A stretch of 64,000 nt of DNA, from the NCBI GenBank assembly GCA_021613535.1, contig CP075493.1, positions 13,020,001 through 13,084,000 of the forward strand. The letters run 5' to 3'. A program made the position numbers and the translations under genes. This stretch comes from Adineta vaga. Lineage: Eukaryota; Animalia; Rotifera. The notes below the pieces were generated by a model. That model was not told where the DNA came from and did not search any database. It saw only the letters and a list, made by a program, of their open reading frames with translations. The stretch's first letter is position 1. Every line of letters starts with the position of its first letter. This document shows, piece after piece, positions 1 to 64,000 of the stretch.

Positions 1-249
1 GCATAAGCTAATATACCATTGAGACAAATACTTTTCAAATTTGTATATAATCAATTTGATAAAGATAATCATTCTGTAAATAAATAAATAGAATCACTAA
101 GTAAAAGACCAGGAATTATGATGAGAAATTAAAGAAGCATAAACGATAGAATTTATTGTATTTCATTTCTATGTAATCTACTCTGATGAAAGCGTAATTT
201 TAATCACCATCCAATAAGTTATATAAAATTCAAGATTCTTTAATTGAGA

Positions 250-560
250 AAGATTGCTTTTTAAAATTTACTTTGAACTAACATTTTTCTTCACTATCAA
301 TGATTACAAGATGCTTCAATTTGGATAGTTTTATGAAAATTTATGCAATCGACATTCATTGAGTAAAATTTTTACGCGAAGAATATCGTTCGATAAAATC
401 TTTCATTCGTCCTGGAATATCATTATCATTAACAAGTTGTAATGATTTTTATTGTTGTGTATTCTATTCTTGAAATAATTGTTTAATTAACACCTGTAAT
501 AATATCTTTCTTTCTACAGTAGTAAAGTTACTATCAACGATACTATAGTTTGTTCACATT
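250..560 (-). pseudogene. Possible decayed fragment of an F-box/LRR-like family gene
   Basis: Minus-strand translation gives 'KSLQLVNDNDIPGRMKDFIERYSSRKNFTQ*' flanked by stops. It resembles, from recall, the segment after the F-box in rotifer F-box-like proteins. Boundaries approximate. Confidence 0.3.
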
Positions 561-1015
561 AGAATTACAATATAAAAATTCTCAGTATTCGATTCATCCA
601 TATCAATAAAACGGTATAAACTTATATATATAATTATTCAGTGAATATCGATATAATCATGGCCAGTATTTAGAACTAACGGTTCGATTTTTATTATCGG
701 AAAATAGTATCAAAATAGATATCAATTATTTTCTTATTATATTTTTCCAACAAATACAATATGCCGTTGAGGACATACATTTGAAGATAATATTAATATA
801 CAAATATATTTTCATTGCTCTTTTCTTGAAAGTATTTCCTTCAAAATGAGTACCTTTTATACTTTAAATGATATACTTTTTTCTTGCTCGCATGTTCGAT
901 CGACAGCTCGATATAACAAATAATTTCAGAAATAAAATGATGCAGTTTTATTCATTTAAGTTCAATAAAATCAGTATTTTTTCAATGAAAAATTGTCCAT
1001 AAAAACGAATCAATA

Positions 1016-2699
1016 TCATTCAACGTCTATGTCAAATTTTTGTACTCGTCTATTGCCTTTGTCGAGAACATAAAGACTACCTATTCGATCGAAATAGATA
1101 CTCCAAGGATTTGCTAACTGATTTGATTGATTACCTTTTCCATTACCACCAACAACAACAGTACCTTCTGGTGCATCTTTCAACCAACGCATCACATGAT
1201 GATCGGATGATTCACATACATATATAGAACCCAAATGATCCACAAAAATTCCCGAAGGGATGCGTACAAATTTCGGATTTTTTTGTGATTCGTTATGTCG
1301 ATTAGCAACAGAAATACTTTTTTTGGCATCTTTTATCCATTTCATCACATTTTGATTTGAAGGATAGGATACATAGATCGATTGATCTGAGTCGACAAAA
1401 ACACTTCCAGGACCATGATTTAAAGAGATACCAGTTCCTTCTTTAATTACACCTGTCACTTCTACTCCATTGATTTCTCCTTCTCTCCAACGTCTTATCG
1501 CATTCGTCTGTGAGTCACTCACATAGAGATCACCATTTTCATTTATTGTTAAACAAGTACAACTGATATTGGGGATGATTACTTGTGGATGTTTATTTTG
1601 ATCACGAAACCATCGTACGACTCGTTTATTTCCCCTATCACAGATGGTAAGAGCGTTGTTCTTTTTATCGATAACTACACCTGTCGGACGCGTCAATTGA
1701 TCCGTTCGATTATCCATTCCATTTTTACCAGCTACAACTGTGCCATTACTTGCACCTTGTTTCCATTCGATAACACGATCATTATTCATGTCAGCAATAT
1801 ACATTGTTTGATTATCATCATCATCAATATATAAACCAAAAGGATTATCGAATTGATCCAATTGATTTCCTTTTCCATTTCCTCCAGCAATAGTTATTCC
1901 ATTTTGTTTCCATTTAGTTTTGCTATTAACTAAAATAAAAGTAATTTGCTTTTCGGAAAACTAAAAACAAAATTTGTCAATTACGTAAGACTTTTGAATC
2001 TAGAGAAATAGTATAATATTCTTTTCAATGATTCAATAAACAAATCATTTCTATACTCTTTTTGTTTCAATAAGACTATATATTTACGTGTTATCTTCTT
2101 TGTTGTTGACATTTTTTCTGATGTTACTGTTGTTGTTACTGTCGATGTCGATGCTATCATAGACGTTTGTTTTGATGTTACTGATGTTGTTACTGTGTAT
2201 GTCAATGCTATCGTAGAGGTTTCTATTGCTGTCATTGCCACTGTTGATATTTCTGACACGTTTCTCTTTTGCATTGAAATAATAGTTACCGGAATGATTA
2301 TGATCAATAGAATAGCAATGATAGAAATAATAATCCAGACAGATTTTGTTCGTTGACAATGTTGACATCTAACATAAAAACGACGAACATGAGAAAACTG
2401 TAGTCATATGAAGGAATAATATTGTGTTGGCAATGTAGTGAAAAGAGAGGAAACTAACGTTTTAATTCCAATATAGTTATTTAGAAGATATTCAATAGAC
2501 AATGAATCATTGATATTGAAGTTTTTATGAGTTGATATTATCGAAAATATACTTACGATATTCTGTTTGCATTATGTAATGTTTCAGTTTTGTCCATATG
2601 AACTGAATCGAACTGAAACAACAAAATAAAACATAAAATATGCAGTAATGTTCTTTTTTGAAGAATGAAATTACGAACTTCTTGCTTCTTTTCATTCAT
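1016..2699 (-). CDS. Type II membrane protein: short N-tail, TM helix, Thr-rich stalk, C-terminal NHL beta-propeller (5 coding exons)
   Basis: Manual splicing: ATG 2699 (MNEKKQEV), exon ~2602-2557, exon 2368-2088 (TM VWIIISIIAILLIIIIPVTII plus Thr/Ser stalk), 15-nt micro-exon 1999-1985, final exon 1929-1016 with NHL repeats (TIAGGNGKGNQLDQ, YIADMNNDRV, YVLDKGNRRVQKF). All introns are GT-AG and the frame is continuous. Confidence 0.85.
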
Positions 2700-3568
2700 G
2701 GTTGACAATTCTTCAAATCTACAAAAAAAAACATAAATTTGATTACAAGTTAACTATATTCACACAAACATAATCCATATATAAGACTATGTTGTTAAGA
2801 AGTCTCTAAAGAACAGTTGAGACGTTGGATTGTATATCTAACTTGACTAAAACATGGATGTTATAACTAGTTGAATGACTTGATAAAACACTTCTTTTTT
2901 TTTTAAATAGAACTTCTGTTCAAAATTATATCTACATCTGAACTAAAGCTCTACACTTGTTTATGGCTCGTGTCGTAACTAAACTATGATTTACAAGAAG
3001 TTTATCTAGAAAGTGAAAGTCATAGAAATTATTGACATTATCAAGACTTTATTCTACAAATAACATCAATCATTTCTCTCTTATATCTTAAGCAAAGCTC
3101 ATGAGTAAATACAAAATATTGAGTTAAAGTTAGAACAACAAAAGTATAGTTTCCTGATTTTCTAAGAATTAAAAATGTTTTATTTCATGCACAGTATGGC
3201 GATATGAAATGTTGATGTATAAATACTACTGTAATTAAATTCATTTTGCATAAAGACAATTATTTCTATTTAAACATATGCATTTATCGATGATGCTCTG
3301 ATATCAAACGATGAATGTTTGACTGAATTTTACTTCTACTTTCATTCACATCCTAGGATAAACTATCTCGATTACGAAAAAAAGTAGAAGTGCTACTTTC
3401 TTCAAACTGTTCAATATGTATGTGTGAAAAGAACGAGTATTTTATCATATTGAGGAGTAATTACATACCATTAATTATGCTAATTTCATGTTATCGTTAT
3501 GGTACATCAAAATATTGTGATCATCTATTTAAATATAAATCAAGATTCTAAAACTTGTCAACATATAA

Positions 3569-4118
3569 TTGGTCAATCAATCAATCGATTTTGTAACTGA
3601 TATTAAAAATGAAAATTTTTTTCTAATTATCGAAGATTTCATTAATAATTATGTTCTAAACCTTATTGATGATACAACACAATTACATTCAGTTTTCCTA
3701 TACTATCTGATGAGAATAGAATATGATCACGATGCAATCCCTATCATGTTATTCCTCCGAATAATGATCCAGAACCAAATATCGATCAAACTCAACTATC
3801 ATTCATGTATTCGCAATTGCTAAAAGAAATTTTACTTGAATTATCATGTAACGAAACTTTGAAAGAATTTCGAAAGAATAAATTGTTGATACATAGCGTG
3901 AAACATATCATCACGATCAATTGGAATTTGAAAAGATTGATGAATTTCGACAAAATTATACAGAAAATTTAGCTATTTGGTCGTATACAAAAGGTAGTTG
4001 TATTTATCAGAAACTTAATCATGTATTACGTATTGGAGATATTGAACTCACCGTTGAAATGGTTTCTTTCATCAACGATATTCATCGACAACTTGATTAT
4101 GAACGATTCTTTTTATAG
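3569..4118 (+). pseudogene. Decayed fragment of an ART-TPR family gene (pre-ART helical region)
   Basis: Frameshifted pieces 'QLSFMYSQLLKEILLEL' (~3790) and 'IDEFRQNYTENLAIWSYTKGSCIYQKLNHVLR...FINDIHRQL' match the region 'SFMWFQLLFKIL...IEDFSDKYDPNKAIAWYSQDTFLYRLLNRALR...YITDLHFQL' of the gene at 50314-54532. The fragment ends before the catalytic motifs. Confidence 0.75.
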
Positions 4119-4751
4119 TAGAACTTTTAATAGATGGCAAAATAATATTATATACATATATGATTTTTCTCAATAGAATTAGACTCAATTGCAGGCTCTA
4201 GTAGCTATGCAAACTCAACAGGTCCAACAACCTTCTCAAGCACAACAATCTGTAGAGCCTCCGCAAACATCAGAAGCCCAACAAAACTAATCAGATCGAA
4301 TATGTCAAACAACTCGACTAACACAAAAACTTTTTCAGGCTTAATATACTTTAGAGATTTGTATACATTGGCCATGGAGAAATATAAGATAAGATAGATT
4401 GTTACAGTTTTGAGGGTGAGGGTGTAGCTCAGCGTCTGTATCTCTTCTCTTCCTCATCCCCAAATAATATATCTACTTGATTAAGCTAATCATCTTCTTT
4501 TCAGGTACTCGAATTATATGTTTCATATTTCTATCTAGTACTACGTGACTTGGATGCAAGCAAATTTTCATACATGATCAAACATTTAATTTTTTCAAAA
4601 AGATCAAATTTCTACTTTTTTTCCCCATAAATGTCACGAATGGCAAGCTTTAATAAAAGGAAGAAAACTGTTGCTTGAACGTGTAACTAGATTATTATGA
4701 ATCGTCATAGAATTAGATAAAACCACGATTGAATCAACTTTGGATACTAAG

Positions 4752-7700
4752 ATGGTCATAATTTATCTATCAATGCTAATAGGAATACTATCAATGGCAA
4801 TGTGTCAATTCAATATGTATCAAATAGAAAATTATTACGATAGATACTGTCTGTTATTGATTGAAGATTATATAGGGTGGGTAGACGATCATGATCCAAA
4901 CATGATCCCACTACATGAAACCATATCATATTGTTTTCGTTTATCTGAAGATGATAATGATACATTGATTTCTTTTTTCGAAAATGTTACTGATCCTGTT
5001 TTTACTTTTATGGAATTAAAAGGAAGAAATATCACGAGTGAAATGCTACTGTCATGGTCTGCTACAATAGATCTAACAGAAGACTATGAGATATTTTTAA
5101 CTAATAACACGTCATCATTGTTATTACACAAACAAACATTTTATAATTGTACATTACCATGGTTTGGACCGTTCTGCGCTTTTAATTTCGACGATATTTC
5201 CATTCAATCATTCAATGATATCGTCAAGACTTCTTTTCGAGTAAAACGAAAAATAGATAAAAATATTCAAGCAACATGTTACATACATTTAGCATGCAAA
5301 ACATTGTTATCATGTTTAGATTGGCGAGAAATTTGTAATGGCATGATCGATTGTTTGGATGGATCAGATGAAAAGAATTGTTGGCAGTTAGAAATAAATC
5401 AATGTAATAATAATGAATATCGATGTCATAATGGTCAGTGTATACCAATAGAGTTTTATCGTGATCATGTAAGTCATCCTGATTGTATGGACAGAACAGA
5501 TGAACTATCCTCAGTATCTCTCAAGCAATGTTATTTAAATCCATACTTTAAATGTGAACAACATATGTGCTCACCGGTATATGATGAATTTCCTTGTGGC
5601 GATGGTGAATGTACAGATGGCATTAACAAATGTTCAAATGGTCGTTTGAGTATTTTATTAAACGATTATTGTTCGACTGCAGTAAGCTGTCAGCTAACGC
5701 CAGAATTTATTTCTGGTATAGCATGCCTCAAATGTCAGAAAAATAACTGCATAAAAGAAAATTGTTCATCGTTATTTGAATATCAAACTGTTCCTCCAAT
5801 TTTTGGACACGTACATTTTCTGTTTTCAAATATGATAAACATTTCTGATGGCGTACCTTTACCTGAATATGTGTGTTATGATGAAAAACTTTGTGAAAAT
5901 TTCATACCAGCAACAGAAAATATTGGTTCTTACACATGTCGTAAGTTTAATCTTTCAGAAATAGGATCTAGATATTCTTATGAAAGCTTTAATCGCATAA
6001 TTGTCGATGTTAAAAATCGCTTTCGCACATGTTTACAGATGAATAATAATTACGATTATTGTAATAATTCGATGATGTATCAATGTAGTAATTCAAAAAA
6101 ATGCATATCAAAACAACGTCTTGTCGATGGTTTTCAAGATTGTCCAGAAAATGATGACGAAGAATATCAATCAAGCTGTTCACTTGACGATGTCCGGCAA
6201 CGTTTTCAATGTATATATAATGATCCGAAAAAATGTATTTCATTTGTTGCTCTTCATAATACCAAGATAGATTGCAACATGGGCGAAGATGAAACGGGAT
6301 CTTTTGAAAATTACAAACTGACACATATTTATTTTCAGAATATTTGCGACGGGGAAGCTGATTTATTACCTATACAAATTGACGGAAAATATGAAACCGA
6401 TGAAACAGAGTGTAAAGATTGGCCATGTGGCAATATTTATGCAAAATGTAGTCCACATCAGAAATGTGAAAATAGAATTGATCGAATACTTTGTTCAAAG
6501 TATGATGTAAGTAGTACCAATGGTATTTGTGAATCTTTCATTGATAATCATGATTATTCATGCATATCGATCGATGAAAATACGGTACCGAAAAATGAAA
6601 TTATTTCATTTATTGACATATCAAAATATATTCACTGTTGGGATAATAAAAAATCCGTCCCATATAAGTGGTTTTGTGGTCAAACCAACTTTTGTTTACT
6701 AAGCGGTTTTGTTCCATTTTGTTCATATTTTCAGTTAACAAACACGCAATTATGTCATGATTTAGTATCAAGTGTTCATATTGAAGGTAAACATAATTCT
6801 ACTTGTATTATTCGTGGTATTAACCAATGGAAATCAAGGATGTATTTCAAAGTACTTGGTATGTCAACTTTTCCTTTAAATATAAGAAATATGACTGGTG
6901 CAAAACAATCATTTATAGAAAAAAAAGATCGTTCAATTAAAAAGACTCGAAAAGTTATTGACAGTTCGGCTGAAGCTTGGCGCTGCACTCGAGGTATTTC
7001 AGTCCGTATTCGAATAGATTTTAATAAAACCCGTTTGTATTGCCTTTGTCCTCCAAGCTATTACGGTGACAAATGTCAATATCAAAATGAACGGGTTAGT
7101 ATTACTCTTCAAATTCAAGTTTTATCAAATTGGACGAATATTATTGTTTTTCTGATCACTCTAATTGATAATGAAAAACATATTGACTCCTATGAATATG
7201 TTGAATATTTACCTAGTCGTGATTGCAATACAAAATACAATCGTTACTTACTGTATTCGACTAGACCAAAAAATTCATCGAAAAAATATTTCGTAAAAAT
7301 TGATGCATATGATCAAGCGATATTAAAATATCGAACAAGTTGGATTTTTCCAATACAATTTCCTTTTCTTCCTGTACATCATTTACCTGTTCTACTCAAA
7401 GTTCCACTATCAATAGAAAAACCTATCGAGTCTAATTGCTGGCCACCATGTATTCATGGGCAGTGTCATTCCTACATCAATAATGACAATTTAACTCAGT
7501 GTCATTGTGAATCTGGATGGTCTGGTACTCAATGTAATATACAACATCTATGTAAGTGTGCATTCGGTTCTTTATGTATAAGCGATTCAATTTGTTTGTG
7601 TTCAGCAAGTCGTTTTGGTCGTCGATGTTATCTTCGTGAACTATCATGTCAATCAAATCCATGTCTTAATGATGGACAATGTATTTTACAGGATGTACGT

Positions 7701-9335
7701 TACAGAAGCCAACATCAGAATCGATTGACGTGTGTTTGTCGTCAAGGTTATACAGGAGATCGTTGTGAACATCAACAAAATCAAACCGAAATTGATTTAT
7801 CATTTGATGAACTTGAAATAATTCCTTCCGCTGTATTAATTCATTTCATTTTTGCCGAAGAAAATGGTCCACCTCAACGAAATACTATAATGAAAAAAAT
7901 TGAATTTGATGAATATTCCACAAAAATTTCGACTTCAGTTATATTTCACATGGCATTTGCACAAATTTCACACGATTATTATTTGATTATTGTTCGTGAA
8001 AACGAGATTTATTTCGAAAAAATATCAACAAAAATTGTTTCTGAATATCGTTGTCGTTCGATCGTTGTATTATTCGACGAAACATTTTTGAAACAACATT
8101 TATTAAAAAGAATTAAATATTATTTTGTTCCCTGTGAAAAATATATTGGATTGAATTGTTTTTATGATGAATTACATATATGTTTATGTACACAAAATCG
8201 ACAAGTAAATTGCTTTGAATTTAATCACAATATGACGTATGATTGTAATGGTTTGAATTTTTGTCATAAACGAGGCAATTGCTTTCTTGACAATAATAAA
8301 TGTCCTAAATCAAAATTTTGTAGTTGCACTGATTGCTTCTTCGGATCAACATGTCAATTTTCAACAAAAGAGTCAATACTCTCGTTGGATATTATTTTAG
8401 GTTATCATGTTCGTTTGAATGTCGAATTCAAACAACAAAAACGTATCGTGAAAATCGCTACAATATTAACAGCAATTATTTCCGTTGTCGGCATGATTAA
8501 CAGTTTTCTTTGTAGCCAAACTTTCAAAAGAAAAGATATGCGAAACATTGGTTGTAGCCGTTATCTTTATGCATCATCAATCATTTCACTACTTATAATG
8601 ATCTTCCTAATATTGAAAATTACCTTCTTTTTAACTTTACAGATGAATTCAAGCAATAAAGATCATAAGTTCTTTCATATTCAATGTTTATCGATGGATT
8701 ATCTACTTCGCTGTCTTTTATTCATTAATGACTGGCTCTATGCATTTGTAGCTATGGAACGAGCTGTTAATGCCGCAAAAGGAATACACTTCAATAAGAT
8801 AAAAAGTAAACAAATTGCAAAATGGATGATATTGATTATTATTGTTTTTATTAGTATTACTTGTCTTTATGATCCGTTTCAGCGTCGTTTAATGTATGAT
8901 GAAGAAGGAGAACGTGTATGGTGTCTGAGTGAATATTCGCCGTTCATACGAATAATTGATTCGATTGTCAATGTTGCTCATTTTTTAGTTCCGTTTTTGA
9001 TTAACATAATTTCAGCACTGACTATCATCTTTTTTGTTACTCGTACTCGTTCGAGAGCGCAAACAACAAAAGCATTTAAAACACATTTAAATGAACAAAT
9101 TCAATCTCATGTACATCTAATAATCTCTCCATTAATTCTCATTGTATTAACTGTTCCTCGTCTAACTATATCGATGTTGTCTGGATGTATGAAATCAGCT
9201 CGATATTCTTGGATTTATCTCATTAGTTATTTCATTTCATTCGCTCCACCAAGCTTGACATCTGTCATTTTCATTTTACCGTCTGAACTTTATAGACGCG
9301 AATTGAAATCAGAAATCAGAAATTTGTTCAAATGA
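4752..9335 (+). CDS. Intronless large GPCR: signal peptide, LDLa repeats, EGF-like repeats, rhodopsin-like 7TM (~1,527 aa)
   Basis: Single long ORF; first ATG at 4752 gives signal peptide MVIIYLSMLIGILSMAMC. LDLa motifs (CLDWREICNGMIDCLDGSDE, CHNGQCI), EGF motifs (CLCPPSYYGDKC, CQSNPCLNDGQC..CVCRQGYTGDRC), seven C-terminal hydrophobic segments with AMERAV at TM3. Confidence 0.9.
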   Translation: MVIIYLSMLIGILSMAMCQFNMYQIENYYDRYCLLLIEDYIGWVDDHDPNMIPLHETISYCFRLSEDDNDTLISFFENVTDPVFTFMELKGRNITSEMLLSWSATIDLTEDYEIFLTNNTSSLLLHKQTFYNCTLPWFGPFCAFNFDDISIQSFNDIVKTSFRVKRKIDKNIQATCYIHLACKTLLSCLDWREICNGMIDCLDGSDEKNCWQLEINQCNNNEYRCHNGQCIPIEFYRDHVSHPDCMDRTDELSSVSLKQCYLNPYFKCEQHMCSPVYDEFPCGDGECTDGINKCSNGRLSILLNDYCSTAVSCQLTPEFISGIACLKCQKNNCIKENCSSLFEYQTVPPIFGHVHFLFSNMINISDGVPLPEYVCYDEKLCENFIPATENIGSYTCRKFNLSEIGSRYSYESFNRIIVDVKNRFRTCLQMNNNYDYCNNSMMYQCSNSKKCISKQRLVDGFQDCPENDDEEYQSSCSLDDVRQRFQCIYNDPKKCISFVALHNTKIDCNMGEDETGSFENYKLTHIYFQNICDGEADLLPIQIDGKYETDETECKDWPCGNIYAKCSPHQKCENRIDRILCSKYDVSSTNGICESFIDNHDYSCISIDENTVPKNEIISFIDISKYIHCWDNKKSVPYKWFCGQTNFCLLSGFVPFCSYFQLTNTQLCHDLVSSVHIEGKHNSTCIIRGINQWKSRMYFKVLGMSTFPLNIRNMTGAKQSFIEKKDRSIKKTRKVIDSSAEAWRCTRGISVRIRIDFNKTRLYCLCPPSYYGDKCQYQNERVSITLQIQVLSNWTNIIVFLITLIDNEKHIDSYEYVEYLPSRDCNTKYNRYLLYSTRPKNSSKKYFVKIDAYDQAILKYRTSWIFPIQFPFLPVHHLPVLLKVPLSIEKPIESNCWPPCIHGQCHSYINNDNLTQCHCESGWSGTQCNIQHLCKCAFGSLCISDSICLCSASRFGRRCYLRELSCQSNPCLNDGQCILQDVRYRSQHQNRLTCVCRQGYTGDRCEHQQNQTEIDLSFDELEIIPSAVLIHFIFAEENGPPQRNTIMKKIEFDEYSTKISTSVIFHMAFAQISHDYYLIIVRENEIYFEKISTKIVSEYRCRSIVVLFDETFLKQHLLKRIKYYFVPCEKYIGLNCFYDELHICLCTQNRQVNCFEFNHNMTYDCNGLNFCHKRGNCFLDNNKCPKSKFCSCTDCFFGSTCQFSTKESILSLDIILGYHVRLNVEFKQQKRIVKIATILTAIISVVGMINSFLCSQTFKRKDMRNIGCSRYLYASSIISLLIMIFLILKITFFLTLQMNSSNKDHKFFHIQCLSMDYLLRCLLFINDWLYAFVAMERAVNAAKGIHFNKIKSKQIAKWMILIIIVFISITCLYDPFQRRLMYDEEGERVWCLSEYSPFIRIIDSIVNVAHFLVPFLINIISALTIIFFVTRTRSRAQTTKAFKTHLNEQIQSHVHLIISPLILIVLTVPRLTISMLSGCMKSARYSWIYLISYFISFAPPSLTSVIFILPSELYRRELKSEIRNLFK

Positions 9336-9579
9336 AGTATTTATCTACTAGGTGAATCGATCCGACGACAGATTGCACCGCAATACACAGGAGTCTCAGA
9401 ATAATCCGATCGTAACCTAAACGATTAATAAAGAGTTTTGATTTTTAGTGGAAAAACTTCATTTAATTTTAATTTAAGTCAAATGATCCACCCCACCCAG
9501 TGGTATAATACATACTTCCTTTTTTTTAAAGTTTATTTAAATTTGATAATAGTTTGCTTAAATACATTTGTCAATAGTA

Positions 9580-10093
9580 TGTCATCGAAAAGTAGCTTCT
9601 CAGCTGAAGCTTACGGACATGATCGATGGTGTATCTCCCTTTGTCCAATATTTTTAGCCACCAAAAATTATGTGGAATATCATCTGAAAACGAAGCCAAT
9701 CAACTAATACCTAAGAATTATTCAATCAGATAAATTATTAACAGTACAAGACTTGATGCCCTAGTTAATGAGAATATTGATGTAATAAAAATAGACGTCG
9801 AAGGATCGAAATTATATGCAATGGTGGATGCAACTCGTTTATTTGATCAAAATGAAGTTCATCATATCATATCAGAGTTTAGTCCTCAAACGATGTGGGA
9901 TAAGAAAAGCGATCCATACGAATATCTACAATTTTTCCTCTCGCGTGCATATAATATTCGAATTGTTGACAATGCATTAACGAGTTTATATGAACAAAAT
10001 GCTTGTCAAACAGTGGCAGTTCATAAATCTGAGCAAGATCTCCGAAGATTGACAAATGGAGAACAGTTGAATTTATGGTTTACAAAAGATTGA
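9580..10093 (+). pseudogene. Truncated FkbM-family SAM methyltransferase remnant
   Basis: In frame upstream of ORF 9821: 'STRLDALVNENIDVIKIDVEGSKLYAM...IISEFSP', matching the FkbM KIDVEG motif. In-frame TAA at 9731-9733 and no N-terminal SAM-binding DxGAN motif found. Confidence 0.6.
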
Positions 10094-10345
10094 TATTTTA
10101 AAAATAACAATTAACATCTCAATTTTACTTTGAGCATATGGATGAAAGTTTTGATCTACTTCACATTTACATTCATAAAGTTTACATACATAAAATTTAG
10201 TTTCTGATTCGGATACTCTTCTCCAAGAGAGAAAAAAACATGTGATGATGCTGGTAGGAAAGTGAACATTCTCGAGGACGGAGGCAAATAGGTGACAATT
10301 ATACTGGAATTTCATAAATGATTTGAAGGGAAATGTGTATCTAAT

Positions 10346-11275
10346 TTAATTTCGATTCAAATGTGAATATTTCAAAAATCTTCCTGTTAAGTATCGTCGA
10401 AGATCATGGTTGTAGATGAATAAATCAACAATATTGATGAATGAACTTAGTACAGGTAAAATTTGCAATAGAATAGTAATCCATAGAGTTTTTTCTTGCG
10501 TCCCAACAATCATTAAGTATATATAAATAGGTCCCCATCCAGCAATGAATACCACAAACATGAAAAGCATATGTTTAACTAGATAAATATCTCGAGTACG
10601 TCCATGATTCACACTTGAGATAGCGGATGTGCTGAAGGTTAATGTATGAACACGTCGAGTCGAAGAATGCACTGAATAAAATATCATCGAATTGAAAAAG
10701 ATCATAATAATCGATGGCAGTATAAGCGCAATGAATAGAATATAGAAATCAATCCAAAAAGATGTACTATTGCCATTTTGGCATGCCTGTTAGAGTAAAA
10801 AGATATAGATCATGTTAGTCCGTATTTAATTGATATTTACCCTGAAAGAAAGAAAAAATTGAGGCAAAGGTAAAACAATGGCTACAATCCATTGTACGAT
10901 TATTGACATGAAAGACCATGTTTGTTTCTTGAAACGTTTCTTATTGGAATACATAACTGTAAAAAATCGATTGAGAGTGATAATAACTAACGCATAAATT
11001 GTCAAACAATTCATCATGTCTGACAAATACGAAGTGAAAACACATAAAATAGTTGGTCGAATCAGAATATTGCTATAGGAGCAAACTAACATTGTATACA
11101 CGACCCAATAACTACCACAAACAATACCAGTTAAACAAACATTACCTGTCAAAATATTAGTTGCAGTATGGAACCGTCGAATTAAGATAATTGATAGAAG
11201 ATAGATTAACATTAATATAATAGTAAAGAGAAGAAGAACAATATTTATAATATATGTGATATGAAGACCATCCAT
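10346..11275 (-). CDS. Short orphan rhodopsin-like GPCR, copy A (2 exons, 291 aa)
   Basis: Exon 11275-10841, GT-AG intron 10840-10787, exon 10786-10346. Seven hydrophobic segments, 'ITLNRF' at the DRY position, 'FIAGWGP' in TM6. Confidence 0.85.
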
Positions 11276-12052
11276 TTTAATATGGAATGGAAATTAGACA
11301 AGTAAAAATAATATCGGTTTGTTAATGGAAAATACTCAAGCACATTAACATCATTATCACCGTTGAGGCAATATTAAATGAAAATGTTAAATGTACTTCA
11401 TCATAAATATATTTTTTGAATATAAAATTAAACGACATTATATCACTCATTGTATTTATTCTAGATAAAGGAACAATCTTACTCCTTGCATATCATCTCT
11501 TCGAGATTTAAAATATTTCGATTAAAAACTACGTACTTACGATGTAGAGGAAGTTGTTTTAAACGATCAATGAAAAACAAAAGTATTCAAAGGAGAATAT
11601 ATTGCTTGCAATAGTTCAAGACACTCAAAAACATGTATCTAATTGCTTTCTATCTACCTTTCTATCACGAGTGAGACATTCGAGAGAAAAAACAGTACAT
11701 TAAGGTTTTTCTAACACAAACTAAAAGATCTACCATGCGCTGCTGCATAACATATCATTCGATAATATTTCGTATTAATTTCTAGTGAAACAATATCAAT
11801 ACAATATGAAAAGAGTTGTTGGAGTCTTTGTTATTTTATTTCAAAACAAAGAAGACTTTTTTCTTGAGAGTGACATTCACATTCATAAAGTTTACATACA
11901 TAAAATTAGTTTCTGAATCGGGTAATCTTCTACAAGAGAGAAAAAAAACATGTGATAATGGTACGAAAGTGAACATTCTCGAGGACGGAGGCAAATAGGC
12001 GACAATTATACTGGAATTTCATAAATGCTTTGATGGGAAATATGTATCTAAT

Positions 12053-12999
12053 TTAATTTCGATTCAAATGTAAATATTTCAAGAGTCTTTCTGTTAAGTA
12101 TCGTCGAAGATCATGGTTATACATGAATAAATCAACAATATTGATGAATGAACTTGACACAGGCAAAATTTGCAAAGTAATAATAATTGACGAATTAATA
12201 TCTTGTATCCCAACAATCGCTGAATACATATATATAGGTCCCCATCCAGCAATGAATACCACAAACATGAAAAGCATATGTTTAACTAGATAAATATCTC
12301 GAGCACGTCCATGATTCACACTTGAGATAGCGGATGTGCTGGAGGGTAATGTTTGAACACGTCGAGTCGAAGAATGCACTGAATAAAATATCATCGAATT
12401 GAAAAAAATCATGGTAATCGATGGAAGTATAAGAATAATGCCTATATTATACAAACTGATCCAAGAAGGTGAGCGATTACCATTTTGGCATGCCTGTAAA
12501 TGAGCAAAAAGATATGGAATAAATCAATTGATAATTATTAGCTTTACGTCCTATCAATATTTACCTGAAAGGAAAGAATCAAATGAGGCAACGGTAAAAT
12601 GATGGCCACAATCCATTGTACGATTATTGACATGAAAGACCATGTTTGTTCCTTGAAACGTTTCTTATTGGGATACGTAACTGTAAAGAATCGGTTAAAA
12701 GTGATCATAGCTAACGCATGAATCATCAAACAATTCACCATGATTGGCAAATATGAAGTGACAATGCATGAAATAATTGATCGAAAGATAATATTGCTAT
12801 AGAAGCTACTTAACACATCGTAAACTATCCAATAACTACCACAAACAATACCGGTTAAACAAAAATTACCTGTCAAGATATTAGTTGCAGTATGGAAACG
12901 TCGAATTAAGATAATTGATAGAAGATAGATTAACATTAATATAGTACCATTTAGAAGTATAATAATATTCAGAATACAGATGATTTGTTGAAATTCCAT
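12053..12999 (-). CDS. Short orphan rhodopsin-like GPCR, copy B (2 exons, 291 aa)
   Basis: Exon 12999-12565, intron 12564-12494, exon 12493-12053. Exon sizes (435+441 nt) and intron position are identical to copy A. Confidence 0.85.
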
Positions 13000-13858
13000 T
13001 TTGATATAAAATAGAAATGCGACAAGAAGAAAAGAGTGTCTTTTCTCTAATGGAAAATACGCAATTACATTAACATCATCAACGCCATTGAGGTAGTATT
13101 AAATAGAAATGATAGATGTACTTCATAATATATATTCTTTTTTTCATGTAAAATTATATAACGTCGTAACGCGTGTTGTTATTGTAAAGAAAAGAGTAAC
13201 TTCACTGGTTGTATAATATCTCTTTCATCAAGATTAATGAAGTGATAATTTATAATAATACGACGTCTTTACTCTCATAGAAAAAAATATCTAATGAATG
13301 GAAATAATTACATGTGTGCTGTGAAGACATGTTCACATGAACTACGAACTGATTTGATTTTGTTGTTTTTCTCTTATTTTCTTACAGTCAAAAACTCTCT
13401 TTTCCATAGATATTTCAACTAAAAATGATGTTTCTATGATGTAAAAAGAGTCGTTTTAAATGCGAACGACGAGAAACAAAGTTATTCGAAAGATAATATA
13501 TTGCTGATAATAGTTCAAGTCATTTTTCGAGTAAACTGTCTCCATCGATTATATTTCGCATTAATTTCTAGTAAAACAATATCAACGAGATATGAAACAT
13601 CTGAAAAGTTTTTCTAAAATATATCATCGAACAGAAATTGATTGATTCCAAGAAGAAAGCACACCGTAAAAAGTGTATAGAAGAAAGATTTTTATTTTTT
13701 TTAAGAAATTAAAATCTACCTCTTGCTAGTTATCTCAACAAGTATCTGTATATATATATATATTTGAAAAAATCAATTGATTAAAGCTAAGATTAAAATT
13801 TCTCTCTGATATTACAAGTGATTCTAAATTCTAAATAAAATAATCGACATGTCATTGC

Positions 13859-15322
13859 TTATATTTTGAGCGTAATTCTTCCGCATGCACCACTACTGTT
13901 AATGATATCGATATGAGCTTGTGCTGTTTCTTCCAACGGATAGATTCGTCCGAGTAATGGCTTCAAATAGCCACGTTTCAAACTGTTTTGTAAATAAGCA
14001 TTCATCATTTGATATTCCTCCTATTGTTTAAACCAAGATGATTACTTTGCGATAGAACTATCCTCACCTACCTTGGTAGAACAAGACAGAATGGTTCCAC
14101 ATATCATTGTTTCTTTGATCATCATCAGTCGAGGATTTATATCCACGGTACCACGATTTCCAACAACAACCACACGACCAATACGAGCTTTTAGTAATTC
14201 TAAATCAGAATTTAAGTTAACATTAGCCAGCATTTCAAGTATCAAATCAACACCATCTCCATTCTTAGTGGCATTCTAAACAATAAACTATCGATTTTCC
14301 TTCTCATTAAAGATAGATCATAGATTCATACAGCAATATCCTTAAGATAACCCTCTTGATGATGATTAAAAACAAGATCAGCACCCTGTTCTCGTACTGC
14401 TTGTAAACCCTGTTCAGTTGATGCCGTACCAATGACATACATTCCATGTGCCTTAGCTAATTGGACAGCTGGAATGCCAACCTGTATTTGAAGAAAAAAA
14501 CGTATCAAGATGAAAAAAAAACAATTTTATCTGGTTAACTTACTCCACCACTGGCTCCATGAATAAGTACTGTTTCATTGGGTTTAGCATGACCTCTAGA
14601 TATAAACAGGGAACAAGTCAACATTGAGGATAGAAAACTAAAGAGCAAAAAATATTTCTCTAAAATTCGAGACTCTTCTTTTTTTTCGGTTATGCAGCCA
14701 ATATCACCATCATTCCATCGACATGTGTCTTACTTAATAAAAAGTGCACGATAAGCCGTAAAATATGGAACGCCAAGAGCGGAACCTTCTTCAAATGAAA
14801 GATTTGCCGGTAGATGATAAACGAAATCGGATACAGCTGCACAATACTCAGCATAAGCGCCTGTCGTAGTTTTCGTCGTGAATACACGATCACCAACCTA
14901 GAAATTATTAACGAATTTCGAATGTTCTTAAATCGATTGTTGTTATAGACTCTTTATACTTTAAAATTTGTAACTTCAGTACCGACACGTTCAATCACAC
15001 CCGAAGCATCAAATCCGGGAGTGTACGGTAAACTATTAGGTAGACGATAATAAGTACCTGATCGAATATATGTATCAGCTGGATTAACACCAGCTGCATA
15101 CACTCGAATCAATACCTAAATATTAACAAACTTGTTTTCGAATAGAGTAGATGTCTCAAGGACGTTGTACTTCTCGAGGTTGAATATCCGGAATAGGTAC
15201 GTCTTCAACTAATTTGCATACATTGGCATCACCTATCATCGGTGTAACAAAAACAGCTGTATTTTAATTAGATGAATTTTAAAATGAATCATACCAAATT
15301 CTTCTACTCGAATTGCTCGCAT
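13859..15322 (-). CDS. CRYZ: NADPH:quinone oxidoreductase, zeta-crystallin type (MDR family), multi-exon
   Basis: Spliced translation: [127 protein letters not shown]. Further upstream exon(s) may exist at 15.4-15.6 kb. Confidence 0.9.
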
Positions 15323-16099
15323 TATGTCTCCTGATGATGTAGCACTAGAAAAGACAACACTTCAATTATAAATATCATCAATAATATGATGGATTGATTT
15401 GATTAGAAAACTATTCCTTTTCCAAGCGTGAATTGCACTAAAATAAAGTGATTCTTCAGAATCCTATTCGAAAGAAACCCGTGCAATACGTGAGAAAAAG
15501 ATCTTAACAACAAACTGTTATTTTCAATAAACAACGAAATATCTTCAAAGCTTCTTATACTCACCTTGCACAGTGACAGGTATTCGACAACTAAAACCAA
15601 CAATAACTGACTGTTATCTTATTCAAAGGAAAAATGTTCTGTGTAATGAAACATTATAGTAAATAGTGCGACAGTGAAATAGAGAACTTCGATGTCGATA
15701 AGAGACATTAGATGAAATCTTGCTTGCTTGTTTAATCTTCTACTAATTATCGAATGATTCATATTAAAGAAACTAAGATGAGCCGTATCATTTTAATACT
15801 TCTTTCGGTTTAATCAACAACTACACTTGGTGACATGATAGCAAAGACAAAAGTGATAACGACAAAGCATTTACAGAAATATTTGCAGCTTGATGACATT
15901 TTTTTCTAGCGGGTGTCTTTACTATTGATAAATATAATTACTATCATATATAGTGATACTTTTCGGTATGCTTTTCCTGCATTCACTCTATTTCCTTCTT
16001 TGTTCAATATATCATGAGACATCTACGCAAATATGTGTTCTCTACTTTACAACGGTGACTGATACTGCCCATTTTCAGTTTTTAAATATTAAATAAAAC

Positions 16100-16240
16100 T
16101 TATTTCCACCCTCATCTATCTTGTTATTTTGACCCATGTCACCCAGTACTAAACCAAGTCGGTAGCATGAATTGGCATTTGGAAAACTATCTGGTTTATT
16201 CTTATTCTTATCAGAAATAGGAAACGTTAACTCAAAACTT
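16100..16240 (-). pseudogene. Tiny remnant of an ART-TPR family gene (ART/TPR junction)
   Basis: Translates 'DSFPNANSCYRLGLVLGDMGQNNKIDE'. Compare 'LLDDMGQNNKTEQ' at ~23900 and 'HLGNVLFYMGEYDRAE' in the intact gene. Confidence 0.55.
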
Positions 16241-16479
16241 AATGAGTAATCAACAAAGAATGAGTGTGAAGATTAAATTTTGATTTTGATTTTGTAGTGA
16301 TATAATTGTAAAAGCTCGCAAGTTGAAAAAAAAACTTATATTTTCACTCATTTTTTTACTTTATACACGAATCATAAAACGATAGAATTAATAAGTCGAC
16401 AATTACGGAAGAAAAAGATAATAGATATCATCAAACGTTGTTTTCGTTTGTTTATATTTAATCAGTCTGAAGCCTTTAC

Positions 16480-16840
16480 AGACCTTAGGTATTCATTGAA
16501 TGTTACTTTGAAGTTAAAGCTATTCCGAAATTAATTGATATAATTATTGTCTCTTCAGAAAAATATATGATTGATCTACATGAGAAATGCTTCGTTCGTA
16601 TTCCAAACTTAAAATTAAATCTAAAATACTTGGACGATGAATCTAAATACCTATTTTTGAAAAGTCTTTATTATTTTCATGTTGTTTTATTAAAAATTGA
16701 CGAAATTGAGAGAGAAAGATTAAATGAGCAGTAGAAAAAAAATTGTTACCATTGAGATAAAATAAAATACCATGAATGATTTCATTTCGTAAATCTTTTA
16801 GTTTTGCATGGATTATTAATTGATGTTTAGTTATGCTCAT
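16480..16840 (-). pseudogene. Decayed F-box-like gene
   Basis: 'KLKDLRNEIIHGILFYLNG' resembles a degenerate F-box (LxxLPxEIxxxIFxYL). The frame is lost shortly afterwards. Confidence 0.45.
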
Positions 16841-17324
16841 AATTCAGTTTTTCTATACTTTCTTTTCGAATCGATTAATGGAAATATAATTAAAACAATT
16901 TAATCAATACGTTATTTAATATAAGTATAAGTAAGAGAACATTTAGTTCGACAATGTGTTTATCTACGTGGACAGAAAGCTTATTCATAGATAAAAACAC
17001 TTGCATCGTTAAGATTTAAACTTATCGTTCTTCATCTTTATTCAGTTGGCTTCAAATAGACGAATTTCGACATCTTACCATCTTGTTTACTTTAATCTTT
17101 GGAGTAGATGCCGTGTTGAAAAGAAAAAAATCCCTTTTAGTCACACTGCAAATTTTCTCTACGGATTACAAGGATTTTAACACACATTCACGAGGAAACT
17201 ACCAAAAAAACTGTGTTTGCTTTTAAATTTCAGTTTCTAATTTACACAGTAAAATAATCTCTATAAATAGTTGAATTCTTAAAATAAAACAGTATTTTCG
17301 TTTCATTTCACCAAATTTAACAAA

Positions 17325-17486
17325 ATGAGTTTCCATGGTATGATTGCCTACAAATGTCCGGAATGCGACAAATTAGTATGGGTTGAACGTGAAAAAGCAA
17401 ATTCTGCCGTGTAGCCGTGCCAGTCTTGTCGTCCGTCTGGTAATATGCAAACAAGAACTACATGTATTTCTGTTAGTTTAAAATAA
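17325..17486 (+). other. Zinc-ribbon-like micro-ORF (CPEC...CQSC) interrupted by an in-frame TAG
   Basis: ATG 17325: MSFHGMIAYKCPECDKLVWVEREKANSAV*(TAG 17412-17414)PCQSCRPSGNMQTRTTCISVSLK*. TATAAAT at 17262-17268. Locally more GC-rich than its flanks. Confidence 0.45.
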
Positions 17487-18362
17487 GGAAACGGTTTGGT
17501 ATCACATCTTTAGACTTTATATTATCAGTACTAACACAAACTCGATATCCTGTCATGTAACAGTCTCCTATTTTGATTGAATAAACTCTTCTTACTCAAT
17601 TAGTTATTCCACCATACCCTCTTGAAAATCTTTTCATCGGTTTAACTTATTTACCAAAATTCTCTTCATAATAGATTTTTATCGTTTATTTTTCAAAGAA
17701 TAAGTAATAAAATTATAAGAATTTGAATATTCGCTAAATTTCATATTCCCATTTTCAACAGCAATGACTTGATTATTTGCTGAATTAAAAAATGTAGCTA
17801 CTGATTGATTTGCTGTTGATTTCACTCGAAAAGATAGATCGTGTAAAACACCCACACTAACGGTCGCTTGTTTAATAAAATTCAAATACATTTGATTCTT
17901 CTGTTGTAACGTTAGTTATTGAAAATAAGAGAATTTATGAAAAAATCGTCAGTCTACCATGATTATATATACATATCGTTTTAATGGATATGATGTCATC
18001 ATTGATCGAATGTGTATATACTAAAACATGTATAACTTGTATCATCTTTAACAGTATAGTTGAGAAATATCTTATCGTGTTATATGACATAGTCAAAATA
18101 AATTCCATTACCACTCAATCGATTTGTTAAATATTTTGATAATTATAAAGTATTCAAAGACAAATGTTGAATACTCCACATGAATCAATTTCAAATTTTT
18201 ACTTCATAATACATACTGAACACACTCACCCTCAAGTATCCTATCATTTTGATCATACAAAATTATAAGTAAATGATAATATCAAAGTACATGTTTAACA
18301 CTTCTTTATTTCTTCTACTTATCTACACACTAATCAATATTTATATCCTAAAATTAACAAGA

Positions 18363-18986
18363 TTACATTTGATTCTTTTGAAATCGATTCAATGCTGTTT
18401 TGTTGATGTTGTCTGTATAAACTATGGTATAGAAGAATTCATAATTTATTTTCGACTTTGGATACCTATAATCATCTTCTGTCTCCATCATTTCATTCAT
18501 ATCCATTGCAGTTTGGAAAAAACCAGTTGATGTTAGATCTGCCTCTACTTGGCGACATGATGTTTTATATACCACATTCATTATTCTATCACCCGCCGTT
18601 AATGTCATATTATGGCTTTGATAATCGCAAACACCATACAATTGCTTCATTTTTATGCTTGTTATTAACGCAATAATATTTGGATTATTTTCACCATTTT
18701 GTAAATTCTGTGGATATTTTTTGAATCCGAAAAGAGGTAATACTATTTTGTTCAATGTGTTTTCCGATTGTTCACGAAGATTTTCACCATTATACCACAT
18801 TGATGCATTAAAATCTGGAAATAATGAACGTATTTCTTCGCCAGTCATCGTATGCCATCCTGTTGGTTTTATTATCAATAAATCAGGAAAATAATTCTCA
18901 TGAGCACTAGATTGAATTTCAGAATTTCCAATATCAAATCGTGCTAACGATACAATTAAGAATAGAATGAACCAATGAGAAGCCAT
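18363..18986 (-). CDS. Secreted protein of unknown function (~207 aa, intronless)
   Basis: Likely start MASHWFILFLIVSLARFDIGNS (signal-peptide-like) inside a 238-aa ORF; two Cys; no recognised domain. Confidence 0.65.
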   Translation of the reverse strand: MASHWFILFLIVSLARFDIGNSEIQSSAHENYFPDLLIIKPTGWHTMTGEEIRSLFPDFNASMWYNGENLREQSENTLNKIVLPLFGFKKYPQNLQNGENNPNIIALITSIKMKQLYGVCDYQSHNMTLTAGDRIMNVVYKTSCRQVEADLTSTGFFQTAMDMNEMMETEDDYRYPKSKINYEFFYTIVYTDNINKTALNRFQKNQM

Positions 18987-19324
18987 ATGAATTGTGAATG
19001 TTTTTTTGTATTGAATATATCGTGAAAAGAAATGAACGCGGTTTTTATATCGATGGTTGAAACAGATGTTCACATTCATTTGTCATAACATTCTTTTTCA
19101 ATTATCCAATTAGAGAAGCCTTATATTGATTTATTTATTACCGTGACTACAGTGAAGAAATGTAACACATTTTCTATGAAGCTAGGTAGGCTCGTGGTGT
19201 GAGAATCATTGATATAAAAAAAACCGATACAATGAAATGAAGTTTATTTGCAAAGAAATTGTAGAATCTTACAAAACGGTTCAGGATTGTCATAAAAATT
19301 ATTTTAAATACAGTTTTATTTAAT

Positions 19325-20635
19325 TTAATCTTCATCTGCATAGTGATGTGTATATTTGTGATCATAACATTTCTTCATGTGACCATGATGACCATAATAT
19401 TTCGCAGCTGTTTTCTCACTTACAATCTTATCTTCCAATCTTTTCTTCATACTTTCTGCCATTCGAATCAACATTGCAATCATGCCTTTCTCATCATCAA
19501 ATTCTTCGACTTGTCTGAGAAGAGCGATTTGTTCACCAATCAATGTAATAGCATTATCTCTCTGACGATTCGTTATCAATTGAGCAATTGTATCATCCAT
19601 TTCTGCGGCCACTTGAACTGCATGTAATGTTTTTATTCTTGGATCAATTTGTTGAATGAGTGATTCATCATTTACAAAAGTTATGGATAATGTACCAGCG
19701 ACAATCAATGGTTCACCATCAACATCATCAGGACGATGGTATTTTAATTGATAGTCAAGTGTTTCAACTTCAGTACCATCAGGTACATTTGCAGAAGTTG
19801 TAAAATCACAAAGTATGACACGAAGATTATCATGATGAAGATCACCTAGATTGGCACCTAATGCAATATTTTCATGACCCCATATTTTTGTAACAGTCGT
19901 GTTATTACGACCTCGTACAATTAATTGAGTTTGTGTTGCACAAACGTCAAAAACACTTTGAAGTGCTTTTGTCATTAATGGTACAATAACTTGTGCTGAT
20001 TCAAGGAAAAAGAATTGACCACATCCAGCTTCAGCAATACCTTTCATTATTGTCTCATCGAAATCTTCTCCGATACCAAATGAATCGACAATAACACCTT
20101 TTCCATTATAATTTCGAACAATCTTCATTATTTGTTCTCGTGATCGTAATCCAACGTTTGCTAATCCATCTGATAAAACGAAGATACGTTTTGAAAAGCC
20201 AGGATAAACATATTTTTCAAGAAGATTTGCAGCTGCATCTATTCCTCCTGATAAATTCGTTTGACCACCACTTGTTATTCCTTGTACTACTGAATAGAGA
20301 TCTTGACGAGATAATGCACGTGCATTTTCAAATACATTCATTACATTATCATCATAAGCAACTAAATGTACGACATCATCATCATTTAGTAAATTTAGTA
20401 CGGAAATAACAGCTTGTTTTGCAAATTCTAATTTATTATTTGATGCCATTGAACCGCTACGATCCAGAACTAAAACTAAATTGATTGGAATTCGTTTGTT
20501 TTCTTCAGTATGTTCTTCATTTTTTTTCGTTTCGATTTCAAATCGAGCTCGTTTTGAATTCACAACACCAATAATTGCATGAGGATTATCTGGAATACAC
20601 CGAATACTAACAGAAGACAATTGATCAGTACTCAT
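19325..20635 (-). CDS. Stand-alone von Willebrand factor A (vWA) domain protein with C-terminal beta and helical regions (436 aa, intronless)
   Basis: PINLVLVLDRSGSM (MIDAS DxSxS), GGQTNLSGGI, IFVLSDGLAN, FGIGEDFDETIMKGIAEAGCGQFFF. No signal peptide and no RING domain. Confidence 0.9.
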   Translation of the reverse strand: MSTDQLSSVSIRCIPDNPHAIIGVVNSKRARFEIETKKNEEHTEENKRIPINLVLVLDRSGSMASNNKLEFAKQAVISVLNLLNDDDVVHLVAYDDNVMNVFENARALSRQDLYSVVQGITSGGQTNLSGGIDAAANLLEKYVYPGFSKRIFVLSDGLANVGLRSREQIMKIVRNYNGKGVIVDSFGIGEDFDETIMKGIAEAGCGQFFFLESAQVIVPLMTKALQSVFDVCATQTQLIVRGRNNTTVTKIWGHENIALGANLGDLHHDNLRVILCDFTTSANVPDGTEVETLDYQLKYHRPDDVDGEPLIVAGTLSITFVNDESLIQQIDPRIKTLHAVQVAAEMDDTIAQLITNRQRDNAITLIGEQIALLRQVEEFDDEKGMIAMLIRMAESMKKRLEDKIVSEKTAAKYYGHHGHMKKCYDHKYTHHYADED

Positions 20636-20899
20636 ATTTTCGAGTTTTTTTTAACAATATGATAAGAAATGCAACGTTGTTCGTATTTATATATGAGTAA
20701 TGTGAATTGCGTAAGTCTGAAGCAACTTATATAAGCCAATGAGAAAATGACTCATATATTAAAGAAAAGAAACTCGACAAAAACTCAGTATAGAGGTTGC
20801 GAAATAAGGATGCAATTGATGATGTAACTTATTCTAGGGTGCATTAAACATAGCGGTTTGTATCATGTATTTACGTAGAAAAATTAGAATTTCATCATT

Positions 20900-21421
20900 T
20901 CAATATTGCTTGATTCCAAAACTGTGGTACAAATCCGAGAGTATACAGATACTAAGCAATATGCACCAGATTACAAACCATGCCAGGAAAAGAATATTTG
21001 AATGACGAGGAGCTTTTGATCGTTTTATAATCAGATAGAAAATGACGATGGTATGTAATAGACAATATGCCGCAATAGATGAAAACATACCAATAGCACC
21101 ATTTACATGAACATGAGAATTATGATCTAAACTTACAATAGCCATAATCAGAATAAATACCGATATGATCAGTACAATAGAATGATAGATTGAGATTGAA
21201 GAAGAAATTGCAATCGACCGATAATAATTAATAAAAACTGTGGAACCAAAATAACGAAACCAGAAAGAAAATATTGAGAAGTAAGGTAACTTCGGTCCTG
21301 ACCATCCATCTTGCCGTAATACATGATTGTACACTATGAGGGTGACAACAAATGTAATGACAGCTGTGAATGGCATTACAACCAAAGTCTAATACCAGAT
21401 TAATGTCAGAATTCGATTCAT
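20900..21421 (-). pseudogene. Degraded Frag1/DRAM/Sfk1 (TMEM150-like) membrane protein gene
   Basis: ATG 21421 then an in-frame TAG at codon 11. Motifs 'KLPYFS' and 'IMAIVSLDHNSHVHVNGAIGMF...YCLLHT' are typical of the family; the intervening and terminal helices appear deleted. Confidence 0.55.
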
Positions 21422-22385
21422 TTGAAATTAAGATGAGAAATTTCCGAAGAAAAATGCTTGCATCGATTCACTTACGATAATAGTAAATTGATCCTCGTCA
21501 TCTTGCTTTAATGAAAAGGTAGTTATTTGAAAGATATTCTCATTCATATTTATTCTTGATAGAAAACTGTACAACGCAAGGGTTTCGTTTCTTTTTTTAT
21601 GAATATTTACGCGACAAGAGTATTAACATGATACAAGATTTCTTTTTTCTCTTTTCTCTAAGTATGGTATAGGCGAAGTAATAATCAGATATTGAGTAGC
21701 CAATGGTTGTAGAGTCATGCAGATTGCACCGTGAGGATGTGAGTATAGGTTAGAGATAAATTCAACATCTACCTCTTCAAAATCGATCCTTGTTTAATTA
21801 TTTTGCACTTAATCAATTTTCTAAAGCACCTTTAGCGCAACAATATTTTCTTTTCGAGATACTTAATAGGATGGGTTGATGGATAGGTATGAAAGAAGAA
21901 TAGACTAACATTTGTACTCTCAACGTTCTAGTTCAAATCTTGAATAAAATTGTGGAACAGTGATCTATATTGGTGCCTATATAATGTTTTCAATGTGAAT
22001 GTTGATTTCAGTTTACGTTCCATCTACATTACACTGGCAAGTATACAGAATGGTTAGAAATGAACTCAAATAAGTCTTATTACGAACAACTAAATAAAAA
22101 GTATATGATAAAGATTTTTTTATTAAAACAGAAGAAACATGACATTGACTTAAACCTGACAAATTCAATATCATATCATTCTTTTCTCATTCGAAATTGT
22201 CAAAAAGCAAATATTGACAATGAATCATAGCGATTCACAGAGAGAGAGAACCAACGACGAAAATGTAGATGACTAACAAACAAAACGACGTTTTTGCACA
22301 GGTGCCATTGAGTATAATTCTTTCATATCGAATCATAATTGATATGCGCAAAAGTAATTGATAATATCGCATCCTCTATATCTCC

Positions 22386-22393
22386 TATATAAA
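22386..22393 (+). promoter_or_regulatory. TATA box of the Cys-rich peptide gene
   Basis: TATATAAA about 60 nt upstream of ATG 22450. Confidence 0.55.
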
Positions 22394-22449
22394 GACTCAT
22401 ATTTTCAACATAATTCATACACATTTTAATCACAAAACAAAACGAAAAC

Positions 22450-22695
22450 ATGCAAAAATATATTATTCTTGCAATCATTGGTATCGTAATGATCAATTAC
22501 ATCAATGCTCAGTCATCAGAAGTTGTCAATGATGATAAAGTTGAATTACCATCGTCATTAAATATCTTATTATCAGGTGTAAAAGCAAAAGACGTTCGTC
22601 AATGTCTACCTGTAAGTTGTGGTTCATTTGGCTGTTGTTCTGGTAATTGTCAACCATGGTGCCGTGCATGTGGTGTTCCACATACATGCGGTTAA
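22450..22695 (+). CDS. Secreted 8-Cys prepropeptide (toxin/antimicrobial-peptide-like)
   Basis: Signal MQKYIILAIIGIVMINYINA, pro-region ending KDVR, 31-aa mature QCLPVSCGSFGCCSGNCQPWCRACGVPHTCG. TATA box upstream, AAAATG start context, AATAAA at ~22767 and ~22784. Confidence 0.85.
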   Translation: MQKYIILAIIGIVMINYINAQSSEVVNDDKVELPSSLNILLSGVKAKDVRQCLPVSCGSFGCCSGNCQPWCRACGVPHTCG

Positions 22696-23696
22696 TTCAT
22701 CAAACCAGACAACGAACAGCATCAGCTCGATTTTTTTCTGTGATATATTTTTCAGTTTGTTCATTTAATAAATCAATCAGGAAAATAAAGTTTCATTATT
22801 CAGCTATATATGATTATTTACCCAGTTGGTAATGAAGACTATACAAACATAAAATATCATAATTCAGCAATTTCTTGTCACTAAACAATCAGTATTCGTA
22901 CAAAATATAAAAGATCAGACAAGATTATAATAATTTTAGCGATGAAAATCATACTCAATCAAACAACTTATCTATCTTTCATATATTATCACTTTTCACG
23001 GCATTCATGAAACTATGAGTAGTAGAAAAGTCATATTTTTTTAGAAGAGTTCCAATGGTGCAAACAATTATTTTGATAGCTATACATGTGTCGTAATAAT
23101 CTTGAGAAATTTTATTCAGATATATACTAAAACATAATTTTAAATGTAAAAAAGATCTGTAATAACTAAATATTAGTTCGAACAATAAAATGTCGTTAGT
23201 ATTCAATATGAATATTTATTTAGCAAATTCACATAGAAAGTCGATAATCAGTCTTTCCCTGAACAACAATCATGTTAACACTGCAATGATTGGAAAAGTA
23301 ATGATATTTTTTTTTTCGCAAGAAAAACTAAAGATCCAATAAAAATAGACAAGCTTTTCCAGAAATTCTTATTTAATACTCAATCGATTTCTTTTCTGTA
23401 CGTTCATAGTCAGATTAGTCTTGATAACGAAAGAAAAGAAGTAATTTCTCGCTTGATTATGTGCTCTTCGTTTCAGTTACATGCTGATTTTACATATAAA
23501 TACATTTTATCTCACATATAATGATACACCTTATAAAGTATTGCTATGTTTCACAATATTCTTAAATGGGTGCTACTGTTCAAACGCAAAATAAGGATAA
23601 TCACATCGGTTCTGTCTTCAATACGTTTCCACACAGACATGCATTGTTTTCATTACTATCGTTAGTAATGATTACGGTACAATTTGTACAGCATAT

Positions 23697-24620
23697 TCAA
23701 AAAATGAACAAGCTTTTGAGTAACTCTATATTCATATAGTAATACACTCCACCGATGTTGTTGTAAATTTTTGCAAGATTACGACTATTAGTATTAAGAA
23801 GTTTTTCGAGCAAGTAATTTTTCAAAGAATTGAATTGCTTCTTGATATTGCCCTTGATTTTTATTTGATTAAGTACGATTTTATAAATCTGTTCTGTCTT
23901 GTTATTTTGACCCATATCATCCAGTAAATGCATGCAATTCTTTGGCATCATCACTGGTTGGTTAATGTCAAACTAACTCCGAATAACTTCTTGTTTCCAT
24001 CGATTTCTTTGATATCATGAATACAAAATACATTATGCATGGAAAAACGGACTTCATCTTCGTCCACGAATTGATGCAAATAATGCTACTGATTTATAAG
24101 GATCAACCTTTATATCAAAGATAATCCCCAGCAAATCTGGATTGCTTATATTATTCTCGGCGTAGAAGAATGACACTTCACGATCTCTATTTGCGGATAA
24201 AAAGTTATTAAATGAAATCAATCCATCTTTCGACTTCATTATTTCATCCAAATCCGTCATTGATAAAAAATCCCATTCGTACAATAATATCTCCATCCAT
24301 TCCTTGCAGAGCACGATTGAGCATATAGAGTACAAAAAACTTTCCTTTGTTTACCACCAAAAATAGGATTTCTTCGATAATTTGTGTATATATACATAAA
24401 AGATGGATCGGATTGGTCCAGTCTTCTTTTTGATCTTACAAACTCATGGATATATCATTTTGTTTATATGAATGAGTTCTCTGTTTCAGAGCTTGACAGA
24501 TTGATATGATTTCTATGGAGATACTTTTTTGTCACTGCTCGCAAGAACAAATTCGGTACATTGATCAATATATTTATCTAGCCAGACTACAGTGATATCT
24601 TGCATCTTCTGAAGTTCAAT
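23697..24620 (-). pseudogene. Heavily deleted and frameshifted receiver-like/ART/TPR gene
   Basis: Collinear fragments: 'QDITVVWLDKYIDQ' (~24600), 'QSDPSFMY' (~24405), 'GLISFNNFLSANRDREVS..LLGIIFDIKVDP..FASI' (24054-24240), 'EVRFSMH' (~24050), TPR 'LAKIYNNIGGVYYYM' (~23760). Confidence 0.85.
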
Positions 24621-25846
24621 ACACTGATGTCTATTTGTTCCAAGCAATATGTAAAACAGGCTCTTCAGTGTTAATAGTTACATTAAAGATTATAGTCCAC
24701 TTGTATTAATATGCTTGTTTAGTTATTTATAATGAAAATATTGTGAATCTAATGTTACTATTGCAAAATTATTTTCCGTATTATTTTCAACAATAAGAAA
24801 CGCTAACAATTAGATTTATTATTCATAAATAAAGAGAAAAAAAAGACACTATTTGAATAAGAATAGATAGATTAAAAAAGAATTGTTTTTCTTATCTGTA
24901 ATAAAAGAGAAAGAATAATGATAAAAAATTTATCTCCATTCCTTTTTTTTAATGTAATTGTAAAATTTAAAAAGTTGGTACAAAAGAAACATATATTGTT
25001 ATTCATTTATTTATATTGTATACAGAATTTACAGATACCGAATAAATATAAACTTGATAAAACCTTTTTACAGAAGTAATGTTAGACCTTCGTATTCATT
25101 TAGAAGCATTCAATTACTTTTATATTAAGACAAAAGAAATTACCACATAGTTCAATTATTTGTAATCTGAATGAATACTAATCATGGTACGTTGACCTAT
25201 AACATCCGAATGCATTCCTGTAGGATTTACTTGAATCCATTTTACTTGGAGTTTCAAATTTAATCTTGTTTTATGACATATCTATCATAGATATTTACTA
25301 GACTAAACTGATGTCATCAGCTGATCGGACTTATCTATAGATAATGATTCGATCATTCCGAATTTTTTTGTACTCGATAATCTTGACGGTGAAAGCTTTC
25401 ATTTGATCGTTTATCTCAGTTCTTTTTCAATTTTATCCTCGAACACAGATAAAGTGTAAATGGTTTAAATATTTAGACAAATACACTTTATACTGTCAAG
25501 GTTAATTTTAACAAGTTAATAGATGAAGCTGGAATACGTTACTGTACCAATTTTTCCATATGTTAATCAATTTTTAATGCAAAACGTAATTTTCTTTTTT
25601 CTTTTTTTCTCTATTAAACGCTACTGCATCTCGTAGTAAAAAAGAGAAATGTAATAGCAGATGATATATTTGTTGTTAGATATGTAAAATTAGAATGCAG
25701 ATAAATTCTAGAAAAAAGAGTGAATATATATTTTTATTTCATATTACACTCGGTATCGTGTACGCTTTACTCAATAGTGATTGAAATAACTCTCAAGTAA
25801 AAATCTCTTCTTCTCACAAAGAACTTTCAGATTTCTTATTATCATC

Positions 25847-28800
25847 ATGAATACTTTCTTATTGCTTATTATCAGTAATAGCTTCGTTATTTCTAATTCA
25901 AACATATGGCGACCTTTCTATAATTTATATAACACAGATACGATGACGAACGATTTCGATCATCATTGTTTCTATTCAGTAATAACTAAGAATGTCAATG
26001 CCGATGACAAATCGTATAAAATCGAACAAAATGTTGAATACTGTATTCGAACAACTGAAAAGCAAGTAATAGATATGAATGCAAAAGCAATATCATCAAT
26101 ATTAGCTTTCGATGAATTAAAGAAGAAAAACATAACGTCTACAAATCTCATGGAATGGTCGAGTCCTATTGATGTTATTGAACATTATGAAGAATACTTG
26201 CAAATGAACAAATCTTCATCAGTCGGTGTATTCTATAATTGTACGCTACCATGGTTTGGACCAATTTGCCAATATAGATTTGTTTTAAATCAATCATTTT
26301 CATCGTTTATTCAAATGAGAATTGATCAACGTAATTTATTCGAAAAAAACACGACAGTAACCTGCTATATGCACATAGAATGTACTGTTGATTTATCTCT
26401 GATCTGTCTTGATTGGCGTGAAATATGCGACGGAAAAGTTGATTGTCTTAATGGTGGTGAAGACGAAAAATATTGTCTCGAACTTGAATTAAACCAATGT
26501 GAAGAAAACGAATATCAATGTCGAAATGGTATGTGTATTGATGAAGCATTTCTTATGGACGAACATATTAAAGTTGCTAGTCGTGAGTGCTTAGATGGAT
26601 CGGATGAAATTCAATATCATTTAGTGACTTATTGTGCAAGAAATGCATCTTTTACATGTGAAGATATCACGTGTCCATTTACAACTGACTTCAATTGTGG
26701 AGATGGAAATTGCATTCCAGTGCGTATACCACAAAGAATTTTTACGTGCACAAATAATCGAAATCAAGTGCATAGTTATCTATTTGATTGGTACAATCTT
26801 GTAGATGCACAGTTTTCTCGCTGTTTTAAAACTCTTATGTGTGCGACAGACTCATGGTTATCAAGAAATTTTGATAAATATTGTAAGAACTTGTGCAATA
26901 ACATAGAAGAATGTAAAATGCAAACTCTTCGGCAATGTCCTGCGGCATTCATTGCACCTAATTTTCCAATATGGCATGGTCATGTAAGATTTGGCTATTT
27001 TTCTAATCAAACATCCATGAAAATTAATGCGGATAAACCTCACTTTGTGTGTTATGACAAAAATCTTTGCCCACAGTTCAAATCAACGTTCACATTCGAT
27101 AATTATACATGTTTACTTATTGATAAACTGAATTTATCATCGATCGAAAACGCCCGTGAAATATTTCGGTCATGTAATTATATCTTTCAAACTGGTAATG
27201 AGACTAATTGTATCGATTCGACTATGGTACGTTGTTTAGGAACGAACAAATGTATACCTCAGCGTCGAATTATGAATGGAATTCAAGATTGTTATGATGG
27301 TTTTGATGAGTCACTTTTCGCTAAATCGTGTGCCTTAAACGATAAATATCGTTTTCAATGTACATCTGAACAGAAATGTCTTTCATCTATTCTTGTCAAT
27401 AATGACAAGGGGGAATGTATTGGAGGAGAAGACGAGTCTCAATTAAATAGTTTTATAACGAACATCCATAAACTTCCATTCTCAGCCATATGTGATCAAG
27501 AAGTTAATATGTTACCTGTAATTAATGATACTGATGAAACTCATTGTGAACTGTGGCCATGTGTAAATCAATATACACGTTGTAATGTCTTATGGGATTG
27601 TTCAAAAGGTATCGATGAGATTAACTGTTCATCACTTATTCAATGTCCTGCAAATCATCATCCTTGTATGTTACCGAAGAACCGTACGCTGGGTTGTTTA
27701 CATATGGATTATATTGACGATGGAATTATCGACTGTCTTGGATCAACAGATGAGCGATCCCATTGTCGATCACTACATTCAGAAGATCTTTTAAAATATT
27801 ATCGTTGTTGGAATGATACAAAATGTGTTCAATTTACGAGAGTTTGTAAAGATTGTCATGATTTTAACGATATGAATATACTATGCGATACATCCAATCA
27901 TACAGTTATGCATATCATTCAGTATTTTTTGAAAAAAGCAGATCGTATTACATATGCAAGAAAACCATTCTCTCATAGATCATCGCGTAGTTTTCCTTTT
28001 CTTCAATTATCTTCACTACATCTCAAGCAGATACACAACGGTATAATAAAAACTGAGAAAATATTTAGTATTCAACATATTAATGATTCAAGATTATGGT
28101 TGTGCAACAAAGGATTTGCAATTCTTGTTGGTAAACATGAAACTGAACAATGTCTTTGTCCAGAGAATTACTATGGTCATCTCTGTCAATATCAAAATCA
28201 ACGTGTTAGTCTCACCATTCGATTACGTCAAGAACATTTGGAAAAATTTAATATAATCGGTATAGTTATTCGACTCGTTGATCATACTGGTTTTGTTAAC
28301 TTCTATGAACAAATTACATACATTCCTGTGATTGATTGCAATACTAAATACAATATACATCTTCTCTATCAAAATCGCCCAAAAGATATGACGAAGAATT
28401 ATACAATTTATATTGATGTATATGATAAAGTTAATCTTCTATATCTCACAAGTTGGATATATCCAGTTAAATTACTTTTCATGCCTGTCAATCGTATGAG
28501 TGTCCAACTGATAATTCCAACAAAGCAAGATTGTCGTTTATTATGTAGTGAGAAATATTTAGAACCATTAGTCAATAGTCATATGCAATCTTGTCGATGT
28601 TCAAATCGAGCGAACTCAATTTTGACGATCGAACATAAATGTAATTGTTCGCCACGATCGATTTGTGTTGGTTTGAAAGAAAATCGATCAATATGTCTTT
28701 GTTCTTTAAACGACACAGGACCTCGATGCTATCTAAAATCAATCTGTCAAATGAATAACACATGTATGAATCAGGGTATATGTATACCATATGATTCTCG

Positions 28801-30484
28801 ACATTCTTCAACTAAATTTACATGTGTTTGTCCAGATGGTTTCTTTGGTGAATATTGTGAAAAGACAGATGTGAGAATAGACATCTCATTTTCTGATGTA
28901 GAGATTCCACAATCTGTACTAGTTTATTTCATTAATGTTGTAGAACACCATTCATTCAGCCTCGAAACAGAACCAACTCAAGTAACAATGTTCAAAAAAA
29001 TCCCATTGAAGCAAAAGACAATAACTCTATATATGTCACTATCCTTTCATCTAGTTTTCGTTCAAATTGACCATATGTATTATCTTGTTGTTCTTCAACA
29101 TAATTATACATCTTCAATTATTATTTCTACACAAATTACTCAATCACAACGATGTCCACATATTCGAGAACTCTTGGATAAAGTGATGATTGATAAACCG
29201 TTGTTATATGTTGTGAAATATTATCATACTATATGTCAAAAACATTCTGATCTTCTTTGTTTTCACGATAGTTATACATTTATGTGTCTATGCACAGAAG
29301 ATAGACAAGCCAATTGTTTTCATTTTAATTACAATACAACTTATAATTGTTCTGGTTATAATAATTGTCAAAATGATGCACGCTGTTTTCAAGATCATCC
29401 ACATTGTTCAACAAGAATCATGTGTGTATGTCAAGGATGTTTTTATGGTGATAAATGTCAATTGACTACTCAACATTTTGGTCTTTCACTTGATTCTATT
29501 TTAGGTTATCATGTATATCCTCATTTCACATTTACTCAACAATCGTTACCTGTGAAAATCAGTATAAGTTTAGCTACATTGTTAGTTATTATTGGTCTTG
29601 TCAGTGGAATTCTATCGAATCTAACATTTCAAGTAAGATCAACTCGAGAAATAGGTTGTGGTCTTTATTTATTTACATCATCCATAACATCTATCTTAAT
29701 CATTATTTTTCTGTATACAAAAGTATGGCTTCTCATTCTGTCACAGATGCAAATGATAACGTGGCGATCTATTCTTTTGTTTAATTGTATTCCAGTAGAA
29801 TTTATTCTTCGAGTATTATTGGCTACAACTGATTGGTATCATGTTTTTGTGGCAATCGACCGATTTCTTGTTGTTTTTCTCGGTGTTCATTTTGATAAAA
29901 CAAAAAGTCGAGAATTTGCTAAACGAATTATATTCATCATTCCTCTCATGACAGCTTTATCCATTCTTCATGATCCAATTCATCGTCATCTAATCGATGA
30001 TATTGAAGAACAAAGAACATGGTGTTTAGTTAAATTTACATCGACAATGGAAACCTATAATAGATTTATCAATATTTTTCATTTCATTGTTCCCTTTTCA
30101 CTTAATGTTATCTTAACAATTGGTATTATGATTTTTAATGCAAAACAACGTTCATCGGCAAAAAGACAATATACATTCGAACAACAATTAAAAAGACAAT
30201 TTTCTCGTCATAAACATCTAATTCTTAGTTCGATTATATTGGTTATTTTAGCATTACCACGTCTTATTATTTCTTTTGTATCCAATTGTATGAAATCATC
30301 AAAAGAATACAAGATATTCTTGGTCAGTTACTTCATTTCATTCGTACCACCTGTACTTCATTTTTTTATCTTTGTGTTAACATCGGAAATGTACAGGAGA
30401 GAATTCAATACAATGATTCGACGAAAATTGAAAGCATTTCGACATCATCTTATTCGAACTTTTCTATCACGTAAGCAGTATTAA
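25847..30484 (+). CDS. Intronless large GPCR: signal peptide, LDLa repeats, EGF-like repeats, rhodopsin-like 7TM (1,545 aa); paralog of 4752-9335
   Basis: Single ORF sharing blocks FYNCTLPWFGP, CLDWREIC, CLCP.xYYG..CQYQN.RVS, LSLD.ILGYHV, 'AIDRF' at TM3, CMKS and SYFISF.PP with the paralog. Confidence 0.9.
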   Translation: MNTFLLLIISNSFVISNSNIWRPFYNLYNTDTMTNDFDHHCFYSVITKNVNADDKSYKIEQNVEYCIRTTEKQVIDMNAKAISSILAFDELKKKNITSTNLMEWSSPIDVIEHYEEYLQMNKSSSVGVFYNCTLPWFGPICQYRFVLNQSFSSFIQMRIDQRNLFEKNTTVTCYMHIECTVDLSLICLDWREICDGKVDCLNGGEDEKYCLELELNQCEENEYQCRNGMCIDEAFLMDEHIKVASRECLDGSDEIQYHLVTYCARNASFTCEDITCPFTTDFNCGDGNCIPVRIPQRIFTCTNNRNQVHSYLFDWYNLVDAQFSRCFKTLMCATDSWLSRNFDKYCKNLCNNIEECKMQTLRQCPAAFIAPNFPIWHGHVRFGYFSNQTSMKINADKPHFVCYDKNLCPQFKSTFTFDNYTCLLIDKLNLSSIENAREIFRSCNYIFQTGNETNCIDSTMVRCLGTNKCIPQRRIMNGIQDCYDGFDESLFAKSCALNDKYRFQCTSEQKCLSSILVNNDKGECIGGEDESQLNSFITNIHKLPFSAICDQEVNMLPVINDTDETHCELWPCVNQYTRCNVLWDCSKGIDEINCSSLIQCPANHHPCMLPKNRTLGCLHMDYIDDGIIDCLGSTDERSHCRSLHSEDLLKYYRCWNDTKCVQFTRVCKDCHDFNDMNILCDTSNHTVMHIIQYFLKKADRITYARKPFSHRSSRSFPFLQLSSLHLKQIHNGIIKTEKIFSIQHINDSRLWLCNKGFAILVGKHETEQCLCPENYYGHLCQYQNQRVSLTIRLRQEHLEKFNIIGIVIRLVDHTGFVNFYEQITYIPVIDCNTKYNIHLLYQNRPKDMTKNYTIYIDVYDKVNLLYLTSWIYPVKLLFMPVNRMSVQLIIPTKQDCRLLCSEKYLEPLVNSHMQSCRCSNRANSILTIEHKCNCSPRSICVGLKENRSICLCSLNDTGPRCYLKSICQMNNTCMNQGICIPYDSRHSSTKFTCVCPDGFFGEYCEKTDVRIDISFSDVEIPQSVLVYFINVVEHHSFSLETEPTQVTMFKKIPLKQKTITLYMSLSFHLVFVQIDHMYYLVVLQHNYTSSIIISTQITQSQRCPHIRELLDKVMIDKPLLYVVKYYHTICQKHSDLLCFHDSYTFMCLCTEDRQANCFHFNYNTTYNCSGYNNCQNDARCFQDHPHCSTRIMCVCQGCFYGDKCQLTTQHFGLSLDSILGYHVYPHFTFTQQSLPVKISISLATLLVIIGLVSGILSNLTFQVRSTREIGCGLYLFTSSITSILIIIFLYTKVWLLILSQMQMITWRSILLFNCIPVEFILRVLLATTDWYHVFVAIDRFLVVFLGVHFDKTKSREFAKRIIFIIPLMTALSILHDPIHRHLIDDIEEQRTWCLVKFTSTMETYNRFINIFHFIVPFSLNVILTIGIMIFNAKQRSSAKRQYTFEQQLKRQFSRHKHLILSSIILVILALPRLIISFVSNCMKSSKEYKIFLVSYFISFVPPVLHFFIFVLTSEMYRREFNTMIRRKLKAFRHHLIRTFLSRKQY

Positions 30485-31009
30485 GCAATAAATCTAACTA
30501 AACTAGAACAAAATAGTCTAACAAATGTTGAAACTTACATTAATTATATTTAATATGGAATGTGAATAATGTGCTTTTTTGAATAACATTTGTACATTGC
30601 TTAACAAAGTTCGAACATAATAAAAGATTTGAGATGAATAAGAGCTTGTACAATCGTACACTAATCGAGCATTTGAATATATTACGTATTGTTTCAGTAG
30701 TAATACTAGCAAAATATACTTCATGAGTAGGACAATTATTGAGTAAAATTACGATCGAAGGACATACTCTCGAATATTCTGTAATGACTCAACAACAATA
30801 AAAAAAAAGGTTCTTTTCACTCAGAGATCAATAAGCACGTCATTGACACTTTACCTATTATGCCTATTATCTTAGTTATGAGTGATATAACACACAGGTG
30901 TAAAATATGAGTATAAATATCACGTACATATGTCTCATTTCCATTCATCAATATCACAAACAAACTCGTCGTTTCTCACTCATTCGATTATATTTCTTAA
31001 CTCAATACA

Positions 31010-31423
31010 ATGTATTCGGCACCTGTTTCTTATAATCATCACAATCACTGGGCTACTCCAGCTTATCAAACACATGCCCATGGTCCTCATTATCATAATC
31101 ATGGTTATCATACCCATACACCTGCTTACCAATCATATGCACCTGCTTATCAACCATATGCGTCTTCTTATCAACCATATGCGTCTGCTTATCAACCATA
31201 TGCGTCTGCTTATACTCCAGTTCACAATTATCATAATGTTCATCAAACAGTTGGTAATGGTAACTATGGCTATGGAGTTTATGCCCAAGATGATGTAGTT
31301 CATCGCAATCTATATTCCGGACGACAGAGTTATGAACGTGAAGTTGATTTTGTTCCAGTAGGTAATCAGTATCAACCGTACACTGGTTATCCTGCAGAAA
31401 TTCATCAACATTATGTTCGCTAA
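31010..31423 (+). CDS. His/Tyr/Pro/Gln-rich low-complexity protein (137 aa), no signal peptide
   Basis: ORF with coherent composition and heptapeptide repeats (YQPYASA). TATAAAT at 30912-30918 and AATAAA at ~31488. Confidence 0.75.
   Translation: MYSAPVSYNHHNHWATPAYQTHAHGPHYHNHGYHTHTPAYQSYAPAYQPYASSYQPYASAYQPYASAYTPVHNYHNVHQTVGNGNYGYGVYAQDDVVHRNLYSGRQSYEREVDFVPVGNQYQPYTGYPAEIHQHYVR
31121..31213 (+). repeat. Coding 21-bp tandem repeat (about 4.4 copies)
   Basis: Unit approximately gcttatcaaccatatgcgtct. Confidence 0.9.
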
Positions 31424-31826
31424 AGTCGATTATATATAAATTTTTAGTTTCTACATCTGCTTTTTGTTACCCATTTATTTTAATTATAATAAAATAGATG
31501 AAAAAAATCTATATTCGATTCTATTGACCAATTATAATAAATCATTTTTCGCAAATATGAACAGAGATGAAAAAACAACTATATGGTGTTATAAAACGGT
31601 AGAGACAAAGTAAAAGATCATGCTCTCTTAAAAGCAGATAAGTACATAACACAAATTATCACGACTTTAAGCTGCTTAGACTGTAAACATGGATATCTTC
31701 TTTTATTAATGAGATAAAAACACACTAAAAGCACAGTTATGCACTTATTGTCATTGACAATACTTTTAAATTTTATGATTTTATTTTCATCGAATGAAAA
31801 GCTATTAATCATTTATTAATACTTGA

Positions 31827-32254
31827 TTATATAAGAAGTTCATGTCGCATAGGTCTGGATCCTGATCCTGGCCATATACGAACGACTGTTCCAGGTGACA
31901 ACATTCGTATGTCTGTATTCATATAGCCTTGCACTGCAGTACTAACATCGAAAAGAACGACTTTTTCTTGACCAGCAGCTGTACGAAATGTAGCACGAGC
32001 GTAAACTCGTTGATCAGGTTTTACTAGTGCTATTTGATTCATATGAAGTCCAGGGTAATGTTGAGATAAATATTGAGTGATTTTTCTCAATGCACTTTCG
32101 GGATCTCGTTCGTTGATCATAATTGCTCTTGGACGTTTGGCTTCATCAACATAGATTTGTGGATATGTCCAATTATAAAATGTACTAGAATGAAAATAAT
32201 AGTGAGTTTGTTTTCGTAGAATAAATCACCGAAAGAAATATACTTGAAAGTCAT
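31827..32254 (-). CDS. Small orphan protein (2 exons, 122 aa)
   Basis: ATG 32254 in an 11-nt exon, GT-AG intron 32243-32185, in frame with ORF 31827-32120: MTFNTFYNWTYPQIYVDEAKRPRAIMINERDPES... Confidence 0.65.
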
Positions 32255-32994
32255 TGAAGAATACTGTTGAAGAGATCAAATGAAACTATTCTGTCGTGAT
32301 GTTCTTTCTTCTATGAGAGAAATCGTCAAATGTGAAAAATTTTCAACTGATGATCAAATTAAATACATGACTATTCGCTCGATTGGTTTTTTATATAGTA
32401 GTAGTAAACAGAAAAAAGGGAAGTAAGTAAGTGAAAAACATGATAAAATCGACAGAAATGGAAAAAAAATATGTGTAATTATTTTATAATGATGAAATAA
32501 AACATGTGGAAAACAAATTGAAAAGAAAATGTTTTTAAATTATTGTTACATTATATTTTATTTGGATAACTTTGTATTAAAATCTTTTATGAATATGAAA
32601 TTTCTTATTATACTAGGTTGCCAGCATAAAAAAGTGATCATTAATGATAAATGTTCAATACTTATATTTGAAAAAGTGACTAAATCATTCTTCTGGGGGA
32701 TAATATGTTTTCAAACTATTTCTACAAAAGTTGGATTAATTCATCCTATCTTCTTTCCTCTTCTGATGGAGTACAATCTTTATTAGAAATCAGATAAATT
32801 GAGAATGTAGATGTGGATTATATTCCAAGTAGAAAATCTCTTTGAACATTATTTACACTTATGATTATTGCTGTTGCAAAATTGATGTCTCAAGATGAAA
32901 AATGAAATGGAAACAAAACTAATATAAGAGCAAAGAATAATTCCTATGTAGAAATGTCCTATAAATTATCTGCGAGAATTTATACATGTAGTTG

Positions 32995-33780
32995 ATGACA
33001 TCGTGAGTTTAGAATCATTACCAAATCAAATCTTACTCGAACTATTCGATTATTTCAATAGTATTAATCTTCTTCTATAAAGAAAAAGTCGATTTGATAA
33101 AATATGTCAACAATATTTACCATGTCTTATTAATTGAATTCATGAATTTATTGGATTGCGATCATTTTACAATATCATATATTTTTTTATCTGAGATAAT
33201 GAGAAAACTTATTCAAGCATCACCACATTTGTTCAATCTAAATCATTTAAACATTAAATGTTTTCATGTGCAAAAGTATCGTTTTGATGATCAATTGATT
33301 TTTGATACTATTTTGAATCTATACCTAAACTTCGTTCTTATTCTTTCACTCTTTCTGTTCAAGATCTAGGCAAATGTTCTATTCCAAAAAGAATATTTTC
33401 TACTCTTCAATCAATTAAAATGTCAGAATATAAACTTCATATGCAACAGATAAATCAGTGAATGAAATACACTCCTAATTTAAAACATCTATCATTCAGA
33501 ATTAATATTTCCAGGAACATCAATGGTGATTATATTTTGCCATGTCTTTCGACTTTAATTAGTTTACGTAATACTTTCATTCATGGCTATCCATGGGGAC
33601 AAATTATTCATACTTGTCTTGCGAAACTTAATATGATGAATACAATTCTTGCAAATCAAATAATGAATTGGTTTCAAAGTTCGTTTTAGATGAAGGAACA
33701 TCATTGGTTTATTCATTGTTATATATAATAGAAACAACCATTCGTATTCTTACAAGAGAAAATGATTATCATTATCATGA
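32995..33780 (+). pseudogene. Decayed F-box gene
   Basis: 'VSLESLPNQILLELFDYFNSINLL' (F-box) at ~33003, then out-of-frame pieces 'MKYTPNLKHLS', 'WGQIIHTCL', 'FQSSF*MKEHHWF' separated by stops and frameshifts. Confidence 0.7.
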
Positions 33781-34068
33781 CAAAAAAATTGCCTCGAATA
33801 TGGATCTAACCGTTTAATTTATACCTAAGTATTTGACTGAGAAGTAAAATAAAACGAAAGAGTATAACATAAAGTGCTTGTTGTTATCAATCTGACTAAA
33901 AACAAAACGGGCTGGTTTAGACCGATTATTCCTGTGCTACACATAGATAAAAAAAAGAAGCATGGTAATGGAAAGAAAAGAAACAAACAAACAAACGAAT
34001 ACAGAGATAGAATATAATAAAATCGTCATTTGTCAGTGAGTCTATCATCATTTTAGTATCATTGAGAA

Positions 34069-34609
34069 ATGCCCTTATATGAGATTGAACATCCAACGGC
34101 ACTACTTAGTATGCAACAAAAAGAACAGATGTGTAAAGAGATCACACGTATTCATTGTACTGTAACTGGTGCCTTACCTACCTTTGTCAATGTTGTATTT
34201 CGTACGACTGATGAGAATGTAAGTTGATACGTAAATATTTTCTTTTACTTGTTCTTTTTTCCTTCGTCATCAAAAAAATAAGGTTGAATTTGTTAATAAT
34301 AAGCTTCGTCATAAAGCACGAATTTTTGGTCACATTCGAGCTGGTCGATCGGCAGCATCGAAGGAATCATTAATAAACCAGATAAATGATGCATGGATGT
34401 CAATTGTAGGCGAACGTTGTCACCTTATTGGTTTGGAGGAAGTGAATGCAGAAAATGCTGCCGAAGATGGTATCATGGTTCCTGCAGCTGGAAAGGAAAT
34501 GGAATGGTTAGCAAAAAATAAAAAGACATTTGAAGAGCGTGCTGAAAAAGGTGAAGAAACATCACAAGATCTTCTCGCTGATCTCAAGGTTATGCAAATC
34601 AAATCATAG
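34069..34609 (+). CDS. cis-CaaD-like tautomerase (tautomerase superfamily), 2 exons, 158 aa
   Basis: Exon 34069-34218 MPLYEIEH...EITRIHCTVTGALPTFVNVVF, GT-AG intron 34219-34282, exon 34283-34609 ..IFGHIRAGRS..AAEDGIMVPAAGKEMEWLAKNKKTFEERAEKG. Pro1, His28 and RxGR are present. Confidence 0.85.
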
Positions 34610-35983
34610 AATTTTATTCTCTACTAACTACCTCTTTAACAATCGATATGTTATGATAGTATTTGCTTTATGATTATGTTAGTTTATATCTACAACAAGG
34701 CTCAATTCAGTCTTTTTTCATAATAAATTTTGCGTTAACATTTCATTCACACACATCCAGGTATAGTCACATTCTCATTCCTACACTCAAGAAACAATTT
34801 AGGGATTTGATTTTTGTTCTAACTTGAAATAAAAGCTTGCAAGTGTAAAATCAAGAACAATTCAATTTTGTAGGGAGAAAACATTATATACTTAGCAGCA
34901 TATTAAATGGTATGAGAATTCATTCTCATTCTATCAGTTTTCAATCGACAAAATTCAAAAGTGAGAAGAAAACGAAAGATATTCGCTTTACGTTTCAGAG
35001 AAATCTGATAGTTCATGAGAGAATGTCAGTAAGTTAAAAACACGCAGTTTTTTATCGTTCACGAATAGAATTTCTCTAATTTTCGGTCGAATATTTTTTA
35101 TTACTTTGTGTTAAAATTCGTGTTATTTACTCATGTTTCTGTCCTACAGATTGTGAATTACATAAATGTCGCTCAATCAAAATTCTCAGTCTTATGATCA
35201 AATGTTCCAGGCCAGTACGTCACAAAGAGGAGATGCAGCACATATTCGACAAATCGATATGACAACAGTGGCAAAACGATGCTTGCAAAGGGAGAACGAC
35301 CATTTGTTAATTCGATAATTCATGATAAATCAAGTGAACATGATCCAAGATTCGATCCAGGATTAGAAACACTGAAAAGTAAATCTGGTTGTTAATGAAC
35401 GTGCTATTTTTTTATCAAATGATTCTCCTTTTCTATAATCAAAACGATTATTTTTTTTTCTTTACCTCATATTCAAGGTTGTGGATGAGAGTGTGTGATA
35501 AAAAAAGTCACATAAAATAGTGATCAATTTCATATATCCAGAAAAATAAATATTAATTCAATTACATAATATTTGTAACGGTCATTTACCGATGTAACCT
35601 GCCTTTAAGATACTAACAATCGCACACCATCTTGAACCTCGACAAAACGGTAGACATCACACTAGTATGGACATATATTGGAGAATGATCGAACGTTTTA
35701 ATCTTATGGAATTAAAGATGACATGACACTTGGTGTACAACTTACCAATAGCGCAGTACCTTTCTACGATTAGGCTTATGGGCACAACATTTTATAATAT
35801 AACTCAACGAAACAAGAGTGCTTGTAAGGACTGATGGAACAATCGCCATAACTTACTCTTCATTGTGCCGTTTGTAGCAAAGTTTCATATTAATCAACAC
35901 GGTTTTGCATTAGACGACGACTTAATATACTGAAGAGCGATAAGCATGAAAATTACGTGCACGATGACAGTAATTGAATTTAA

Positions 35984-37157
35984 TCAAAATAAGATAAGAT
36001 ATAACAAAAACATGATATGGAAAAGTGTCATATTATTTTTTTTTTGAACTGTATTTAATGGTGCTGCTGGAATCTTTTGTAGTGTAATAGAGTTGTTTGC
36101 ATCCAATCGAGTTATTGTACTGAACATCTGTGGACGTGTTGATAAACAATAAAAGACTATTCGAATCCGACGAAGAAGCGCTTCTCGAAACACTGCGCCT
36201 GCCAATGTGTACAGGTAGAAAGGAAGCTGAAAAAAGAACACTATTTTATTCGATATAGAAAGAAGTGACTGAATTTACCGCAACACCGACGAAATTGAAT
36301 ATAAAAACATATTGAAAAATAACAGATTCAATAGCTCGTCGTTCAGAACTTTTAGAAACATTTGCTGTGATCGTCGAATAGATTTTCTGTATACCAGCAG
36401 GAGAATTGCAGAAAGTGAGAAGAAAAACTTGTGTAAACATTAGAAGAGTAATGGCCGACTGTGTTCTGACCATTCGTCGTTGACTTTTCGTTGAACCTGT
36501 TGGTTGTCCTTGTTCAATTCGATTTAGATTTCGCTTGATATTGTACACAGTAAGTGATCCAAATATTAACATAATCGCACATGGTATAAGAACAAATAGA
36601 GTTAAATGAAGAAAATCATTAAAATACGAACACACGCCACTCATTGGACTACATCCACTTCGTTCACTTTTCTGATTCGCTATATAACAATAAAATATTT
36701 GAGAATAACAAAGAAATATGACGACAGGTGTTATTATGATGACACGATAGACATTTTTCATCGATGACCAATTACGATAGTTGACATTTGTACAACTGTT
36801 TAACCACCTTTCCACAGAAAGAAAAGAAGTGAATAGAGCTGAACAGCTGTATGAACTGAAAAGTGTTACTATAAAAAGTTTACATATTGCATCGTAACGT
36901 GCAGTTATATCAAGTCCAAATGAACTTAAAAATCGAGTCGGTAAACCGGAAATCAGAACTATACTTGCAGCGATAGATGAAGCTAGAAAGATCCGAGAAC
37001 AAGGAGTCTTTTTCAATTCTTGATCAGTTCCAAAAATGACAATATTCAATGTAACACCAACAGATCCTAGTAGGAAAATAACAAGACTACCATAACGATT
37101 GGTATTCAACGATAATAAAGAAAGTTGATTAGTGAAGGCTGTACCATTCGATGACAT
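35984..37157 (-). CDS. Orphan rhodopsin-like GPCR (2 exons)
   Basis: Exon 37157-36279, intron 36278-36227, exon 36226-35984. Seven TM segments, 'LSVERW', 'LPFYLYTLAGAVFREAL'. Confidence 0.85.
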
Positions 37158-37280
37158 ACTTTACTTGTATGAGAAGATATTCTGTAGAAGAAAATAATAT
37201 AAAAAATGCTTTTATTCGTAAGAAAGAAAAAGTCTACGTGAGAAGAGAAATCTTCTTTTTTGTGATAAAAGACAATGAAT

Positions 37281-37369
37281 TGAACTATAGCATAAAAAAG
37301 TCAAAATTTACTTCTACTTTTTTTTTGAATTATAGCATAAAAAAGTCAAAAGTTACTTCTACTTTTTTT
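37281..37369. repeat. 45-bp direct tandem duplication upstream of the GPCR
   Basis: tgaa[c/t]tatagcataaaaaagtcaaaa[t/g]ttacttctacttttttt occurs twice (37281 and 37326). Confidence 0.9.
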
Positions 37370-38551
37370 CTCTACGTCCTGATACTATATCATATGTATA
37401 AAATTTGTGCGACAAAACATATTCAATTATAATGCAAATAATATTTCTCATCATTCGAAAGGAGAAGAAATTATGCTAATAAACACTTGGATAGGTATTC
37501 ATCAATTTATGTTGCTTTTTTTTGACGCATTAGTTTTTTCTCAAGGTTTCTCAAGTATAAATATTTGATGTCATCGTTTTGATCGAAATTCAAAAAAAAA
37601 TGTTTCTGACAATGCAACGCATCAACATTATCATCTATTTAGCCTTTAGATTAGAGCTGTGTTTGATGTTTTGTTGACGTAGAATGTGTTACTAATCTCT
37701 CGTGTCTAGATTATAGGATCGTATCGCATTGAATATGAATTCACTACGAGAAGGCAGAGAGCAAAAGTGTAGACAGTCAGCTAAGCAGCTTAATATGCTA
37801 TACTTGTTAATAGTTTTTTACCCTTGGAAAATACTTCTCTTCAGTTGACAAATACGAAAAAAGACATTTAAATAGACTCAACAAATCAAAGAAGTTGTAT
37901 TTATATTTTAAAGCGAGAAAATATTTATTTGTGAAATAATTTTCATGTAAGTTAGTTCTGTAAATGACAACAGTATAATTATTTTTATGCTTGAAGATGT
38001 ATGATAAAAAGTGTTCATTAATGTGAAATATGGTTTGTTCGTTTTGATGTATTATAAAAAAGATCGTTATTAGCTTTAGTATTCTCTTTTCCGTTTCCGA
38101 TTAGATGATGAAATTTTTCGAGTTATAAGATTGTCAATGTAGGTGTGAATATTACTAATCATGATTATTATACATCCCATCATTTTGAGATGATGTTCGA
38201 CTTCACATTGGCTTATACTTTTGTTTGATTTTCAGTAGATAAGAAAAAAACATCTTTTGTGAAGTTATTGGCTCATTTAATTAATATAACTAAGCGGCGA
38301 AGAGGTTCTCTCAGCACGGTACAATTCATCGTCCACAATATACTTATTTTCTTGTGTTCCCTAAACATGTTTAACTATCTATCACAGAATGTCTTCTTTA
38401 CATTTTTGGTACTTGATGATTTGATAAAAGCGTCCATTGCCTTGAAGAGACATATGAGAAAAGTGGATAGCATCAATGTACATTTGTCTCTTCGAACTAA
38501 TAATGAATAAGAAAGTTTTATTTATTTTTTTACAGTGGAAAAAAAATTATA

Positions 38552-39913
38552 TCAATCAATGATAACAGGAAATTTTTGAATTCGATGATTTTCTGAATCA
38601 ACAACGTAAATATTACCTTGTCGATCAAAGGATAAATCACAGGGAAAGTGAAGCTGAGTATTTCCATTTCCAGCTTCATCTTGACCAGCAATTGTATGAC
38701 CTTCTATTGCACCTGGTGACCAACGCATTATCTTATGACTCGACGAATCTGATATGTAGATATTATCCTGATGATCAATAATCACACTTGATACAAGAAT
38801 CGGTAAATTAGGATGTTCTATAGGAACTTGTCCATGAGCAACGAGAACACCATGCGTTGCATTTCTTATCCATTTCATCACTCGACCATTGTGAAAATCT
38901 GCTACATAAACTGTAAAATATTGATCGACAAAGATGTAACTGGGACCATAGAGATTATTCAATCCATTCCCTTCTTCAGTTCCACCTGCTACTATAATTC
39001 CATTCGTATCACCATATTTGTATCGTTTCACCACATAACTGTGTCGTTCAGAAATATACAGATCTCCATTTTTATCCATCGATAAACCCCAACAATCAAT
39101 AGTAATCATCATTTTCTTCGGATCTTGTTTATTTCGAAGAGACCATTGCATGACACGTTGATTATGATAATCACAAACGACGAGAAAATCTTTTTTCTTA
39201 TCAGGAATTGCATCTGTCGGTTCATTCAATCGATTTAGTTCATTTCCATGTCCATTTCCGCCCGCAACAACTTCACCATTCTCTCCATCGAATTTCCATT
39301 TTACAATACGATGATTTTGACGATCAGCTATATAAACATTTTGATCATCATCATCAACATAGATACTATGAGGACCATTCAATTGATTTAATTCGTCTCC
39401 CGCTTGATTACCTCCAGCAATTGTCAATCCCTCTTGTTTCCATGTTGTATTAATATCAATAATAAATGAAGGAAGTATTTGTTCTATGAAAAAAGGATTA
39501 TACGTTATTCATTTTTAAACCAAAGAAAAAAACACGAGATTATTTCTTTTATTACCTGTTGTTAATTGAATTTCTGTATTTGTCATTTCGGCTGTTGTTG
39601 TATATTCAATAGATGTTCTTTTCGTTTTAACAATAATTAGTGGAATTATTACAATTAAGATTAGAACAACAATGATGATTATTATCCATAATAATTTTCT
39701 TCTCCGAAAATATTCGCAGCTATAGAATTAGTAATTTCTGATAGATATGAATAATATCTCAATTCAAAACAATATACATACATTGTTCTTGATCGTACTA
39801 TAGTCGAATCATCTGCTTCAGACTGAAATAAAAAATAAAGATTAATTTATGTTATTTTTCTCGTTCTCAATAGGAAAAATTACATTTGAAATGCCAATTC
39901 TATTACTGCTCAT
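38552..39913 (-). CDS. Type II membrane protein with short Thr-rich stalk and C-terminal NHL beta-propeller (4 exons)
   Basis: Spliced: MSSNRIGISN-SEADDSTIVRSRTI-CEYFRRRK LLWIIIIIVVLILIVIIPLIIV KTKR..TT-EQILPS..WKQEGLTIAGGN. Final exon 39483-38552 holds all NHL repeats. Confidence 0.88.
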
Positions 39914-40570
39914 ATGTGTAGCTTGTTAAAAAAGATTTGAAACTGATTCATTTAAAAGCTTTTCCATTCTTTTCAGATAAATTATAATTGTAGAACATAT
40001 GTATCAAATAAAATCCTCTACTTATAATGATATTTACACATATGACCTTTTATTTTTTTAATTTTACGTAGGTTTCAGAAGCGATTGAAAGTCAGCGCTT
40101 TTTAAGAGGAAAGAAAGTTTGATACAGAATTGATTAGCGAGGATTATTCAGAGAATTGTCAAACTGTTAGCTGATCTGTATAATACATCATTGTATAATA
40201 TGTAATCGTTCAAAATATAATTTGAATTGAAATATTATTTATTCTATGATTTTTGCTGATGCAATATACCAAACAAGACATTGATTTAGTGAAAGAATTT
40301 ATATACTGCGAAACAGAACGATGTCATGATTAATAATACTCATGTCCAGACCAACTGATTATAATTTTATTTCGAGTTTGCAATATGATGATTGTGATAA
40401 AGAGATAAAATAAGTAAAACAATCCTTTTGCTTACGATTTTTTTCTTTAGATAAAATGCGAGTAGTCAACATAGTTAGAATACTATTATCTTGACTATGT
40501 GTTGTTCTTTCTCTTTTCTATTGCGTATGTTTTATTTCAGTGATAGTTTGAAGTCATTTTTTTTAGATAA

Positions 40571-41756
40571 ATGTTATCCGAAGAATCGGTTTACGTCCAA
40601 TTGGGACCACGGAAATGGAAATTGGGAGGTGAATGTTTAAAGTTGTTGGAATCATGTAACCAATGTTTAGAAGCTGAAGACGTAGGTCTAGCTTTAAGAA
40701 ATCAATTGAATGAAAAAGGCTATATTTATTTAAAACATTTCTTACCAGAAGAGGATGTACTGAAAGCAAGAGCTACAGGTAATTCAAAAACAAACAAAAG
40801 ATATTAAACTGAATTGTTTTCGTTTCAGTTCTGGAATATATTCAAAATCTGAATGATACAGGTGTACTGAAAAAATCAGTATTTGCTTCAACGTATATGG
40901 ATGGTATCTTATCCATTGGTTGTGATGTTGGATGTATTCCATTTATGGAAGGAAAAAATCCTGTTACCAGTCATGCAGCGGTATTAAATATTATTGAAAA
41001 TCCTAAATTATATGATATTTTTACCAGCATTTTCCATGGTGTACATCCGGTTACATTTGATTATAAATGGTTAAGAGGTATGCACCAAGGTGGCAATACT
41101 GGTTGTCATATGGATAGAGTTTATATGAATCGTGGATCTTCTCAATTATTAACATGTTGGATTCCATTGGATAATTTAACGTTGGATATGAGTGTTTTAG
41201 CAGTTTTAGAAGGTAGCCATCGAATAGATAGAATAGATGATAATGGATATACAAAATTACAAAGTACCTATGCGAATATGGATGTTGATAGAGATCAATT
41301 ACAAGGAACTGGCTGGTTTACAGAAGATCCAATGGAATTCTATTACTTAAATGAAATGCCTGAAAGGAAAAATACAGTTGAGCGTTCATTAACTCCTTCA
41401 GAACCTATTTGGAAAACAACAGGTAATTCGAAATAGGATTGTGCAACCTGAAATATTTGATCTATTTCTTTTCTAATTTTATAGCTTTCTCAGCTGGTGA
41501 TATTCTAATTTTTACGATGCGTACTATTCATATGTCATCCATTAATTTAACGAACAAACTACGTCTTTCTTGTGATACACGTTGGCAACCTTCGAATGAA
41601 CCAATAGATCCTAGATTTGGTCAACAGGAAACGAGTATTCCATTGGGTCATACTGAATTGAAATTCGGTCTTTATGCCAAGAACGATGATACAATAGAAG
41701 ATGGAAAAACAACAATGGAGCAATGGCGAAATAAATGGGGTTTTCCAATGAAATGA
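40571..41756 (+). CDS. Phytanoyl-CoA dioxygenase (PhyH) family Fe(II)/2-oxoglutarate dioxygenase, 3 exons
   Basis: Exons 40571-40778, 40829-41422, 41485-41756. Motifs KGYIYLK, TGCHMD (HxD), LTCWIPLD, VLEGSH, GDILIF..IHMS..N...RLSCDTRWQP. Confidence 0.88.
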
Positions 41757-42590
41757 GATGTAGACGGGATATCATAACACTTTCATATATGCTTTTGATC
41801 CATAAATAGGTTGGTAACGTTTTGTTCGCTTAATGTATAAACTTAAGCTTGTTTTGCTTATTGATGATGAAGCATTCGATCATTCATGCCTGTAACATTG
41901 ACTATAGTCAAAGACTATATTCCAAGAAGAATTTGTATATGAGTTGCGTCATCTCTCTAATTTAAGTGAATATCGACAGAGAAAAGGTAAATAACCATCA
42001 TCATACGTCAGTGGTGAATTTTCAAATAGATTTTCTATGGGTACTTCTCATCGTGAATATATTCGCACGACGTTGTGTACATATACTTGATGGAATGAAT
42101 GGTTACGATATACTTCAAAACAATGAAGGAGTATAAGTGTAAATTAAAGATCACACCTATGTCTACATATATCCTTAGGAAATCATAAGATCGAAAACTG
42201 CAAACACTTTCAGTTCCGTGAATCTTACAGTAAAATACAAAATGATTGAGAGTGATCTGCTCGATTCATTTTATGATATTTATAACGTGTATTAGGTAAG
42301 CAGAACAAATGCATATTTGCTTTACGGCAAATAATATCAGTGCAAATAATCATATATTACATTTGTATCTGACAAGAAAAAGGTTTATAAATTCTCGAAC
42401 ACAATCACATCACAAACTTCAAGTACGCAACTGTTACAGATAAGGTGAATAGCAACAGAAACAGCGAAAAAAAACGAATACAACATCTACGTTATATAAC
42501 TGGTTATGTCATCGGTATAGAATATAAATAACTGAGTCTTTTGTGAGATTCAATTATTTTTCTTACATAAATATTGATATTTAGGTGCAA

Positions 42591-45500
42591 ATGGATAATC
42601 TAGGAGATCGAAAGCAACGACGAAATACATTCGTCAAGGTTTTTGGTGAATATAAAGCTCTGTTGATAAAAATGTTGCTTTTAACCAAACGTAAACGTGG
42701 TCAAACAATTGCTGAAATTCTACTGGCATATTTATTTTTGGCTCTGCTTCTTAGTATGCGTTATCTACTTTCACGTTCCTATAAACCTCCACTTCAAATA
42801 CCATCATTTCATCCATACGAACCTATGTTATTGAATAGTACAAGAGCAAATATGACCTACTATTTTCCTGGTAAATCTTTTTGTTTTATCGTAAAATTGT
42901 ATTCGTTTTCTATATTTATTTAGATAATCCATGCACGACGGCTATTGTAACCAATGCAATGAATAAAATAGCAGAAAAATTGACCGATTTTCCTAATAAC
43001 GGTAAATAAAAATAACAAATACCTTCGTCCTTTTTATTTTCTTTCAAAAAAAAACTTTGAGAATCAGTTCTTTGATATTCTCTACATTGATTTCTTCCAT
43101 ATTTTTGCCAATTCTGTTTCTATAGTGGAAATAATACCAGATCCAATGATATCTTCATTACCACAATCAACAATCGAATCAATCTATGCCTATATTTAAC
43201 CAATATAAATGCATCGTGTACAACGTCATCTCTAATGCCTGATGAAATTCAATATACACTACGAATGCAGGAGTAAGATTTTTATCTCTATGTATAGAAC
43301 GATGATCAATTGCATTTATATACCATGTAGAAATGGTTTGAGTTACTATCGAGCACAACAAGTGAAATTGAATGATAAAGATCTTTTGTGGAAAAGAGCA
43401 CCTGAGGATATTTGTCAAGGTCAGAACAAAAGAAAGAAAATTTGTATTGTCTAGAATGACTTTTTTCATGCATAGATAATTCCACTTGGATCAATTATAC
43501 AACACAATTTTTAGGAGTTCAATATTTTATTGATTTATCAATTATTGAATATGTTACAAAGACCAATCAGACTTCATCGAGTGTTTGTTGATATATAGTA
43601 TCGAAATCTTCGAAGATTGAATATGATTATTTTAGATTCGAATGAACCATTTTGGATGTCCTGAAGTTTATTTAGATATATTACATGGTGGATTTAGTCT
43701 TTTTATTCCATTATTTTATTCAATTATCTATTTAGTAACATTTATTTTAAATGTTGGATATATTGTTGAAGAACGAGCGAATAAAACTAAAGTAAATTTA
43801 TTAGTAATGACAAGAAAGAAAAAGACTATTTTCTTGTCTTCATATAGGAATATTTGCGTATATTTGGACTTCGAACATGGGTGAATAATTTCGTATGGAT
43901 AACACGATCTATGTGCATATATTTAATTTTAACGTGTATTCTAACTGGTTTGAGTGTCACATCTTTATCATCGAATCAAAAGAAAGCAATTTTTAATTAT
44001 GTTCATTGGACAGTTCTATGGACGATTTTCTTTGTTTATTCAATTCAAGTATCAACATTTGCTATTTTCTTTGGTCAATTTTTCAAACGAGGTAAATGCG
44101 AGAGAATATGTTGAACAGAAAATATGGTGTTTTTTTCAGTTTTATTGGCGAAATTATTAGGTATTGTTCTTTGGATCATTACATTCATTGATTTCTATGC
44201 CAATGTTCCGATTGTTCTTCGATATATCTTATGTGTATTTCCAAATACTGGCCTTCTATTTTGCATTCAAATTATGCAACAATTTGAACGTCGAAGTAGT
44301 AAGTGTAGTAATATCAATATCAATCCTAGAAATCAGTTTTTTTTCCTAAGATGGAATTTTAACATTTAAAGAATTGTATTGGAATATATTTGATTATTCG
44401 TTCTTTATTGGATTATATCTTCTTCTTATGTTAATTTATTCAATTATTTATATATTCCTTGCTATTTATATTGAACGTATTAATCCAGGAGAATTTGGTG
44501 TTGCTCAATCGTGGAATTATTTCTTTAAAAAATCTTATTGGAAACCATTGACAATTCAACCGTTGGAAATGTTCAAGACTTCGTCTTACAATGAAAATCA
44601 TTGGATTGAAATGAGTTTAAGAAAGGAAAAGATTCATTCACCAGCATTGATAATTAATCATCTGACAAAAGTAAATCAAAATTGTATGATTGTTCATATT
44701 GATCTTTCCATCGGAAATTGTAGAAATTTGGTAAATTTACTGCTGTTTCTGATTTATCATTAGAATTTTATCGCGGAGAAGTATGTTCATTGTTGGGACA
44801 TAATGGTGCAGGAAAAACAACAACGACATTTATTCTTGTTGGTGAGTTCGTCTAAGACGTGTGAAGAATTGAATAGTTTCATTTGATTTTAAGGAATGCT
44901 GGAAGCAACAACAGGAAATGTGACAATTGAAGGTTTAGACAATCAAATATATATTGAAGAAGTTCGACAAAATCTTGGCTTTTGTCCACAATATGGTATG
45001 AAAAATCAATGAACAATAATCTATCATCTTCGATTTCTTGTTGTATAGATATTCTTTATGATGAATTATCTGTTGAAGAACATCTGCAATTAATTGCTAA
45101 AGTAAGAAATCAAAATGAAGTCAAAGGAATGCAATTGATATTTAGATGCGTCATATGAGTGAACAAACAATGAAAGAATCAATTGAAACAATTCTACAAT
45201 TAGTAAGTTTAAGTAATGATCGAAATACTTTATCGAAGAATCTATCTGGTGGAATGAAACGTCGTCTATCGATTGGTATTTCATTAATCAATGATCCAAA
45301 AGTAAAAATAATAATTCAATGACTTCATTTCTCGTCTTATATTTATTTGAAAGGTAATTATTCTTGATGAACCAACCAGTGGAATAGGTAAACTGAATTG
45401 ATCGACAAACAACATATATAATACTCAATTGTTGTTTTACAGATCCATATAATCGTCGTCTTATTTGGACAATTATACAAAAGCTGAAAGGAACGGGTAG

Positions 45501-48500
45501 ATGTGTGTTGTTAACAACACATTTTCTTGACGAGGCAGATGTTTTATCGGATCGAATTGCAATTATGAGTCGGGGACGATTACAAGCCAATGGAACACCT
45601 GACTTTCTAAAACAACAGATAGATGATGAATATCGATTAATCATTGATAAACAAGATGAACGATGTTCAAGTGCAAATATCAAGCAATTTATCAAAAGAT
45701 TCGTGAAAAGAGTGAAATTAGAACGTGAATCTGTTGATGAGCTTGTTTATGGAATAAAACGTGGTCAATCAAAAGAAGTTGGACAACTGATTGAAATTCT
45801 CGATAAAGAAAAAATGAACTTAGGAATTAAATCTTATGGTTTAACGATGATAACGATTGAAGATGTCTTTCTACGGTAAGATAGAAAGAAGAATATGAAT
45901 CACGGGGGGAAAATCGATTGAAATATTTATGTAGATTGGTCGAAGAAGAAGAAGAAGAAGGCGAAACATCAGCAAAAACAAGTACAAAACTTGATGATCA
46001 AGGTAAATAAGATTAGAATTTAGCAAAAATATGCATTGATTTATTTTTATTGAATTAGTTTTTTGTCAACAATACGAACGTGTAGATGGTGCTTATTTAT
46101 TCTTCAATCGTTTATGTGCATTATTAATTAAACGTTGGCATGTTTCTCGTCGACAATTAAGTTTATTCTTTGGTTTTTTTCTTCTATCAATTTTAATTGA
46201 AATTCTTGCCGTTGGAATTGTTCCAACTCCCCAAGAAATTCAATCAATTCTTCTACAAAATGAACGTGTTGATGATGCACAAGTGACATTAACTCCATGA
46301 TATACAATCCACAAACTATCGTTACTTACTCCAATGAAAATATGACCAATGTTCGAATGAATCTTCTCAATTATTTGAACAAGAACGGAGCTACTATTGA
46401 TGAAATCTTTACGAAAAATATTTCCACCTATGTAAAAGATAGATACACCCAATCTGCTAAAACATTTGTAAGTAAATATCAAATGGGTTTTGCAACATTT
46501 GTCAATGAGTTAACATTGGAATATGATGCATATTTTTCGACAGTAAATTATCATGCCATGCCAACAAGTTTAAGTGTTGCGACAAATAATCTTTTACAAT
46601 TTTATTCCAATTCAACATCGAAAAGAATTCAAACAACTAATCAACCAATTTTAACCACAACAAAAGCATCGACTTATATTGCAGAGATTTTATCAGTTCT
46701 TTATTGTTTTGAAGTTTTTCCGGTATCATTATTTAGTTTTTTGAATAGCATTTTATCAACGATTTTCATCGGAATTCTTCTATTAACATTGATTTCAGAA
46801 CGATTGAATCATTCGAAAGATCTTCAATTATTAACTAATTTATCACGATTTATTTACTGGTTATCAAATTGGATCTTTGATTTTCTTCTATGTTTAACTC
46901 TTTGTGTAATATTAACGATTATTATCAAAGTAAGTAGATCTTATACTCGAAGATACCAACGAAAAGATTCAAAAGGAATTTTATAATACCATTCATTAAT
47001 CGAAAATATCATATTATTTTAGATTGGTGCCGAAACAAATCCCAAAACTGATGCTGAAGTCTATATTTATCGTAGTAGTGAAGCAACTGGTTATTTCTTC
47101 TTGCTATTTTTTCTCTATACGGTAGCTTCACTACCATTAGCTTATGTTTTCTCTTTTCTTCCTCGAACATCGATCATTGGTTTTACGAATTTCTTTATTA
47201 TCAATGTAATCGGTAATATAATCGATGCAGTTATCAATTCTTTCACTATCTTTTCCGAAAATCGATCAGTATTGAGCGGTCCGAGTAAAAGTTATATTGT
47301 TGTCACATACATTCGTTGGATTCTTGCAAGTTTATTACCATCAGTCAATTTAAAACATGCATTATACAATAGTCAACTTCATGAAAATCGGCAATGTATT
47401 CGTATATTTAATATATATATTGGAACAAGTTTTTCATCGGATGAAAAATGGACTTCGATGAATAAACCGGGTATAGGTGCACAAATACTAATATTTTGTT
47501 TACAAACAATCGTATGGATATTGGTATTGATTTTGATTGAAAATCATCGTCGATTGAGACAAATTTGGCAACAGTGTAGATCGAAATTGGAAAGAAGATC
47601 TTTAGTTGATAGTGATCTATCTCATTGGGATGATTCGGTATGAATTCGTGAGGAGAGACGAATAGAAGGAGAATGTTTGTCTCTAATTTAGAAATTAGAT
47701 GAAGATGTTCGATATGAACGACAAAGAAATTTAAATGATCGAGAAACATTGAATAATTCATCGGTCATTGTTGCCCGAGATTTAATTAAACGATTTGAAA
47801 AAGGCAAAGGAAAACATCGACGAACTTATACAGCAGTCGATCATCTCAATTTTCATGTGCGTAAAGGAGCTTGTTTTGGTTTATTAGGTATAGAAAAAAA
47901 AAATGTATATTCACATCTTGTATTCAATAAGAATGATTTAGGCGCGAACGGAGCAGGAAAAACGACCACATTTCGTATGTTAATCAATGATATCAAAGCC
48001 ACGTCCGGTGAAATTTTGATTAATGGTATAAATATGACTGATGCAAAGGTTAGAAGATTTTCATTAACTTACATCAATGATTGTTTGCCTATTTTAATAG
48101 AAACAAGATGTAGAGATTGGTTTCTGTCCACAATTTGATTGGTTAATTGATGATTTAACTGTTCGAGAAACATTAATTCTTTTCGCCAAGTATAAACCAT
48201 TCTATTTCACAGTGAAAAGATCTTCGTCGTTTTTTTTTTCAGATTAAAAGGCTTGAACAAATCGGAAACGTCTCAAATATGTGAAAATATGATGCAATTA
48301 TTTGGTTTAGATATGTATGAAGATCGATGTGTTCAACGTCTAAGGTAAATCTGCAACTAGTAAATGATAATCAACAGGGAGATTTGTAGTGGTGGAAATA
48401 AAAGAAAGGTCAGTACTGCTATTGCGTTTATGGCCAATCCAACCTTGATCTTTCTGGATGAACCTACAACAGTAAAGCAATAATCTCATTTCGTTGAAAA

Positions 48501-49295
48501 TAATTATCAAAGTCATTCTATAGGGTTTGGATGCAGCTGCCAAGCGAAAACTATGGAAAGTCATTCGATCTGCTCGTGATCTTGGTTTGACGATAATCAT
48601 GACTAGTCATAGGTAAGCATTTTCTTACATGTGTACATTTCGTGCTACTTTTGATGAGAATATTTTTAGTATGGAAGAATGTGAAGCACTTTGCACAAGT
48701 AAATCGATTTTTCTTATGGCTCTTAAAATATTACTTTGATTTAGAATTGGGTATTATGAAATCCGGTCAATTCATGTGTTTGGGTAGTTTACAACATTTG
48801 AAAAATCGTTTTAGTACTGGTTATGCAATACAAATTAAAGTATCCAGTGAAGAGAATGTGAATCAAATTAAAAATGAACTCATTGCACAATTATCGGGCA
48901 TAGAATTTCTAGGTTTACTATTTATAGAGACAATTTTTGATTAATATTGATGTTTTTGATTATTAGATCAACACAATGAAATGCTCTTTTGTAATATTCC
49001 ATTTGTCAATAATAATCAAAGTACAATCAATATGTCAACAAACTTGGCTTGTATTTTTCAAATTCTCAATCAAAAGAAAGAAGAGAAGTTAATTGAAACT
49101 TATGCCTTAACTCAAACTACACTGGAACAAATCTTTGTTCAATTAGCTGGTAAAGATGAAGATCTTATCGATGATCAACAACAAGAACAAACAACACAAC
49201 CATATAATAATAATAATAATAATAAGGAACAAAGAAAATCTTCTAAGTCCTCGAATTCTATTGAATCATATTCGATCATAGTTACTCAATTCTAA
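42591..49295 (+). CDS. ABC transporter subfamily A, full length, many short introns; apparent frameshift at ~43195
   Basis: Two TMD-NBD halves. Walker [10 protein letters not shown] (~44795) and GANGAGKTT (~47941); signatures [10 protein letters not shown] (~45243) and SGGNKRK (~48390); Walker B LDEPT twice; TTHFLDEAD; C-terminal TTLEQIF. Confidence 0.9.
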
Positions 49296-50240
49296 TCATC
49301 AATCCACCGTTTGTTTATGACTATAGTGATGAAATAGATTATTTTGCTTTGTGAAATACTCATGTTTTACACGGTTATAAAAGCAAGTGTTGTAGAATGA
49401 TTTTTCACATCTTGTACTCATGTGGACAGTGATGGTGTTATGATGGGTATCTTCACTTGATTCATGACCACACCCTTCTGTTTTCGACATCAATCTCTGA
49501 AAAAATATGTGTCTGACAAATTTGAGCTTCAGATAGAATCAAACTTGAATTTTAAGTAAAACTTAGAAAGATAAAGAATATAGTACTCTATGGTAATTTA
49601 ATAGTTTGATTAACAAAAGGAGGAAAGCAGATATACCCGAGATAGTTTAGATATGTTCAGTTTTCATATGAATATAATTTTTTCGCTGAAGTACTCATAG
49701 TTTGAATAACTCATTGATCGTATAATTTTTGCTAATTAGAATATTTTTCGTGTTCACATAAATCTTTACAAACACGTTGTGTACTAGTGTGATGATCAAA
49801 TAGTTTCGTCCTCTCTTTATTTCTCCAATTTTATTCAAGCCTTGTAAATTACTGAAGAATGCAGATTCTCTTTAATTTATTCTTATGATTATCTGATATT
49901 TCATCATATCTTTGGGATACTCGTGCGACCTATCTTGTTTTTGTTGACCATTTACATTCATTTCAAAGGAAATTCTTGTCTAAATTAGGGAAATATCAAC
50001 AAACATAATAATACAAAGTCATTTTTTTATCTTACCTAAATTTCACCATTCATAACTCCATATCAACTATCAGCCTTATTCTAGTTGATTACCTTTTAGT
50101 ATATATCTCCCTTTAATATGGCGAAGTAGTAAAAAGATTAGATACAATTACGTCCCTAAATTATGTTCAATCCGTTATATTTTACGCCTTTTCGTGTGTT
50201 TTTATTTTTCAGTTTTTTTCAGATATTTTGAAACTCCCAT

Positions 50241-50264
50241 TATATATATATATATATATATATA
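50241..50264. repeat. (TA)n microsatellite
   Basis: About 12 TA units just downstream of the TPR gene stop. Confidence 0.9.
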
Positions 50265-50313
50265 AATCATAATATCGTTTTTATTAACTCTGTAAATAGG
50301 AAGGACTGAAGTT

Positions 50314-53300
50314 TTATCCTGAATTAACATAATATTCATAAACTGTATATAAAAACTGTATAAATGTTTGAAAAATAGAATTTGTTAATCTATTCTTCGT
50401 TTTTATAATATTGCTTTGATAATTTTCAATAAGTAAAGCATTTGGTATCGACATTCGTGATTCAGAGTCATAAGCAATTTGATAATAAAGCAAAGCATTT
50501 TCATAATTACTCATTTTATAAAATGTATTCGCAATTGTGTTGTATGTAAGAGAATTATATTGTCTATCATTCGAAAAACTATCAGAAGACGTACTATTTG
50601 GATTTTTTCTGTAATAAATTTGATCAATATTATCATAAACTTCTGTAAGTTCTCTTTTGTTTACCGTTAATTGTTTTAATCCTATCTCTAGAGCTTTTTC
50701 AAAATTTTCTAGCGCTTGATCACAATTATCCATCATAGCATACATTTCTCCTAAATCGTTATGTAATGATATAAGCTGAAGATCATCAGACGATAAATAT
50801 TTACATACAGCTTGTCGTGCCGTATCATTCATGTTTAATGCGACATCGAATTGGTTTAATTTGAAATACAGAAAACTTAAATTTTGATAGATCATGATTA
50901 TCTCGAAAGCATTTGAAGTTGGTGATATTAAACGAATTTCAAGTTCTTTATGATAATATTCCGCAGCGTGACTATATTCATTTTGAATTTTATAAGTAGC
51001 TGCAATGTTGTTATATGTAATAACAAGATTAGGATGATTTGATGGAAGTGTTCTTTGTTCAAGGTTTAGTGTTCGTTGAAAATTCGTTAGAGCCATAGCA
51101 TATTCTGATTGTTGAAAATAAATCATCCCTAAGTTGTTATAACTTTTAGTCAGTTCAATATGATTATCAGATTGTAATGTCTCCATGATTTCAACTTTAT
51201 TTAAATATGCTTCTATTGCTTTATCGATGTGACCTTTTGAAAGGTGTATTTCACCTAAAATATCATAAGCAGCGGCAAGCACGCCGTGCATGTTTAAACA
51301 TACTTGAAAAACTTTATTTACATTGGAAAATGCTAATTCAAGTTTGCCTTGTCTTAGATAAACACCAGCAATGTTATTATAAGATACAGCTAGGTCATTC
51401 GATTGAGAAGAAGAACATTGAAGTAGTATTTCTAACGCTTTATTATAGAAAATTAGTGCTTGACTGAAATCTTCTTGTTGACAAAATATAAATCCCATAT
51501 TATTGTATGTTTTAGCAATTTGAACAACATTCATTGGTATACATTTTTGTTGAATATTAAGTACTTTTGTAAAGATGTTCATTGCATTATTGTATTCATG
51601 AATTTCACGATAGGTAGTACCAATATTATTATATGTATTGATTAAATTCATATGATTGTCGTCCACAGATTTCATCTGTATTTTAAGACATGTGTAAAAA
51701 CATTCTAGTGCTTTTGAATAATTCTTTTGATGAAAATACGTCGATGCCATGTTCTCATAAGTTGTTGTGAGATTGAGAGAACCGGATGGTGATAAATTTG
51801 ATTGTATTTCGATAGCGTTTTCATAATTCTTCAGTGCCTTTTGATAATTTCTTTGTCTATGGTAGTTTTCACCTATGCATGCATATAGTTTGCCAAGTTC
51901 AGTCTTATTCTGTAGTTCTACTTGTATGTCTAATGATGATAAGAAGTTCTTTGTTGATTCAGCATAATTACCCTGTTTAGAAAATACAAATCCTATACAA
52001 TAGTATAGCTGTGCTACCTCAGCACTCACTACAGGATGTGTTTTCAATTGAATCTGAAGAGTTTGTTCATAATTATGAATTGCTTCTTGATAATTATCGA
52101 GTCTAAAATGTGTTTCTGCTAGATTCGAATACGTTAATACAAGTTTATGATGATCTTTATTCGGAAGTGTCAGCATAATTGCCAGTGTTGCTTGAAAAGA
52201 GTTCAATGCTTCGCATTTCATCTCTAATTTTGAACGAAATATTCCCATATTAAAATGAGTTGTAGCTAAATCCGGATGATTAGAAGGAAGTGATTCCTTT
52301 TGTATCTGAAGTACTTTTTCCATATAATCAAGCGCTTTAAGATAATTTTTCGTCACCATAAACAACTGCAATAGAATTGTATGACGCTGCAAGATCTGGA
52401 TGATTAGGTGAAAGTGATTTTGATCGTAATTCTAATGCTTGTTCAAAATAATTTACTGCTTTATCATAATTATTTATTTTGTAATAAAGATCTCCTAAGT
52501 TATAATAGATTGCTCCAGTATTTGGGTGATCCTTGTCAAATACATCCAAAAATATCATCAAAGCTTTTTCATAATATTCTATTGCTTCCTTGTAATTATT
52601 TAGATTAACATGAAGTAAAGCAATATTATTGTATGTTGTTGCAATTTTAATATGATTATATGGTAATGTTTTTAACTCAATTTCAAGTGCTTTATTATAA
52701 TTAACTAATGCTTCAGCGTTAGAACCGAGTTGACTGTTAACCAAAGCAATATTATTGTATGTCGCAGCAAGATTAGTATGTAGAGCAGGTAATGATTTGG
52801 ATTCAATCTTAAGTACTGTGTTATAATTTTCTAGTGAAGTTTGATAGTGTCCTTTATGCTTGTATGCCATGGCGATGTTATTATATGTCGAACCCATAAA
52901 AAGATCATCTGGTGATACATAGATTAGTTTAATATCACGCGCTTTTTCAAGATTTGCAATTGCTTCCTCATATTTACCGATTCTATCATTGAACAATCCG
53001 ATTGAATCGTGAACATAAGCAAGGTTAGGATGAGGATTTGGATTTAAATTTAATGCCATAGACAATGCTTTTTCGTAATATTCAGATGCTATTTTATAAT
53101 TACCTTTATTGCTATAGACATCTCCAATATTGCGGTACACAACCGATATATCGTCATTGTTATTTGATGATAATAAGTGTTCCAATAAAATTTTATTGTA
53201 TTTTTCGGCTCTATCATATTCGCCCATATAAAATAGAACGTTACCAAGATGCATGAGCGTTGGTGTTTCACCGATTTCTTCTTTAAAACTATCCGTTAGT

Positions 53301-54532
53301 TCTTTTAATTCCGCATTTTCTTCATTCCGTAATGTTAACTCTACAGACCATAGTTCACCAGTAACTTCTTCAACGTTTTCTATTCGAAATATTGTGCCGA
53401 TTGTAAATAGTACTTCTTCTTCATCCGGAATGATACCAAAATCTTTAACATTAGCAAATGGTTGATTATTGGTAGTCAGATCAATTGTGATTGTAAAGAT
53501 CACACCTAAATAATCACAAGGTCCAGTCTGGGTAAACGAAGAAGCGGTTATGTACGATGTACTAGTGGAAAAAAATGTATTCACTGAAATGTATGCATTT
53601 TGATTATCTTCTATTGCTTTTATGTCCTCAATAGACATACGTTGTCCACGATATACAATCATTTCATTAGTCTCTGCTGATTGAATATATTGTTGATGTA
53701 ATTTTTCCAATTGAAAGTGAAGGTCTGTAATATAAAATCGAAATTTGTAAATAAGATCAAAATTTTCTGTCCGAAGAGCTCGATTCAATAAACGATAGAG
53801 AAATGTATCTTGACTGTACCATGCTATTGCTTTATTAGGATCATATTTATCCGAGAAATCTTCAATTTGTTTCGTAAATTGTGCACTATTTGCATATTGC
53901 TTTCGACATAAGTTAATCATTTCAGCTTTAGTATTATCTTCATGTCTCATATGAATTAAAATTTTGAATAATAATTGAAACCACATAAATGAAACACTTT
54001 CTTTATCCATATATTTAATTGAACGTTGTTTAGCATCTTCACTCAATAAACTCATGGGTAAAAAGTGTCTCAATTGTATTTGAACATCTGACGTTAATTT
54101 TGAGAAGAGTGCATCTTTTTCTGTAAAAACATCTTGAACTTTAGGTTTGTAGGTATTGGACCAAAGATCATGCTTGATTTTATCATAGCAAAAGATATAA
54201 ATCGATATGATTTTCGATAAATGGTAGATTTTAGGTACAAGATTTTCACCAAAGTCACCAGAAACGATTAAAAAGATTTTTTCTTCTGCCGTACTGGAAT
54301 TTACATAATACATACATTTATCGATGGTATCAAAAGTTATTAAAGAATTAGTTATAGAACGTAATTTGTTAGCCATATCCAAACAGTCATCTGTTTTGTT
54401 AATACAGGAATCCACCCATACAACTGACAATTCTTCTACGTTTTCGTTATTATCGAAATTAAATTTATTTGTTTCGGGAAAAGTCGATTCTCGAATATAA
54501 GTTTCCGAAGTAGTCGTTGGGGGATCAACCAT
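50314..54532 (-). CDS. Receiver-like domain + mono-ADP-ribosyltransferase + long ~42-aa TPR array (~1,400 aa), split by one frameshift at 52346-52350
   Basis: ORFs 52337-54562 and 50314-52392 overlap and continue the same TPR. N-terminal VVWVD..IFLIVSG..IYIFC; ART motifs VYRGQ, FFSTS, DEEEVLF; roughly 20 TPRs of the type HPDLAASYNSIAxxY...Y.KAL..Y.KAL.I. Likely start ATG 54532. Confidence 0.88.
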
Positions 54533-55799
54533 CGTAATGAGGATGTGAGGAAATATATTCAATAGTTGCGTTATTGATACAAGTGAAACGATCAGCTAGC
54601 TCGATGACTAATCTTCAATTAATCTTAATTCTGAAATAAAAAAATATTATCATACAAGCCATCATTACAATAGCATAATGAGGTGTGGGCATGAGTGAGG
54701 GCGATGAGGGCGAGGGCAACAATGGGAGTGCTACGAAGAGGTTTCAACCGAGATAGTTTATTTGAAACTTGAAAGCTATTTTCAATTGAATTCAAGTTTC
54801 AATTTAAACACTAATCTTCCTACTTACTATATAACGTGAAAATCTACTTTTTCATATATCAACCATCCTTTCAGTGTGGATTTTATTGATAATGAAAATA
54901 ACAGTGTGTGTAATAGATTTCTTTTTTATTCTTATCATACACTGTCAATAAAGGAGCTACTATCGTTGTTGGAAAAAGAATGAAAACATACTGAAGAAAA
55001 TGTCTAAGGAACAAATAAAATACATGATATTCTTGATTATTATTTATTGCGTATTAGTCATAAAATGCATCTTTCTCTCTCATATATGCTGCGCGACTTA
55101 AATTTACCGAACATGAATCTTTCATCAGTACCTATATCAGCTCCTGACCTGGGTTAAAAACATAAAAATTTAATTTATACTGAATGGAGTCATTCTATAA
55201 TAGAAGTAAACAGTCTGCATCAGAGGTTATAGAAAAACTTGTGTTTCAACTAAAATTAATCAAAATAGTTATACCGAAAATGATATTGTTCTAAAATCGA
55301 TTACAATATATTTTATCGCATCGACTGCGGATGTCGGACATTTTTGGTAACAAAAGAAACGGTAAGCTTTTTATCATCAACATATTTTTTAAAATAGATT
55401 GGAATTTATCTTCCTTTGTTTGACATTACCTAGTAGGATAACTGTTTGTACATTATATAATATGCGTTACTAATTAAAACAGTTGTTTATTTATTTCTTT
55501 ATACTACGTACAACTGTACAATTTTTACATTTTTTTTCTATCTTTTCATCGTAGCAATAATATGATAACAAAGTAGATCTTTTCAAATGTAGAAAATGTT
55601 TGTTTAAGGGCCAAAACAAATTATCATAGCTTTTTATGTTACAGAATTGAGCATTTAGAAATGATTTTTTAAGCATATGTTGATTAACCCAAATCTTTTT
55701 CTCTATCTAGTGAATATATTTATTATATAAATGACATTCTTCTTCTCAAAAATCTTCATTACATATACAGAAATATTCAACTGACTGCAATTATCTATC

Positions 55800-56645
55800 A
55801 TGCTGATCTTTAATGAAATTTTTGACGATATTATAGTTCAACCACTCTATCCGCCACGACCTATTCAATCAACTGTTTGACTATTTCTGATGATTATCTC
55901 TATATCATGTCTCATTTTTAATCTTTATCATCTGTTAGCAGATCGAATACAATATAAAATTCTCAATAATCATGTACTTATACTTTTACTCTTGTATAAC
56001 TTCATACAAATTCTAACCGACATACCTGCACACATTGCTTATTAATATATCGGTATTATTTGGCCGTCAATGTGTCCACTATTGCATATTTTGTCGATTA
56101 TTATCTATTTACCACTTGTTTTATACTATTAACATGGAGTTCATTGGAACGACATATTCTCATTTTTCATTCTCAATGGTATAATACAAATTTTAATCGT
56201 TATATCAGTCGTTATATTCATTTAGGATTGTGTTGTATCTATCCATTGACATATTATCCATGTAAGAATTCATATGATATAACTCTCCTGTTTCATGTAC
56301 TTGCAAAGAAACGACACATGCATCAACAACTGACATGAAAAAAAATGGCAAGATGGCAATTCAATTATTTAATATTTATTGTTTATATGACGTACCTAAT
56401 GGTAGATAGTTCGCAATTCAAATCGGTCAATATCTAGCTGATGATATAGTTTTGGTCAAAGTGCGACTGTTTGGCTCAATCCATTATCGTTTAGTATGTC
56501 ACTATTCATATTATTCGTATGTTTAGGTAGTGTAGAAGGCATTAAAGAAAAGTTTAAAAGACTTCTAGCACGTCGATATAATGCTGTGATAAGTTCGTCG
56601 AATACTATCACATTAAGAGCGATCGGAATTCGTCTAGCAATGGTA
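55800..56645 (+). pseudogene. Decayed orphan GPCR
   Basis: Pieces 'ISCLIFNLYHLLADR...LNNHVLILLL..FIQILTDIP' and 'DYYLFTTCFILLTWSSLERHILIFH' with in-frame stops and frameshifts. Confidence 0.75.
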
Positions 56646-57022
56646 TAAATGTCAGGTTTAGCGTCAATTCTGACGACTTTAATGATTGCTCTATAGTAAG
56701 AAAATAAGTATATGTGCTACTGATCATATAGGACGATTCTAGTTGATCAGTGAAAGTGTTGAAGGTATCAAGAATGGCAAAGTAATTTCAATTCAAACTT
56801 TTACATTCAATCGAAAGAAAATATATGATTTCATTCTTCCGAGTTTCGTCTTTCGCTGAATCTCTTATGAAAACATAAAAGTGATTGAAGTAATGTATTC
56901 TGTTTTTTTCTTAGTCAACTTTATTTACATAACAGAACGAAAAAAGAAGAAAAACCTCTTCTTCAAACATCTGCTCATATTCAAAAAAAACAATAACAAT
57001 TTTTATAAATCTGAATTAATCG

Positions 57023-58730
57023 ATGGCTGCTGCTGCTGCTGCTACTACTACTACAAAAACTATTCCTCACCGTTTTTTTGATGCTGACGAAGAACCTACT
57101 GAGAATTTAGCACCGATCAAAGGCTATGAAAACTCACCCCTTGTCTCATTAAAAGAAGCCGTTAAACCAATTAAATCCTTACTTCCTGATCTTGATTCAA
57201 TGGTCGAAATAGCACTACGTAATTGTCGAGAACCAAAAGATGGATTAACACAAGATGAATCTGCTTCAATTCATATATATACAATGCAATGGCCTGAACC
57301 TCATCCAAGTTTATTCACATTACTTAATCGAAATCTTCGATTAAAAACTCGAGTTTCATTAACATCGTGGTTTCTTTTTCTCAAACTTTTATTTACTGCA
57401 TTATATAAACTACCTTCCTTTGAAGGAATAGTTTGGCGTGGTGTTCGAGGAGATTTAAGTAAATATTATAAAGCAAACGATCATATTTGGTGGGGTTTTA
57501 GTTCATGTACTGAAAAGTTGGAGATCATAGAAACATTTATGCATTCAAAAACGAAGCGAACCGTTTTCAATATTGAATGTAAAACTGGAAAATATATTCG
57601 TTCTCATTCACATTTTCAAGATGAAAATGAAATTCTTCTTCTTCCTGGAACTTACTTTCGAGCTATTGGTAAAATAGAGATTGCAAGAGGAGTATCGCTT
57701 ATTCATTTACGAGAAAGCAATCCTCCTTATATGACAATTGCTTTGCCTTTCAATGATTTAACTGATTCAAATCGTAAGTTCTTTTTCATTCTTTCTTAAA
57801 AAATTCGTCGTCTTCTTCTTCTTCTTCTGTCTCAAAGGATCTAAATTTAAACAAGAATGCACTATTGTTGCTGGAGGAACTGTACCTGGAAAAAAACAAA
57901 ATCCACTCAGTTTCCCCGATGGAATCTTTATTGATGAAAAGAAAACAATCTTTATTGTCGATAGAGGAAATAATCGTGTTGTTCAATGGAAATGGAATGC
58001 AAAAGACGGAGAAACCATTGCTGGTGGAAATGGAAAAGGAAATAAATTAGATCAATTGAATTATCCAATTGATGTAACTGTTGATAATCAAAATTATTCC
58101 ATCATCATTTCTGATCGAGATAACAGTCGAGTAATTCGGTGGTTAAATGATGAAAGACAGGACATTCTCATCGAAAATATTAAGTGTTGTGGTTTAACCA
58201 TAGATAGAAAAGGCTTTCTTTATACATCTGATTCTGACAAACATGAAGTGAGACGATGGAGACTTGAAGAAATGAATAAAGGAAGTGCATTAATGGCAGG
58301 TGGTAATGGCAAAGGAAATCAACTTAATCAACTTGATTATCCGACTTTTATATTTGTTGACGAAGAGCAATCGATTTATATTTCAGATTGTGGAAATCAT
58401 CGTGTAATGAAATGGAAGAAAAATACTAAAGAAGGCATTGTTATCGCTGGAGGAAATGGTCAAGGAAACCATCTCAATCAATTCTCATTTCCGGCAGGAG
58501 TCATTGTTGATCAGTTGGGTCAAATCTATGTGTCTGATTTGGGAAATGATCGAGTCATGCAATGGCGTGAAGGAGATCAAGAAGGTTCAGTTGTTGCTGG
58601 TGGAAGAGAAAGAGGAAATCAATTGGATCAACTATTTCATCCTCGTGGTTTATCATTTGACTTGGACGGAAATCTCTATGTTTCAGATCGAGGAAATCAT
58701 CGGGTTGTTCAGTTTGAAAAATTGCAGTAA
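57023..58730 (+). CDS. Mono-ADP-ribosyltransferase - NHL beta-propeller fusion (2 exons, 547 aa)
   Basis: Exon 57023-57773 is the ART (ASIHIYT, LNRNLR, VWRGV, WWGFSSCT, QDENEILLLPG). GT-AG intron 57774-57837 joins in frame (C|GA) to exon 57838-58730 (SKFKQECTIVAGG.. continuing into ORF 58056-58730 NHL repeats). Confidence 0.9.
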
Positions 58731-60055
58731 ATAAACTTTGTATGAAATAAACGGAAGACCATCTTGAGGGTGAGTGAGCATATGAATGAGTAGATTTGTC
58801 ACATCCTCAATATTAATATTATAGTTGAAAATATCCAAAGTCTTTCAAGCGAATTTAGCATATCTTTTCGAAAGTAACTTTTCATCAATTAAGCTTGAAT
58901 AACCATATTTGGAATTGGTGACTGTATTGTTAAAACTTATAGAATTATTACGAAGAGAATAATCTGATATATTTCTTTCGTTTGTAATATTTCAGAATGA
59001 TTATATACATTATTTATCTTACAACAACATTTCCAATGAATTCTCGATTCTTATCAAGAAAAAGAAAAGAAAATGCTTTCATCAAGTGTAAACCAACGTG
59101 ATCCATTGTACGACTCAATTCTAATAACGATAAAGTGGATAGAAATGATTTGTAAGTCATTTCCATACGTAAAATATGATACTATTCGGTCTTAAAGATA
59201 AATAAACATTTTGTAAGATTCGAAAAGTATTTTGAATATGTTTCAAGACATTGATGGTGAGCACAGTGCCAAGGTTATTAGCATATGAGTGCGTTTCTTC
59301 CGAGGGTTTACTAATAATTCTTGTCCGAATATCTGCAAAACCTTTCAACATGCCATTTTTGTATGAACAGTGACGTAGTGGTGTCATATATTCCTCAGCA
59401 TTCGGATCCCAGAGGGTCAAACTTCGTATTTTCACTTGCTTTGTCTTTAAACGAAAAATCGACAAGACTTGAGTAAATGGTTCACAGCTTACTTCAATCA
59501 TATCATCTAATTCTTCAGGCATCATTCTATAATCATCAGTAGAATCAATATGAACTTAATTAAGAGATTGAAAAATGTGCAGTTTTGACTTTCGATGTGG
59601 ACCATCTAAACGTTTTTAATCGTATAGAAATTATAATAAAAATTCGAGGATGACAATCTATTTTTTATATATTTGATCAATTCACACTCACTCTCATCTA
59701 CTGTTTGCTTTCATGATTCTGCATATGTTACACAATTATGAAAAAAGTCGTTTATTATATAGAATATGTTAATTGGGTAATGCGAAATTCTCTTTTATTA
59801 TCGAACGAAACATCTCATATCTTCTAGTTGCTTAATGAATCAATTTTGAATAACATTTATTGTACTCATCAAAGACAAATGTCATTCTTTGTGTTTGTTC
59901 TTTGCGATATTATACTATAACTTTTTGATAAAAATCATCATCTTTGAAAGGAATTTATCAATGAGAAAATGTCATTATGTTTGATCTTTCTCAATGATGA
60001 TAATAATGAAGATAGATCGTAAAAGGTTTACATAGTGAAAAATCAAATAAAAACT

Positions 60056-62892
60056 ATGGCTGCTATCATTGGAACAGCATTACATTGGTCGGATATATTA
60101 GTTTTATTACTCTATTTTTTGCTCATTCTTGGCTTTGGAGTTTGGGTATGAGAGATACAACAGAAATATAGTTCACTTATTTATTTGAATATCTTTTAGA
60201 GTTCATGCAAAAATCGTGGCAGTGTCGGTAAGATAATGTTCTGCTATTTTATTTTATTTATGAATAATTTATCTTCATTCAGGTGGATATTTTCTTGCTG
60301 GCCGTTCGATGCATTTTATACCAGTAAAAAATTTCAGATAATTTGTCTTAATTTCATTAAATTGTTTAGGTGGGTGCATCGTTATTTGCATCGAACATCG
60401 GCAGTGGTCATTTCATCGGTCTCACCGGATCGGGTGCATCAAGCGGCATCGCTGTTGCTGGCTTTGAGATCACTGTAAGAATAAAAACTAAATATTTTTC
60501 AATAAAAACATCTTCTGTAAGCACAGGCAGTATTTTGGCTTATGGTACTTGGTTGGTTATTCGTTCCAATTTATATGAAAGCAGAAGTCTTTACAATGCC
60601 ACAATATATTAAAATGCGTTACGGTGGTGAACGTATTCGTGTTTATTTAACATGTCTTGCATTAATGTTATCAATCTTTACAAAAATATCTGTTGATCTT
60701 TATTCCGGTGCTGTTTTCCTTCAACAAGCTTTAAATTGGAATTTATATGGTTCAGTCATTGCTCTAATCCTTCTTGCTGCATTTTTCACTGTTGGTGGTA
60801 AATATAAAGAAGAAGAGGAAGAAAATAAAGGAATATTTCATTATTATAATAATAAATGTTTTAATCTAGGTGGTTTAACGGCAGTTATTTGGACGGATTT
60901 TATTCAAACTGTAATTATGGTTATATCAGCTTTTATTCTTATGATTATCAGTATGTTATCTATAGGAAATCAAAATAAAAGATTGAATTAATTGTAAAAA
61001 ATAGGTTTTCTCAGAGTTGGTGGAATGCAACAGATTCGAAATTTATTTCCATATGCAATTGCATCATCAACATTATATAATACTACGGAATGTGGTGTAC
61101 CAAGTGATTATTATATGTCATTAGTTCGTCCATTTGATGCTGATTTACCATGGTTCGGTATACTTTTTGGAAATGGAGTTGCTTCTATTTGGTATTGGAG
61201 TTGTGATCAGGTATATACGAATTGAGAAAAGAAATATTTTATTTCCATTCTTCTCTAGGTAATTGTACAACGAACTCTAGCAGCAAAAAATCTTACACAC
61301 GCCAGAGCAGGATGTCTTGTAGCAGGATTATTGAAATTTTTACCATTATTTCTAATGGTATTTCCTGGTAAGTCTATTATCTATTTGAATAAAATATAAA
61401 ATTTATTTATCATTCATACAGGAATGATTGCAAGAATTCTTTATCCAGGTATGAACATGTTCTTAACTACATATATATATATGAACGATCTTTTATAACA
61501 GATGAAATTGGTTGTGCTGATGCTGACGTATGCTATCAAGTTTGTCATAGTCGAAATGGTTGTAATGATATTGCATATCCACTACTTGTACTTCGATTAA
61601 TGCCCAATGGTAAATTTTTGATTTGTTTTTAATTCATTTTTGTTCGTTTTGTTTTCAGCAATTCGTGGTTTAACATTAGCGTGTATGATTGCAGCTCTAA
61701 TGTCTTCTTTAACTTCAATTTTTAATTCGAGTTCAACCATTTTCACAATTGATATTTGGCAACGTTTTCGTCGCAATGCACATGATTGGGAATTGATGAT
61801 TGTTGGCAGGTAACTCAAGAGATGATTGTCTCAAGAAATATCTAAAATCAATTTGTTTTGAAGAGTTTTTGTGATGATTCTTGTGGGTATATCGATTCTT
61901 TGGATTCCAATTATTCGTGCTGCTCAAGGTGCAAGATTATTCGATTATATTCAAGCTGTTCAATCATTCTTAGCACCACCAGTGGCTGCTTGTTATTTAC
62001 TCGGAGTTTTATGGAAACGTATCAATGAAGAAGTAACGAATGTATTAAGAAAAATAATTTTTCTTTCAAGTGAAATTTTAGGGAGCATTTTGGGGTTTAA
62101 TATCTGGTTTATGTATTGGAATAATTCGATTTATTTGGGAATATTCTTATACTGCCATGCCTTGTCAACTCGAACATTTAGATAAACGTCCGTCAGTAGT
62201 TCGATTTAATTTTCTATATTTTTCCGTTCTTCTTTTTGTAATCTCATCGATTGTGACCATTGTTGTTAGTCTCTTGACTAAACCACTTGCCGAGAAATAT
62301 GTAAGTGATTATTCATTTTCTCGAAAGAGAGAATGTAGTTGCTGATATATTTAGATATCGGGTTTAACTGCCTTTGATCTTGATAACCCAGAGAAACCAA
62401 TTGAAATTCCTACTAAATCTGGATGTATGCATAAAGCAAATGCATATTATGATGAAGAACAACAACAACAAAAGCCTTATTCTTTCGAGAATTCATCTTT
62501 TCATCATATTGAACAACCTCCGACTGAAACTGAGAAAAAAGCTTTGCATTTTTTTGATACAGGTATCAACATTGGATCAATTTTTTTTCTTTGAAATCAG
62601 AACAAAATGTTTTTCTTTCCTCTTAGATAATTCTACCGGATTGGCTTTTTATTTGAAAACTGCCTTTGCTTGGATTTGTGGTTTAGAAAAAACTGATAAT
62701 CTCGATGGTCAATCCATCTGTTCGGAAAATCATTCATCGGATAAAACAAGTCATCGACGAAGTATTACTTCAATTCGTGATAATCATATTTCATCCTGGC
62801 ACAAACAATGTTCTTATGCAGCGATTTTCATTCTTTCTTTATGTGCTTTTGTTTGGGCTTTTTTCACTGATTATCGCATACGATTAATTTAG
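60056..62892 (+). CDS. SLC5 sodium/glucose (solute) cotransporter, multi-exon
   Basis: Spliced motifs [114 protein letters not shown]. Confidence 0.92.
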
Positions 62893-62989
62893 AAATAGTA
62901 CCAATCTGAAAAATGAGAATTAGTGATCCTAGAATAAACTTATATTTATCATATATACATATCTCATATATGACCACTTCAAATTTGTT

Positions 62990-64000
62990 TTATTTTGAAA
63001 TCAGTTCAAATTTTTGAATTCGATGATTCCAATAATCCGCTACATACAAATTTCCTTTAAGATCAAATGATAGACCAGTCGGATGTGACAATTGGTTGGA
63101 TTCAATTCCTTTTCCATTTCCACCAACAATTATTGAACCTTCTTCTTCTCCTTCAATCCATCGCATTACTCGATCATTTCCGCTGTCAGCCACATAGATT
63201 TGACCAGAATGATCAACAATGACACCTTGCGGATTAGACAATTGTCTAAGACTATTACCTCTCCCATTTCCTCCAGCTACAATAATGCCTACTTTTGCAT
63301 TTCTAATCCATTTCATAACGCGATGATTTCCCCAATCTGAAATATAGATTGAACTCTCTCCGTCGACAAAGATAAACGTAGGACCATTGAGTTGATTACG
63401 ACGATTTCCTCTTCCATTTCCTCCGGCAACCACTGTTGAATATGGTTCTCCTTCTTTCCATTTTCTCACTTCATTCTTTTCTTCATCAACAATATAAAGA
63501 AATCCATGTTCATCGATTGTCAAACCCCAACAGTGAATATTTGGTATGAGAATTTTTTCAAATGCTTTCTTTTCTAAGGACCATCGAACTAGTCGATTAT
63601 TCCAGAGATCAGCAATGATAAGTGACTTATTTTGTCTGTCAATAATTAGATTAGTCGGTTGATTTAACTGATCATTACGATGTCCTTTTCGATTTCCACC
63701 AGCAATTATATGACCTCTCTTTTTATTCTGTCTCCATTGAATAATACGATGGTTCGATGTATCAACGATATAAACGGTTTTATCATTATCAACAAAAATT
63801 CCTCGAGGTCGAAATAGTTGAGTCAATTGTTCGCCTTGTCCATGACCTCCAGCAACAGTTATTCCATGAGATTTCCATCTAATTTGTTCTGAAAACAAGA
63901 CAAATTTCATGAAAATAAAAAGATTATACAAACAAATACTTATTTGTTTGATAGCATGATTATCCGATTTTGCAGGTGGTTCATTTTGTTTTTCCAATTT
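62990..64000 (-). CDS. NHL beta-propeller protein, 5' part outside the window
   Basis: Final exon 63888-62990 with NHL repeats. A 51-nt in-frame GT-AG intron (63939-63889) explains the hydrophobic 'SICLYNLFIFMKFVLFS' in the ORF track. The upstream exon is open to the window edge. Confidence 0.88.
   Translation of the reverse strand, partial: KLEKQNEPPAKSDNHAIKQISICLYNLFIFMKFVLFSEQIRWKSHGITVAGGHGQGEQLTQLFRPRGIFVDNDKTVYIVDTSNHRIIQWRQNKKRGHIIAGGNRKGHRNDQLNQPTNLIIDRQNKSLIIADLWNNRLVRWSLEKKAFEKILIPNIHCWGLTIDEHGFLYIVDEEKNEVRKWKEGEPYSTVVAGGNGRGNRRNQLNGPTFIFVDGESSIYISDWGNHRVMKWIRNAKVGIIVAGGNGRGNSLRQLSNPQGVIVDHSGQIYVADSGNDRVMRWIEGEEEGSIIVGGNGKGIESNQLSHPTGLSFDLKGNLYVADYWNHRIQKFELISK

Follow-up and report, generated by a model that had tools for sequence, protein, structure and literature searches.

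Two divergent genes of the bdelloid rotifer Adineta vaga, A and B, situated 2.5 kb apart, each join an ADP-ribosyltransferase (ART) domain to a repeat domain, which raises the question of whether they act together as a defence system. An earlier note on this DNA had proposed that they do, as a pair of cytosolic, NLR-like enzymes with interchangeable repeat sensors. The features found in the window, that is, the whole stretch of 64,000 nucleotides analysed, are collected in Table 1.

Table 1. Genes A and B, their domains, and related remnants in the window.
Feature	Position	Strand	Basis
Clade-A remnant: receiver-like and helical ART part; frameshifts, stops	3569..4151	+	HMM iE 1.1e-5, 1.4e-20
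29-aa remnant of clade-A ART-TPR junction	16112..16197	-	38.5 bits vs ≤28.1 in 10 shuffles
Clade-A remnant: receiver-like, internally deleted ART, first TPR; stops, frameshifts	23681..24635	-	HMM iE 7.3e-14
Gene A, single-exon ORF, ~1,400 aa	50314..54532	-	Receiver-like domain + ARTC ART + ~22 TPRs
TPR solenoid, ~22 repeats x 42 residues, TPR_12/TPR_10 type	50400..53270	-	Pfam + repeat count
Gene A ART domain, clade A; R295, S322-T-S, E371-E-E373	53318..54007	-	Pfam + fold
Receiver (CheY-like) fold domain, aa 33-157, (beta-alpha)5	54062..54436	-	AF2 model + structure match
Gene B exon 1, ART clade B; R-G-V, F-S-S-C-T, E-N-E	57023..57773	+	Pfam, AF2
64-nt phase-1 GT-AG intron between ART and NHL	57774..57837	+	Sequence + contig
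Gene B exon 2, NHL beta-propeller	57838..58730	+	Pfam NHL E 3.4e-30

Both genes are real, and they appear to be expressed and catalytically intact, judging from their motifs and from contigs of "RNA-like" runs, which are presumed to be RNA and were available as contigs only. Their predicted starts agree with homologues and both start codons lie under such contigs. In the window gene A is broken into two ORFs near 52,345; since the frame is intact at that point in all four runs (two of DNA and two RNA-like), the break is an assembly error, and the same continuity rules out an intron as its cause. The NCBI model I4U23_004297, at 805 aa, is an incomplete version of the gene, over which RNA-like contigs lie in pieces between 50,440 and 54,594. 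Gene A had been described as an ART followed by about 20 TPRs; the repeats stand, but the true order is receiver-like domain, ART and TPR, the N-terminal receiver fold, its least expected part, having been omitted. Gene B encodes a protein of 547 aa, and the fusion of ART and NHL propeller ascribed to it is borne out by an RNA-like contig of run X13, in which 57,299-57,773 is spliced straight to 57,838.

The complete R-S-E signature previously read in both genes is located at VYRGQ (53,656), FFSTS (53,575) and D-E-E-E (53,425) on the minus strand for gene A, and at VWRGV (57,431), FSSCT (57,497) and D-E-N-E (57,620) on the plus strand for gene B. Pfam ART (PF01129) matches both domains (E 2.5e-8), and ADPrib_exo_Tox also matches that of gene A (E 3.8e-5). 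The structure check proposed for them agrees, both domains modelling as ARTC (Z 13.7-16.8): the gene A domain matches HopU1 with Z 14.1, 6drh with 13.9 and ART2.2 with 13.7, and the gene B domain, modelled with an AF2 pLDDT of 92.3, matches the same structures with 16.8, 16.4 and 16.0. From predicted fold and motifs, both domains would be ARTC (R-S-E) ADP-ribosyltransferases. The E-x-E motif confers arginine specificity on ARTC enzymes, and both domains would accordingly be arginine-specific. Catalytic residues are conserved in clade A (R in 93, S in 88, and the two E in 92 and 91 of 94 sequences) and clade B (R in 53, and the two E in 56 and 57 of 57). The best 19-residue hydropathy in genes A and B, respectively, is -0.57 and 0.32 within the first 40 aa, and 0.44 and -0.11 within the last 40, so that, as had been claimed, neither has a stretch resembling a signal peptide or a GPI tail; both are apparently ARTC enzymes of cytosolic type.

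The receiver-like domain of gene A (AF2 pLDDT ~87-98) matches the receiver of MrkE in the structure search (2qv0; Z 13.4, rmsd 2.2, 113 residues aligned). The (beta-alpha)5 fold of the class is present, and its phospho-Asp / Thr-Ser / Lys set is absent. With sites equated from predicted strand ends, the aligner giving no residue pairs, the phospho-acceptor position at the end of beta3 is Ser in 310 of 334 sequences and Asp in none, the end of beta4 is Cys in 306 of 334, Lys follows beta5 in only 20 of 331, and the Asp after beta1 is retained in 287 of 305; the conserved residues of gene A itself are W39, D41, S91, C115 and K131. The domain is thus predicted to be a pseudo-receiver, a CheY-like fold without the phospho-acceptor Asp. 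KaiA and the plant PRRs are pseudo-receivers, and receiver-fold domains are regarded as lacking in animals. The receiver-fold profile matches thousands of clusters (4,492 at 50% identity), and Pfam, NCBIfam and PADLOC hold no family for it; compared by sequence with solved structures, it found no true relative. The ART directly follows it in 89 of the 96 representatives that are long enough, and R-S-E-x-E is intact in 65 of the 79 full ART cores among representatives found with this profile. No TIR domain occurs among the best 50 structure matches listed, for which the query was a larger model than the receiver domain alone. Homodimer prediction for receiver and ART was uninformative (score 0.01). 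The clusters returned by the ESM Atlas were from rotifers, apart from a ciliate ART cluster that scored weakly (0.77) and is a lead at most.

The family is not low-copy: in Nowell 2024 Supplementary Data 3 the Arg-ART function term is assigned to 431 genes of A. vaga and 366 of A. ricciae. Three dead ART-TPR copies had been claimed within the window, and three degenerate remnants were found, the one at 16.1 kb amounting to 29 aa; they escaped tblastn queried with domains from the window itself and were detected by profiles and homologues. Huge family and remnants together bear out the turnover proposed earlier. A weak ART-profile match at 45,898-46,122 was discarded, as it lies inside an ABC-transporter gene. 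Nor are the remaining three NHL ORFs of the window ART fusions, two having by eye an upstream transmembrane and Ser/Thr-rich exon and the third extending past the window edge.

Exchange of partners distinguishes the two clades. Clade A carries TPRs in 51 of the 55 long members scanned. The 57 clade B rows comprise LRR (16), NHL (15), none detected (7), ARH, LamG and Hsp70 (3 each), NB-ARC-TPR (2) and eight single types, as given by automatic gene models in which certain single types (7tm, PfkB) may result from artefactual fusion. In a quick-search tree of clade B with SH-aLRT support only (P0154 and P0174, whose ART hits are split, omitted), supported branches force at least four changes of the NHL label and at least three of LRR, and the 100%-supported branch of gene B itself unites NHL, ARH and LRR forms. 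Identities of ART and NHL to gene B are also discordant among its relatives (44% vs 60% in P0144; 62% vs 52% in P0122). The idea of interchangeable sensors therefore holds for the C-terminal modules of gene B's clade, but not for that of gene A, and TPR and NHL cannot be regarded as alternatives on these two enzymes. The gene A copy is old and not recently turned over, since its Rotaria relatives are 53-58% identical; in four of them the distal TPRs reach 39-47% identity, against 53-63% for receiver and ART. Between alleles, the ratio per site of non-synonymous to synonymous change is ~0.4 (TPR) and 0.25 (receiver and ART), estimated from 32 classified differences among 40 listed of 283, which indicates purifying, not diversifying, selection.

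On the predicted folds, genes A and B may well be self-contained cytosolic surveillance enzymes, a reading on which our own opinion is evenly divided. In this model a target protein, foreign or damaged, would be bound by the TPR or NHL domain and ADP-ribosylated on an arginine by the ART, with NAD+ as donor. The pseudo-receiver of gene A, with its conserved Asp/Ser/Cys edge, would stand in for the NTPase, either by switching the enzyme allosterically or by docking, and the mark would be removed again by hydrolases of ARH type, which in some cases are fused to the ART. Duplication and phase-1 exon shuffling would generate new specificities while old copies decay, and the family would be constitutive, not induced. 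Against surveillance stand the age of the gene A copy, the purifying selection and the response to fungus given below; moreover, the closest bacterial relatives of clade B are actinobacterial Macro + ART proteins, e.g. WP_251091506.1 (Streptomyces), and not repeat sensors. Plasmids and phages gave no clade-A or receiver-like match, word patterns, which reach close relatives only, gave no clade-B locus in GTDB genomes and viral contigs, and the viral proteins matched in a fold search were all generic ARTs with 10-21% identity. More tentatively, bdelloids might possess NTPase-free innate immune receptors: hundreds of toxin-derived Arg-ARTs, each with an exchangeable sensor (TPR, NHL, LRR, HEAT, MORN) or an integrated decoy (Hsp70, PDZ, ubiquitin, Ig, dead ARH), the largest clade being gated by a pseudo-receiver whose Asp/Ser/Cys pocket would sense phosphorylation, redox state or a nucleotide.

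A rather unlikely alternative, though the best surviving one, is that these proteins are endogenous signalling or stress writers without an immune role, for instance in desiccation, the repeats serving as substrate adaptor and arginine ADP-ribosylation being reversed by ARH. Low-level coverage by RNA-like contigs, ART-ARH fusions and the conservation of gene A across genera under purifying selection are in its favour. So is the response to fungus, which for family members is towards lower and not higher expression: the Arg-ART GO term is enriched only in down-regulated sets of HGT candidates of A. vaga (6 and 19 of 431) and in that of A. ricciae (8 of 366), and appears in no up-regulated sheet of Supplementary Data 3 nor in the all-gene up-regulated file (Nowell 2024). 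Pathogen induction, as the earlier note expected, is thus not supported, and enrichment in the down-regulated set alone counts against an inducible antifungal defence. According to PMC10809525, genes over-expressed on desiccation are, at the level of GO terms, enriched for ADP-ribosylation, ascribed there or elsewhere to PARPs. A supplement of Moris 2024 contains no matching terms. However, the HGT enrichment file for abiotic stress does not list the Arg-ART term, and hundreds of copies, frequent pseudogenes and repeated exchange of partners, including LRR and NB-ARC-TPR, would better suit conflict systems. With 542 genes under the protein ADP-ribosylation process term in Nowell 2024 Supplementary Data 3, against the 431 under the Arg-ART function term, the stress signal of that name in A. 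vaga, usually read as PARP/DNA repair, may come largely from the Arg-ART family.

It is improbable that the proteins are cell-death or NAD+-draining effectors gated by their repeats, in which a ligand would free an autoinhibited ART to kill or arrest the cell by hydrolysing NAD+ or modifying an essential host protein. The nearest folds are toxins, ART-ARH fusions resemble the Tre1-Tri1 toxin-immunity pair, and two metagenome NB-ARC-TPR proteins carry a clade-B ART at their N-terminus; yet 7 of 57 clade-B members have no repeat domain and both genes lack the NTPase. Genes A and B do have the NLR/STAND layout of N-terminal effector and C-terminal superstructure repeats, and to that extent the NLR-like idea survives, but no Pfam NACHT or NB-ARC family matches either gene and no unassigned stretch between ART and repeats is long enough for one. 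They are not NLRs; they appear to be a variant of ARTC enzymes, for which an immune role is plausible.

Least likely is that the two genes act as partners. The two ARTs align by BLASTP with a best E of 0.007 over 63 aa, and their profiles match at probability 97% with 23% identity; belonging to distant clades, A and B are not one enzyme with two sensors. With 431 genes among at least 52,809 gene models, ~3.5 neighbouring and ~0.9 head-to-head pairs are expected per genome by chance. The closest relatives of A and B in Rotaria sp. Silwood1, putative orthologues, have accession numbers thousands apart, a proxy for position, and metagenome scans for orthologous loci gave nothing or only unrelated TPR proteins (29 loci). 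That A and B form a co-regulated sensor-helper pair with a bidirectional promoter, like paired plant NLRs, as head-to-head placement and RNA-like contigs over both genes might suggest, is very improbable given the distant clades, the chance expectation and the non-adjacent accessions, and the pair or system first proposed is likewise not supported; the placement is probably coincidental, expanded families being dense in this region. Between the genes a 7TM-like remnant was noticed by eye, but neither tblastn nor Pfam confirmed it.

The Arg-specific ARTs known from animals are a few enzymes of the cell surface. In this rotifer, nearly 1% of the gene models code for ARTs of cytosolic type with modular binding domains. 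Were the surveillance model true, an ancient asexual lineage, for which it is an open question how hosts keep up with parasites, would have reached NLR-like immunity without an NTPase. Our literature search found no paper describing the bdelloid ART family, although Aravind-group reviews (ART natural history; eukaryotic reformulations of prokaryotic immunity) may mention it. UniProt bdelloid entries named NAD(P)(+)--arginine ADP-ribosyltransferase and GenBank "VIP2 [Adineta vaga]" (ACD54614.1) denote these proteins or members of their family under automatic annotation; the VIP2 label also stands in a supplement row of PMC12220480. The UniProt and GenBank labels are silent on receiver fold, two clades and partner exchange.

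Among known systems, the rotifer ARTs share their fold (Z 13.6-16.8, rmsd 2.7-4.0 over 164-206 residues) and the R...S-x-S/C...E-x-E signature with HopU1 (3u0j), a Tre1-type effector (6drh), rat ART2.2 (1gxy), XopAI and Vis, but are only 18-23% identical to them and are fused to repeats and, in gene A, also to the receiver fold. Pertussis toxin matches at Z 2.4 only, and cholera toxin is absent among the matches listed. Unlike vertebrate ecto-ARTs (ART1-5), genes A and B have neither signal peptide nor GPI tail, and unlike bacterial effectors they are not secreted effectors. The actinobacterial Macro + ART proteins are 29-32% identical to clade B, with 85-88% of the domain aligned and a best E of 5e-24; in them the ART is C-terminal, behind the Macro domain, and there is no repeat domain. 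The gene A domain resembles receivers and pseudo-receivers (CheY, MrkE) in its (beta-alpha)5 fold (Z 12-13.5, rmsd 2.1-3, ~110-120 residues) and differs in having 7-16% identity without a sequence-level match, in being animal-borne and in standing N-terminal to an ART. Fungal NLR/STAND proteins (NACHT/NB-ARC/TPR/WD40/ANK) possess a central nucleotide-binding domain that genes A and B lack, and, as described in PMC10197012, they have in common with the rotifer ARTs an N-terminal enzyme, C-terminal repeats, combinatorial assembly and birth-and-death evolution.

Gene A, the minus-strand gene of a receiver-like domain, an ART and TPRs, and gene B, the plus-strand gene of an ART and an NHL propeller, are placed head to head with 2.5 kb between their starts, in a window of about 30% GC with short introns. 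Both proteins are members of ARTC, the R-S-E class of ADP-ribosyltransferases, by fold and motif, as the earlier note had read from the intact R-S-E signatures. Each gave a Pfam ART match at E 2.5e-8, and the AlphaFold models (pLDDT 88.5 for gene A, 92.3 for gene B) resemble HopU1, the 6drh toxin, rat ART2.2, Vis and XopAI at Z 12-16.8, pertussis toxin reaching Z 2.4 only. The catalytic Arg, Ser and both Glu are kept in 88-93 of 94 sequences of clade A, the ART clade of gene A, and in 53-57 of 57 of clade B, that of gene B; R-S-E-x-E is intact in 65 and altered in 14 of 79 complete ART cores, from representatives chosen by the N-terminal domain alone. No hydrophobic stretch was found at either terminus of either protein, in agreement with the absence of signal peptide and GPI tail claimed at first reading. 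As judged by alignment, the two ARTs are far apart in sequence: BLASTP joined only short pieces (best E 0.007), and profile comparison gave a probability of 97% at 23% identity.

Over residues 1-410 gene A shows 100% identity to Adineta vaga I4U23_004297; its named matches belong exclusively to bdelloid rotifers (120 listed of 129). The window copy stops after 731 codons, the TPR array resuming in another frame to 50,314. Near 52,345 the frame is intact at full depth in the contigs of all four runs (two DNA, two guessed to be RNA); hence the break stems from faulty assembly, and gene A is a single ORF of ~1,400 aa. The public model I4U23_004297 (805 aa) omits much of the TPR array, apparently as a way round the break, and reads point to the ~1,400 aa form. 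In gene B, splicing of the 64-nt intron joins the ART in frame to the NHL, giving a product of 547 aa.

Features of the two genes and of the surrounding window (window coordinates; RNA-like, from runs guessed to be RNA)
Feature	Position	Strand	Basis
Gene A start	54,532	-	sequence
Gene B start	57,023	+	sequence
Gene B GT-AG intron, 64 nt	57,774-57,837	+	missing from one RNA-like contig
Clade-A remnant	~3.6-4.15 kb		window
Clade-A remnant	16.1 kb		window
Clade-A remnant	23.7-24.6 kb		window
NHL propeller exon	1016-1960	-	window
NHL propeller exon	38552-39508	-	window
NHL propeller exon	62990-64000	-	window
vWA-domain ORF	19325-20650	-	window
PhyH-like dioxygenase ORF	40813-41436	+	window
ABCA-type transporter	~44,900-49,300	+	window
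Giant receptor	4701-9335	+	
Giant receptor	25790-30484	+	
Non-coding multi-copy element	54600-54820		
7TM-like fragments	55800-56350	+	seen by eye

The first reading took gene A for an ART followed by TPRs and overlooked a domain at aa 33-157, modelled by AlphaFold as a (beta-alpha)5 fold. Its best receiver likeness is MrkE (Z 13.4, rmsd 2.2 over 113 residues), dozens of further response-regulator receivers following at Z 12-13.5; sequence searches of Pfam, NCBIfam, PADLOC and the PDB gave no match. Among 334 domain hits examined, the Asp after strand 1 is retained in 287 of 305, strand 4 ends in Cys in 306 of 334, and the Lys after strand 5 is present in only 20 of 331. The end of strand 3, the receiver phospho-Asp site, is Ser in 310 and Asp in none of the 334, positions being assigned as equivalent from the strand ends and the anatomy of CheY. 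Given Ser for the phospho-Asp, the conserved Asp and Cys and the mostly lost Lys, the modelled domain is a pseudo-receiver that has a distinct conserved pocket. A profile built from 27 sequences matched 4,492 clusters (50% identity, E up to 0.001), and the named matches in a word-index search were bdelloid in every case. A clade-A ART directly follows the domain in 89 of 96 representatives of sufficient length; in the 55 of 63 long ones scanned for partners, 51 carried TPR, one NHL with TPR, one Ig and two unassigned regions. Several other architectures use the module (P0013, P0136, P0217, P0367, P0085, P0271): receiver-ART-ART tandems (13 among the proteins retrieved), a clade-B ART ahead of receiver-ART-TPR, triple receivers, free-standing receivers with helices (~250 aa), and fusions to ubiquitin or Ig.

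The proposal that the repeats are interchangeable holds for the clade of gene B; the long clade-A members scanned nearly all carry TPRs. By automatic gene models, 58 longer clade-B relatives carry NHL, LRR, TPR, HEAT, MORN, FG-GAP, LamG, PDZ, Hsp70 or ADP-ribosylglycohydrolase (ARH) partners, and NB-ARC-TPR in two metagenome proteins. In a rapid ML tree built on 57 ART domains, from which two split hits were omitted, NHL must change at least four times and LRR at least three times on starred branches, and the gene B branch, with support 100, unites NHL, ARH and LRR forms. Partner labels are more clustered than shuffled labels, as expected for kin. Near-identical A. steineri ARTs have NHL, Hsp70 or no detected partner, and the nearest relatives of the gene B ART differ from those of its NHL. 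The gene B NHL exon starts in phase 1, as do two more of the window's NHL exons; this phase, common to the ART-NHL intron and two predicted introns, suggests that the NHL exon may be a shuffled cassette. Two of the three extra NHL exons are preceded by a transmembrane, Ser/Thr-rich exon, with predicted phase-1 introns between. P0177 and P0178 (JGI), which join a clade-B ART as effector to NB-ARC and TPR and so have a true NLR architecture, fall outside the rotifer rows of the tree. ART-ARH fusions, writer and eraser in one chain, occur in three bdelloid species (P0125, P0126, P0131; P0400/P0402), their ARH being closest to Tri1 of the Tre1-Tri1 toxin-immunity pair. The acidic TDDT and DDTDT motifs are kept in P0131 and gone from P0125 and P0126, whose ARH, the sequences suggest, may be a dead ADP-ribose-binding decoy. 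A. steineri also has a separate ARH model with an accession near that of an ART-ARH gene, the contigs of the two being equal in length.

Three clade-A remnants match the three dead ART-TPR copies previously noticed. Gene A itself is old, since Rotaria relatives retain 53-58% identity; in four relatives the distal TPRs are most diverged (39-47% versus 53-63% for receiver and ART). Its 32 allele differences among those listed, 19 non-synonymous and 13 synonymous at a site ratio of ~4:1, indicate purifying selection. Among plasmid records, the closest bacterial relatives of clade B are actinobacterial Macro+ART proteins (29-32% identity); clade A and the receiver-like domain had no match among plasmid and phage records. 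In a supplement row of PMC12220480, one A. vaga ART has ciliate and haptophyte matches, and another bears GenBank 'VIP2' labels. The open literature searched, including the accessible parts of PMC3417536 and PMC3482391, yielded no description of the bdelloid ART expansion or of receiver-ART-TPR proteins; PMC3417536 derives eukaryotic mono-ARTs from bacterial toxins and, in those parts, adds nothing more on the topic.

Beyond the architecture, fold, motifs, family size, shuffling and decay that are shown here, we propose that the repeat domain would bind a target and the ART would use NAD+ to modify an Arg, the pseudo-receiver perhaps gating or docking the clade-A enzyme, and that ARH would remove the ADP-ribose mark. 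Pathogen-induced expression, implied by the earlier note, finds no support in the data. After fungal challenge GO:0003956 is enriched in down-regulated HGT-candidate genes of A. vaga (6 and 19 genes, FDR 4e-5 and 1e-12) and, with 8 genes, of A. ricciae (Supplementary Data 3 of Nowell et al. 2024, PMC11258130). It is absent from the supplement's up-regulated sets as available, these data describing the family rather than genes A or B individually, and from the available part of the abiotic-stress enrichment file. The accessible main text does not mention ART genes and considers down-regulation of constitutive defences or regulators possible. Enrichment confined to down-regulated sets speaks against inducible antifungal effectors, leaving constitutive sensors neither favoured nor disfavoured; that genes A and B encode constitutive surveillance enzymes we regard as an even prospect. 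ADP-ribosylation terms are enriched upwards on A. vaga desiccation (PMC10809525) and downwards in spaceflight, where the authors read PARP (PMC12220480), according to the portions available; purely endogenous signalling is a tentative, rather unlikely reading, and gated cell death or an NAD+ drain an improbable one.

That the genes form a functional pair is very improbable. The Nowell supplement puts 431 A. vaga genes (366 in A. ricciae) under GO:0003956; with 52,809 or more gene models, a minimum set by the highest id, chance alone would place ~3.5 pairs side by side and 0.9 head to head, more if clustered. The closest Silwood1 relatives have accessions thousands apart, same-contig neighbours differing by ~20, which is an indirect indication, and nothing favours a conserved pair. 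The interest rests with the ART family and the pseudo-receiver, not the pairing. The multi-copy element just upstream of gene A shows DNA contig depth ~4x its flanks and many loose ends. Frameshifted rhodopsin-type 7TM-like fragments between the genes found no confirmation by tblastn or Pfam and no RNA-like cover. Elsewhere in the window, the two paralogous giant receptors, single ORFs of ~1,550 aa, carry LDLa, EGF and rhodopsin-type 7TM domains.

The gene A and B proteins differ from vertebrate ecto-ARTs and are not of that type. The earlier proposal of an NLR-like defence system was right that they have no NTPase; as this is the defining part of NLRs (PMC10197012, in the part available), they are not NLRs. 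Unlike NLRs, with their central NTPase, they do without one, and may yet have an NLR-like mode of action.
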